Shown: positions 1 through 64,000 of the stretch, piece after piece | Layout of the letters: the number at the start of each line of letters is the position of its first letter | Numbering within the stretch: position 1 is the stretch's first letter | NCBI GenBank assembly: GCA_951406725.2 | Contig: OX597822.1 | Coordinates: 116,560,001 to 116,624,000, forward strand | DNA: 64,000 nucleotides | DNA from: Octopus vulgaris | Lineage: Eukaryota | Direction of reading: 5' to 3' | The notes under the pieces: model-generated | Databases searched by the model: none | The model's input: the letters and a program-made list of their open reading frames with translations, nothing else | Told to the model about the DNA's origin: nothing | Made by a program: the position numbers and the translations under genes

Positions 1-149
1 GTGAGTTGTCTTGTGTGATCTATGACATTCGTGTGTCCTTTAGTACTCAGCTTTATCTTACAGAGCCATCCCAGACATTATCCAGCAGCAAATTCAGCAG
101 ATAAACAAAACACATACACTGTGTCTGTGCAATTGATAATGTTTACCAA

Positions 150-425
150 AAACTGGCACTCCATTGGTCACAATGACGAGAGTTCCTGTCAATTCAATCA
201 ACGGAACAGCCTGCTTGTGAAGTTAACACACAAGTGACTGAGTACCTCATTGATATGTGTCCCCTTAATGTAGTTTCTAAGGAAATTCAACAAAACAGAA
301 TACGACAAAGATGGAGCAACAGGAAATGAAGTGTTTCGCTCAAGGGCACAATGCACTACTAAGAATTGAACACAGGACCTTACAATCATGAGCTGAATAC
401 CCTAACCATTCAGTTATGTGCCTTA
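150..425 (-). mobile_element. Decayed tRNA-derived SINE (family B, long-tail form)
   Basis: Similar to the cleaner copy at 16402-16786 (tcaacggaacagcctgct..gtgaa.ttaac; ccctaacca at the tRNA head). Ends approximate. Confidence 0.7.
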
Positions 426-789
426 TCTATAATTTACAACTGTTCTATAATATTGTATCAATGATAATCATCAGCATTGGAGCTTCTATTATACTGGACA
501 TTTCTGTTATGCAACGAAACTCACACCTCTTCAGTTTGCAATGTTCATTCACCCAATCTGTATATTTTAGTCGTATAAGATTTAGATCATCTCAGGAGGT
601 CTAAAAAGACAGACTTGTGTACGTAGTAATAATCATGCTTATCAAAGACCAATGAACTTTTAATTAATTTGAAATTTACTTTTTGACTAAATTTAATCAT
701 TAACTCTAAACAAGATTTTTGTCTCTTTACGAGGAGTGAAATTTTAATTAATTAAAAGTTGAATGGGGGTGCTCATTATATTATCCTTT

Positions 790-1086
790 ACCCGTTCAGT
801 CATTGTACTGTGGCTATGCTGGAGCACTACTCTGCAGGGATTTAGATGAAGAAATTGAACCCAGTACTTATTTTATAAGTCCACTACTTATTCCATTGGG
901 TTTTTTTTCAAACTGCTAAGTTACAGGGACATAAACAAAGCAACACTACTTGTCAAGCTGTGGGGAAGAAACAAACACAGACACAAAGACATACACACTT
1001 ACACACCTATATCAAAGTAGTATAGTTTCCATGAAGCATTGTCTGATATATATAATTATATATAATTATATATATATATATGTATA

Positions 1087-1123
<37 letters not shown>

Positions 1124-1752
1124 TACAGACTTCCACGCCTCTTAACAGTTTCTGTTTTCGACATTCACTCACAAGACATTGGTCAGTTCACAGCTGATGT
1201 AGAAAGCACTTGCTCAAGGTGCTGTGCAGAGGGATTGAACCCAAAACCACATGGTTGCAAACTGAGCTTTGTAATCAAACTGCCATACCAGCATCTGTAT
1301 GTTATCTTTATCGGTCATTAGACTGCAGCCATGCTGGGGCATCGCCTTGAAGAATTTTTAGTTGAATGTATCAACTTGAGGAGTTATTTTTTTAAAGCTG
1401 GTACTTATTCTATCAGTACCATTTGCCAAACTGCTAGGTTACAGGGATGTAAATACAGCAACACTGGTTATCAAGTGATGGTGGGGGACAAACACAGACA
1501 CAAAGACACACACATAGATATATACATACATATATATATATATATATATATTTTATCCCTCTCTCTCTCTTTCGGAGAGGCACAAGCACCTACACACACG
1601 GCAGTAACTTCCACCTACCGAATTCAATCACAAAGCTCCGGTCAGCTCGGGGCTATAGTGAAAGACACCTACCCAAAGTGCCACACAGTGGGACTGAACC
1701 CGAAACCATATAGCTAGGAAGCAAGCTCCCTAACCACACAGCCATGCCCGCG
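790..1752 (-). mobile_element. Two adjacent decayed family A SINEs with internal (TA)/(CA) microsatellites
   Basis: Reverse-complement matches to 1777-2180 (gctggagcac, ctgctaagttac, gacacttgc.caag, accacacagcc). Confidence 0.75.
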
Positions 1753-1776
1753 CCTATATATATATATATATATATA

Positions 1777-2340
<564 letters not shown>

Positions 2341-3001
2341 AAATATGAACTTGGAACCATGTGGTTGGGAAGAGAGCTTCTTACCACACAGCCATGTCTG
2401 CACCTATGTCATGTTAGCCTCCACTATACTTTGCTGTATCTTTTAGTCTCTATCTTCTCTCAGACTTACTCAGAAGTATGGGAGACAACTGTGAACATGT
2501 TTTTGAATTATTGCATTTCATCAGTGAACTGTAGTCTTGCAAAAACTTATGCATTTACACAGCAACGAATGAGTCACAAAGTAAATATACAGAAAGATAA
2601 AGTTGTTGCTTTTGGAAAATATAATTGTTTAGAAATTATAAACACTCTACACATGACAGACAGTAAGTGGGTGGGTGTCAGAATATTTAATGCATGGAGT
2701 ACTAAAAATTTCAGAATACCTGACTAAATGTCTGTGTGTATATATATATATATATATATATGGGTGTATGCATATGCGTGTGTGCACATGCATGCATGTG
2801 TGTGTGTGTGTACTTGTGTGTGTGTGCACATAAGTAAATATATATACAGACATATTATTATTCGTACATGCATATGTATGTACGTATGTGTGTGTGTAAG
2901 TTCTTGTTTTTAACTATCAGCCTAACTACTTACTTACCTACCTGCCTACTTACCTACCTATACACCTACATACATGTCTAAGTAACTATAGACCTGTCTG
3001 T

Positions 3002-3330
3002 CTATCTGTCTGCCCATTCTTCAATCCTTCTAACTATCTCTTCGGCAGATAGATGGATTGAAACACAGGCAAATAGAGAACTCGAGACAAATTCTTTGTT
3101 TTTTATTCTTTTATTGACAATTTCATCTGGGATTTTACAGATCAGCAGGAAATGTATCCTGGCCTTTCTGTTGATGCTATTAAATTCTTTGGAGAAATCA
3201 ACAAATTCCATTGATGACTTTTGCTTGGAGATTATTAGCTCTATAATTCTGCTCAAGGCAAGGACCTGCAGTAGTGTTGATCTGTCTTAGCAGAAGCTGT
3301 TTTGGTTCCATCTTGGGATGGGATCACTAA
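3002..3330 (-). pseudogene. Degraded LINE reverse-transcriptase fragment
   Basis: Translation EFVDFSKEFNSINR resembles the RT motif FVDFxKAFDSI. Confidence 0.6.
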
Positions 3331-3640
3331 CTGGCATTCCATCGCTTACAATGACGATGAGGGTCCCAGCTGATACGATCAACGGAACAGCTTACTCGTG
3401 AAATTAATATGCAAGTGGCTGAGCACTCCACGGACACGTGTACCCTTAATGTAGTTCTCAGGGAGATTCAGTGTGACACAGAGTGTGACAAGGCTGGCCA
3501 TTTGAAATACAGGTACAACTCAGTTTTGGCAGCTGAGTGGACTGGAGCAACGTGAAATAAAGTGTCTTGCTGAAGGATACAACAAGTTGCCAGGAATCGA
3601 ACTCACGACCTCATAATCGTGAGATGAATATCCTCACCAC
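3330..3640 (-). mobile_element. SINE family B
   Basis: Matches 16402-16786 (tcaacggaacagc..ctcgtgaaattaa) and the family B head (gctgagtggactggagcaacgtgaaat). Confidence 0.75.
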
Positions 3641-4154
3641 AGAGTGGGCTCAACAGGAGGAGAAATTCTATCAAAGCTTGCTTTCTTAAGGGCATGTGTA
3701 GGGAGCATTTTTCTCTGTGGGACCGAAATTTGGACTATAAAGAAGGAGAAGCAAAACTTGCCGTGATGACACATATGCAAAACTTCTCATGAACATTCAA
3801 ACATTGCATGGCATGAGTACAACCCCAGGCAGGAGGCAATGGACATATTCCACCTATCTCTACTATTATTGCTTGACATTGATGGTCTTTGATGGCCACT
3901 GCAATCATGCTCTACGACACGCTATGTTGGCTGTTATATTTTGGAGACTTCTGCGCTCTGATAGAGACTGAAGATTACTCAACTATATTTTTATGTCATT
4001 GGCAGAGGTATACAGCATTAAAGTGAGTACCAACAAAAGTAAAAGAGTGGCAGAGGTTCCGGGAGCCTCTCAGCAGGGTTGGATTAAAACCTATAGAGGC
4101 CCTAAATACTTAAAAGATTTTAGTACCTCTATACATATATATTTCTTTTTCTCT

Positions 4155-4520
4155 TTTCTCTTTTACTTGTTTCAGTCATTTGACTGCGGCCATGCTGGAG
4201 CACCGCCTTTAGTTGAGCAAATCGACCCCGGGACTTATTCTTTGTAAGCCCAGTACTTATTCTATCGGTCTCTTTTGCTGAACTGCTAAGTGACGGGGAC
4301 GTAAACACACCAGCATCGGTTGTCAAGCAATGCTAGGGAGACAAACACAGACACACACACACATATATATACATATATATGACAGGCTTCTTTCACAAGG
4401 CATTGGTCGGCCCGGGGCCATAGCAGAAGACACTTGCCCAAAATGCCACACAGTGGGACTGAACCTGGAACCATGTGGTTGGTTAGCAAGCTACTTACCA
4501 CACAGCCACTCCTGCGCCTC
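4155..4520 (-). mobile_element. SINE family A
   Basis: Reverse complement of 1777-2180 with a small internal deletion. Confidence 0.9.
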
Positions 4521-4779
4521 CTATATGTAATTCAAAATATAAACAATAATAAGCCATAAAATAAATTTCAATTTTCCAAAATGAAACAACTAATGGTTTA
4601 ATTTTGTAAACTTCTACTTTATATTTGTAAAGTTTTCTCCTCCTTTTTTTAATTGCAAAGTTTTTGGTCAGAAGATCCTCACTCTGACACCATGAACACT
4701 TCAAAATTACATTTCCAATCATACAAACCATTTCAAATATTATTTTAGCAAGTCTAAATTAATTTCAAAATGTAACCAG

Positions 4780-4960
4780 AGGTGAATCATTGGCGATTTT
4801 TTCCTTCATCTTCCTTTTCTCTTGGACTTTCCTCTGTCCTTTGTTTCTGAAGAAGAGCTTAACTCGAAATATAAAACCACCCTACCTTCTTTCCCTGAGC
4901 ATCTTCTAATACTTTACATGTAGCACATCCTCGCATTGTTGGTTTTTTTTGTGTGTTTGA
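4780..4960 (+). mobile_element. Short non-coding PLE-like element carrying a minimal hammerhead
   Basis: Hammerhead at 4843-4877 followed by cctgagc..ctaatac, shared with the minus-strand element at 54498-54712. Ends approximate. Confidence 0.55.
4843..4877 (+). ncRNA. Minimal type I hammerhead ribozyme motif
   Basis: gttt-CTGAAGA-a-gag(cttaa)ctc-GAAA-ta-TA-aaac: stem I gttt/aaac, stem II gag/ctc, palindromic stem III ATAT. Confidence 0.7.
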
Positions 4961-4998
4961 TATATACATACATTTAAGTATGTATATATGCATATATG

Positions 4999-5262
4999 TG
5001 GAGGCACATGGGTTAGTGGTTAGAGTGTCAGCATCATGATCGTAAGATTGTGGTTTCGATTCTTGGACCGGGTGACGCGTTGTGTTCTTGAGCAAAACAC
5101 TTTATTTCACGTTGCTCCAGTCCACTCAGCTGGCAAAAATGAGTAACGCTGCGATGGACTAGCGTCCTGTCCAGCTGGGGAACACATACGCCATTGAAAC
5201 TGGGAAACCGGGTCCATGAGCCTGGCTAGGCTTTAAAAAGGACGCATTTATTTATTTATTTT
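4999..5262 (+). mobile_element. tRNA-derived SINE family B (short-tail form) ending in (TTTA)n
   Basis: A-box-like tgggttagtggttag, B-box-like gtttcgattct, body ccagtccactcagctggcaaaaatgagt. Related copy at 11752-12005. Confidence 0.85.
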
Positions 5263-5263
5263 G

Positions 5264-5312
<49 letters not shown>

Positions 5313-5372
5313 AATAAATATAGTACGTTTTTATTGGCTAAACTGGCAAAATGACCATTCCGAAATATAATA

Positions 5373-5401
<29 letters not shown>

Positions 5402-5403
<2 letters not shown>

Positions 5404-5575
5404 GCTGCATCGAACTCTCTCATGCATCAGATGGCGTTTGCTAAAAAGCATCCGTGAGGTAAAATCGTGTAGCAAACCAAATGGCGGTGCCCCAGCATGG
5501 CCACAGCTCATTAGCTGAAACTGGAAAAATCAAAATCAAAATCAAAATCAAAATCAAATCAAAAATCAAAATCAT
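5402..5575 (+). mobile_element. Very short 3' end of CR1-like LINE with (AAAATC)n tail
   Basis: Matches 50323-50450 (gctgcatc.aactctctcatgca ... atggcggtgccccagcatggccacagctc). Confidence 0.85.
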
Positions 5576-5580
5576 ATATG

Positions 5581-5649
<69 letters not shown>

Positions 5650-5651
<2 letters not shown>

Positions 5652-6136
5652 GAGGATAATATCGATATTTAAGTATCCATATTATCAAGTGGCCAGCATG
5701 GGAAAAATACCGTACAAAGGTAATAATTTTTAACAATTAAAAATGAGGGTGTCTAAGAGACACCAACATGCCGAAATAGCAGTCGAAACTCTGACTATAA
5801 AAACCACGTTAAGTGTTCGTATCGCACCAACTGGCCGCGTGCATATGTATTTATGTATGGACGTTCGTATATGTAAGTATATCGTTTGTTCTGCATATAT
5901 ATATATCTGTATTTATGTACTCTTGATATATTCAACCGATGACGGTAAAGCTTATTTAAAGCAAAACCAGAAATCCTGGATCTTGAATTATTCAATAATT
6001 TTTGCTTGTATATTTTGTCCCTCTGTCTTATCTCATGGTACGATATGAACATTTAACGTGTATTTTATAGTCAGAATTTCGACTGCTATTTCGGCATGGT
6101 AATGTGTCTCTTAGACACCCTCATTTTTAATTGTTA
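5650..6136. mobile_element. Fold-back non-coding PLE-like element in (TA)n
   Basis: Inverted arms 5731-5829 / 6036-6136, hammerhead in the loop, (TA)n on both sides. Confidence 0.75.
5930..5988 (+). ncRNA. Type I hammerhead ribozyme motif (CCGAUGA core variant)
   Basis: attcaa-CCGATGA-c-ggt..gctt/aagc..acc-a-GAAA-tcc(t)gga-TC-ttgaat: 6-bp stem I, stem III tcc/gga. Confidence 0.75.
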
Positions 6137-6151
6137 TATATATATATATAC

Positions 6152-6343
<192 letters not shown>

Positions 6344-6416
6344 CAGTGTAGCACAAAACGGCGGTGCATCAGGATGGCCGCAGCTCTGAGCTGAAACTAG
6401 AATTTAAAAAAAAATA

Positions 6417-6825
6417 GTGGATGTGCGGTAAGTAGCTTGCTAACCAACCACATGGTTCCGGGTTCAGTCCCACTGCGTGACATCTTGGGCAAGTATCTTC
6501 TACTATAGCCCCAGGCCGACCAATGCCTTGTGAGTGGATTTGGTAGACAGAAACTGAAAGAAGCCCGTCGTATATATGTATATATATATATAAGTGTGTG
6601 TGTATGTGTTTGTGTGTCTGTGTTTGTCCCCCTAGCATTGCTTGACAACCGATGCTGGTGTGTTTATTCCCCGTCACTTAGCGGTTCGGCAATAGAGACC
6701 GATAGAATAAGTACTGGGCTTACAAAGAATAAGTCCCGGGGTCGATTTGCTCAACTAAAGGCGGTGCTCCAGCATGGCCGCAGTCAAATGACTGAAACAA
6801 GTAAAAGAGTACAAGAGTAAAGAGT
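6417..6825 (+). mobile_element. SINE family A
   Basis: Near-identical to 1777-2180. Confidence 0.9.
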
Positions 6826-6980
6826 ATATATGGATATATATATATATATATATATATGTGGATGTATATATATATATGGATATATATGCATACATATATA
6901 TTATATATACATATACATGTATAAGTGTGTGTGTGTGTGTGTGTGTGTATATAATATATATGTATATATATATATATATA

Positions 6981-7016
<36 letters not shown>

Positions 7017-7594
7017 GTAACATGTATATACTACCTCAACATGTCTGCAGTGTTTTATATGTTATATGTTTCAAACACAACTCTCTTTTCTTTGCCGGTG
7101 GTGTTTTAAATTCTTCTTTAGAGTATACTTGTTAATTCCATTGTCATGTCAAATAGAAAAAAGTGTCTAGCTGCTTCAAACGAGGGCGAACTAATTTGAA
7201 TATTCATGTCAGTTTGACAAATATTGAGAAGCTAACAGTACACATCAACACAACATGATAATTTAGAAATTCAGTTTTCTGGAATTTATTTCTATTTTAA
7301 AATAAAACTTTCTTTACTCAGCAAGACCTATAAATAAATATCTTAAAGTTTGCTGAAAATATATATGTATATATATATATATATTTTTTTTTCATGCTAT
7401 GGTTGTGCTATGCTGAGGTAACAGATAAATGGTTGTCAAAAATGTACGGCTGGTATATAAATGTGTTTGTCTTTATGTGAGGGAGAACAGTTCTCGAAAA
7501 TGGCTATACAATGATTTTACTTGCCTCCTCGGGGATCAAATTAAATGCTGATAAGAATGTGCTTTTTTTTTTTTCTTTTTATTAATCTGATTTA

Positions 7595-8045
7595 GGCACA
7601 TGTATAGATGTGTGGTTAAGATGCTTGCTTTGCAACCTGGTGGCTTTGGGTTCAGTCCCACTGCACAGCACCTTGGGCAAGTGTTTTTTACAATAACCCC
7701 TGGTTGGCCAATGCCTTGTGAATGGATTTAATAGACAGAAACTGTGTTGAATCCCATCTTGTGTGTTGTGTATATGTGTGTGTGTGTGTCTATGTATGAA
7801 TGCATATATGTATGTATGCATGTGTGTGTGTGTCTGTGTATGTGTGTTTTTGCATTTGTCTTCATTCAACCAGTGCTAGTTTGTTTGTCTTTAAATTTGT
7901 GATTCAGCAAGAGACTGGTAGAATAAGTATCAAACTTTAAAAAATAAAGAGAAAGGATTGGTTTCGAGTTTGTTTAACTGAACATTTAAGGAAGTGCTCC
8001 AGCATGGTCACCAGCCACTCACTGAAACAAGATAAAAGATAAGAA
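7595..8045 (+). mobile_element. SINE family A (older)
   Basis: Diverged match to head, body and tail. Confidence 0.8.
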
Positions 8046-8774
8046 ACAAAAATAGTGGTTTAAATTTAATATGTTAAAAATTGATGTGTAGCCTTTTAAT
8101 TTTCAACTTAACCTATAATTAACAAATTGGCATGGTTGTTAGAGCATCTGATAGGATGGGAATTTGTTCAGCCCCTCCCCCCATGCTCTCAATTCCTCAA
8201 CTTTGCTTTTTCTCTTCTAAAGAACACATTGAACAATGTAGTCTAAAAAAAAAAAAATAAATAAATGGGTTTGTTATGGCTTGAGCACTTTGGATTAAAG
8301 TTCTTGGTCAGAGTGGACCAAGTGCTAAACACCATCCATAGAATCAGCATTTCTATAATTTACCATAATGATTAATGATGGAATGGTACCAACAAGGCAT
8401 TAGTGTCCTTAAAAAGGTAGGTAAAGTTACTTTCTCAAGTGAAGGTCAGCCCGGAAGGGCTAGTTTCCCAGTTTCCATGGCATATGAATTCTCCACCTGG
8501 ACAGGACGCCAGTCCATCTTAGGATTACTCACTTTTGCCAGCTGAGTGGACTGGAGCAACGTGAAATGAAAGAAAATAAAATAGACAAAAGAAAATGATA
8601 ATTGATATCTTAAAAACAGGGGCACAGAAGTGATATGACAGAATCGAGAGAGCATTAGATTAAATACTTTACAGTCTTTAGGCTTCACCCCTCCTCCTCG
8701 CTCCCAACCCATCTGCTCTCAGTTCCAAGTTCAAATCACGTGACGGCTATTTTGTCGTTTATGTTTCTATACAC

Positions 8775-9145
8775 TATACTCTTTACTCTTTTACTTGTTT
8801 CAGTCATTTGACTGTGACCATGCTGGAGCACTGACTTTAGTCGAGCACATCGACCCCAGGACTTATTCATTGTAAGCCTAGTACTTATTCTATCGGTCTC
8901 TTTTGCCGAACCGCTAAGTTACGGGGATATAAACACACCAGCATCGGTTGTCAAGCGATGTTGGGGGGACAAACATAGAGACACAAACACACACACACAC
9001 ACACACGCACACACACATATATAACAGACTTGGTCGGCCCGAGGCTATAGTAGAAGACACTTGCCCAAGGTGCCACGCAGTGGGACGGAACCCGGAACCA
9101 TGTGGTTTGTAAGTGAGCTACTTACCACACAGCCATTCCTACACC
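8775..9145 (-). mobile_element. SINE family A
   Basis: Reverse-complement match to 1777-2180. Confidence 0.85.
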
Positions 9146-10089
9146 TGTGAAGTGTTTTGCTCAAGAACACAATGCATCATCTAGTCCAGGAATCGAAACC
9201 ACAATCTTATGATCGTAAATCCAACACCCTAACCACTAAGCCATGCACTACCACATTGGTGTCCTTAAGTGGCATCAACCCAATCCACTCACAAGGCTCT
9301 AATCAGCCCCAGGTGATTGTAGAAGACACTCGTTAAAGGTGTCACGCAGTGGGGCTGAACTCTAACTCATACAGTTGAGAAGCAAACTTCACACCACCAA
9401 GCCTGCTCCTATTCTAGAATTGAGTTCAAACGAATCTGTGGGTCTGGAGAAGACGATGGCAATCAATCTGAAAGTAACATCCCTCACTGGAATCAATGAT
9501 ACATTTCTCACTTCCTCCTCAATTGTTAGCCATACTTGTTTCTTCATTTTCCTATTTATCAAACATGTTTGTTTCCCAGTCCTTCTGGACGCCAGTAGTA
9601 GCTTTTGGATTTCACTCGATTGGCTGTCAGCCACATTTGACTCCTATAACTCTCGTTTCAGCCATGTTAGCTTTTTTTTCCACCCTCCACCTTGTCAACC
9701 ATATTTATCTCTCTCACCCTTCCTTGCTGTCAGCAATATTTGTTTCTCACCCACTCAGCTGTCAGCCATGTTTTTACAGAAGCTAACTAACTAGTATGGT
9801 TGACATAGTTTATTCTATTTCTTTCTACCTGATTGATTCAATTTACTTCTTTGGTTGATTTCGGTAAATATGTGTAGTTTAGTTGCAGTGATGCAGCCAA
9901 AATCTATTTGCTCGAGCTGTCTCTTGAATAATGCCACATTCTTCAGCTGAATGACTTTAAACTTCCTAAAGTTTCTTCACACTGAACAAAATGAAATGAA
10001 ATTGTGCAAAAGTGATGTGAAGAGTTGCGTTCATGTGAATAGATTGTATTTAAGATAACTTTAGTGTGTGAACAATATTTTGTTATTCA

Positions 10090-10104
10090 CTACATACATA
10101 TATT

Positions 10105-10146
<42 letters not shown>

Positions 10147-10396
10147 TATAAATATTATGTATATATTTATATATATTTAAATATATGTATATATATATTA
10201 TGTATATATATATATGCGCATGTGTATGTATATATGTGTGTATATATGTAAACATATATATGTGAATATATATAAACATATATATATGTATGTATATATG
10301 TATGTATATATGTATGTATACATATGTATATATATGTGTGGGTGTATATGCATATATATATTCATATATATTTGTATATATTTATGTGTGTGTATG

Positions 10397-10429
<33 letters not shown>

Positions 10430-10520
10430 GTATGTATATGTATGCACATACATATATATGTGTGTGTGCATGTATATATGTATGTGTATATACATGTATA
10501 TATGTGTACATATGTATGTT
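10090..10520. repeat. Compound (TA)/(TATG) microsatellite
   Basis: Directly visible. Confidence 0.95.
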
Positions 10521-11119
10521 TCTGTGAATATGTGTTCTATTCTTCCCCCATTCTGTTTGCTTATTCTTGTTTGAGATGTCCCTTAAAAAATATTTCTATT
10601 CTATGAAAGACATAAACAAAACAATTATAAAATGGAATTTCACATTTTTATTTTTTTATTTTTTAAGAGAAACAAAAATAAAGTTATTTTTCGAAATATA
10701 AGCAAACTTTAATGGTAATGGAATGGTGAATCTTACTAGTGATCCAATGATTAATGTCACTTAGAAACAAAACATTGAAACCGGGAAGGAACTCTGCGAA
10801 AGATAATTTGAATACAGAATAAAAATTAAAAAATCAAGAATGTTCAAGCAAAAAAAAAAAAAAATAATAATAATAATAATAATAATAAAGTGTATCTAAC
10901 AAATACAAATAAAAAATAAAATGATAGATTTTCAAAATTCTAAATATCTTTAGATTAAAATGAAACACAAAAATATAAGTTGGGAAAATAGAAGGTAAAT
11001 TTTTACTTTTGTAATTTTAAAGAAAATTGATTTTAATTGAACACAAAGAATTAGCTTGCCCAAATAATCTGGTTAAAAATCATTAAATTTGTTTGTGTAA
11101 GTATAGAACTAATATTATA

Positions 11120-11745
11120 ATGGGAAGCTTGGAGAATTGTCACTGTGCCGGATGAAATATTTAGTAGCATTTCTACCTGTTTTGCATTGTGAGTTCAAAT
11201 GCCACCAAGGTCAACTTTGCTTTTCATCTTTTTGAGATAAAATAAAGACAAGTTGAACAGTGGGGCTGATGTAATCAACTTGCCCTCCTGCCCCAAAATT
11301 GCCGGTCTTGTGCCAAAATTTGAAACCAATATTGTAATGAGAAGAGGATGGTGAGCTGGGAAAATTGTTAGCATGCCAGGCAAAATGCATAACAACATTG
11401 TGTCTGGCTTCACATTCCAAGGTCAACTTTACTTTTCATCTTTTTGGGGTCAATAGAAGAAGTACCAATTGAACATTGGGATTAATATAATTGATTTGAC
11501 CCACTGCCCCAAAACTGCTGGCCTTGTGCCAAAATTTGAAACCAGTATGTTAAAGAGATGGATAGGGTGGGGAGCTGGGAGAATTGTTACTGCAGCAGAT
11601 GAAATGTTTAGCTGCATTTCTTCCAGGTTTCCATTCTGAGTTCAAATGCTGCCAAGGTCGATTATGCCTTCATCCTTTCAGGTCCAATGAAATAAATACC
11701 AGTCAAATACTGGGGTCAATTTAATCAACTTTGCTCCCAAAATCT
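11120..11745 (+). mobile_element. Three tandem decayed family C SINEs (Nin/Deu-domain-like body)
   Basis: Repeated gagctgg..gaattgtta..gagttcaaat..aaggtc.actttgc.tttcatcctt..ggggtc.ata..agtacca at about 11125, 11352 and 11572. Domain name is from recall. Confidence 0.7.
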
Positions 11746-11751
11746 ATGTGT

Positions 11752-12005
11752 GGGAGGCACGTGGCTCAGTGGTTAGGGTGTTGGATTCATGGTCATAAGA
11801 TTGTGGTTTCGATTCCTGGACCTGGCAACGCATTCTCTTCTTGAGCAAAACACTTCATTTCATGTTACTCCAGTCCACTCAGCTGGCAAAAATTATTAAT
11901 CTTGCAATGGACTGAGGTCCCATCCAGGTGGGGAAGATACACACCATGGAAACCAAGAAACTGGTCACATGAATCTTATTATGACCTGGCAAAGAAATTT
12001 ACTAC
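11752..12005 (+). mobile_element. SINE family B
   Basis: ggaggcacgtggctcagtggttagggtg..gtttcgattcct..ccagtccactcagctggc. Confidence 0.85.
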
Positions 12006-12041
12006 TTTACTACCTACCTGCAGCAGAAATGATTATAAAGA

Positions 12042-12116
12042 GGACAGGCATAGGAGATAGTCATAGGAGGCATAGGAGGACAGGCATAGGGGACAGTCAT
12101 AGGAAACATAGGAGAC
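12042..12116. repeat. Short minisatellite of cataggag-like units
   Basis: catagg recurs 6 times with 10-15 bp spacing. Confidence 0.8.
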
Positions 12117-12749
12117 AAAATATTCCTAGTGTGATTTGAACTTGGAACTGAAAACTGACAGAGGGGAAGGGAGAGGGGGTGAAACCTAAAGACTGTAAAG
12201 TATTTAATTTAATGCTCACTTGCTTCTGTCATATCACTACTGCTCTCCTGTTTATAAGATATCGATTTTATTATTTTCTTGTTTATTGTGTTCTCTTTTG
12301 TTTTGGTTCTTTTATTTGTTGCTATAACACAGAGCCATAATTTATTGATGCAAGATGTAGATGATTGCATTATATCCATCCCTAGGATGTGGATACTTTT
12401 GTGGTTTTGACTTTGGTCGATTCTGGAGGCATTTGCACTGGATATTGTCACTCTGAGACGTCGTCGATATGGAATGAAGTCGTCTTGGCTTAAAGAGTTA
12501 ACACATCCAATACTGGGGACGTTAAAAAACAAAAATCCAACTTGAAATAAATATGAAAGGTGAGTGGGGTGGCAGGATGGTGGGCCGGGTGGGGCAGGAA
12601 TATATTACTCAAGGATAATGGCGATGACAACGATTATGATGGTGGTGGTGGTGGCAGTGAGAATGATGACAACAATGATGTTACTGTTTATATGAATATT
12701 GACTTTTGCATTCAATCAGTATACTAATGTCAAACACACACACACACAA

Positions 12750-13110
12750 CATCATCATCATCATCATCTAACATCTGCTTCCCATGCTGGCATGGGTTGG
12801 ATGGTTTGACTGAAAACTGGTAACCCGGGGAGATGCATCAGGTTTCCAATCTGATCTGGCAGTGTTTCTACAACTGGATGCCCTTCATGACACCAACCAC
12901 TCCAAGAGTGTAATGGGTGCTTTTTACGTACCACTGGCATGGGTGCAATTTACATGACGCCAGCAATGGCCATCACTACGACTTCATGGGTGCCGTTCTT
13001 GGCTATGACTGTGATTTCACTTGGCTTGATGGGTCTTCTTCTCAAGCACAGTATATCGCCAAAGGCCTTGGTCACTTGTCATCACCTCTGTGAAGCCCAA
13101 CATTCAAAGA
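12750..13110 (-). mobile_element. 3' UTR fragment of RTE LINE with (ATG)n tail
   Basis: Matches the RTE 3' end at 37261-37450 (catgctggcatgggttgga..ctggatgcc..ccaaccactcc). Confidence 0.8.
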
Positions 13111-13162
13111 TGATGCTATTGGCAATGACCATGATTATGATTTCATAGTTTCCATTCACAAA

Positions 13163-13572
13163 GGCGAAGGAGTGGCTGTGTGGTAAGTAGCTTGCTTACA
13201 AACCACATGGTTCCAGGTTCAGTCCCACTGTGTGGCATCTTGGGCAAGTGTCTTCTACTATAGCCTCGGGCCAACCAAAGCCTTGTGAGTGGATTTGGTA
13301 GACAGAAACTGAAAGAAGCCAGTCATATATATGTATGTGTGTGTGTGTGTGTGTGTGTCTGTGTCTGTGTTTGTCCCCCCCCCCCCCACACACACACACA
13401 TCACTTGACAACCGATGCTGGTGTGTTTACATCTCCGTCACTTAGCAGTTCGGCAAAAGAGGCCGATAAAATAAGTACTAGACTTACAAAGAATAAGTCC
13501 TGGGGTCGATTTGCTTGACTAAAGGCAGTGCTCCAGCGTGGCCACAGTCAAATGACTGAAACAAGTAAAAGA
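13163..13572 (+). mobile_element. SINE family A, full length
   Basis: From ggcgaaggagtggctgtgtggtaag to actgaaacaagtaaaagag. Confidence 0.9.
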
Positions 13573-15619
13573 GTATGACTCTAGCAACACCTTGAAGAAT
13601 TTTTAGTTGAATGAAGTGACCCCAGCACATATTTTTTTTGTGCTTGGTACTTATTTTATCAGTCTCTGTTGCCAATCTGCTAAGTTACAGGGACGTAAAC
13701 ACACCGAATGGTAGTGGAGGACAAACACACACACACATACACACACACACACACATATACACAATGGGTTTCAGTCTTCATCTGATAAATCCACTCACAA
13801 GACTATAGTAGAAGACACTCGCCCAAGGTGCCATGCAGAGGGACTGAACCTGGAACCATATGGTTGGGAAGCAAGCTCCTAACTATAATGTGTGTGTGTA
13901 TGTGTATGTATGTGTGTGTGCGTGCATGCATGTATGTATGTATGTATGTATGTCTATTTTTTAAATACAGTTTGCACTGCAGGACCCACCCTTCATAGCT
14001 TTTAGACCAGAGACCAAAACAGTTTCTGCCCCTTCTAATATTTTCATTCCTTTCATGAGTGCCAAGCAACATTGACGGTACTGGCAGCGCTCGTTATTTG
14101 GGGACACATTGCAACAATGAATTTTCTCCTTCGTTCTGTCTTCATCTAGTTTAACGAGATAGTAATTATTTTGTTTTCATACTCACTAAGGATTTATTCT
14201 TTGCTTTCAGCTTTGACTTTGGTTCCTCTCACAAATATGTACCATATCCTTGTGTATGTGTGTGTTTGTGTATATATATATATATATACACACACCAGTA
14301 GACTAGTGGAGCTACGAACCTCCTTTCCCATCTAAAATATATACAAAATCACATATGCATACACTCTCACATAAGCACTTACAAAACTCAAACAACATAT
14401 ACACAAAAAATACACTACATACACACACAACACACACACACACCGACATACATACACACAGGTATACATAAAAATGCCTTTATATATATATATATATAAA
14501 GGCATTTTTATGTACACCTGTGTGCTTATGTATATATATATATATGCATATATATATATATATATATATGTGTGCTTATGTATATATATATATTCATATG
14601 CATATATATATATGCATATGCATATATATATATACATACACACATAGAGGGAAAAATCACATTCCAAACTACCAAAGCAACTAGACCATAAACATGAAAA
14701 TAGGATGTATGACTAACAAACCATTAAAAAATATAACCTCCAAAACTACTCAACCATAAATAAACAAAAGCAGGATGTATAATCAATGAACTGTAAAAAA
14801 ACATGTCATTTTATACAAAGTTAGTAAACAACCAAAGCAACAGGAAATGTGCTCAGCAAAACAACCTAATCATTTTTCTAACAAGTGAATTTGACAAACA
14901 GGAAACATACGCAAAGATCTGAAGAGAAAAGAAAAATTATCTAAACAAAGATTAATGGGGTTTTTGTAACAAATAAGTTTAGAAAAGCAAAAGCGAATGC
15001 AGCAAAGTCATAAAAACAAATTACAAAGAACCAATGGAATGGTGGAAAAAACTTGAGAAAATGTCAGTAACTAAATAATATAAGGAAACATGATTACAAA
15101 GCAAGACACAGTTAATGCCCTAATAAAAACAATACTAGAGACTGGAAAACAAAATTAGAAGTTATAATCAAAAGAACATATTCTTATAAATGGATTTTTA
15201 AAAAAACAACAGATACAGTGAATAATAGCAGTTCTGGCCTGATGATTGCTGTGGCTTGAAACTTGATTGGTAAGAAAGGAATTTAGTTTAACTGAATAAT
15301 ATATTCTACAACAGGTATTTGATAATCTCTTCTTCTTTTGTCAATAAAAAATAGTGCTTGAGTTTCCTCTGTGCACTGTGTGCGTGTGTGTGTGTGCATG
15401 TGTGTGTGTGCATGTATGTGTGTGTGTGTATGTGTGTGTGTGTATTACAAGTACAGATATGGCTATATTGGTAAGAATTTTGCTTTGTGTTGTTGTGTCA
15501 GGATTAGTCCTATTGCATGGCAATTGTATGGCTTCAGGATAAATATCTTCTATTATGACCTTGGGATGACCAGTGCCTCATGAGTGAATGAGGGAGATAG
15601 AAGCTGTGCAGAAGCCTAG

Positions 15620-15654
<35 letters not shown>

Positions 15655-15872
15655 TGTACATTTCTGCTTGTCGAGGGCCTCTGAGAATGGTGGGAGCAAT
15701 AGAGAAAGTTATTCTCAGATCAGAGATCTAACTAGACTGTTTACAAGTTAGTGGACTCCACTAAGCACACTCATGGACCAAATGGTGCTGTTGATGCAGG
15801 TCTCAAGAATATAAAAGGTCCTTCCGATAGGCTTCAACATAGTTTCTCTCAAATAAATTTCACTGAAAAGTT

Positions 15873-15915
<43 letters not shown>

Positions 15916-16401
15916 TTTTCGTGTATAATTTCAACCGACATGGTTGAAATTAATAACACAAGTAATAAAATTGATTAAATTGGTTTCCCACAAACTGGGA
16001 AACCTATAAAATTTTTTCCTCTCAAAGAGGATAGTAAATTTTTTTTAAAATTATGTAATACAGTTCAAATCCCCGTTAGGGGGAGGGGCACAAAAATAGT
16101 CTGAAAGACTATTACAATTCAAAAATGTTATTCACACACGAAGAAAAAAACCACAATGGCCAAAGTTCAGTATTTTTGCAAAAGTGTTAAATGATTAAAT
16201 TATTCCCGGTAAGACCGGGGAATAAATCAGTTCAAAAACGTTCAAATCTAATTCCTTGTTTCAAAGGTAACAAATCCAAAAAGTAATAACAACAGCAACA
16301 ATGAAGCAGTAACAACAGCAAAAACTCTTACGACGAGGAAAGACACGTGTTGACTCTTGTAAGGAAACTACTTTATTTTATCAAATTTGCCATAAAGGCA
16401 G

Positions 16402-16786
16402 TGGAAGCACTCCATCGGTTACGACGACGAGGGTTCCGGTTGATCCGAATCAACGGAACAGCCTGCTCGTGAAATTAACGTGTAAGTGGCTGAGCACTCC
16501 ACAGACACGCGTACCCTTAACGTAGTTCTCGGGGATATTCAGCATGACACAGAGAGTGACAAGGCCAGCCCTTCGAAATACAGGTACAACAGAAACAGGA
16601 AGTAAGAGTGAGAGAAAGTTGTGGTGAAAGAGTACAGCAGGGATCACCACCATCCCCTGCCGGAGCCTCGTGGTGCTTTTAGGTGTTTTCGCTCAATAAA
16701 CACTCACAACGCCCGGTCTGGGAATCGAAACCGCGATCCTATGACCATGAGTCCGCTGCCCTAACCACTGGGCCATTGCACCTCCA
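16402..16786 (-). mobile_element. SINE family B with 12-bp TSD
   Basis: TSD ccataaaggcag at 16390-16401 and 16787-16798. tRNA-like head (revcomp tggcccagtggttagggc..ggtttcgattccc). Confidence 0.9.
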
Positions 16787-17022
16787 CCATAAAGGCAGAA
16801 CATAGAGTATGGTAGCTTGCGGGCTGGACAAGGACATTAATGAGGTGAATGATAATGATACAAGGATGATAAGGATGGGAGAAGACAAAAAGCGCCCGCC
16901 GACTTTTGCTTCTCTAAAACATTGTTTTTTTGTTTTTTTTTAAATATTGAGATATTAAACCTCTTACAATATTGTTACACTTTTATGGGCAAAGATATCC
17001 ATTACAATTGAAAACAGTTACA

Positions 17023-18282
17023 TCAATGATTCTTTAATAAACTTTTTGCCTCCTGCAGGCATTCCAGCAAGCGCAAGTTGGGGTCCTTCACACATGATCT
17101 ATACTCTTCCTTTGAGAAGGAGTCCATTATGTGATAAAGGTTCCTTTCTTCCAGTATCCGAGCAGCCACCTGCAGAGGCCACCCTGGAATACAAGTCGAG
17201 TCTATTAGGTCCCGACTACCAAAGGAACTTTCTATATAGTTCTCTACAGCCTCTCCCCTGAGATAGAAGATGACATGTTCTTCAACATCTCCACTGGGAG
17301 GGGCCTTCTTCTTCCCCACCTCCGGTGACTCACGTTCCACCGAAGGGGTTTCGGAACATGCCGCCGGTGCACCAGCAACCACCGGCGATGCCCCGTTTTT
17401 CTTTCTTTTCATTTTTTCCCCTTTTTCGTGTCAGGAGAGTGAGGTTCCTCCGATTTGTCTGTATGTCCCTCCTTCCCTCCCACTGCCCTGGGATCCATCG
17501 GTGGGCAACCATTGCTGTCCACCTTCCTTTCTTTTTTACCTTTTGAGGGGGTTACCTCCTCCTCGATTTTTTCTACACCTCCCTCCTTTATATGCTCGGG
17601 AGGCTCCGTTGGAGGAAAAACATCCTCCTCTAATTTTCCCAGTGCCCTTGCATGGTTGTTGAGGCACTTCCTCTTAATGTGACCCGATTCCAGGCACAGG
17701 TGACACTTGGGGGTGGGGGCGTCCCTCAAGAGTCACCGGATACCTAGAACCGGCCATCTATAGAAAGTCTGGGAAGACCAGATCTTTGGCTGATTGGATC
17801 CATAGGGTCAAAATTGCTTTCAACCCCACCCAATCAGCCACAGGAAGCATTCTAACATTCAAGAGCCTGGCTCCGCTGCCACCCAGACCCCGGCGGATAG
17901 TATCCTCTATCCACTCAGGCTCTATTCCGGGTGGCAGCCCACTCACCCAGGCTCTTGTCAATTTCCTTCCCAAAATCTTTTCCCCTTCCAGGGGCCGACT
18001 AGCAAACAAGCTAGCCTCTTTAGGAGTGTCAAACAGCAATCACACTGATGCGAATTTGACACCCTTTGCAATATACATGATAGTTGGCAGGTATTCTGCC
18101 AACTCTTTTTCAATTTCGTCCTGAAAGAACAAAGTGATGGTGTCGAGTGACTTGGAGTATGTCCTCAACACCACCATTCTCTCGTTTCGGTCCTCTATCC
18201 ACTGTTTGGGGGGAGGGGCACAATTTCCCACTCCAGCACAGTGGTTTTTTTGTTGCCATGATTTAAAACCACAAAGAAACAA
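17023..18282 (-). pseudogene. Gag-like ORF1 with CCHC zinc knuckle, disrupted
   Basis: ORF pieces 18040-18282, 17758-18039, 17409-17729 and 17023-17412 are collinear; Cx2Cx4Hx4C motif near 17665-17706. Confidence 0.7.
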
Positions 18283-19734
18283 AAAGAGTTCAACAAAAGT
18301 TCAAATGTTCTAAATAGAATTCCAGTAATAAACACAAAAAAAAGAACGGAAAGACAGAGCAGAGAAAAGAACGAAGGAAGACAGTTCAATCCATGGCAAC
18401 ACAATTCCACAAGTCCGAATACAGGTACTCCAGCTGCAAAAATAGTCCTTCCTGCCTTGGTACTCCTTGGTAATCCAGTGGAAATTCACAGACACAAGAC
18501 AATTTTCGTAAACAAATTAATTTTTGCAGAGGGGCAATCCTTACAATTCTCACTGCAAAGTGAGTCTTTATGCACGACCACAGGCAGGCAAATGTCTGGA
18601 GCAGAGTGGAGACTGTTGCTCACCAAAAAATATTCAATACAGGGCAACAAACTCCACTAAGCCCTCAAAAAAATACAACAAACACCTACCTGTGGTCGAG
18701 CCTCAAAGTTCAATATTTCCCGACGAAGGACGTGACATCAAGCAGCTGAAAAAAAGACGTCCGCCTGTAAGGAAGCTACTTACCACACAGCCACTCCTGC
18801 TCAAGAACGCAACATGTCACCCTGTCCAGGAATGAAAACCACAATCTAACGATCATAGGTCCAATACCCTAGCCACTACATCATGTGCCTCCACCCAGCA
18901 CGACATATGGTATATCTTGGGTATGTTTCTTAAACCTAACAGGACCTATCACTTCTGACAACAACTGAATTTTCTTTCTCTGAGAAGAGCAAAAGAATAC
19001 AGACTGGGAAGAAAATAGAAAAAAGAGTTTGAGAAAATGGAAAATCAACCCCAGTACAGGACTGGTACTTTATTTATTGGCTCCAAAATGATAAAAAGCT
19101 AAGTTGATCTCAGTAGGATTGGAACTCATGGAGAGAGCAAAAGCAATTACCAACTCACACGATCAGCCACTGGTAACGTTATCTCTGTAATATAATGCCT
19201 CAGTCACTTAGCACTAGCAGGACAGGTTGTTCTACTAATAATGTCCAGAAATTGGTAGATGTGTGCTACACATCCCATCTGTTGCTCTTTTGTATCTCAA
19301 ATTAATTCTTATAATCTCTAATAGTCATCACATTAAAATCTTTAGCTGTTATTTTGCAATAAGCGTTTTCTTCACACACAAACTATCGACCGATCAAGTA
19401 AGCCTTTTTCCTTAATACAAACCACTCGTCTGGTGTTGAGTAACACTTGACATTTGCATACATTGACCTGAAACTTCTCATTGACCCATCCCAACATTGG
19501 TGGGGTCAGCCATGCTAATTACACAATGTTGCATGCACCAAGATAAATACTACTTGCAGGTCAACAAAGGCAAATGAAACAGCTGTTGGCTCTGGGTATG
19601 TTGTTGTTGTTGTTGTGGTTGTTGTGGTTGCTTTTTTCTCTTTCGTTGCCTGACTTTTAGCAAGTTGTGACAGTTAAGAATTTAACATCTGTTGTCCTAC
19701 ATTCAAGGCTTCAAATTGGATAATTAGTTCAGAC

Positions 19735-19739
19735 AGAGT

Positions 19740-19770
<31 letters not shown>

Positions 19771-20045
19771 TGTGTGAGAGAGAGAGAGAGAGAGAGAGTG
19801 AGAGTGAGAGAGAGAGAGAGAGAGTGAGAGTGAGAGAGGGTGAGAGGCAAAGATTAAGGAGCAAGAGAGGAGGTGGTGGTGGTGGAGGAAGAGGGGGGCG
19901 AAAAGGAGGAGGAGGAGATGAAAACATGGAGGAGGAGGAGGAGAAAGAGGAGGAAAAGGAGGAAGAGATGCCAATAATTAAGAAGATAACAATGACGACG
20001 AAGGAGGAGGAAGAAGAAGGAGGAGGAGGAGGAGATGATGGTGAT
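19735..20045. repeat. (GA)n and (GGA)n low-complexity tract
   Basis: Directly visible. Confidence 0.9.
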
Positions 20046-20172
20046 TTAAGAGAATGATATATAAAGAAATTATTAATCAGAAGTGGTTAAAAGACATAAA
20101 GATGAGGTGAGGAGAGAGAAATAGGACAAGAGTTGGGTAAAATGATCTTTAAAAATATGAAGATAGAACAAT

Positions 20173-22726
<2,554 letters not shown>

Positions 22727-22844
22727 AGAAACGTGACTGACAAATAGATAGGATTGGAAATAGAAATGTGAAGTTGGTGTGGAAAGGTGTACGGAAATGA
22801 GATTGTCAGGTTAATATCGAATGAAATATGAAATATAAGATGGT

Positions 22845-23340
22845 TACCTGGCAGAATCGTTAACAGCATTTCATCCGTCTCTGTCTTTCTGAGTTCAAAT
22901 TCCACTGAGGTTGACTTTGCCTTTCATCCTTTCAGGGTTGATAAATTAAGTACCAGTTACACACTGGGGTCGATGTAATCAACTTACTCCCTTAAAAAGT
23001 TAAAAGCAACATTGACTTCAGCAGAATTTGAACTCAAGACGTAAAGACATGAAATACCGGTGAGCATTTTGCCTGGTGCAGTAATGAATCCACCAGCTGG
23101 CCACCTTTCGAGGGGATAATATTGGTTTCATATTTTGGCACAAGGTCAGCAATTTGGGGGGAGGAGTAAGTTGATTACATCGACCCCAGTGGTCAACTGG
23201 TACTTATTTCTATTGACCCCAAAAGGATGAAAGGCAAAGGTCGACCTCAATGGAATTTGAACTTAAAATGTGAAGACAGACGAAATGCCGCTAAGCATTT
23301 TGCCCAACATGGTAACGAGTCTGCTGCCAGATGATGCCTT
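22845..23340. mobile_element. Cluster of family C SINE copies on both strands
   Basis: Plus copy 22845-22990 (gagttcaaattcc..aggttgactttgcctttcatcc..taagtaccagt) and minus copies 22990-23340. Confidence 0.75.
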
Positions 23341-23359
23341 GTGGTGATGTAAATATTAG

Positions 23360-23644
23360 ACAGAGGGAAAACAGTAGAGGATGGGGGGAGAGAGACAAAG
23401 AGAAAGGGAAAGGTAGAGAGTGGGAGTAGGAGAGAGAGAGAAAAAGAGTGGAAGAGAATAAGAGGGAAGGAAAGAGATAGAGAGAAAGACAGAGATAGAG
23501 ACAGAAAAATGGAATGAGAGAAGGAGAGAGATAGTGAGATGTAAGATAGAAAGGGAGTGGGAGAGAGTAAGAGAGAAGGAGATAGAGAGAGAGAGAAAAA
23601 GAGAGAAACAGTCAAAAACAGCGCAGGGGAGAAATAGAGAACAG

Positions 23645-23702
<58 letters not shown>

Positions 23703-23760
23703 AAGAGAGAGAGACAGAGAGACAGAGAGATAGGAAGATAAAAGAAGGAGAGAGAAAAAC
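23360..23760. repeat. (GA)n-rich polypurine tract
   Basis: Directly visible. Confidence 0.9.
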
Positions 23761-23899
23761 TTAGGAAGACCATGAGAAAGGAAAATAAAGAAGTCTTAAT
23801 AATTTGTTGTTGTAATTGTTGTTGTCGCTTAGTGCTAGCTCTGCTCTACTTGAGTGAATCCATAATCGAAGATGTTTCCAACCGTGACCAGGCATTGTT

Positions 23900-24130
23900 T
23901 ATTCTTTTACTTGTTTCAATTATTTTGACTGTGGCCATGCTGGAGCACTGCCTTTAGTGGAACAAATCAACCCCAGGACTTATTCTTTGTAAGCCTAGTA
24001 CTTATTCTATCAGTCTCTTTTGCCAAACTGCTAAGTTGCAAGGATGTAAACACACCAACGTCAACTGTCAAGCAATGGTGGGGGAACAAACACAGACACA
24101 CAAATACACTCACTCACACACACACACACA

Positions 24131-24171
<41 letters not shown>

Positions 24172-24335
24172 ACACACACACACACACAGAGTTTCCATCC
24201 ACCAAATCCACTCTCAAGGCTTTGGTTGGCCCAAGACTATGGTAGAAGACACTTACCTAAGGTGCCACATAATGGGACTGAACTCGGAACCATGAGGTTT
24301 GGAAGCAAGCTTCTTACCACACAGCCATGCCTGTG
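23900..24335 (-). mobile_element. SINE family A with expanded internal (CA)n
   Basis: Reverse-complement match to 1777-2180. Confidence 0.85.
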
Positions 24336-25141
24336 CCTATCCATAAATTTTTTCAGGCATCAGAATCTTTCAACAACACCATTATCTAATATATTTTTAC
24401 ATTTTGTTATTTTTTTAATGACAGTATGATGTGATTCTAGAGACTTAGCTGCTGTTTCTAGCAGATCAAACAACCACAAAAATAATCTCGAGCTGGCTCA
24501 TTGATGTTCACTGATAGTGTTGTTGCTGCTGTTGTTGTTGTTATTTCATGCTTGGTCAACTTTTATCAAACATAACTCCAATCAAAAGTAGTTCACCAGT
24601 GGCCATTGCACCTTTTAAAAGACTAAGTGTACCTATGACTACATCACCCAATGTGTCTTCCCATTTTCTTCTTTAAGATGCTAGGTAATGATTTGGAAGA
24701 AGTTTGGCTGCTTTTTCTAGCATGTCAAGTAACCATGTAGAGACTCTCTTACTCTCTCTCTCTCTCTTTGACTCATGTGGGAATAAGTTGAAATTCGAGA
24801 AAGACAAGAAATAGAGAGGACGACAGAGAGAGAGAGAAAGAGAGAGAGGTAGACAGACAGAGAGACAGACAAAGACAGAGAGAAGGAGAGAGAGAAGAGT
24901 GTAATAGAAAACCATAGAAACAGAACACATGTGCAATATATACATGTTGCTCATACTGACATGTATATACACATGTAAATATATTTAGACATATGCTGAT
25001 TGCGTGTGTGTTCATGTGTGTGTGTGTGAGTGTGTGTGAGTGTGTGTGTGTATATATATATATAAATATAAAGAGAGAGAGAGATAGAGGGTGAGAGAGA
25101 GAGAGTTCTATTTTCTAGCATATCTATACACACACCCATAA

Positions 25142-25174
<33 letters not shown>

Positions 25175-25224
25175 CTTACACATATATATATATATATACA
25201 TAGGCATATATATAATGTTATTTA

Positions 25225-25266
<42 letters not shown>

Positions 25267-25349
25267 TATAAATATTTTCGTGGCTTGTTTCTTCCCCTTC
25301 TTCTGTCCTCATAGAGTGACACACAGATGCACCAAACAACCTTAAACTC

Positions 25350-26955
25350 TTTCTCTCCTCCAATCCTAACCCATACCAAACTGTATCACCCAAGAACTAT
25401 CCAACACACATCCATGTACAACACGTTGCCACCATCACAGACTCCCTGGCACTTCAAGTCAGCTAACAGGTTGGAACTCTGCTAGTTTTATGCCAATTAC
25501 CATTGACAGCACACATGTTCCTCTCTCTCCGCATCACATGCCTATATCGATGCAATCTTCTTTCTAACAGACTTTATTTGTTTCCTCTTGCGTTCAGTTT
25601 TTCTCTTTGTCCTTTTGTACCCTGTCATTCATGCATGTTAGCATTATACATCTAGTAGAGCATGCTTACTTCATTTGTTTCTAGCTTTCACAGACCCTCG
25701 GCATTCAGGGCCCACATCTCACTACCATGTAGCATTGTATTTCACACACAAGCATCATACAATTTGCCCTTCACTCTGACAGAGAAGCCCCATATTACAT
25801 GTAAAGTTAAAAGCTCCCCTAAATATCTTCAGCCGGTTCCTATTCTGGCTACCAGGCTCTCAGAACACTCACACCCACAACTAATTAGCTCTCCTTGGTA
25901 ACAGAAGCTATCAACTATTTCTAGAGAACCATCTGGTCATTGGATAGAGTATATCACATGTGCTCTTTAACTTACTGATCCTCTGCACCTACTACATATG
26001 AAGTTTACCTCCTCTGTTTGCCTACTTGTGATCACAATACATTTATAGAGTGTCCATAGTGTAACGAAGTACACTGTGTAGAGTTCCTACCAACTCCTTG
26101 TCTATAAATTGAGCAAGGTCAGTTTTAATTTCTAATACTTTAGTCTTTGCTAAATTCACTTTGAAGTGCCTCAATTCAAGATTTTGTCTCCATATCTGAA
26201 ATATCTTTTTCCAATTCTACAATAAGTTCAGCTTTAAGAGCTTGGTCATCTTAGCAGTGAACAAGAATGAACAGAAAAGGGCTGTGGACTGATCCATAGC
26301 GTACCCCAACTTTCTTGCTAAATTCATTGCTGTACCTATCACTAACCCTTGCCTTACTGACCACGCCTCTGTACATGACTTGCACAGTTCTCATAAGCCA
26401 TTCACCCACTCCAAGCTTCCTCAGTGACTACCAGGTCACAGAGTGGAGAATCCTTTCAAAGTCTTCTCTGGGACAACAAAAACCAGGTTAAGGGGCTTGT
26501 ACCTAGCTATATACTTCTATAGTTGTCTCACTTAAAGGACGGTCTCAGTAATACTTCTTTCTGGTACAAAACTAAACTGCATAGCATCTAGGTTCCACTC
26601 TCCCTAAGTCAATTGTGCTGTAACTCTTTCTACAACCTTCATCACCTGGTTCATCTGTTTATAATCTCTAGTTTTCCCTCTCTAATGCATCATTTTAGCC
26701 CTTGTATCAGTTAATGACGGCGCTACTCCACTAGACATTAGATTTGGCATTCCCCTGTACTTCTTGATGTGACCAGCCCATATCCCACTCTGCCAGACAT
26801 CTTAAGCCCCTCAGCTTTTATTCCCTGTCTTCATATCCTGTGTCCCTTTTTCTACCACACTGCAGGTGACTTCACTGTCTGACTCACCTGTTGTGTCTAC
26901 TTGGGGGTAATCCTTCTACCTCCCATGCTTTCTTCTTGTATAATAGCCTCTCAAA
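25350..26955 (-). pseudogene. Old, heavily decayed RTE LINE (RT region)
   Basis: Collinear similarity to the RTE at 52150-53850 (e.g. actaccatgtagcattgtatttcacacacaagcatcatac vs MLHGSETW/LYDACVR region). Confidence 0.75.
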
Positions 26956-26956
26956 A

Positions 26957-27822
26957 TTCATTCCAAAGCAATAAAGGGTGCATTATGCAATCTTCTCATC
27001 AGGAAAGAAAGGGAGCCTCTCTCGACAACAAGACAAGCAAAATTTCGATGATTGCCTACATGGTAAACAAATGATAATGTGTTTTTTTAAAAAAACCGTT
27101 AGAAGAATTGCCGTCAAAGATAGATAGTAGGAAGAGAAGGGTCAAAGGAATAATAGGTAGGGAACAAGTGGAGAGGGAAGGGTACGTTGATTGAAAGAAT
27201 GTTCGAAGGCTTAGGAAACACTGGCAGAAACACACTTTCTCCTCATATAAATGATAACGATAGTCACTGTGGTTTGAACAATTAGCTTTACGTCCACCCC
27301 ACTTCTATGGAGAAATTCTTTCCTAAGCCTTCGAACATTCTTTCAATCAACGTACCCTTCCCTCTCCACTTGTTCCCTATCTATTATTCCTTTGTCCCTT
27401 CTCTTCCTACTATCTATCTTTGACGTCAATTCTTCTAACGGTTTTTTTTAAAAAAAAAACACTCATTATCACTTTGTTTACCATGTAGGCAATCATCGAA
27501 ATTTTTGTTTGTCTTGTTGTCGAGAGAGGCTCCCTATTTTTCCTGATGAGAAGATTGCATAATGCACCCTTTATTCCTTTGGAATGAAAACATGATGTCT
27601 TCGAAACATATGTCGAGAGTAAAGGAATTTTGTTAACATCTTCGTTCGACTCCATTCTTTCATTTATTCATATACAACACACAAATTTCTGCACATGAAC
27701 CCGGAGTTTCTACCCTTGACAGGTCGCTTCAACCATGTTTCTGACGTGAATTTGCTGCCCAGGTTTCGGTTAAACGAATTTTCCATGCTGACGATAAACA
27801 TAGGATAATTCATTCACCTACT
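26957..27822. mobile_element. Fold-back non-coding PLE-like element
   Basis: Inverted arms 26957-27218 / 27319-27588, hammerhead at 27538-27619, ends in (TA)n. Confidence 0.75.
27538..27619 (+). ncRNA. Type I hammerhead motif with multibranched stem II
   Basis: ttttc-CTGATGA-gaaga..[43 nt]..tcttc-GAAA-catatg-TC-gagag. Stem II gaaga/tcttc, palindromic stem III ACATATGT, GUC site; stem I weak (G-U rich). Confidence 0.7.
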
Positions 27823-27834
27823 TATATATATATG

Positions 27835-27867
<33 letters not shown>

Positions 27868-27987
27868 TATAATGGAAGCATTGTGTAGAATATATTGTAT
27901 AAAGTGAGTAAGGTCAAAACAATGTGAAGTAAATGCAAGGTAAATCACAAGAAAACAAATATGTGAATTAATGTAGACTTACCTTGT

Positions 27988-28026
27988 ATTTAATATTTCG
28001 GGGTTATGACCCCATTTTCAAGAAAT
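27988..28026 (-). ncRNA. Degenerate minimal hammerhead at the 3' end of the Penelope ORF
   Basis: Minus strand: atttc-TTGAAAA-t-ggggt(cata)acccc-GAAA-ta-TT-aaat. The core has U3/A8 in place of C3/G8; stem I is damaged. Confidence 0.55.
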
Positions 28027-28059
28027 TGATGAATATTGCTGATGTTCAAGTATGTGAGC

Positions 28060-29630
28060 ATGTGTGGAGTGGACATGTGCAGAAAGGTGTTGCTATAGCA
28101 ACCAGCTAGCTTCCTGTAACTCCCTTCTATTGTTGATCTTGGGTTTCTTTTGGTGTGTGGGAATGGCCTCACAGATTCTAAAGTTGCCTTTGTTCCAATG
28201 TGTTGCCTTGATGTGCATTGTGAATTCCCGGGTTTGGCATTTCCGTAGATGTTTCTTCACAGAAGTGCCTGCCTACATGTGTTCCTTAATGCGTACATGC
28301 AGGTTTCTTGTCATGCTTCCAATGTAGGATGCACCACATTTGCCACAGATGATCTTATATACAAGATAGGTCCTCTGGCGCAATTCAGGTTCATTGATGG
28401 GGCAGTTCGACAATGTGCACTCCTTGGAGTAGTGAGAGGTGTTGTTCTTGGACAGAGCTTTTCCCCAGGAAGGACCAGTGTGCACTATCTGTGTGTCAAG
28501 TCCTTCACTGCAGGCTGCATGTTGTATCACTGCAGTAGTTCTGTCGTCAGAGTGTGGTAGCTTTAGAAAGCATGTACCAGACATGGAGTATAATGGTTCT
28601 TCCAGGGTTTTGTGACCTTGATGTTCTTTAGGTGCCGTCATTTAGCTAAAGATGGTTGGTAGCCATTCAGGGTTAGGTCTCTGAGGAACTGTTTGGTGTT
28701 GATGGCTTTGTCGGTCATGTTGTTTATACGTGCAATCTCGTTTCTCACGTATGCGGCCTTGGCTCTGGTGGCTAAAGTTGATTGGTAGTGGATGAAAAGT
28801 TTTCTATTAGTGGCTTTTCTGTAGAATTTGGTAAATATAGAGTCTACCTCTGTGATCTTGATTTGGAAGTTGAGTAGAGAGAGGGTTCTGGATTCGTCTG
28901 GATATTCAATTTCGAATTTGATGTTTATGTCGGTGTTATGGAAGGTCTGGTGTATGTTAATGGCCTCATCCCTGGAGGACGTGATGATAAGGATGTCATC
29001 AACGTACCCGGAGAAGAAGAGGCATGAGTGGCAGGTGTTGAGTGCTGTGCATTCTAGCTTATCCATGTAGATGATGGCCAGCAGGCCTGAAAGGCTGGAA
29101 CCCATAGGTACACCACAAGTCTGTAAAACACACCGTTATATTGGAAGTAGGTGTTACCAGCTAAAATGGTTAGTAACTCTCGTATGTCCAAGGGTGTGAG
29201 GCTGAAGAGCTGGAGGTTGATGGATGGGGAGGTGGGAGAAGATAAAGGGAAAGATGGGGAGGAGGAGGAGGCTGCAGGGGGTGGCAAGGAGATGTGGGGG
29301 AGATAAGGACGTGATGTGGTCTATGAGGATATCAACAGCCAGGAGAGTGGGTACAGAGGGGGAAGAGTGAAACTATATCTAAACTAAAAGAGTATTTGTT
29401 ATTTTTAAGTATGGAAGGGGTCGATATCTTTGAGTCTTGTGAGGATTTCGTGGAAGCTGCTGACATTTCCAGGGAATGCATGTAGTTAAGGGCTTGAGGA
29501 TTTTAGAGAGGAGCCAAGAAATCTTATAGAAAGAACTGCTAATTCCTGATACTATGGGTCTGATTTTAAGCTTAGGTCCAGGTAGAAGGATGGGAGGGTG
29601 GTGTTTTTAGATGTGTAGTTCTGTTTAGTC
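28060..29630 (-). pseudogene. PLE reverse transcriptase + GIY-YIG endonuclease, disrupted
   Basis: ORF pieces 29054-29287, 28638-29105 and 28273-28641 with frameshifts. Confidence 0.9.
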
Positions 29631-29768
29631 TTTTGAATACAAGGTAAGTCTACATTAATTCACACATTTGTTTCCTTGTGATTTACCTTGCATTTACTTT
29701 GCATTGTTTTGGCCTTACCCATAATCCTTTATATCTATGTCTGTCTGTCTATCTATCTATCTATATAC

Positions 29769-29801
<33 letters not shown>

Positions 29802-29814
29802 CATATATACACAC

Positions 29815-30040
29815 AGTTGTTGTAGTGGCCACTGACAGTACTGCCTGATTGGCATCAGTGCCAGTGGCACGTAAAAGGCACTCACTACACTCTCGGAGTG
29901 GTTGGCATTAGGAAGGGCATCCAGCTGTAGAAACAGTGCCAGATCGGAATGGAACCTGGTGCAGCCTTCTAGCTTGCCAGCCCTCAGTCAAACCATCCAA
30001 CCCATGCCAGCATGGAAAGCGGACGTTAAACGATGATGAC
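29815..30040 (+). mobile_element. RTE 3' UTR fragment with (GAT)n tail
   Basis: Matches 54290-54490. Confidence 0.85.
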
Positions 30041-30100
30041 TATACATACACAAACACACACACACATATATATACATCTATGTATATGTGAGTATATATA

Positions 30101-30131
<31 letters not shown>

Positions 30132-30184
30132 GTATATATGTATATATATATACTTATATATATATATATATCTATATATATATA

Positions 30185-30571
30185 TACTCTTTACTCTTTT
30201 ACTTGTTTCAGTCAATTGACTGCGGCCATGCTGGAGCACCGCCTTTAGTCGAGCAAATCGACCCCGGGACTTATTCTTTGTAAGCCCAGTACTTATTCTA
30301 TCGGTCTCTTTTGCTGAACCGCTAAGTGACGGGGACGTAAACACACCAGCATCGGTTGTCAAGCAATGCTAGGGGGGACAAACACAGACACACACACATA
30401 TATATATATACATATATACCACAGGCTTCTTTCAGTTTCCGTCTACCAAATCCACTCACAAGGCATTGGTCGGCCCGAGGCTATAGCAGAAGACACTTGC
30501 CCAAGATGTCACGCAGTGGGACTGAACCCAGAACCATGTGGCTGGTTAGCAAGCTACTTACCACACAGCCA
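30185..30571 (-). mobile_element. SINE family A
   Basis: Near-identical reverse complement of 6417-6825. Confidence 0.9.
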
Positions 30572-31234
30572 TATATATATATAAATCTTTAGGTAAATAT
30601 ATTGAATAAGAATATTATTAAGCTATCAAATTTATTTTATACATTATATTTATATTTTTATATTTATTTATTTATATATATATTTGTAATACAGTTCTTT
30701 TACATGGGAATATCTTTATGAAGAGTTTGGATATTAATTTCCTTATATTTATAATAATAATATATTATTAAAATATATATGTATGTATATATATATATAT
30801 ATATATACATACATACATGATGGGCTTCCACACAATTTCTGTTTACTAAATCCTTGCATAAATCTTTGTCCAGCCTAGGGCTATAGTGGAAGGCCCTTGG
30901 TCAAGGTACCATGCAGGGGAATGGAACCCACGACCACATTGTAAAGAAACAAGCATCTCAAGCACAGCCAGGTCATCACCTATTTATAGATTTATTTATT
31001 GTTGTTCTTCCCATCATATTTTATTTATTCATGTTTAACTTTTTTGTTATATTTATTTATTTATGCATTTTTCAGCCCCTGCTGCTGCCAACCCCATTCC
31101 ACCAAAGTCTGGTTATTTTAGCAGGAACACATGGTAATCTCTTTGGATCGGGTCCTTCCTCTCTGGAATAACCATTGATAGAATGGGCAAGGGAAAGGGG
31201 GAAGATAGGTATAAGGGTGTTTGGCTTGAGAAAG

Positions 31235-31616
31235 GTAGCAGTGGCAGAAGTAGTGGTGGTGGTGGTGGTGGTGGTGGTAGTGGTGGCTTCTAAGTGTAGT
31301 GTTAGTGATGGTGTGGAGATAGTAATGGTGTTTGTGGTAGTGTTAGTGGTGATGGTGGTTGGTGGTTGCAGTGGTTGCAGTGGTGGTGTTGTTTGTGATA
31401 ATGTTAGTGGTAGTATTAATGGTGGTGGTGGTGGTGGCAATGATGATAGTCAAAATGGTGTTGGCAGCAGTGCTGCTGGTGATGATGGTGGTGGTGGTGG
31501 TGTTGCTGCTTCTGATGCTGCTGCTGGTGTCAGTGTTAGTGATAGTAGTGGTGGTGGTGGTGGTGGTGATGGTGCTGGTGGTAGTGGTCGTGGTAGTTAT
31601 TGTGGTAGTGCTGCTG

Positions 31617-31648
<32 letters not shown>

Positions 31649-31805
31649 GGTAGTGCTGCTGCTGCTGCTGCTGGTGTTGGTGGTGATGACAGTGATGTGA
31701 TTTAGATGGCATAGATACTGATGATGGTAGTGCTGCTGTTGTTGCTGTTGTTGCTGTTGTTGCTGTTGGTGGTGATGCTGCTGCTGCTGCTACTACTGCT
31801 ACTGA
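31235..31805. repeat. (GGT/GCT/GTT)n trinucleotide low-complexity tract
   Basis: Directly visible. Confidence 0.9.
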
Positions 31806-31817
31806 CATGATTTAGAT

Positions 31818-32079
31818 CAGGGATGGGCAACTTTACATCAACTGGGGCTCCCCCGCATCATCCAAGTGGGAGAGGGCCGCATGATGAAACACATAGGCAT
31901 GAAATATTACTCACCCACTTCACACTGAATGCTTTGCAGATCTTCTTAATTTCATTTGTCTTATTACGAAAGTTTATTTGTCATAGAATGAAATTAGTAA
32001 TCTAGAAACTTGTTGAGGGCCGCACAGCAACATGTCGAGGGCCCAATGCGGCGCATGGGCCACAGGTTTCCCATGCATG
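31818..32079. mobile_element. hAT-superfamily MITE (Buster/Charlie-like)
   Basis: Imperfect TIRs cagggatgggcaac / gtttcccatgcatg, exact 8-bp TSD atttagat (31810-31817, 32080-32087) with central TA, subterminal gggccgca motifs. Confidence 0.85.
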
Positions 32080-32976
32080 ATTTAGATGGTGTAAATGATG
32101 ATTGTGGTTGACGATTTTTGTTGTCATGGCAGTGGTCACAGTGATGTAGCGTTGGTCTGAGAAATGCGTCCTATAACGACAATGATGTCATTTACAGAAA
32201 CTGACCACAGTGGGGTGAAGACCTGTTTGAACTCACAACCTATTACATTAAGGACATAGCACTTCAAACCACCTCACTACCTCTAACACTCTGTGAGTTC
32301 TTAATTATTCAATCAGAATAATAAAAAAAAACACAATTAGAGACTGTTTTCTTATGAGAGTTCTTAAAAACACATTTACCATTTCTTTGATCCAGGATGA
32401 TTGGTTCAGCAATGTTCTTGGCACCATACGGAGTTGAGGAACAATAAATAAGCTACACAGCTTTAGTTGAAGACTTCTAAACAGTCTCAACAGTTCTAAG
32501 AGAATAGTAATATTTCCTCTCTTTAAAGGTGGTGCTGTTACAGAGAGAGAAAAACTGAGAGCACCAACCATGTGATACTTAATTATGTCCCCCCACTAAG
32601 TGGGCAGAGACATGGCTGTGTGCTGAAGAAATTTACTTTCCAAACACACACTTTTGGGTTCGATCCCACCCTATGGCACCTTGGGCAACAGTTTTACCCT
32701 ATAGCTTCAGATAAGCCAGTACATTGTGAGTGGAATTTGGTTAAATGAAAACTATGCTTGATTTCACTCTCTATGCACAGATGAAAAGTATTCTGCCCTC
32801 ACTGTAAAGTGGTTGATATTAAGGAGGGACTTCATCCACCATAGAACCCGTGGCCAAAGCAAGCATTGAAGTTGGAGCATGATGCTGTCCTTTAGTCTTT
32901 TGACACATTATATCCTGTCAAATCACCCAACCAAGGCCAGCAGAGAACACTGACATTAAAGGATTATGATGATGAG

Positions 32977-33007
<31 letters not shown>

Positions 33008-33085
33008 ACACACACACATATACATATACATATATATATATATATATATATAAATCAGAATAAGCAATAAGGATATCCAAGGTAG

Positions 33086-33173
33086 TGTAGTACAATTGTT
33101 TCATGCTACTTCATTTCATTAAACACTGTAAGTATTACATCAGTTTTAAAATGTCGAGCAATCTTCAGCCACA
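33086..33173 (-). ncRNA. Type I hammerhead, long stem II (H1)
   Basis: Minus strand: tgtgg-CTGAAGA-ttgct..agcat-GAAA-caattg-TA-ctaca. Confidence 0.7.
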
Positions 33174-33243
33174 TATAGAATTTTTCAACTAAATAGACAA
33201 TGCATAAGAATGTGCATTGTCCATTTAATTGAAAAATTCTATA

Positions 33244-33320
33244 TATGGCTGAAGATTGCTCGACATTTTAAAACTTACAGTGTTTAATAAAATGAAGTAG
33301 CATGAAACAATTGTACTACA
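33244..33320 (+). ncRNA. Type I hammerhead, long stem II (H1) with deletion in loop II
   Basis: tatgg-CTGAAGA-ttgct..agcat-GAAA-caattg-TA-ctaca. Confidence 0.65.
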
Positions 33321-33447
33321 CTACCTTGGATATCCTTATTGCTTATTTTGATTATAATCACCCCATTTGATTTATATGGATAACACCATACAAAATTCTG
33401 GTGCCTTTAACTTAAGTACCATATTCATCTGAATCTAAATTTTGCTG

Positions 33448-33485
<38 letters not shown>

Positions 33486-33612
33486 AACTGACAAACAGAC
33501 TTGTTATCATCTTGAAAAGTGATGAAATAAATTCTTGTTTTGACTAGGAAACCCTGGGTAGCAATATTTAACAAGAATTGCAGTTTTTATTATAACAGTA
33601 TATACGTATGTA

Positions 33613-33658
<46 letters not shown>

Positions 33659-33862
33659 TGGGAATGAATGAGTTCAGTGAGTGGTAAGTTTACCATTCAC
33701 GTAGTGGCTCTTAATAGTAATCCCATTAAATCCCGGCTGTTGCATGATCCCTTGATCCCTAAGGGACTCAATGTGGTCTGAGAAAAGCTGTAACATATGT
33801 AACACATTGCAATAAAGTAATACCAAGTTTACGCCCATGTTTATTCTGCCGTTATATACACA

Positions 33863-35072
33863 CAGACCTGCAGGAAGTAAATAGACACCTTTAATTTTCA
33901 AAATCTTTTATTTAATGTGCAAAGTGAAACAATTGAAATGTAATCGATAGGTAGGACTACATACTTTAGTATTTAGTTGACATTCCCTTTGCAGTTCTTA
34001 ATTCAGAAACTCTTTTTGGCATTGGACTGATGAGCCTTGTGATAATGCAAACATCGAAACAATTCATCTTTAGATTTAGGTTTCTGTCCAGTTTTCTGTA
34101 TAGCTCTATCTAGTATGCTCCAAAGATTTTCTATTGGGTTCAGGTCAGAAGATTGGCTCGGCCAAGGAAGCTTTTTGATCCCATTTTCAATCAACTATTG
34201 TTGATTCCTTTTCGCTGTATGACATGGAGCCCCATCTTCCATGAATAAAAACTCATTTTTCGTTATGTTATCATATGCATACATCGGAAGTAGTCCTTGC
34301 TTAAATATTTCGATATAGAGTTTACGGTTCCAATACATTCGATCAGCTCCCCGTACCATTACAGAGATACCGCCATGTTTCACAGTTGGTTGGAGTCATT
34401 TCAAATCAAATTCTTTATTGGAAGCCTCCAGACCCAAACATGTCCACTGTCTGAAAATAATGTAAATCTGGATTCATCTAAGAAAATCACTCTATCTCAA
34501 AATGAACTGGATTTTTCTGACATCTCCTTAACCCATTTCTTTCTTTTCATGACATTAATTGGTTGAAGGAGAAGTTTTCTTCTAGCTGCTCGTCCATAAT
34601 ACCCAAGCTTATGCAGATATATAACACACGTTCTTGGACTAAATTCTAGCTGTTTTGCAATGTCAGAAGCCTTCGAACGGAGGTTCGTTTTCCACAATTC
34701 TCTTCAAACAGTGAAGCTTCCTTTCCAAGGGCCCAGGTCGGCCGGGACGAGAATCTGTTGCTTCTTTTCCTTGGCTTTTGCATTGCACTATAATTCTATT
34801 AACAGTAGCAAGAGGAATTTGAAGATTTTCAGTAATTTTTCACTGGCAAAGACCAGCCTCAGCTTGCCCAACAATACGACCTCTTTGAAAATCTGACAGT
34901 TCTGCTGAATTTTTTGTGCGTGGCATGGTTACTCTTCGCAAATGTTTAATATAATGGCACCTGGAATGAAAAAGAATAATTACATTGTACATTCTACACC
35001 ACTGAAAACATATTAAGAAATTTAGATCAGAAATTATGAAAATTAAAGGTGTCTATTTACTTCCTGCTTGTT

Positions 35073-35074
<2 letters not shown>
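33863..35074 (-). mobile_element. Tc1-family DNA transposon, decayed
   Basis: TIRs gcaggaagtaaatagacacctttaattt (33870-33897) / aaattaaaggtgtctatttacttcctgc (35040-35067); TA after the right end. Confidence 0.9.
33966..34926 (-). pseudogene. Tc1 DDE transposase, disrupted
   Basis: Motifs KLGYYGRAARRK, IFLDES, KHGG, FMEDGAPCH, WPSQSSDLNPIENLW, C-terminal GMSTKY; stops and frameshifts. Confidence 0.9.
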
Positions 35075-35154
<80 letters not shown>

Positions 35155-35289
35155 TGTGTGTGTGTATAGTCATCTAAGAATCCATGAGTCAGAAAAAAAA
35201 CCTTACACATGATACTCCTCAACATCCCAACCTTAATTGAATGCAAATACCAATACCTAAACTCCTACATGCACTTTCAGAAAATTCTT

Positions 35290-36470
35290 GTAAATTGTTG
35301 TGTGTGGGAAATGAAAAGCAGTTCGTCTACCTTCCTCTCTCATCTGTGCTCTGCCAAGCAGTCGTCACTCTGGCGATCCTGCCAAGCAGCTGTTATCTCA
35401 CCAACCTGAGAGCGAGTCCCCTCATGTTCATTTGCAATGTCTCGGCCGGCCAAAAGAGGACAACTCTGTCCTGTCCCCCCCCCCCCGCACTTCCCTTCTC
35501 ACGCTTCCGGTCAGTCCTTTGACCATTGACATCATGGCCCACTTCTTCCAGCTCGTCCCCACATGCCCCTCCCCACTGATCTCAAAGATCACCTCCTCAC
35601 TTCACTCCATGTTGAAATCTACTGCCCATCTGGGTGGGCACCCTGCACATTGTGATCTTCTTAAACTGGGAACCTCATTCTCTTCCTCTTCTCATCATCT
35701 GACGAAACAACAATCCTACCAACATCCAAGACATGACATTCCATCCACAGAGATGTTGTTTTTGGAATTGACAGCCATCACTATTCCACTCTTCCACTGA
35801 GTTGTGCAGCCTTTGGTGGCTTCACCCAGACTTCCTCTCCCACTGCTAATCGTCTCCAGTTGTGCTCTACTGAAACAATTCCCGGAGCAGGATCAATGGA
35901 TTGACACCCATCGCAGTTCCCAACCACCTTTGGATGTTCCATCTGGTAACGTTGGCGTCAATCCTCCTGGTGAGATCCAGGGTCCTATCCCTGCCCATAT
36001 GATGCATGGCATGCAGTCTCCTTAGCTAGGAGTCATTTAACTGACACACCACGGCTACTCCTTGCTTCGATTCTTCCGGTTCCCCTAAACAGGCCTTTTG
36101 GTGCTGCTTTTGGCTGTCTCCAAAAAAGATTCTTCCAGGATTGAGACATTTGAACAGACACAAAAATAATGGTATTCAAGGCAGTGGTCATCTCCAGACT
36201 CTTGTATGCATCTGTGACATGGACTACAAGCAGGAGACACATAAAAGTTCCCAAAAGGCACCAACCAATGCTGCCTTCAAAGAATTCTCAACATCCACTG
36301 CAAAGAAAAATGGACAAACTTCAATGTGTTGGAAGAAGCCAATGACCTCCATTAAAGCTATTGTCATCCAGAAACAGCTGAGATGGAATGGTCATGGTGT
36401 CCAAATGAAAAACAATCAGTTACTTAAGCAGCTCCTCTACTTCCAGTGACCATCACCCTTGACCTCAAAG
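35290..36470. pseudogene. Decayed RTE/BovB-like LINE fragments, both orientations
   Basis: Plus-strand C-terminal motif QLRWNGHGVQMKNNQLLKQLLY (36375-36445); upstream part appears to be minus-strand. Boundaries uncertain. Confidence 0.55.
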
Positions 36471-36650
36471 GGTAGCCAGGATAATGGCATATAATATATA
36501 TATATATATGTATATATAAGTTCAGTAAAATTTAGATTCAGATGAATATGGTACTTAAGTTAAAGGCACCAGAATTTAGTATGGTATTATCCATATAATT
36601 CAAAACGGGGTGATTATAATCAAAATAAGCAACAAGGATATCCAGAGGTA

Positions 36651-36739
36651 ATGCAGTACGATCGTTTCATGCGACTCCATTTAATTGAACAATGCAATCA
36701 TTACATCAATTTAAAATGTAGAGCAATCTTCAGCTGCAT
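36651..36739 (-). ncRNA. Type I hammerhead, long stem II (H1)
   Basis: Minus strand: atgcag-CTGAAGA-ttgc..gcat-GAAA-cgatcg-TA-ctgcat; 6-bp stem I, palindromic stem III. Confidence 0.8.
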
Positions 36740-36826
36740 AAAAATATAGAATTTAGTTGTGATTTTGGATAAAAAGAAAATTATACAAATGAATCCTTTG
36801 AATTTAACTAAATTCTAAACTTTTTT

Positions 36827-36915
36827 ATGCAGCTGAAGATTGCTCTACATTTTAAATTGATGTAATGATTGCATTGTTCAATTAAATGGAGTCGCATGAA
36901 ACGATTGTACTGCAT
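36827..36915 (+). ncRNA. Type I hammerhead, long stem II (H1)
   Basis: atgcag-CTGAAGA-ttgc..gcat-GAAA-cgattg-TA-ctgcat. Confidence 0.8.
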
Positions 36916-36964
36916 TACCTCTGGATAGCCTTGATGCTTATTTTGATTATATATATATATATAA

Positions 36965-37210
36965 TATTTATATACTGTTAAGTATATGCCTGGTCTTAGA
37001 GTGACCAATGATTTCACATCCATAAACTGCCTAACTTTATGAACAGCTCATCGGACTCTAATGACAAAGCCATCCATAGAGCTAGGCCCTCTATGGATGT
37101 GAAACCATTGGTCACTCTATGAATGGACATATACTTAACTGCACATAAATACATTACTGCTCTATGCCTTAGAGTGTGCTTCTTGTTTGGATATATGATT
37201 CACTGACAAT
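36965..37210. mobile_element. Small fold-back hammerhead element
   Basis: Imperfect arms about 36968-37047 / 37069-37150, tail to about 37210, microsatellite flanks. Confidence 0.7.
36996..37061 (-). ncRNA. Type I hammerhead (CCGAUGA core variant)
   Basis: Minus strand: ttagagt-CCGATGA-gctgttcataaa(..)tttatggatgt-GAAA-tca(t)tgg-TC-actctaa; 7-bp stem I, GUC site. Confidence 0.78.
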
Positions 37211-37213
37211 ATA

Positions 37214-37260
<47 letters not shown>

Positions 37261-39130
37261 CATCATCATCATCATCGTCGTTTAACGTCCGTTCTCCATG
37301 CTAGCATGGGTTGGACGGTTCGACCGGGGTTCTGGGAAGCCAGAAGGCTGCACCAGGCTCCAGTCTAAATTTGGCAATGTTTCTACAGCTGGATGCCAAC
37401 CACTCCGTGAGTGTAGTGGGTGCTTTTTACGTGCCACCTGCACAGGTGCCAGGCGGGGCTGGCAACGGCCACGGTCAGATTGGTGTATTTTATGTGCCAC
37501 CGGCACGGAAGCCAGTCGAGGCGGTGCTGGCATCGGCCACGAGTCGGATAGTGCTTTTTACGTACCACCAGACCAGGGATCCTGGCTGGTTCAATTCGAT
37601 TTCGATTTCGCTTGCCCCAACATGTCTTCACAAGCAAAGGGGGTTGGCAAGGGTGCCTGTCGTACGGTCGCATTGGAGTATTTTACGTGCCACGGCCACG
37701 AGTCGGATAGTGCTTTTTACGTACCATCAGACCAGGGATCCTGGCTGGTTCAATTCGATTTCGATTTCGATTTCGCTTGCCCCAACATGTCTTCACAAGC
37801 AAAGGGGGTTGGCATGGGTGCCTGTCGTACGGTCGCATTGGAGTATTTTACGTGCCACGGCCACGAGTCGGATAGTGCTTTTTACGTACCACCAGGCCAG
37901 GGATCCTGGCTGGTTCAATTCGGTTTCGATTTCGATTTCGCTTGCCCCAACATGTCTTCGCAAGCATGGGGGGTTGGCATGGGTGTCTGTCGTCGGATGA
38001 GGTTCTATATCGACTTCGCTTGCCTCAACCGGTCTTTGTGTCCAAGGGAGGAAAGGCATTCATAAGTGGGCTGGGCTCACTTGTCCTGCCTGGTCTTCTC
38101 ACGTACAGAATATTTCCAAAGGTCTCGGTCTCTGGTCATTTCCTCAGTGAGGCCTAAAGTTCGAAGGTCGTGCTTCACCACCTCGTCCCAGGTTTTCCTG
38201 GGTCTACCTCTTCCACGGGTTCCCTCAACTGCTAGGGATTGGCACTTTCTCACACACCTATCTTCATCCATTCTCGCCACATGACCATACCAGCGCAATC
38301 GTCTCTCTTGCACACCACAACTGATGCTTCTTAGGTACAACATTTCTCTCAAGGTGCTAACGCTCTGTCGAGTATGTACACTGACATTACACATCCATCG
38401 GAGCATACTGGCTTCATTCCTCACGAGCTTACGCATGTCCTCAGCAGTCACGGCCCATGTTTCGCTGCCATGTAGCATGGCTGTTCGTACACACGCATCA
38501 TACAGTCTGCCTTTTACTCTGAGCGAGAGGCCTTTAGTCACCAGCAGAGGTAAGAGCTCCCTAAACTTTGCCCAGGCTATTCTTATTCTAGCAGTTACAC
38601 TTTCAGCGCACCCACCCCCACTACTGACTTGGTCACCTAGATAACGGAAGCTATCAACTACTTCTAGTTTTTCCCCCTGGAAAGTGACGGAAGTTGTTTT
38701 CTGCAGATTTTCGGAGGTTAATGCTCCCGAGCATCTGCCACATACAAAAACTATCTTCCCAGTTAGCCTACCTTTGACATTGCTGCACCTCTTATGTGTC
38801 CATAGCTTACACTGGGTACATCTTATAGAGTTTCTACCTACACCTTTTCTACAGATCGAGCAGGGCCATCTTCCTGAAGATATTTGTGGATTGTCTACCT
38901 TTCTACTTATTAGTACTTTGGTTTTAGCTAGGTTGACTCTAAGGCCCCTTGATTCTAAACCCTCCTTCCACACCTGGAACTTCTCCTCCAGTTCTGATAG
39001 TGACTCAGCAATAAGAGCAAGGTCGTCAGCGTAGAGGAGCTCCCAGGGACAGCCTGTCTTGAATTCCTCCGTAATTGCCTGGAGTACTATGATAAATAGG
39101 AGGGGGCTGAGTACTGAACCCTGGTGGACC

Positions 39131-39131
<1 letters not shown>
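37261..39131 (-). mobile_element. 5'-truncated RTE LINE with intact C-terminal ORF, long 3' UTR and (ATG)n tail, in (TA)n
   Basis: ORF 38077-39131 (GVHQGSVLSP..YADD..PHD-like finger..RLRWYGHV) highly similar to the 50990 ORF. Confidence 0.95.
37534..37995. repeat. About 160-bp tandem repeat (x3) in the RTE 3' UTR
   Basis: cggccacgagtcggatagtgc at 37534, 37693 and 37858. Confidence 0.92.
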
Positions 39132-39169
<38 letters not shown>

Positions 39170-39173
<4 letters not shown>

Positions 39174-39735
39174 TTCAGAAAAATTTAGATTCAGATGAAT
39201 ATGGTACTTAAGTCAAAGGCACCAGAATTTTGTATGGTATTATCCATATAAATCAACAGGGTGATTGGAGGAAATCAACCTCTCTGTCTATATATCTACC
39301 TTCTTTATAATGTTGGCAAATGAATTAGGGATAAGAATGTGCATTGTCCGGTTGTTTGCAAGATTTCTAAAGGTGGCTGAAGATTGCTCAACGTTTTAAA
39401 ACTGATGTAATGCTTACAATGTTTAATAAAATGAAGTAGCATGAAACGATCGTACCACATTACCTCGGATATACTTGTTGCTGATTTTTAAAGGTGGCTG
39501 AAGATTGTTTGACGTTTTAAAACTGATGTAATGCTTACAATGTTTAATAAAATGAAGTAGCATGAAACGATCGTACCACATTACCTCGGATATACTTGTT
39601 GCTGATTTTTAAAGGTGGCTGAAGATTGTTTGACGTTTTAAAACTGATGTAATGCTTACAATGTTTAATAAAATGAAGTAGCATGAAACGATCGTACCAC
39701 ATTACCTCAGATATACTTGTTGCTTATTTCGATTA
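39170..39735. mobile_element. Family H1 element, copy 3: inverted tail plus three tandem hammerhead units
   Basis: 39170-39266 is the reverse complement of the tail 33354-33450; 121-bp unit repeated 3 times; (TA)n on both sides. Confidence 0.85.
39373..39700 (+). ncRNA. Three tandem type I hammerheads (39373-39458, 39494-39579, 39615-39700)
   Basis: Each reads gtgg-CTGAAGA-ttg(c/t)t..agcat-GAAA-cgatcg-TA-ccac; period 121 bp. Confidence 0.8.
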
Positions 39736-40129
39736 TATATATATATATAGAGCATTAACATCATTATCATTTTAGAATTTACTTTTCCATGCTTAATTTC
39801 TCAAATAAAACCCAAAATAATACCTGGGGGTGATCCTGAACTCAAGAACTATGGTTTAGGAATTTTACTACTTATTCAAGCACCACACCCATTCAGTGCT
39901 CGTTTCCCCCCCACCCCCTTCTTCTATTAGGAATGGTATAATTCGGTTAATGCAATAGAATATGTGACTTCTGTCTTAACCCCACCCCCACCCCTATCCT
40001 ATTCCTTCTTCTTCTTTCCAAAAGATGTGGAACGGAAAGGGTGGCGTTGGTGTGTCTTTGGAGAGAAATCTTTATTGAAATGTATTTAACATAGATCAAT
40101 GTGATCTACATGCCGGAAGTTCAGATACA

Positions 40130-40540
<411 letters not shown>

Positions 40541-40643
40541 CTCACATAAATGGCATACACACAGAGAAATCAGATAGACAAACAGAGAAGAAAATGAGAC
40601 ATAAAAAGAGAAAAAAGGGAGAATGAGAGGGAAGGGAAAGAAG

Positions 40644-40710
<67 letters not shown>

Positions 40711-41258
40711 AAAAACCCCTGAAAGATTTCTATCATTTCTTTCCCATTACTTCATCATACCAAACAAACCCTGGGTGGAAAGCAGAAACAGTTTAGTGAA
40801 AGGGAAGGTGGTGGGGGTGAAGAGAGAAAGAGAGAGAGAGAGAAAGACTAACATAGTTAGAGAGACCGACAGACAGACAGACAGAGGGTGGGAGTGAGGG
40901 AAGGTGGGAGAAAGAAAGAAGATAAATATTTTTGAAAATTTAAAAGAAAATTTTTCAAAAAATCCAGAAAGAGTATAAATTTGCTAATTGCGATTACTAC
41001 GGATTCCTTATAAAACCATTTAGATTTATTCTTTGATTGCATATTTATTTTCATTTTATTCTTTTATGTTTTTGTCTTATGCTATTTTAGTTAGTCTTGT
41101 TATAAGCGCCAATCTCTTCTTCTGCTCTGCCGACCCCCTTTTTTTTTCGATTCTTATTTTATTTTATTTATTATTTTTTTTCCCTATTACATGCCATCTC
41201 TCAAGGGACCTTCATGACTGCAGTGATTCTAAGTCAATACATACATACATACATATAA

Positions 41259-41317
<59 letters not shown>

Positions 41318-42181
41318 AATATATACATATATATATATACATACACACACACACACACCTATGTGTATATGTATGTATGCGTAAAAGAAAAAGAAAAGAA
41401 AAGGTAAAAACCAGCTAAGTCAATATGCAGTAAGCTTCAGTGACCCTTCCTACAGAGCAGAATCGCACTAAAAAATGTAAAACAGTGACTTAGAATAATT
41501 TACATGGAAGTTTTTTTTCAGTTGGTTGACTGAGAATTCTAGGGACAGCCATATGTTTTCACTTGTGTGTTGCCCTTGTTAATGGCTTTTAAAGCTATTA
41601 TCTTTCACTGCAACTTTTTATACTCACACTTCTTCCCCTTTCTCCTCCTCCTCCTCCTCTTTTGTCTTCTCCTCCTGCTTGTCTCTGAGTTAAATAACAG
41701 AGCTTCAAAGTGGTAACTCAAACTGGCTAGAAACAGCAGCCAAGTTTCCTTTCTGTTACACCCGACTGTCTTTAAAAACACTAAACAGAACAAAACAAAA
41801 ACTCATTAGTTGAAAAGATCATAGATGCACTGTACTATTCCTAGTGAACAAGACAGGATGGTCATGGCTGGAATGCCTTTGATTACAGGTCTGCTTGATC
41901 GTAGATGACTTAGATAGGGTGAGGGTGTGGTGAGAATCTAAGGAATAATAATAACAGTTTCTCTTCCTCTTTCTCATTTTTTCATCTTCCTCTTCTGCCA
42001 CTGTCTTCGTTTTTCCTCCTCTTTCACCTCCATTTTCTTCAGTATCCACCTAAGCAAATACCACGTTTCTATTTACCTCTCCTTGTGTACTCTCTCTCCA
42101 CTTCTTCTCCCTCACAGCCTGATTACCACTCTTCCACAACATACCCCCCCACCTCCCAGCATATGTATGCATGTTTGTGTA

Positions 42182-42580
42182 TATTTTGGGTCATCCCATA
42201 AATAATGTGGGGTTTTTTATACTTCTTTTATTTCTCAAAATTAAAGTAAACAAAGTTCTTTTTTTTTAATCTAAAATATACTCTCCTTCATTTTCTACAA
42301 TGCTCTTCCATCTCTCAGGTAGACTTGCAAGGCTCCTCTTCCAAAATTCACTTGTCCATGACGAAAAATACTCCTCCAGTACTGTTCTGACCTCATCTAC
42401 AGAATTCATATTTTTTTCTATCCAAATGATTTTGAAGACTGCAGAATAAATTTTAGTCAGATGGGGCAATGTCCGGCGAATATGGTGGGTGGGACATCGT
42501 TTCCCATTCAAACTGCTTTATGAGTTCAATAAGGGCAACAACGCAATGGAAAGTGCGAGGAATATTAATGAGGTATATGA
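42182..42580. pseudogene. Rearranged mariner transposon relic
   Basis: Minus strand: HPPYSPDIAPSD and C-terminal LPERWKSIVENEGEY; plus strand: N-terminal-like LLYEFNKGNNAMESARNINEVY. Confidence 0.75.
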
Positions 42581-43428
42581 AGACATGCACAGGCTCAAAA
42601 GATATGAAGCTAGCATGATCCACTGGATGTGTAATGTCAGTGTGCACACACGACAGAGTGTAAGCACTCTTAGAAGAATGTTGGACATAAGAAGCACCGG
42701 ATGTGGTGTGCAAGAGAGACAACTGTGCTGGTATGGTCATGTGCTACATATAGATGAGGAGAGCTGTGTGATGAAGTGTCAGTCCCTTACAGTGGAAGGA
42801 ACCCGTGGAAGAGGTAGACCCAGGAAGACATAGGATGAGTGGTGAAGCATGACTTCCGAACATTGGACCCCACAGAGGCAACGATAAAGACCAAGACCTC
42901 TGGAGATATGCTGTGACTGAGAAGACCCAGCAAGGAAAGTGAGATCACAGCCATAGCCTACACCAGTGTTGCACAACCAGCCCATTTAAAAAGTACCTTT
43001 GAATCCATGCTTGAGGAGACTTATTTAGTCAATTAAATCAAAATCAAATCAAATCCCAATCAAATGGAAATTGTAGTTGTGGCCATTACCAGTGCTGGTG
43101 GCATGCGATAAGCACCATTTATTCATGCGTGGGTTGCTGCCAGAGTCACCCGACTGGCTCCCTGTGCCAGTGGCATGTAAAAAGCACCATCCGAACACAG
43201 CCAATGCCAGTACCGCCTGACAGGCTCCCGTGCCGGTGGCACGTAAAAAGCACCCATTACACTCTCGGAGTGGTTGGCGTTAGGAAGGGCATCCAGCTGT
43301 AGAAACCAGGCCAGATCAAGATTGAAGCCGGGTGTGGCCTCCTGGCTTGCCAGTCTCCAGTTAAACCGTCCAACCCATGCCAGCATGGAAAACGGACGTT
43401 ATATGATGATGATGGTGATGATGATGAT
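42578..43428 (+). mobile_element. RTE LINE 3' fragment with (GAT)n tail
   Basis: EASMIHWMCNVSVHTRQS..WYGHV..RGRGRPRKT followed by the family 3' UTR. Confidence 0.9.
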
Positions 43429-43599
43429 TTGCATGTATGTAGATGTGTGTTTGTGTGTATGTGTGTGTATGTATGTGTTTGTGTGAATATTTATACAGTT
43501 TGTAAACACGTAAATTTCATGTAAATCTAATAATTAAAGCATGAATAAACGAAGTTAGATTATTGTGTATTAACGCACGGTGGGGGTCACCAAACTTTA

Positions 43600-44103
43600 T
43601 TTGTGTATATACGTTTGTGTGTGTTTGTTGCTCCATGTATGTGTATGTGTGTGTTATTGTGTGACTGTGTTTGCATGCATTGTGTGTTTGTGTGCATGTC
43701 TCTGAATGAGTGTGTGTATGTGTGTACATGTGTGTACATGCTGTTGTGTGAGTCTTTATGTTTGTATGTGCGTGTATTTGTGTGTATGCGTATGTGAGTG
43801 CTTTATGTGAGTCTGTATGCTGGTATGTGTGTATGAGTGTGTGTATATGTGTGTGTGTGTGTGTGTACGTGCATGCATATCTAGTTTTGTGAGTGTATAG
43901 TTGTGTGTCTTTGTATGTATAGCCATGTATGTGAGCCTGTGTGTATGCGTGTGGGTCTGTGTCTGTGTATGTCTGTGCTTTGTTGTGTTAGGTTGTATAT
44001 ATTTATTTGTCAATATATGCATTTGTACGAGCGTGCATGAGTGTGTGTGTGTGTGTATCTGCCATAGTTTGTAAGTCTGTATATATTTGTGTGTTCATGT
44101 ATA

Positions 44104-44149
<46 letters not shown>

Positions 44150-44163
44150 TATATACATATATA

Positions 44164-44211
<48 letters not shown>

Positions 44212-44243
44212 TATACACATATATATACACATATATACATATA

Positions 44244-44285
<42 letters not shown>

Positions 44286-44317
44286 TATACACATATATAT
44301 ACACATATATACATATA

Positions 44318-44356
<39 letters not shown>

Positions 44357-44430
44357 ATGTATTTATACATATATACATATGTGTGTGTGTGTGCCTGTGT
44401 GTATGTGTGTGTGTGTGTATCAGTGTGTGT
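43600..44430. repeat. Degenerate (TG)n then (TA)n microsatellite field
   Basis: Directly visible. Confidence 0.9.
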
Positions 44431-44602
44431 CTGTATTTATGCTGTGTGCCACTATTTACCATTATCTGATCCCTGTCTAATTCCATAGGAAAACAGCTCC
44501 AGTCTTGAGCTGCTGTGCAGTTAATGAAAACATGTAACAGAAACCAGTCAACAGGTTTAAGCCATTAATTTTGAATGGGAAACCCTGACGACAATGGCTA
44601 CC

Positions 44603-44636
<34 letters not shown>

Positions 44637-45399
44637 TTACTACTAACAGCGACGACAACAACAACAACAACAATAATAATTATGTTGTTGTTGTTGTTAT
44701 TGCTTCTATTACTTTTGCAGAGTCACAGCTGGTCTCGGCTGCAGAATGCCATCCAGCAAACAGAAGGGTCTGAAGTTCTTATCCTAATCACAGGGTTGCC
44801 GTTCTCCCACAATTCTTCTCTCGGTCCTCATCATCGTCACCATCATCATCGTCATCATCATCATCTCAACTAATAAAATTACTTCCAGCATCACCATCTT
44901 CTCCGCTGTTGCTAGACCCTTGTCTATCAGTTTATCGCATTTTCTGCTACAGCTCAACCAAATTACAACTAATATAAAACACACACACACACACACATAC
45001 ACACACACAGACACACACACACACACATACACACACACAGACACACACACACACACACACACACATACACATACACTACTCTTTACTTGTTTCAGTCATT
45101 TGACTGCGGCCATGCTGGAGTACCATGTTGAAGGGCTTTTGTTAAACAGATCAACGCCAGGACTTATTTTTTTAAGCCTTGTACTTCTATTGGTCTTTTT
45201 TTGTCAAACCACTAAGTTATGTGCTGTTTATCTTGATATAAGATCACAATGTCGCGCACATATGGTTGTGATGCATGTGCCTGGTGTACCCTTATCAGAC
45301 GGGTAGTCATGAGGGGTATACTGGGCTTTGTATATTTTACCCCAGGGTCTCTCTGATGGCATGCACTGCTCTCTCTCATACATACATACACATATATAT

Positions 45400-46270
45400 A
45401 CAAATACCTGATGCACAAAAGGGACAGAGATGGAGGAAAAGCAATAAAATGTGACGACCGATGCAAACTTTGTGGAGTTAACACCAAAGATTATCATGCA
45501 CATCGTAAGCAGTTGTCCGAAAATGTCATCATGGTATTATTTACTGATGAGAATGATGTAGCTAGGACACTGTATAATGAGATCTGTCAGAAGGATAACC
45601 CTGAGGCCAAAGAAATATGAACCTACCGTATGGTAGAAGCCAGAGCCACTCATAACGAAAAGGAGAACTGGTCGAATGTCTCTGTGAAAACCTCAATAAG
45701 GCATAAACATAATAGACATGACATAGTAATTTGGAACAAAGAAAGGAAACTGTGTACAGTTGTGGAAATCAGCTGCCCGGAGGATGTTAACAAAAAGCTG
45801 AAGATCAGAGAGAGAGAAAATACCTACACTAAACTATTGAGGAATCTACAGCTATTCTATCCAGATGACAAATTGAGTTCTATACCTGTATTTATTGGAG
45901 CACTAGGGTATGTAACATTGCCTAGGTACAATTCTTGAGAAACTAGGCTTCTCAAAACCAGAAAGGAGAAAACTGATTCAAAGACTACAGATCAAAGCGA
46001 TCACTGGAACTGTAAAAATCTGCAAAACTTCCCAAAAGTTTATCATTTAAGTATATATGAGCATGTCTAGACATGCAACTAAATGCTTGAGAATACATAC
46101 ATAAAACAAAACATACATATCTGCACACATACATACACATCCATCCATCCATCCATCCATCCATCCATACATACATACATACCCTGTTGATGTTGAAATT
46201 CCAATTAAGGCTAGAAACTGGCCCCCTTCTGTATTGGCAAGAAACCTTGAAATAAACCTAAATAATGACA
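45400..46270 (+). mobile_element. 3' part of an R2-group (R4/Dong-like) LINE with restriction-like endonuclease, decayed
   Basis: CDDRCKLCG zinc knuckle start, RENDV (RHD-like), NRHDIVIW..TVVEISCP endonuclease motif; (CATA)n flanks. Confidence 0.75.
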
Positions 46271-46566
46271 TACATACATACTTATATACACATTCAAGTT
46301 GTGTCAATTTTTTAAGGTCATTTGTATGAATTTAAAAACGATGCATAGTTCACCAAAGAAATTCTATATTTGAAAAGAAATTGGTACAAATAACCCTGAG
46401 AATCCTCTTTTCACACTTATTCAATGAATCCACCATTAGTATCAATGGCTGCTTCAGTATGGCATTGGAAGTGTTTATATGCCTGAATCAGATGAGCCTT
46501 ATCAATTTCAGGCATAATCTTGATTATGGTGGACTTGAGAGATCATATGGTGTTATGGAAGTATGA

Positions 46567-46760
46567 AGGCGGCGAACTGGCAGAAATGTTAGCACGCCAG
46601 CTGAAATGCTTAGTGGTATTTCGTCTGCCGTTACGTTCTGAGTTCAAATTCTGGCTAAGTACCAGTTACGCACTGGGGTCGATGTAATCGACTTAATCCC
46701 TTTGTCTTTCCTTGTTTGTCCCCTCTGTGTTTAGCCCCTTGTGGGTAGTAAAGAAATAGA
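46567..46760 (+). mobile_element. SINE family C with internal deletion and TSD-like flanks
   Basis: ggcggcgaactggcagaaatgttagc..ctgagttcaaatt..taagtaccagttacgcactggggtcgatgtaatc; ttatggaagt present at both sides. Confidence 0.75.
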
Positions 46761-46919
46761 TATTATGGAAGTGTTGAATAATCTCTTTCCTGACTCTGCC
46801 CCAAATGTAATTGTCCAGTGGATTGGGCTATGGTGAGCTGGGAGACCATGTATCTGGAAGAACATGATCTTGGGTTGTCCTTGGGCCAGAGTAAATAAGA
46901 GAAAGGAGCAAGAGTACCT

Positions 46920-47310
46920 TTTTATTTTTGATTTGTTTCTGTCATTAGACAGGACCCATGCTGGGGCACTGCCTTGAAGCATTTTAGTCAAACAAATCGA
47001 CCCCTGTACTTTTTTTTAAAAAAAAAAAGCTTGGTACTTATTCTATCAGTCTCTTTTGCTGAATGGTTAAGATATAGGGATGTAAATACACCAACACCGG
47101 TTATCAAGTGGTGGTGGTGGGGTACAAACACAGACACAAAGACACACACAAAGAGATATATAAATGTACCACAAGCTACTTTCAGTTTCCGTCTACCAAA
47201 TACACTTACAAATACACTTTGGTCAGACTGAGACTATGGTAGAAGACACTTGCCCAAGGTGCTGCACAGTGGGACTGAACCTGGAACATGTGATATGGAA
47301 GTAAACTTCT
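46920..47310 (-). mobile_element. SINE family A (older)
   Basis: Reverse-complement match to family A. Confidence 0.8.
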
Positions 47311-48992
47311 TAGGGTATTTGAGAAAGTTGGGAGGCGAGTAACTGGCAGTATCAGACAGGGACAAAAATAAGGGTGTGCGATGAGATAAAGGCGAAAGTA
47401 GGTGATGGATGTCTAGAGAAGTAGCTCAGAAGGGAGAGTGAGTGATGGCTGGCAGTACAAAAGGGTTAGGGTTAAAGTGGAAAGGGTGGCAGGATGGGAA
47501 TGGTCCTATGCAATCCCTTCTGAATAAGCCTGGGTGGTGGCCATAAGTTTATTGTCAGCATTGTAGGTGATGGTAATGACAATGATAATAGAAGTGGTAG
47601 CGGTAGTGGTATTGATGATGATGATGATGAGGAGGAGGAGGAGGAGAACAACGATGAGGATGACAGTAGTGAGGGTGGTGGTGACAGTGGTGGTGGTGGT
47701 GGTGATATCAAGGTTATTATTGGCATTGTTGGTGATGATGCTAGTGATGACGATGACAACAACAACGATGGTGATGATGATGATGATGATGATGATGATG
47801 CTGGTGATGCTGGCAGTAACAATGCCGATGTCGATAATGATGACAATGATGGTGGTGGTGGTGGTCGTCATTGTCGTGGTCATAACAGCATCAACAACAA
47901 CAATTATGATGGTGAATGAAACCAATTCCATGTGAACATCTGCAACTACGGCCACCCCTGCAGGAAACATTCTGGAGTGTCGAGTTTAGATTTATTATCA
48001 AGTTCTGTTTTCTTTTGCATTTTTACTCTCCTCCTCCTCACTAATTTTTAAAATGTTTTTAATAGAATTTTTCCCTTCTCATTTCCTTCATCCTGTTACC
48101 CTGTTCTCTCATTTGCAAAGACCTCACAAGAAGTTGAGCTGATGTTACAGATTTTCAAACAGCACTTCAGATAATCCTCTCTTTATAATCATGGTTTCCC
48201 TTTGTTTTTTGAGCCCTCGCTGATGCCATCATAGAAGATATTCTGAGGGTTGAGGATTGATTTTCATCTGAAGAAGATACTCTTAAACATTGTTTGATTT
48301 TTTTCCTGGGGTTTTTTTGTGTTTTTTTTTTAAACAAGTCCTGTTTTGAAACTTGGCATTTCAATCTTTTGCTTGATTTTCTCATTGACTTTTTTGTTAC
48401 TATATTTCTGTTTTTGCTTCAACTAACTTAGAAAATGATGAAAAATTTAGTAAAATAACTCTGGCATTATCAAACTGCTGTTTAAGGCAGCAAATTGGCA
48501 TAATTGTTAGCATGTCAGGCAAAATGCTTAGTAGCCTTTCATCAGTCTTCATGTTCTGAGTTCAAACTCTACCAAGATAAACTTTGTCTTTCATCCTTCT
48601 GGGGTCAATAAAATTACTACCAGTTGAGCACTGAGGTTGATTTAATTGATGTACCCTCTTCCCATAATTGCTGGCCTTGTGCCAAAATTTGAACCCATTA
48701 TTCGACTGCTGTTTGGAACATATATTAACATGAAATTTTGATGAAAATTTTTAATTTAGATTTACTTTTATACTCTTTTATTTGTTTCAGTCATTTGGAG
48801 CACTGCCTTTAGTCAAGCAAATCAACCCCAGAACTTATTCTTTGTAAGCCTAGTACTTATTTCTATCAGTCTCTTTTGCTGAACTGCTAAGTTACAGGGA
48901 CATAAACTGGTGTCCTGTCCAGCTGGGGAACACATACGCCATTGAAATCGGGAAACCAGGCCCATGAGCCTGGCTAGGCTTTTAAAGGGCAC

Positions 48993-49052
<60 letters not shown>

Positions 49053-49053
<1 letters not shown>

Positions 49054-49720
49054 TTCCTTCTTTCTTCAAATTTTCTTCTGTTTCTTGCCAAGTGTTTTCC
49101 GTACACCTAGAGCAGAGAAGCTCATTCTATGCATTCCCAGATTACACACGCAAATTCACAGGTAAAATATGTATTTAAAAAATTAATAAATAAATAAATT
49201 CATGAATGGATGTTGTTTTCACATCGATAATACTCTTCTCAGTACATGAGCCGTTCCAGTCGACACGATCTTTTGCATTTCCTGTAGGGATGGTAAGCCT
49301 GGTATCATTTTCAAATAGGTTTCAGTACCTTTTTTTATCATTCCTAGAGATCCCACAATCACTGGTACTGTTGTCACCTTGAGATGCCACATTTTTTCAA
49401 TTTCCGTTAGCAAGTCCTTATATTTACTAATCTTGTCAAATTCTTTTGCCGCTATATTGTGATCGCAAGGGACACTCATGTCAATTAACAAACACATCCT
49501 TTTTGTCTAATCTTTTATGATAATATCTGGTTTATTAGTTTTTATTGTTTTGTCGGTATGTACGGTAAAGTCCCACAGAATCGACACATTTTCTCCCTCA
49601 GTCACAGCTTCAGGATGGTGTTTATACCATTTGTCAGCGGTTTTGATTTCATAATGCTGACATATTGTCCAGTGTAAATACTGGCCGACTCTGTCATGTC
49701 TTGCTTTATATTCTTTATAT
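49053..49720 (-). mobile_element. 3' end of R4/Dong-like LINE inserted in (TAA)n
   Basis: YKARHDRV, WDFTVHTDK..NKPDIII, LIDMSVP..EFDKISKY restriction-like endonuclease; (TTA)n on both sides. Confidence 0.85.
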
Positions 49721-49751
49721 TTATTATTATTATTATTATATGTATATATAT

Positions 49752-50465
49752 GAAATGTAGGCGGCTGACCAGATGGATTCTTAGAGCTTTTAGAACAAGA
49801 GACCAGGAAACCATGATGGTCCTCCGGAGGACACTTGTCCTTAGCCACTTTGACTATTGCTCTCAGCTATGGTCACCAACCAGTGTCAAATTAATCACAG
49901 AACTTGAGGTAATTCAACAAAGCTACACAAAGAAGATAGTCTCTGTGCAGCATATAAGCTATTGGGAAAGACTCAAGAGATTAAGACTCTATTCCTTAGA
50001 GCGTAGGCGAGAAAGATATGCCATAATATACATCTGGAAGATCCTAGAAGGACTTGTCCCAAACTTTGGCATCGAGAGTTACACAAATACTAGAACTGGG
50101 CGCCACTGCATAGTGCCAAGGACTCCAAATTTACCATCAAGATGTAGGACAAGATACAGTTATAGCCTGGGCTTCAGAGGTCCACAGCTCTTCAATATCC
50201 TCCCGAAGGACCTGAGAGACCTGCATGGGGTGGATGCAGATGTCTTTAAAATAAAGCTTGGCCTCTTCCTGTCAGGTGTCCCAGATGAGTCAACTTCACG
50301 ACAGGCGGTGCAGATGAGGGCAGCTGCATCAAACTCTCTCATGCACCAAATGTCAATTGCTAAAAAGCATTCGTGAAGTAAAATCATGTAGCAACACTGA
50401 ATGGCGGTGCCCCAGCATGGCCACAGCTCGTGAGCTGAAACTAGATAAAATGAAAAAGGAAAATG
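49752..50465 (+). mobile_element. 3' end of CR1-group LINE
   Basis: HFDYCSQLWSP..ISYWERLKRLRLYSLERRRERY C-terminal RT region, short 3' UTR with stem-loop and A-rich tail. Confidence 0.85.
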
Positions 50466-50494
50466 AAAAAAAAAATATATATATATATATATAT

Positions 50495-50991
50495 AGCAAT
50501 TAAGGACAACTACTTAATAAGGAAAACTTAACAAGAAATTGTCTGGTAGATAGCGTAAAAACCTCATAAGAGAAAAAATTTCGAAAATAATTATTTCTTA
50601 TTGAACATATTAATTTATATATAGAGGGCATTATACATACATGCTAGAAGGCATAATACATACATGCCAAACGCTAAGAGGGACAATTAGTCATTTCTAC
50701 CAAAAATATTACTAATCCCACCGAATGCAATTTTTCAAAGTAAGACAGTTAGATGATCGACTTAAGCGGGGCAGGGTCGTTGTTTATTTATAATGCATTC
50801 AGGCCTGCTGATGAGTACGTAAGTATGAAATCACTGTGATACAGGTCTATATTTTTTAAATGTCTTACTTTGAAAAATTGCATTCGGTGGGATTAGTAAT
50901 ATTTTTGGTAGAAATGACTAATTGTCCCTCTTAGCGTTTGGCATGTATGTATTATGCCTTCTAGCATGTATGTATAATGCCCTCTATATAT
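50495..50991. mobile_element. Young fold-back hammerhead element
   Basis: Perfect 131-bp inverted arms 50617-50747 / 50861-50991, 113-bp loop with hammerhead, tail 50495-50616, TA flanks. Confidence 0.85.
50801..50848 (+). ncRNA. Type I hammerhead ribozyme
   Basis: aggcctg-CTGATGA-gtac(gtaa)gtat-GAAA-tcac(t)gtga-TA-caggtct: canonical core, 7-bp stem I, GNRA-capped stem II; predicted cut after 50841. Confidence 0.9.
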
Positions 50992-53887
50992 GCAAGAAAT
51001 AAGGTGGAGAGGAGGATCAGCTAGGTTCCTCACAGGCAAGGAACGCAGGTACAAGATTTTCTGGGCAGGGAACACTGACGGGGTTGGTGGCGTGGGTATA
51101 CTTATCGCTGAGAAATGGGTAGATAAAGTAATTGAGGTAATCAGAGTAAGTGACAGAATACTTAAGATTAGATTAGTGCTTCATCATAGTTTAGCAACCA
51201 TTATATCAGCCTATGCTCCTCAGTCGGGGCTACCCGATGGACAGAAAGACCGATTCTATGACACTCTACTGCAGACTACCTCATTGACGAACGACAGAGA
51301 CCTTATCTTTGTGGCTGGTGACTTCAATGGTCACGTTGGACGACATGCTGGGGGCTTCCATGGCGTACATGGAGGCTATGGCTATGGCTCCCGCAACGAG
51401 GAGGGAACCAGGCTGCTGGAGTTCTGCGATGCAAATAATCTTATGATTTGCAACACTAACTTCAGGAAACCTACCAGCCACCTAGTCACTTACCAATCGG
51501 GCCAACATACCAGCCAAATTGACTACATCCTTACAAGGCAAAGGGAGAGATGGCTGCTTATAAATGCCAAAACCTTCCCAGGTGAAGAATGTACCCCACA
51601 ACATAGACTGGTAGTTAGTGACTTTAGGATCAGGACTAGGAGGACAACCAGAAGACGACAAATATGGAGAAGAAGGATCTGGAAGCTTAAAGATCCTGCA
51701 AATGGACAGAGATTTAGGGACATATTACTTGAAGCCTCTGACAAAGTAGAAGGGGATAGAGCATCACAGGGGGTAGAAGACAGCTGGACGTTTCTAAGGG
51801 ACAACCTGCTGAGAGCCACTGACCAGATCTGTGGCTGGTGCAAAGTCCCCTCTCGACCTAGAGAAAAGAGACAGGCTTGGAAGGTCTGGAAAAATGGGGG
51901 TAGCAGGGAATTGTATCAGACTGCCAAAAGAGAAGCTAGGAGACAGGTTTATTTAGCCAGAGGGGAAGCAGATAAGAAAAAATTTGCCAATGTTCTGCGC
52001 CGTGAGGACCAAAGACTGGAGGTGTTTCGCGTTGCAAGACAGTGTGTGAGAGAGAATCGTGATGTGGTAGGAGAGAAGTGTGTTCGCATGGAAGATGGTT
52101 CACTTGCGCTAAATGAGGATGCAAAGAGAGAGGTTTGGAGATGCCACTATGAAAGGTTGCTGAATGAAGAAAATGAATGGGATAAAGAGAGTCTGCCGAA
52201 TGTTGACCCAACAGAGGGACCAGCTATCCGAGTTGATAGTTCTGTGGTAGCTAAGGCAATTAGAAGCATGAAGACAGGGAAAGCCCCAGGCCCATCAGGA
52301 ATCACTGCAGAGATGCTCAAAATGTCTGGTAGTGTTGGCTATAGCCTAGTCACCCATATAGTTAATCAGGTGATACACAAAGGGGTCATACCCAATGACT
52401 GGTGTAGCAGTATAATAGTCAACTGCTACAAAGGTAAAGGTGATGCCCTAGATACAAATAACTACAGAGGTATCAAGCTGTTGGACCAGGTGATGAAGGT
52501 TACGGAGAGGGTCATAGCCCAACTAATTAGAGAGAGAGTTAGTTTAGATGAGATGCAGTTTGGGTTTGTGCCAGGGAAAAGTACTACTGATGCTATATTC
52601 CTGGTAAGGCAGCTGCAGGAGAAATACCTAGCCAAAGATAAGCCCCTGTACCTGGCTTTTGTTGACATGGAGAAAGCCTTCGACAGGGTCCCCCGATCCC
52701 TTATCTGGTGGGCAATGAGAAAACTAGGGATAGATGAATGGTTAGTGAGAGCTGTGCGGGCCATGTATAGGGACGCCGCTAGTAGGGTGAGGGTTGGAAA
52801 TGAGTACAGTGAAGAATTCCGGGTAGAGGTAGGGGTCCACCAAGGCTCAGTACTCAGCCCCCTCCTATTTATCATAGTCCTCCAGGCAATAACGGAGGAA
52901 TTCAAGACAGGATGCCCTTGGGAGCTCCTCTATGCTGATGACCTTGCTCTAATTGCTGAGTCGCTATCAGAACTGGAGGAGAAGTTTCAGGTGTGGAAAC
53001 AAGGATTAGAATCGAAGGGCCTCAGAGTCAATCTAGCTAAAACCAAAGTCGTAATCAGTAGGAAGGTTGACAAATCACAAACACCTTCAGGTAGATGGCC
53101 CTGCTCGATCTGTAGAAAAGGTGTAGGTAGAAACTCTATAAGATGCACCAAGTGTAAGCTATGGACACATAAGAGATGCAGCAATGTCAAAGGAAGGCTA
53201 ACTAGGAAGATGGTTTTTGTATGTGGCAGATGCTCAGGAACAATAAACACTGAAAATGCTCTGAGACCAACTTCTGTCACTTTCCAGGGAGAAAAACTAG
53301 AAATAGTTGATAGTTTCCGTTACCTAGGTGACCAAGTCAGCAGCGGGGGCGGGTGTGCTGAAAGTGTAACTGCTAGAGTAAGAATAGCTTGGGCAAAGTT
53401 CAGAGAGCTCTTACCTCTGCTGGTGACAAAAGGCCTCTCGCACAGAGTGAAAGGCAGACTGTATGATGCGTGTGTGCGAACAGCCATGCTACATGGCAGT
53501 GAAACATGGGCCGTGACTGCTGAGGATATGCGTAAGCTCGCTAGAAATGAAGCCAGTATGCTCCGATGGATGTGTAATGCCAGTACTCACACTCGGCAGA
53601 GTGTAAGTACCTTGAGAGAAAAGCTGGACCTAAGAAGCATCAGTTGTGGTGTGCAAGAGAGACGTTTGCGCTGGTATGGTCATGTGGCGAGAATGGATGA
53701 AGATAGTTGTGTGAAAAAGTGCCACACCCTAGCGGTTGAGGGAACCTGTGGAAGAGGCAGACCCAGGAAAACCTGGGACGAGGTGGTGAAGCACGACCTT
53801 CGAACTTTAGGTCTCACTGAGGAAATGACTAGAGACCGAGACCTCTGGAAGTGTGCTGTGCACGAGAAGACCCGGCAGGACAAGTGA
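50990..53887 (+). CDS. RTE-clade LINE ORF (APE endonuclease + reverse transcriptase + PHD-like finger), 5'-truncated
   Basis: QE, YAP, GDFNGHVG, IDYI and QH APE motifs; NYRGI, FVDMEKAFD, QGSVLSP and YADD RT motifs; RLRWYGHV..RGRP RTE C-terminus. Confidence 0.95.
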   Translation: MQEIRWRGGSARFLTGKERRYKIFWAGNTDGVGGVGILIAEKWVDKVIEVIRVSDRILKIRLVLHHSLATIISAYAPQSGLPDGQKDRFYDTLLQTTSLTNDRDLIFVAGDFNGHVGRHAGGFHGVHGGYGYGSRNEEGTRLLEFCDANNLMICNTNFRKPTSHLVTYQSGQHTSQIDYILTRQRERWLLINAKTFPGEECTPQHRLVVSDFRIRTRRTTRRRQIWRRRIWKLKDPANGQRFRDILLEASDKVEGDRASQGVEDSWTFLRDNLLRATDQICGWCKVPSRPREKRQAWKVWKNGGSRELYQTAKREARRQVYLARGEADKKKFANVLRREDQRLEVFRVARQCVRENRDVVGEKCVRMEDGSLALNEDAKREVWRCHYERLLNEENEWDKESLPNVDPTEGPAIRVDSSVVAKAIRSMKTGKAPGPSGITAEMLKMSGSVGYSLVTHIVNQVIHKGVIPNDWCSSIIVNCYKGKGDALDTNNYRGIKLLDQVMKVTERVIAQLIRERVSLDEMQFGFVPGKSTTDAIFLVRQLQEKYLAKDKPLYLAFVDMEKAFDRVPRSLIWWAMRKLGIDEWLVRAVRAMYRDAASRVRVGNEYSEEFRVEVGVHQGSVLSPLLFIIVLQAITEEFKTGCPWELLYADDLALIAESLSELEEKFQVWKQGLESKGLRVNLAKTKVVISRKVDKSQTPSGRWPCSICRKGVGRNSIRCTKCKLWTHKRCSNVKGRLTRKMVFVCGRCSGTINTENALRPTSVTFQGEKLEIVDSFRYLGDQVSSGGGCAESVTARVRIAWAKFRELLPLLVTKGLSHRVKGRLYDACVRTAMLHGSETWAVTAEDMRKLARNEASMLRWMCNASTHTRQSVSTLREKLDLRSISCGVQERRLRWYGHVARMDEDSCVKKCHTLAVEGTCGRGRPRKTWDEVVKHDLRTLGLTEEMTRDRDLWKCAVHEKTRQDK

Positions 53888-54490
53888 GTCCACAACCCGT
53901 GGCCTTCTACATGGGATGGAGCCAGCCTACGTATGCATACCTTCCCTTCTTGGGACACAAAACTCTACTTGTGAAGACGTGTTGAGGCAAGTGAGGATCA
54001 GAATCGAAATCGATTAATGGAAATTGCGGATGTGCTACCAGTGCCGGTGGCATGTCGAAACTCTGCTTGTGAAGACCCATTGAGGCAAGTGAGGATCAGA
54101 ATCAGAAATCGATCAATGGAAATTGCAGATGTGTTACCAGTGCCGGTGGCATGTAAGAGAACTTTCCGTTTCGCGACCGTTGCCAGCACCGCCCCGTTTC
54201 GTGTCCGTTGCCAGCCTCGCCTGGCCCTCGTGCCGGTGGCACATAAAAAGCACCATTTGTTCGTGGCCGTTTGCCAGCTCTGTCTGGCACCAGTGCGGGT
54301 GGCACGTAAAAAGCACCCACTACACTCACGGAGTGGTTGGCGTTAGGAAGGGCATCCAGCCGTAGAAACACTGCCAGATTTGACTGGGCCTGATGAAGCC
54401 TTCTGGCTTCACAGACCCCAGCAGAACAAATCCAACCCATGCTAGCATGGAAAACGGACGCTAAATGATGATGATGATGATGATGATGAT
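50990..54490 (+). mobile_element. RTE LINE, copy A, with 3' UTR and (GAT)n tail
   Basis: ORF plus about 600-bp 3' UTR containing a ~99-bp tandem duplication; TA flanks. Confidence 0.95.
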
Positions 54491-54497
54491 ATATATA

Positions 54498-54712
54498 TAA
54501 CGGGAAGGTTTACGAAAATAAACAAAAGACGAAGGCAGGTGGAGTACAAACAAATAATGTATTAGTATGGCGCTCAGGAATAGAAATAAAACAAGTCTTT
54601 TACGTTTCGAGCCTACGCTCTTCAACAGAAAGATACACAGAAAAGAAACACGGAGAGAAACAAGGAGAGAAAAAAATTGCGTGTAGGGAATAACGATCCA
54701 ACATGGCGTTAT
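54498..54712 (-). mobile_element. Short non-coding PLE-like element with minimal hammerhead
   Basis: Hammerhead-like motif 54596-54633; similarity to 4780-4960. Confidence 0.6.
54596..54633 (-). ncRNA. Minimal hammerhead-like motif with CUGUUGA core
   Basis: Minus strand: tcttt-CTGTTGA-a-gagc(gtag)gctc-GAAA-cg-TA-aaaga; perfect stems I and II, ACGT stem III, A6 replaced by U. Confidence 0.7.
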
Positions 54713-54865
54713 ACAATGGGCTTCTTTCAGTTTCTGTCTGCCAAATCCACTCACAAGGCTTTGGTTGACCCAAGGCTATAACAAAAGACACTTGCCCAAG
54801 GTGCCATACAGTGAGACTGAACCCAGAACCATGTGGTTGGTAAGCAAGCTACTTACCACACAGCC
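54713..54865 (-). mobile_element. 5' half of SINE family A
   Basis: gggcttctttcagtttc..cacttgcccaagg..cttaccacacagcc. Confidence 0.85.
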
Positions 54866-56766
54866 TGTCCCACTTAAATGTGGATGTTCTGTTAGAACAA
54901 ACTATACTGCTGCAGATACTATGAAAGAAACTCTCAGATGATAATATGAGAGATTCTCCCATGCTTTCTCTCATGATGTATTTTCCACAGTCTAGATTGT
55001 TCTGACAGAACATTCACATTTAAGAGGGGATAAATATTACCACTTTGTATTAATACTTCCCCTGTTGCTAATATATATTTCTCATTAAATCTGTATCCTA
55101 TAATGAGGGGCTGTCTTGGACAGGTTGGTAGTAAGAGTCAAAGGGTGTGCGATGAGATAAAGGCGAAAGTAGGTGATGGATGTCTAGAGAAGTAGCTCAG
55201 AAGGGAGAGTGAGTGATGGCTGGCAGTACAAAAGGGTTAGGGTTAAAGTGGACAGGGTGGCAGGATGGGAATGGTCCTATGCAATCCCTTCTGAATAAGC
55301 CTGGGTGGTGGCCATAAGTTTATTGTCAGCATTGTAGGTGATGGTAATGACAATGATAATAGAAGTGGTAGTGATAGTGGTATTGATGATGATGAGGAGG
55401 ATGAGGAGGAGGAGGAGGACAACGATGATGATGATGACGATGAGGATGACAGTAGTGAGGGTGGTGATGACAGTGGTGGTGGTGGTGGTGATATCAAGGT
55501 TATTATTGGTGTTGTTGGTGATGATGCTGGTGATGACGATGACAACAACAACGATGATGATGATGATGATGCTGGCAGTAACAATGCCAATGTCGATAAT
55601 GATGACAACGATGATGATGACAACAGTGGTGGTGGTCGTCGTCATTGTCGTGGTCATAACAGCATCAACAACAACAATTATGATGGTGAATGAAACCAAT
55701 TCCATGTGAACATCTGCAACTACGGCCACCCCTGCAGGAAACATTCTGGAGTGTCGAGTTTAGATTTATTATCAAGTTCTGTTTTCTTTTGCATTTTTAC
55801 TCTCCTCCTCCTCACTAATTTTTAAAATGTTTTTAATAGAATTTTTCCCTTCTCATTTCCTTCATCCTGTTACCCTGTTCTCTCATTTGCAAAGACCTCA
55901 CAAGAAGTTGAGCTGATGTTACAGATTTTCAAACAGCACTTCAGATAATCCTCTCTTTATAATCATGGTTTCCCTTTGTTTTTTGAGCCCTCGCTGATGC
56001 CATCATAGAAGATATTCTGAGGGTTGAGGATTGATTTTCATCTGAAGAAGATACTCTTAAACATTGTTTGATTTTTTTCCTGGGGTTTTTTTGTGTTTTT
56101 TTTTTAAACAAGTCCTGTTTTGAAACTTGGCATTTCAATCTTTTGCTTGATTTTCTCATTGACTTTTTTGTTACTATATTTCTGTTTTTGCTTCAACTAA
56201 CTTAGAAAATGATGAAAAATTTAGTAAAATAACTCTGGCATTATCAAACTGCTGTTTAAGGCAGCAAATTGGCATAATTGTTAGCATGTCAGGCAAAATG
56301 CTTAGTAGCCTTTCATCAGTCTTCATGTTCTGAGTTCAAACTCTACCAAGATAAACTTTGTCTTTCATCCTTCTGGGGTCAATAAAATTACTACCAGTTG
56401 AGCACTGAGGTTGATTTAATTGATGTACCCTCTTCCCATAATTGCTGGCCTTGTGCCAAAATTTGAACCCATTATTCGACTGCTGTTTGGAACATATATT
56501 AACATGAAATTTTGATGAAAATTTTTAATTTAGATTTACTTTTATACTCTTTTATTTGTTTCAGTCATTTGGAGCACTGCCTTTAGTCAAGCAAATCAAC
56601 CCCAGAACTTATTCTTTGTAAGCCTAGTACTTATTTCTATCAGTCTCTTTTGCTGAACTGCTAAGTTACAGGGACATAAACTGGTGTCCTGTCCAGCTGG
56701 GGAACACATACGCCATTGAAATCGGGAAACCAGGCCCATGAGCCTGGCTAGGCTTTTAAAGGGCAC

Positions 56767-56823
<57 letters not shown>

Positions 56824-56824
<1 letters not shown>

Positions 56825-57493
56825 TTTTCCTTCTTTCTTCAAATTTTCTTCTGTTTCTTGCCAAGTGTTTTCCGTACACCTAGAGCAGAGAAGCTCATTC
56901 TATGCATTCCCAGATTACACACGCAAATTCACAGGTAAAATATGTATTTAAAAAATTAATAAATAAATAAATTCATGAATGGATGTTGTTTTCACATCGA
57001 TAATACTCTTCTCAGTACATGAGCCGTTCCAGTCGACACGATCTTTTGCATTTCCTGTAGGGATGGTAAGCCTGGTATCATTTTCAAATAGGTTTCAGTA
57101 CCTTTTTTTATCATTCCTAGAGATCCCACAATCACTGGTACTGTTGTCACCTTGAGATGCCACATTTTTTCAATTTCCGTTAGCAAGTCCTTATATTTAC
57201 TAATCTTGTCAAATTCTTTTGCCGCTATATTGTGATCGCAAGGGACACTCATGTCAATTAACAAACACATCCTTTTTGTCTAATCTTTTATGATAATATC
57301 TGGTTTATTAGTTTTTATTGTTTTGTCGGTATGTACGGTAAAGTCCCACAGAATCGACACATTTTCTCCCTCAGTCACAGCTTCAGGATGGTGTTTATAC
57401 CATTTGTCAGCGGTTTTGATTTCATAATGCTGACATATTGTCCAGTGTAAATACTGGCCGACTCTGTCATGTCTTGCTTTATATTCTTTATAT
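56824..57493 (-). mobile_element. R4/Dong-like LINE 3' end (duplicate)
   Basis: Same translation as 49053-49720. Confidence 0.85.
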
Positions 57494-57524
57494 TTATTAT
57501 TATTATTATTATATGTATATATAT

Positions 57525-58240
57525 GAAATGTAGGCGGCTGACCAGATGGATTCTTAGAGCTTTTAGAACAAGAGACCAGGAAACCATGATGGTCCTCCGG
57601 AGGACACTTGTCCTTAGCCACTTTGACTATTGCTCTCAGCTATGGTCACCAAACAGTGTCAAATTAATCACAGAACTTGAGGCAATTCAACAAAGCTACA
57701 CAAAGAAGATAGTCTCTGTGCAGCATATAAGCTATTGGGAAAGACTCAAGAGATTAAGACTCTATTCCTTAGAGCGTAGGCGAGAAAGATATGCCATAAT
57801 ATACATCTGGAAGATCCTAGAAGGACTTGTCCCAAACTTTGGCATCGAGAGTTACACAAATACTAGAACTGGGCGCCACTGCATAGTGCCAAGGACTCCA
57901 AATTTACCATCAAGATGTAGGACAAGATACAGTTATAGCCTGGGCTTCAGAGGTCCACAGCTCTTCAATATCCTCCCGAAGGACCTGAGAGACCTGCATG
58001 GGGTGGATGCAGATGTCTTTAAAATAAAGCTGGCCTCTTCCTGTCAGGTGTCCCAGATGAACCAACTTCACGACAGGAGGTGCAGATGAGGGCAGCTGCA
58101 TCAAACTCTCTCATGCACCAAATGTCAATTGCTAAAAAGCATTCGTGAAGTAAAATCATGTAGCAACACTGAATGGCGGTGCCCCAGCATGGCCACAGCT
58201 CGTGAGCTGAAACTAGATAAAATGAAAAAGGAAAATGAAA
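57525..58240 (+). mobile_element. CR1-group LINE 3' end (duplicate)
   Basis: As 49752-50465 with a few substitutions and a 1-bp indel near 58031. Confidence 0.85.
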
Positions 58241-58270
58241 AAAAAAAAAAATATATATATATATATATAT

Positions 58271-58767
58271 AGCAATTAAGGACAACTACTTAATAAGGAA
58301 AACTTAACAAGAAATTGTCTGGTAGATAGCGTAAAAACCTCATAAGAGAAAAAATTTCGAAAATAATTATTTCTTATTGAACATATTAATTTATATATAG
58401 AGGGCATTATACATACATGCTAGAAGGCATAATACATACATGCCAAACGCTAAGAGGGACAATTAGTCATTTCTACCAAAAATATTACTAATCCCACCGA
58501 ATGCAATTTTTCAAAGTAAGACAGTTAGATGATCGACTTAAGCGGGGCAGGGTCGTTGTTTATTTATAATGCATTCAGGCCTGCTGATGAGTACGTAAGT
58601 ATGAAATCACTGTGATACAGGTCTATATTTTTTAAATGTCTTACTTTGAAAAATTGCATTCGGTGGGATTAGTAATATTTTTGGTAGAAATGACTAATTG
58701 TCCCTCTTAGCGTTTGGCATGTATGTATTATGCCTTCTAGCATGTATGTATAATGCCCTCTATATAT
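58271..58767. mobile_element. Fold-back hammerhead element (duplicate)
   Basis: Copy of 50495-50991. Confidence 0.85.
58577..58624 (+). ncRNA. Type I hammerhead ribozyme (duplicate)
   Basis: Identical to 50801-50848. Confidence 0.9.
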
Positions 58768-61663
58768 GCAAGAAATAAGGTGGAGAGGAGGATCAGCTAG
58801 GTTCCTCACAGGCAAGGAACGCAGGTACAAGATTTTCTGGGCAGGGAACACTGACGGGGTTGGTGGCGTGGGTATACTTATCGCTGAGAAATGGGTAGAT
58901 AAAGTAATTGAGGTAATCAGAGTAAGTGACAGAATACTTAAGATTAGATTAGTGCTTCATCATAGTTTAGCAACCATTATATCAGCCTATGCTCCTCAGT
59001 CGGGGCTACCCGATGGACAGAAAGACCGATTCTATGACACTCTACTGCAGACTACCTCATTGACGAACGACAGAGACCTTATCTTTGTGGCTGGTGACTT
59101 CAATGGTCACGTTGGACGACATGCTGGGGGCTTCCATGGCGTACATGGAGGCTATGGCTATGGCTCCCGCAACGAGGAGGGAACCAGGCTGCTGGAGTTC
59201 TGCGATGCAAATAATCTTATGATTTGCAACACTAACTTCAGGAAACCTACCAGCCACCTAGTCACTTACCAATCGGGCCAACATACCAGCCAAATTGACT
59301 ACATCCTTACAAGGCAAAGGGAGAGATGGCTGCTTATAAATGCCAAAACCTTCCCAGGTGAAGAATGTACCCCACAACATAGACTGGTAGTTAGTGACTT
59401 TAGGATCAGGACTAGGAGGACAACCAGAAGACGACAAATATGGAGAAGAAGGATCTGGAAGCTTAAAGATCCTGCAAATGGACAGAGATTTAGGGACATA
59501 TTACTTGAAGCCTCTGACGAAGTAGAAGGGGATAGAGCATCACAGGGGGTAGAAGACAGCTGGACGTTTCTAAGGGACAACCTGCTGAGAGCCACTGACC
59601 AGATCTGTGGCTGGTGCAAAGTCCCCTCTCGACCTAGAGAAAAGAGACAGGCTTGGAAGGTCTGGAAAAATGGGGGTAGCAGGGAATTGTATCAGACTGC
59701 CAAAAGAGAAGCTAGGAGACAGGTTTATTTAGCCAGAGGGGAAGCAGATAAGAAAAAATTTGCCAATGTTCTGCGCCGTGAGGACCAAAGACTGGAGGTG
59801 TTTCGCGTTGCAAGACAGTGTGTGAGAGAGAATCGTGATGTGGTAGGAGAGAAGTGTGTTCGCATGGAAGATGGTTCACTTGCGCTAAATGAGGATGCAA
59901 AGAGAGAGGTTTGGAGATGCCACTATGAAAGGTTGCTGAATGAAGAAAATGAATGGGATAAAGAGAGTCTGCCGAATGTTGACCCAACAGAGGGACCAGC
60001 TATCCGAGTTGATAGTTCTGTGGTAGCTAAGGCAATTAGAAGCATGAAGACAGGGAAAGCCCCAGGCCCATCAGGAATCACTGCAGAGATGCTCAAAATG
60101 TCTGGTAGTGTTGGCTATAGCCTAGTCACCCATATAGTTAATCAGGTGATACACAAAGGGGTCATACCCAATGACTGGTGTAGCAGTATAATAGTCAACT
60201 GCTACAAAGGTAAAGGTGATGCCCTAGATACAAATAACTACAGAGGTATCAAGCTGTTGGACCAGGTGATGAAGGTTACGGAGAGGGTCATAGCCCAACT
60301 AATTAGAGAGAGAGTTAGTTTAGATGAGATGCAGTTTGGGTTTGTGCCAGGGAAAAGTACTACTGATGCTATATTCCTGGTAAGGCAGCTGCAGGAGAAA
60401 TACCTAGCCAAAGATAAGCCCCTGTACCTGGCTTTTGTTGACATGGAGAAAGCCTTCGACAGGGTCCCCCGATCCCTTATCTGGTGGGCAATGAGAAAAC
60501 TAGGGATAGATGAATGGTTAGTGAGAGCTGTGCGGGCCATGTATAGGGACGCCGCTAGTAGGGTGAGGGTTGGAAATGAGTACAGTGAAGAATTCCGGGT
60601 AGAGGTAGGGGTCCACCAAGGCTCAGTACTCAGCCCCCTCCTATTTATCATAGTCCTCCAGGCAATAACGGAGGAATTCAAGACAGGATGCCCTTGGGAG
60701 CTCCTCTATGCTGATGACCTTGCTCTAATTGCTGAGTCGCTATCAGAACTGGAGGAGAAGTTTCAGGTGTGGAAACAAGGATTAGAATCGAAGGGCCTCA
60801 GAGTCAATCTAGCTAAAACCAAAGTCGTAATCAGTAGGAAGGTTGACAAATCACAAACACCTTCAGGTAGATGGCCCTGCTCGATCTGTAGAAAAGGTGT
60901 AGGTAGAAACTCTATAAGATGCACCAAGTGTAAGCTATGGACACATAAGAGATGCAGCAATGTCAAAGGAAGGCTAACTAGGAAGATGGTTTTTGTATGT
61001 GGCAGATGCTCAGGAACAATAAACACTGAAAATGCTCTGAGACCAACTTCTGTCACTTTCCAGGGAGAAAAACTAGAAATAGTTGATAGTTTCCGTTACC
61101 TAGGTGACCAAGTCAGCAGCGGGGGCGGGTGTGCTGAAAGTGTAACTGCTAGAGTAAGAATAGCTTGGGCAAAGTTCAGAGAGCTCTTACCTCTGCTGGT
61201 GACAAAAGGCCTCTCGCACAGAGTGAAAGGCAGACTGTATGATGCGTGTGTACGAACAGCCATGCTACATGGCAGTGAAACATGGGCCGTGACTGCTGAG
61301 GATATGCGTAAGCTCACTAGAAATGAAGCCAGTATGCTCCGATGGATGTGTAATGCCAGTACTCACACTCGGCAGAGTGTAAGTACCTTGAGAGAAAAGC
61401 TGGACCTAAGAAGCATCAGTTGTGGTGTGCAAGAGAGACGTTTGCGCTGGTATGGTCATGTGGCGAGAATGGATGAAGATAGTTGTGTGAAAAAGTGCCA
61501 CACCCTAGCGGTTGAGGGAACCTGTGGAAGAGGCAGACCCAGGAAAACCTGGGACGAGGTGGTGAAGCACGACCTTCGAACTTTAGGTCTCACTGAGGAA
61601 ATGACTAGAGACCGAGACCTCTGGAAGTGTGCTGTGCACGAGAAGACCCGGCAGGACAAGTGA
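58766..61663 (+). CDS. RTE-clade LINE ORF, copy B
   Basis: 965 aa; differs from copy A at DKVEG/DEVEG and KLARN/KLTRN. Element ends at about 62262. Confidence 0.95.
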   Translation: MQEIRWRGGSARFLTGKERRYKIFWAGNTDGVGGVGILIAEKWVDKVIEVIRVSDRILKIRLVLHHSLATIISAYAPQSGLPDGQKDRFYDTLLQTTSLTNDRDLIFVAGDFNGHVGRHAGGFHGVHGGYGYGSRNEEGTRLLEFCDANNLMICNTNFRKPTSHLVTYQSGQHTSQIDYILTRQRERWLLINAKTFPGEECTPQHRLVVSDFRIRTRRTTRRRQIWRRRIWKLKDPANGQRFRDILLEASDEVEGDRASQGVEDSWTFLRDNLLRATDQICGWCKVPSRPREKRQAWKVWKNGGSRELYQTAKREARRQVYLARGEADKKKFANVLRREDQRLEVFRVARQCVRENRDVVGEKCVRMEDGSLALNEDAKREVWRCHYERLLNEENEWDKESLPNVDPTEGPAIRVDSSVVAKAIRSMKTGKAPGPSGITAEMLKMSGSVGYSLVTHIVNQVIHKGVIPNDWCSSIIVNCYKGKGDALDTNNYRGIKLLDQVMKVTERVIAQLIRERVSLDEMQFGFVPGKSTTDAIFLVRQLQEKYLAKDKPLYLAFVDMEKAFDRVPRSLIWWAMRKLGIDEWLVRAVRAMYRDAASRVRVGNEYSEEFRVEVGVHQGSVLSPLLFIIVLQAITEEFKTGCPWELLYADDLALIAESLSELEEKFQVWKQGLESKGLRVNLAKTKVVISRKVDKSQTPSGRWPCSICRKGVGRNSIRCTKCKLWTHKRCSNVKGRLTRKMVFVCGRCSGTINTENALRPTSVTFQGEKLEIVDSFRYLGDQVSSGGGCAESVTARVRIAWAKFRELLPLLVTKGLSHRVKGRLYDACVRTAMLHGSETWAVTAEDMRKLTRNEASMLRWMCNASTHTRQSVSTLREKLDLRSISCGVQERRLRWYGHVARMDEDSCVKKCHTLAVEGTCGRGRPRKTWDEVVKHDLRTLGLTEEMTRDRDLWKCAVHEKTRQDK

Positions 61664-62367
61664 GTCCACAACCCGTGGCCTTCTACATGGGATGGAGCCA
61701 GCCTACGTATGCATACCTTCCCTTCTTGGGACACAAAACTCTACTTGTGAAGACGTGTTGAGGCAAGTGAGGATCAGAATCGAAATCGATTAATGGAAAT
61801 TGCGGATGTGCTACCAGTGCCGGTGGCATGTCGAAACTCTGCTTGTGAAGACCCATTGAGGCAAGTGAGGATCAGAATCGAAATCGATCAATGGAAATTG
61901 CAGATGTGTTACCAGTGCCGGTGGCATGTAAGAGAACTTTCCGTTTCGCGACCGTTGCCAGCACCGCCCCGTTTCGTGTCCGTTGCCAGCCTCGCCTGGC
62001 CCTCGTGCCGGTGGCACATACAAAGCACCATTTGTTCGTGGCCGTTTGCCAGCTCTGTCTGGCACCAGTGCGGGTGGCACGTAAAAAGCACCCACTACAC
62101 TCACGGAGTGGTTGGCGTTAGGAAGGGCATCCAGCCGTAGAAACACTGCCAGATTTGACTGGGCCTGATGAAGCCTTCTGGCTTCACAGACCCCAGCAGA
62201 ACTCCAACCCATGCTAGCATGGAAAACGGACGCTAAATGATGATGATGATGATGATGATGATATATATATAACGGGAAGGTTTACGAAAATAAACAAAAG
62301 ACGAAGGCAGGTGGAGTACAAACAAATAATGTATTAGTATGGCGCTCAGGAATAGAAATAAAACAAG

Positions 62368-62405
62368 TCTTTTACGTTTCGAGCCTACGCTCTTCAACAG
62401 AAAGA
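62368..62405 (-). ncRNA. Minimal hammerhead-like motif (duplicate)
   Basis: Identical to 54596-54633. Confidence 0.7.
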
Positions 62406-64000
62406 TACACAGAAAAGAAACACGGAGAGAAACAAGGAGAGAAAAAAATTGCGTGTAGGGAATAACGATCCAACATGGCGTTATACAATGGGCTTCTTTC
62501 AGTTTCTGTCTGCCAAATCCACTCACAAGGCTTTGGTTGACCCAAGGCTATAACAAAAGACACTTGCCCAAGGTGCCATACAGTGAGACTGAACCCAGAA
62601 CCATGTGGTTGGTAAGCAAGCTACTTACCACACAGCCTGTCCCACTTAAATGTGGATGTTCTGTTAGAACAAACTATACTGCTGCAGATACTATGAAAGA
62701 AACTCTCAGATGATAATATGAGAGATTCTCCCATGCTTTCTCTCATGATGTATTTTCCACAGTCTAGATTGTTCTGACAGAACATTCACATTTAAGAGGG
62801 GATAAATATTACCACTTTGTATTAATACTTCCCCTGTTGCTAATATATATTTCTCATTAAATCTGTATCCTATAATGAGGGGCTGTCTTGGACAGGTTGG
62901 TAGTAAGAGTCAAAGGGTGTGCGATGAGATAAAGGCGAAAGTAGGTGATGGATGTCTAGAGAAGTAGCTCAGAAGGGAGAGTGAGTGATGGCTGGCAGTA
63001 CAAAAGGGTTAGGGTTAAAGTGGACAGGGTGGCAGGATGGGAATGGTCCTATGCAATCCCTTCTGAATAAGCCTGGGTGGTGGCCATAAGTTTATTGTCA
63101 GCATTGTAGGTGATGGTAATGACAATGATAATAGAAGTGGTAGTGATAGTGGTATTGATGATGATGATGAGGAGGAGGAGGACAACGATGATGATGATGA
63201 CGATGAGGATGACAGTAGTGAGGGTGGTGATGACAGTGGTGGTGGTGGTGGTGATATCAAGGTTATTATTGGTGTTGTTGGTGATGATGCTGGTGACAAC
63301 AACAACGATGATGATGATGATGATGCTGGCAGTAACAATGCCAATGTCGATAATGATGACAACGATGATGATGACAACAGTGGTGGTGGTGGTCGTCATT
63401 GTCGTGGTCATAACAGCATCTAGAACAACAATTATGATGGTGAATGAAACCAATTCCATGTGAACATCTGCAACTACGGCCACCCCTGCAGGAAACATTC
63501 TGGATTGTCGAGTTTAGATTTATTATCAAGTTCTGTTTTCTTTTGCATTTTTACTCTCCTCCTCCTCACTAATTTTTAAAATGTTTTTAATAGAATTTTT
63601 CCCTTCTCATTTCCTTCATCCTGTTACCCTGTTCTCTCATTTGCAAAGACCTCACAAGAAGTTGAGCTGATGTTACAGATTTTCAAACAGCACTTCAGAT
63701 AATCCTCTCTTTATAATCATGGTTTCCCTTTGTTTTTTTGAGCCCTCGCTGATGCCATCATAGAAGATATTCTGAGGGTTGAGGATTGATTTTCATCTGA
63801 AGAAGATACTCTTAAACATTGTTTGATTTTTTTCCTGGGGTTTTTTTTTGTGTTTTTTTTTTAAACAAGTCCTGTTTTGAAACTTGGCATTTCAATCTTT
63901 TGCTTGATTTTCTCATTGACTTTTTTGTTACTATATTTCTGTTTTTGCTTCAACTAAGTTAGAAAATGATGAAAAATTTAGTAAAATAACTCTGGCATTA

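Follow-up and report, generated by a model that had tools for sequence, protein, structure and literature searches.

Hydra-clade Penelope-like elements (PLEs) are generally under 3 kb (Craig et al., 2021; PMC8557442), and U-U stands at the base of stem II in 14 of their 25 published hammerheads (PMC8557442 File S2). U10.1-U11.1 is known in natural hammerheads (PMC3088659), and the axolotl HHR_Amex2, which also has a U-U stem II base, reaches 22% cleavage within 1 h in monomeric form and more as a dimer (PMC7229834). The contact between loop I and loop II is usually missing in PLE hammerheads. Dimer cleavage has been published for PLE hammerheads; the minimal ones are described as acting as dimers by Lunse et al. 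(2016), as cited in PMC6765202. In a lizard PLE, insertion in vitro proceeds without the need for hammerhead cleavage. The hammerhead motifs considered here, family H1, are best read, with a probability of about 0.78, as type I hammerheads located in the 3′ terminal repeat of a PLE of the Hydra clade, with self-cleavage that is weak in monomers and stronger in dimers, and with a stem II extension maintained by selection. What is truly variant about them is the long stem II, and not the U-U base.

In the window, the whole 64,000-nucleotide stretch of Octopus vulgaris DNA analysed, seven hammerhead cores lie on both strands within three truncated, non-coding insertions; the coordinates of all cores bear out this count, given by an earlier sequence-only reading. 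The first insertion (33053..33450) consists of two truncated PLE 3′ ends in opposite orientations between (TA)n tracts, with a minus arm (33053-33204), a plus arm (33204-33353), and a 97-nt tail (33354-33450). Its minus-strand core (33091..33168), of subfamily A (H1a), has a 59-nt stem II and caattg in the middle of stem III. The plus-strand core (33249..33315), also of subfamily A, has a 48-nt stem II after an 11-nt deletion and a 3-bp stem I. The second insertion (36515..36951) is another inverted pair between (TA)n tracts, the minus arm with a tail and the plus arm without one. Its subfamily B (H1b) cores at 36657..36733 (minus strand) and 36833..36909 (plus strand) each have a 58-nt stem II, and the predicted cut in the latter falls after 36909. 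The third insertion joins an inverted tail segment (39164..39266, minus strand) to a truncated PLE 3′ UTR (39267..39736, plus strand) that finishes with three 121-nt tandem units and then (TA)n. It carries three plus-strand cores: one of subfamily A at 39377..39454 (stem II of 59 nt, cut predicted after 39454), a second at 39498..39575, and a third at 39619..39696, where the element ends ~38 nt past the predicted cut. Because the three copies at 39.4-39.7 kb form a local tandem, the seven copies amount to about three events from three subfamilies.

Most details of the sequence-only reading hold at these positions, including both cut sites and the stem I pairings gtgg/ccac (39373) and gcag/ctgc (36829). 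Its ~59-nt stem II describes six of the seven copies (59 nt in four, 58 nt in two) but not the 48-nt copy at 33249. The shared motif ttgc..gcat-GAAA-palindrome applies overall, except that two tandem copies read ttgt and the 36833 copy has the imperfect palindrome cgattg in stem III. U lies opposite U at 10.1/11.1 in all seven copies as claimed, but its novelty was rejected because the pair has been reported in Hydra-PLE, axolotl, and other natural hammerheads.

The motifs belong to the 3′ ends of a Hydra-clade PLE. Sequence is shared for ~1.3 kb upstream of the motif, reaching an endonuclease (EN), and in locus L061, which lies outside the window, the RT (3471-4378), the EN (5316-5710), and an H1a hammerhead motif (at 6894) follow in that order on one strand. 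A GIY-YIG match (PF01541, E 5e-5) was obtained in L062, and the RT had no match in the Pfam search. Read by eye, CNCRIRSKC, CELC/CKLC, and CIH in L061/L062 fit CxCX5C, CxxC, and CxH; the definition of the Hydra clade, a CxCX5C linker with CxxC/CxH around a conserved E/N and no CCHH, thus describes these proteins. RWK and DKT are present in the sister ORF L416, and the H1 copies examined do not include that N-terminal region. H1 insertions lie in (TA)n and are 5′-truncated, with inversions and with a tail that may or may not be present; of 118 copies, 53 stop at TA and 40 continue into the tail, while 19 end otherwise and 6 lack the end motif. The sequence-only reading had overlooked both the link to a Penelope-like retrotransposon and the fact that a long stem II is common to many families of this genome. 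Two other assignments were rejected: a Naiad PLE origin on domain order, the EN being C-terminal here whereas that of Naiad is N-terminal, and a non-LTR retrozyme with a fixed-length non-coding tandem unit because the 5′ ends vary and are continuous with a coding element.

The three stems around the core, with stem I open, give the type I layout. C3U4G5A6N7G8A9, G12A13A14, A15.1-U16.1, and H17 are present in all seven window copies, the core is invariant in a 35-row alignment, and CUGA-GA, GAAAC, and GUA are invariant across nine subfamilies while N7 varies. Stem I (4-6 bp long) is 98.6% paired, with double changes in three of four pairs, and 92% of cells pair, compared with 25-50% in slid controls. 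No contact between loops I and II was noticed on inspection by eye. Self-cleavage is predicted after GUA and would be weak in the monomer; it would be stronger when two molecules pair as a dimer by way of the 8-nt palindrome in stem III. In 169 of 189 copies the middle of stem III is its own complement, and the 8-bp duplex is worth -6 to -10 kcal/mol. The change from cgatcg to caattg, which the sequence-only reading took as a sign of selection, is real but was set aside as weak evidence. CpG decay turns CG into CA or TG, so CG>CA plus CG>TG yields caattg directly.

Neither its core nor its U-U base sets H1 apart within the Hydra clade, and stem II is lengthened into a 58-59-nt hairpin of three helices. 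The G10.1-C11.1 pair is absent in H1, where it is U-U, and G-C occupies these positions in sister subfamilies C-G. Direct covariation had been claimed for H1; double changes within H1 alone support this for stem I but occur at no pair of the stem II extension. In the sister subfamilies, whose stem II base is the canonical G-C, covariation extends to every one of the three helices of stem II, with three pairs in the basal part, and compensatory changes appear in both the middle and the apical helix over the A-F series. Six stem II pairs covary at the subfamily level, against a mean of 1.0 under random re-matching (0 of 20,000 as high), and three of the six lie in the extension (P=0.018). The re-matching and shuffle P values are optimistic because the subfamilies are related, and the structure was itself drawn from the same sequences. 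The length stays at 57-60 nt throughout subfamilies A-G despite ~50% stem II identity, with a register shift in H1b. In 17 of 19 clusters the fold of stem II is more stable than those of its shuffles (mean z -2.3), and the same is true of its inner part in 15 of 19 (mean z -1.3). For stem II alone, z ranges from -0.1 to -2.6 in the six window copies tested; the whole motif shows no advantage in folding over shuffled sequence (z -1.3 to +0.6, window copies, sense strand), and MFE folds of 39377-type copies do not contain the complete hammerhead. Since the extension covaries across sister subfamilies, it has likely been kept by selection on the element RNA, and the selected RNA structure proposed earlier is supported at the level of the lineage.

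It is possible, if somewhat improbable, that the ribozyme is active and its long stem II is merely tolerated, fold-back insertions by the element's RT having lengthened the loop at no cost and the hairpin serving only to close stem II. Such an origin would suit stem II lengths of ~46-97 nt with sequences that differ from family to family, the frequent inversions in these elements, the several families in which the basal helix is stable but the inner part lacks structure (inner z>0 in 4 of 19), and the separation of H2 from the H1 clade in an EN tree whose references are unnamed homologues. The compensatory changes along the A-F series and the near-constant length over A-G argue instead for a selected extension.

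Genomic copies reach ~38 nt past the predicted cut, or ~135 nt with the tail, which implies RNA templates that were uncut at that site or re-ligated; under the preferred reading, cleavage would serve chiefly to process transcripts that are tandem or read through. The same extension beyond the cut, evident from the downstream end motif in 112 of 118 copies, is open to another explanation, in which cleavage has been lost and the element's protein binds the preserved core and hairpin, or these signal 3′-end processing. An AATAAA or ATTAAA hexamer that 121 of 133 A-G copies have 18-32 nt ahead of the cut, a U/G-rich tract downstream, and the dispensability of cleavage for lizard PLE insertion agree with it. 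We nevertheless regard it as unlikely: the catalytic nucleotides are all invariant and N7 is free, as catalysis predicts, and the hexamer is missing there in H2 (0 of 20) and nearly all other families, in sequence that is AT-rich. That H1 is a non-autonomous retrozyme-like element replicating as a small circular RNA is very improbable, since the 121-nt triple tandem at 39362-39729 and the ~535-nt tandem arrays in other long-stem-II families (L411, L412) are outweighed by variable H1 5′ ends nested in a 3′ UTR leading to RT-EN and by the absence of the 121-nt tandem from 27 other loci examined.

The H1 pattern is far above chance across the genome, with 2,509 exact matches to the H1-type motif and none to the reversed control. 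A further ~16,000 G-C-closed motifs with a 46-97-nt stem II, in many dissimilar families, compare with 62 in the control. As anticipated by the sequence-only reading, standard models miss the window copies: Rfam gave no hammerhead match in the window at the gathering threshold, and at E<=10 none of the 103 rows for 27000-40500 was a hammerhead family. A metagenome scan with the H1 pattern returned 120 matches, six with a stem I of at least 3 bp, all unlike H1 and taken as chance. Viral contigs yielded no RT relative, and the stem test was passed by 1 of 120 pattern matches there, compared with 26 of 30 in G000. Family sequence is present in contigs of four sequencing runs, whose RNA origin is a guess, and no molecule ends were visible in these contigs.

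Censuses that use short-stem-II descriptors would undercount hammerheads in this genome by about half, and the reported absence of hammerheads from some PLEs may partly be a descriptor effect. Tentatively, a radiation of Hydra-clade retroelements may have left this genome ~18,000 hammerhead motifs, about half of all that a pattern can count, with a structured 46-97-nt stem II that has a job of its own; this class would be invisible to current descriptors. If so, candidate jobs are binding of an element protein and control of dimer cleavage; in the H1 clade, stem II may expose a poly(A) signal located 23-26 nt ahead of the cut, and the long-stem-II class might also explain the 'half-core' motifs of Naiad PLEs. 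Subfamilies A-G form a natural set of compensatory variants on the same scaffold, including the G-C vs U-U switch at 10.1/11.1, with which the role of PLE hammerheads can be tested.

Searches of the literature outside subscription journals brought up no description of a long-stem-II PLE hammerhead, and none of octopus hammerheads other than that of Craig 2021. Hydra-clade PLE hammerheads (Penelope-1..18_HM, Hydra-1_aJap, Hydra-1_Obim; PMC8557442) share with H1 the type I topology, the short palindromic stem III, the 3′ location, (TA)n targeting, and the Hydra RT/EN motifs, and 14 of 25 families have CUGANGA-U-ugc...gca-U-GAAAC, like H1. Their stem II spans 12-26 nt, as opposed to 58-59 nt in H1 and 46-97 nt in other families here, and H1 further differs in its ~1.2 kb 3′ UTR, long Asn-rich protein inserts, and 947-aa frame. 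Minimal PLE hammerheads (Cervera and de la Pena, 2014; PMC4209133) resemble H1 in the short helix I, palindromic helix III, pLTR location, and predicted dimer mechanism, whereas their helix II has 6-8 bp and a conserved G10.1-C11.1 in place of the irregular three-helix hairpin. Unlike H1, Amex2 is a canonical type I hammerhead with a loop 1-loop 2 contact, within 350-bp retrozyme repeats (PMC7229834). Further counterparts are the predicted hammerhead of PLE-X1_sMoe, tabulated with a 54-nt stem II region, and, compared by description, the 'HHR_half_core' of eight Naiads, with core halves 35-50 nt apart (PMC8557442 supplement). These belong to other PLE clades and are flagged as deviating, without demonstrated covariation, whereas the H1 extension covaries across its sister subfamilies.

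Seven hammerhead-core motifs of the H1 family are present in the window, spread over three insertions with (TA)n on their flanks (33053-33450, 36515-36951, and 39164-39736). The sequence-only reading gave this count correctly but described the copies as too uniform. One has an imperfect stem III (cgattg), two tandem copies start with ttgt, and the proposed stem II of about 59 nt describes four copies of 59 nt and two of 58 nt but not the seventh, at 48 nt. The three copies at 39.4-39.7 kb form a 121-nt tandem. Stem II of individual window copies folds modestly (z -0.1 to -2.6). Rfam returned no hammerhead match at the gathering threshold across the window or at E<=10 in 27000-40500, in agreement with the expectation that standard models would miss H1. 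In the tail at 33354-33450, a short hairpin-like stretch (TGGTGC...GTACCA) is retained; it is common to H1 and the distant sister subfamily G (locus L416, below position 200) and could mark a reverse transcriptase (RT) start site.

The H1 motif is a real hammerhead variant within a known retroelement clade, the Hydra clade among Penelope-like elements (PLEs). A DNA search of the 2.8-Gb animal genome with H1 yielded 1,646 first-look candidates, and an H1-type pattern gave 2,509 exact matches (reversed control, 0), a minority of those listed belonging to other families (H2, for example). The 3' end is common to the copies and the 5' end variable, inverted pairs are frequent, and a tail of ~97 nt is optional; among 118 copies, the end is TA in 53, the tail in 40, and another in 19, and the end motif is missing from 6. 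Stepwise walking reached a GIY-YIG endonuclease (EN) ~1.3 kb upstream of the motif (PF01541, E 5e-5). One locus (L061) carries RT, EN, and the subfamily A motif in that order, and in another (L082) subfamily B is joined to the same EN. The EN has CxCX5C, CxxC, and CxH motifs, CCHH is absent, and RWK and DKT occur within a 947-aa frame of a sister element (L416); these features define the Hydra clade in its description (Craig et al., 2021, PMC8557442). An EN query retrieved 18,729 first-look candidates, and wherever a long-stem family yielded an upstream protein, it was a Hydra-type EN. In an EN tree built on a short alignment with unnamed homologues, H1, its sister subfamilies C-G, and families J/K form one clade (96/92), with H2 outside.

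The alignment takes in 35 selected copies from six groups: the H1 groups A and B have U-U, and C-F have G-C. The named structure pairs in 92% of cells, versus 25-50% for slid partners, with double changes in 9 of 21 pairs and an RNAalifold covariation term of -3.5. At the subfamily level, in modal-length copies only (84/91), three stem I pairs and six stem II pairs covary by our own criterion. Three of the latter lie in the extension, where re-matching gives P=0.018, an optimistic value because the lineages are related. The apical stem II pair is U-A in A, U-G in B, and C-G in E/F. The direct covariation claimed from the window for stem I stands, and double changes inside H1 are confined to that stem; stem II shows none within H1 but covaries across subfamilies. 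The stem III change from cgatcg to caattg, also read as a sign of selection, is weak evidence, since it equals the outcome of CpG deamination on both strands.

Stem III is self-complementary in 169/189 copies (duplex, -6 to -10 kcal/mol). By analogy with other PLE hammerheads, whose dimer-type cleavage is described in two sources (Cervera and de la Pena, 2014, PMC4209133; PMC6765202), H1 would be weakly active as a monomer and cleave as a dimer. H1 copies run past the predicted cut. Cleavage would act on tandem or read-through transcripts, and reverse transcription would take RNA left uncut at the 3' motif. Such a scheme fits a lizard PLE, for which insertion with no need for cleavage and a tail set by two RT starts are reported (PMC11167929). 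A poly(A)-signal hexamer (AATAAA/ATTAAA) lies within the stem II extension in 121 of 133 A-G copies, in the 3' arm 23-26 nt before the predicted cut (e.g., window ~39424-39430), and is followed in these subfamilies by a conserved TTGTTGCTT tract. In J/K, the hexamer often directly follows the cut. The signal is not a general reason for the extension, because H2 and most other families lack it there.

Long stems are abundant genome-wide. Among G-C-closed motifs with stem III AC-N4-GT, 12,952 have a stem II of 46-66 nt (control 27), 3,211 of 67-97 nt (control 35), and 1,087 of 8-38 nt (control 59). A looser short-stem pattern gave 17,859 (control 1,611), so long forms make up about half of pattern-countable motifs, although the patterns are unequal in strictness and matches may overlap. 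A stem I/stem II test was passed by 26 of the first 30 long matches, versus 1/120 viral matches. Among 114 long motifs from extracted loci, grouped into 19 partly non-independent clusters by a finder that demanded two basal pairs, stem II folds better than shuffles in 17 (mean z -2.3), and in 15 after trimming 6 basal nt per side (mean -1.3). No description of a long-stem-II PLE hammerhead class was found in literature searches, including passages from a 2026 preprint and a 2017 review; the Cervera 2014 and Lunse 2016 supplements may list such variants. Both the covarying long stem II and its abundance in the genome appear undescribed. Long arms had been glimpsed previously, as a spike-moss PLE is tabulated with a 54-nt stem II and eight Naiads are recorded with 'half-core' motifs (Craig et al., 2021 supplement, PMC8557442).

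The window also holds a long-stem-II hammerhead of another family at 27543-27614 (+; 53 nt, G-C closed, stem III catatg); a relative (L342) is located downstream of an EN of the Hydra type. Retrozyme-like tandem arrays of ~535-nt units, in which the hammerhead has a stem II of 49-50 nt, occur at loci L411 and L412 (G000:C1:5009500-5014500 and 16525000-16530500). Hydra-type PLE proteins at L416:1751-4591 (-), L404, L405, and L417 have Asn-rich low-complexity inserts of several hundred residues between RT and EN. In subfamily F, the copies are near-identical, which indicates recent activity; between two of its hammerheads, L414:3770-4432 (+) holds an intronless 221-aa frame, dCMP deaminase-like by eye and possibly a retrocopy. 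A hammerhead-like motif with short stem II, whose stem I has 7 bp and whose stem III is longer, occurs twice (50808-50841 and 58584-58617, +), both copies within a tandem duplication at ~47370-64000 (period ~7.8 kb, 98.9% identity) that could be either genuine or an artefact of assembly. By eye, a repeat between insertions 2 and 3 (37260-39130, also at ~52800-54500) is RTE-LINE-like, and 34000-34900 is a transposase-like remnant.

U occupies both 10.1 and 11.1, at the base of stem II, in 7/7 window copies, as the sequence-only reading stated, but its novelty as a non-canonical pair does not survive comparison: U-U in H1 is ordinary. U10.1-U11.1 is reported to occur naturally and to be the best-tolerated mismatch (Perreault, 2011, PMC3088659). 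By our own count in File S2 of Craig et al. (2021, PMC8557442), CUGANGA-U...U-GAAA occurs in 14 of 25 Hydra families, as in H1; their stem II spans 12-26 nt, in contrast to 58-59 nt in most H1 window copies. The axolotl HHR_Amex2 has the same U-U as H1, and it cleaves (PMC7229834).
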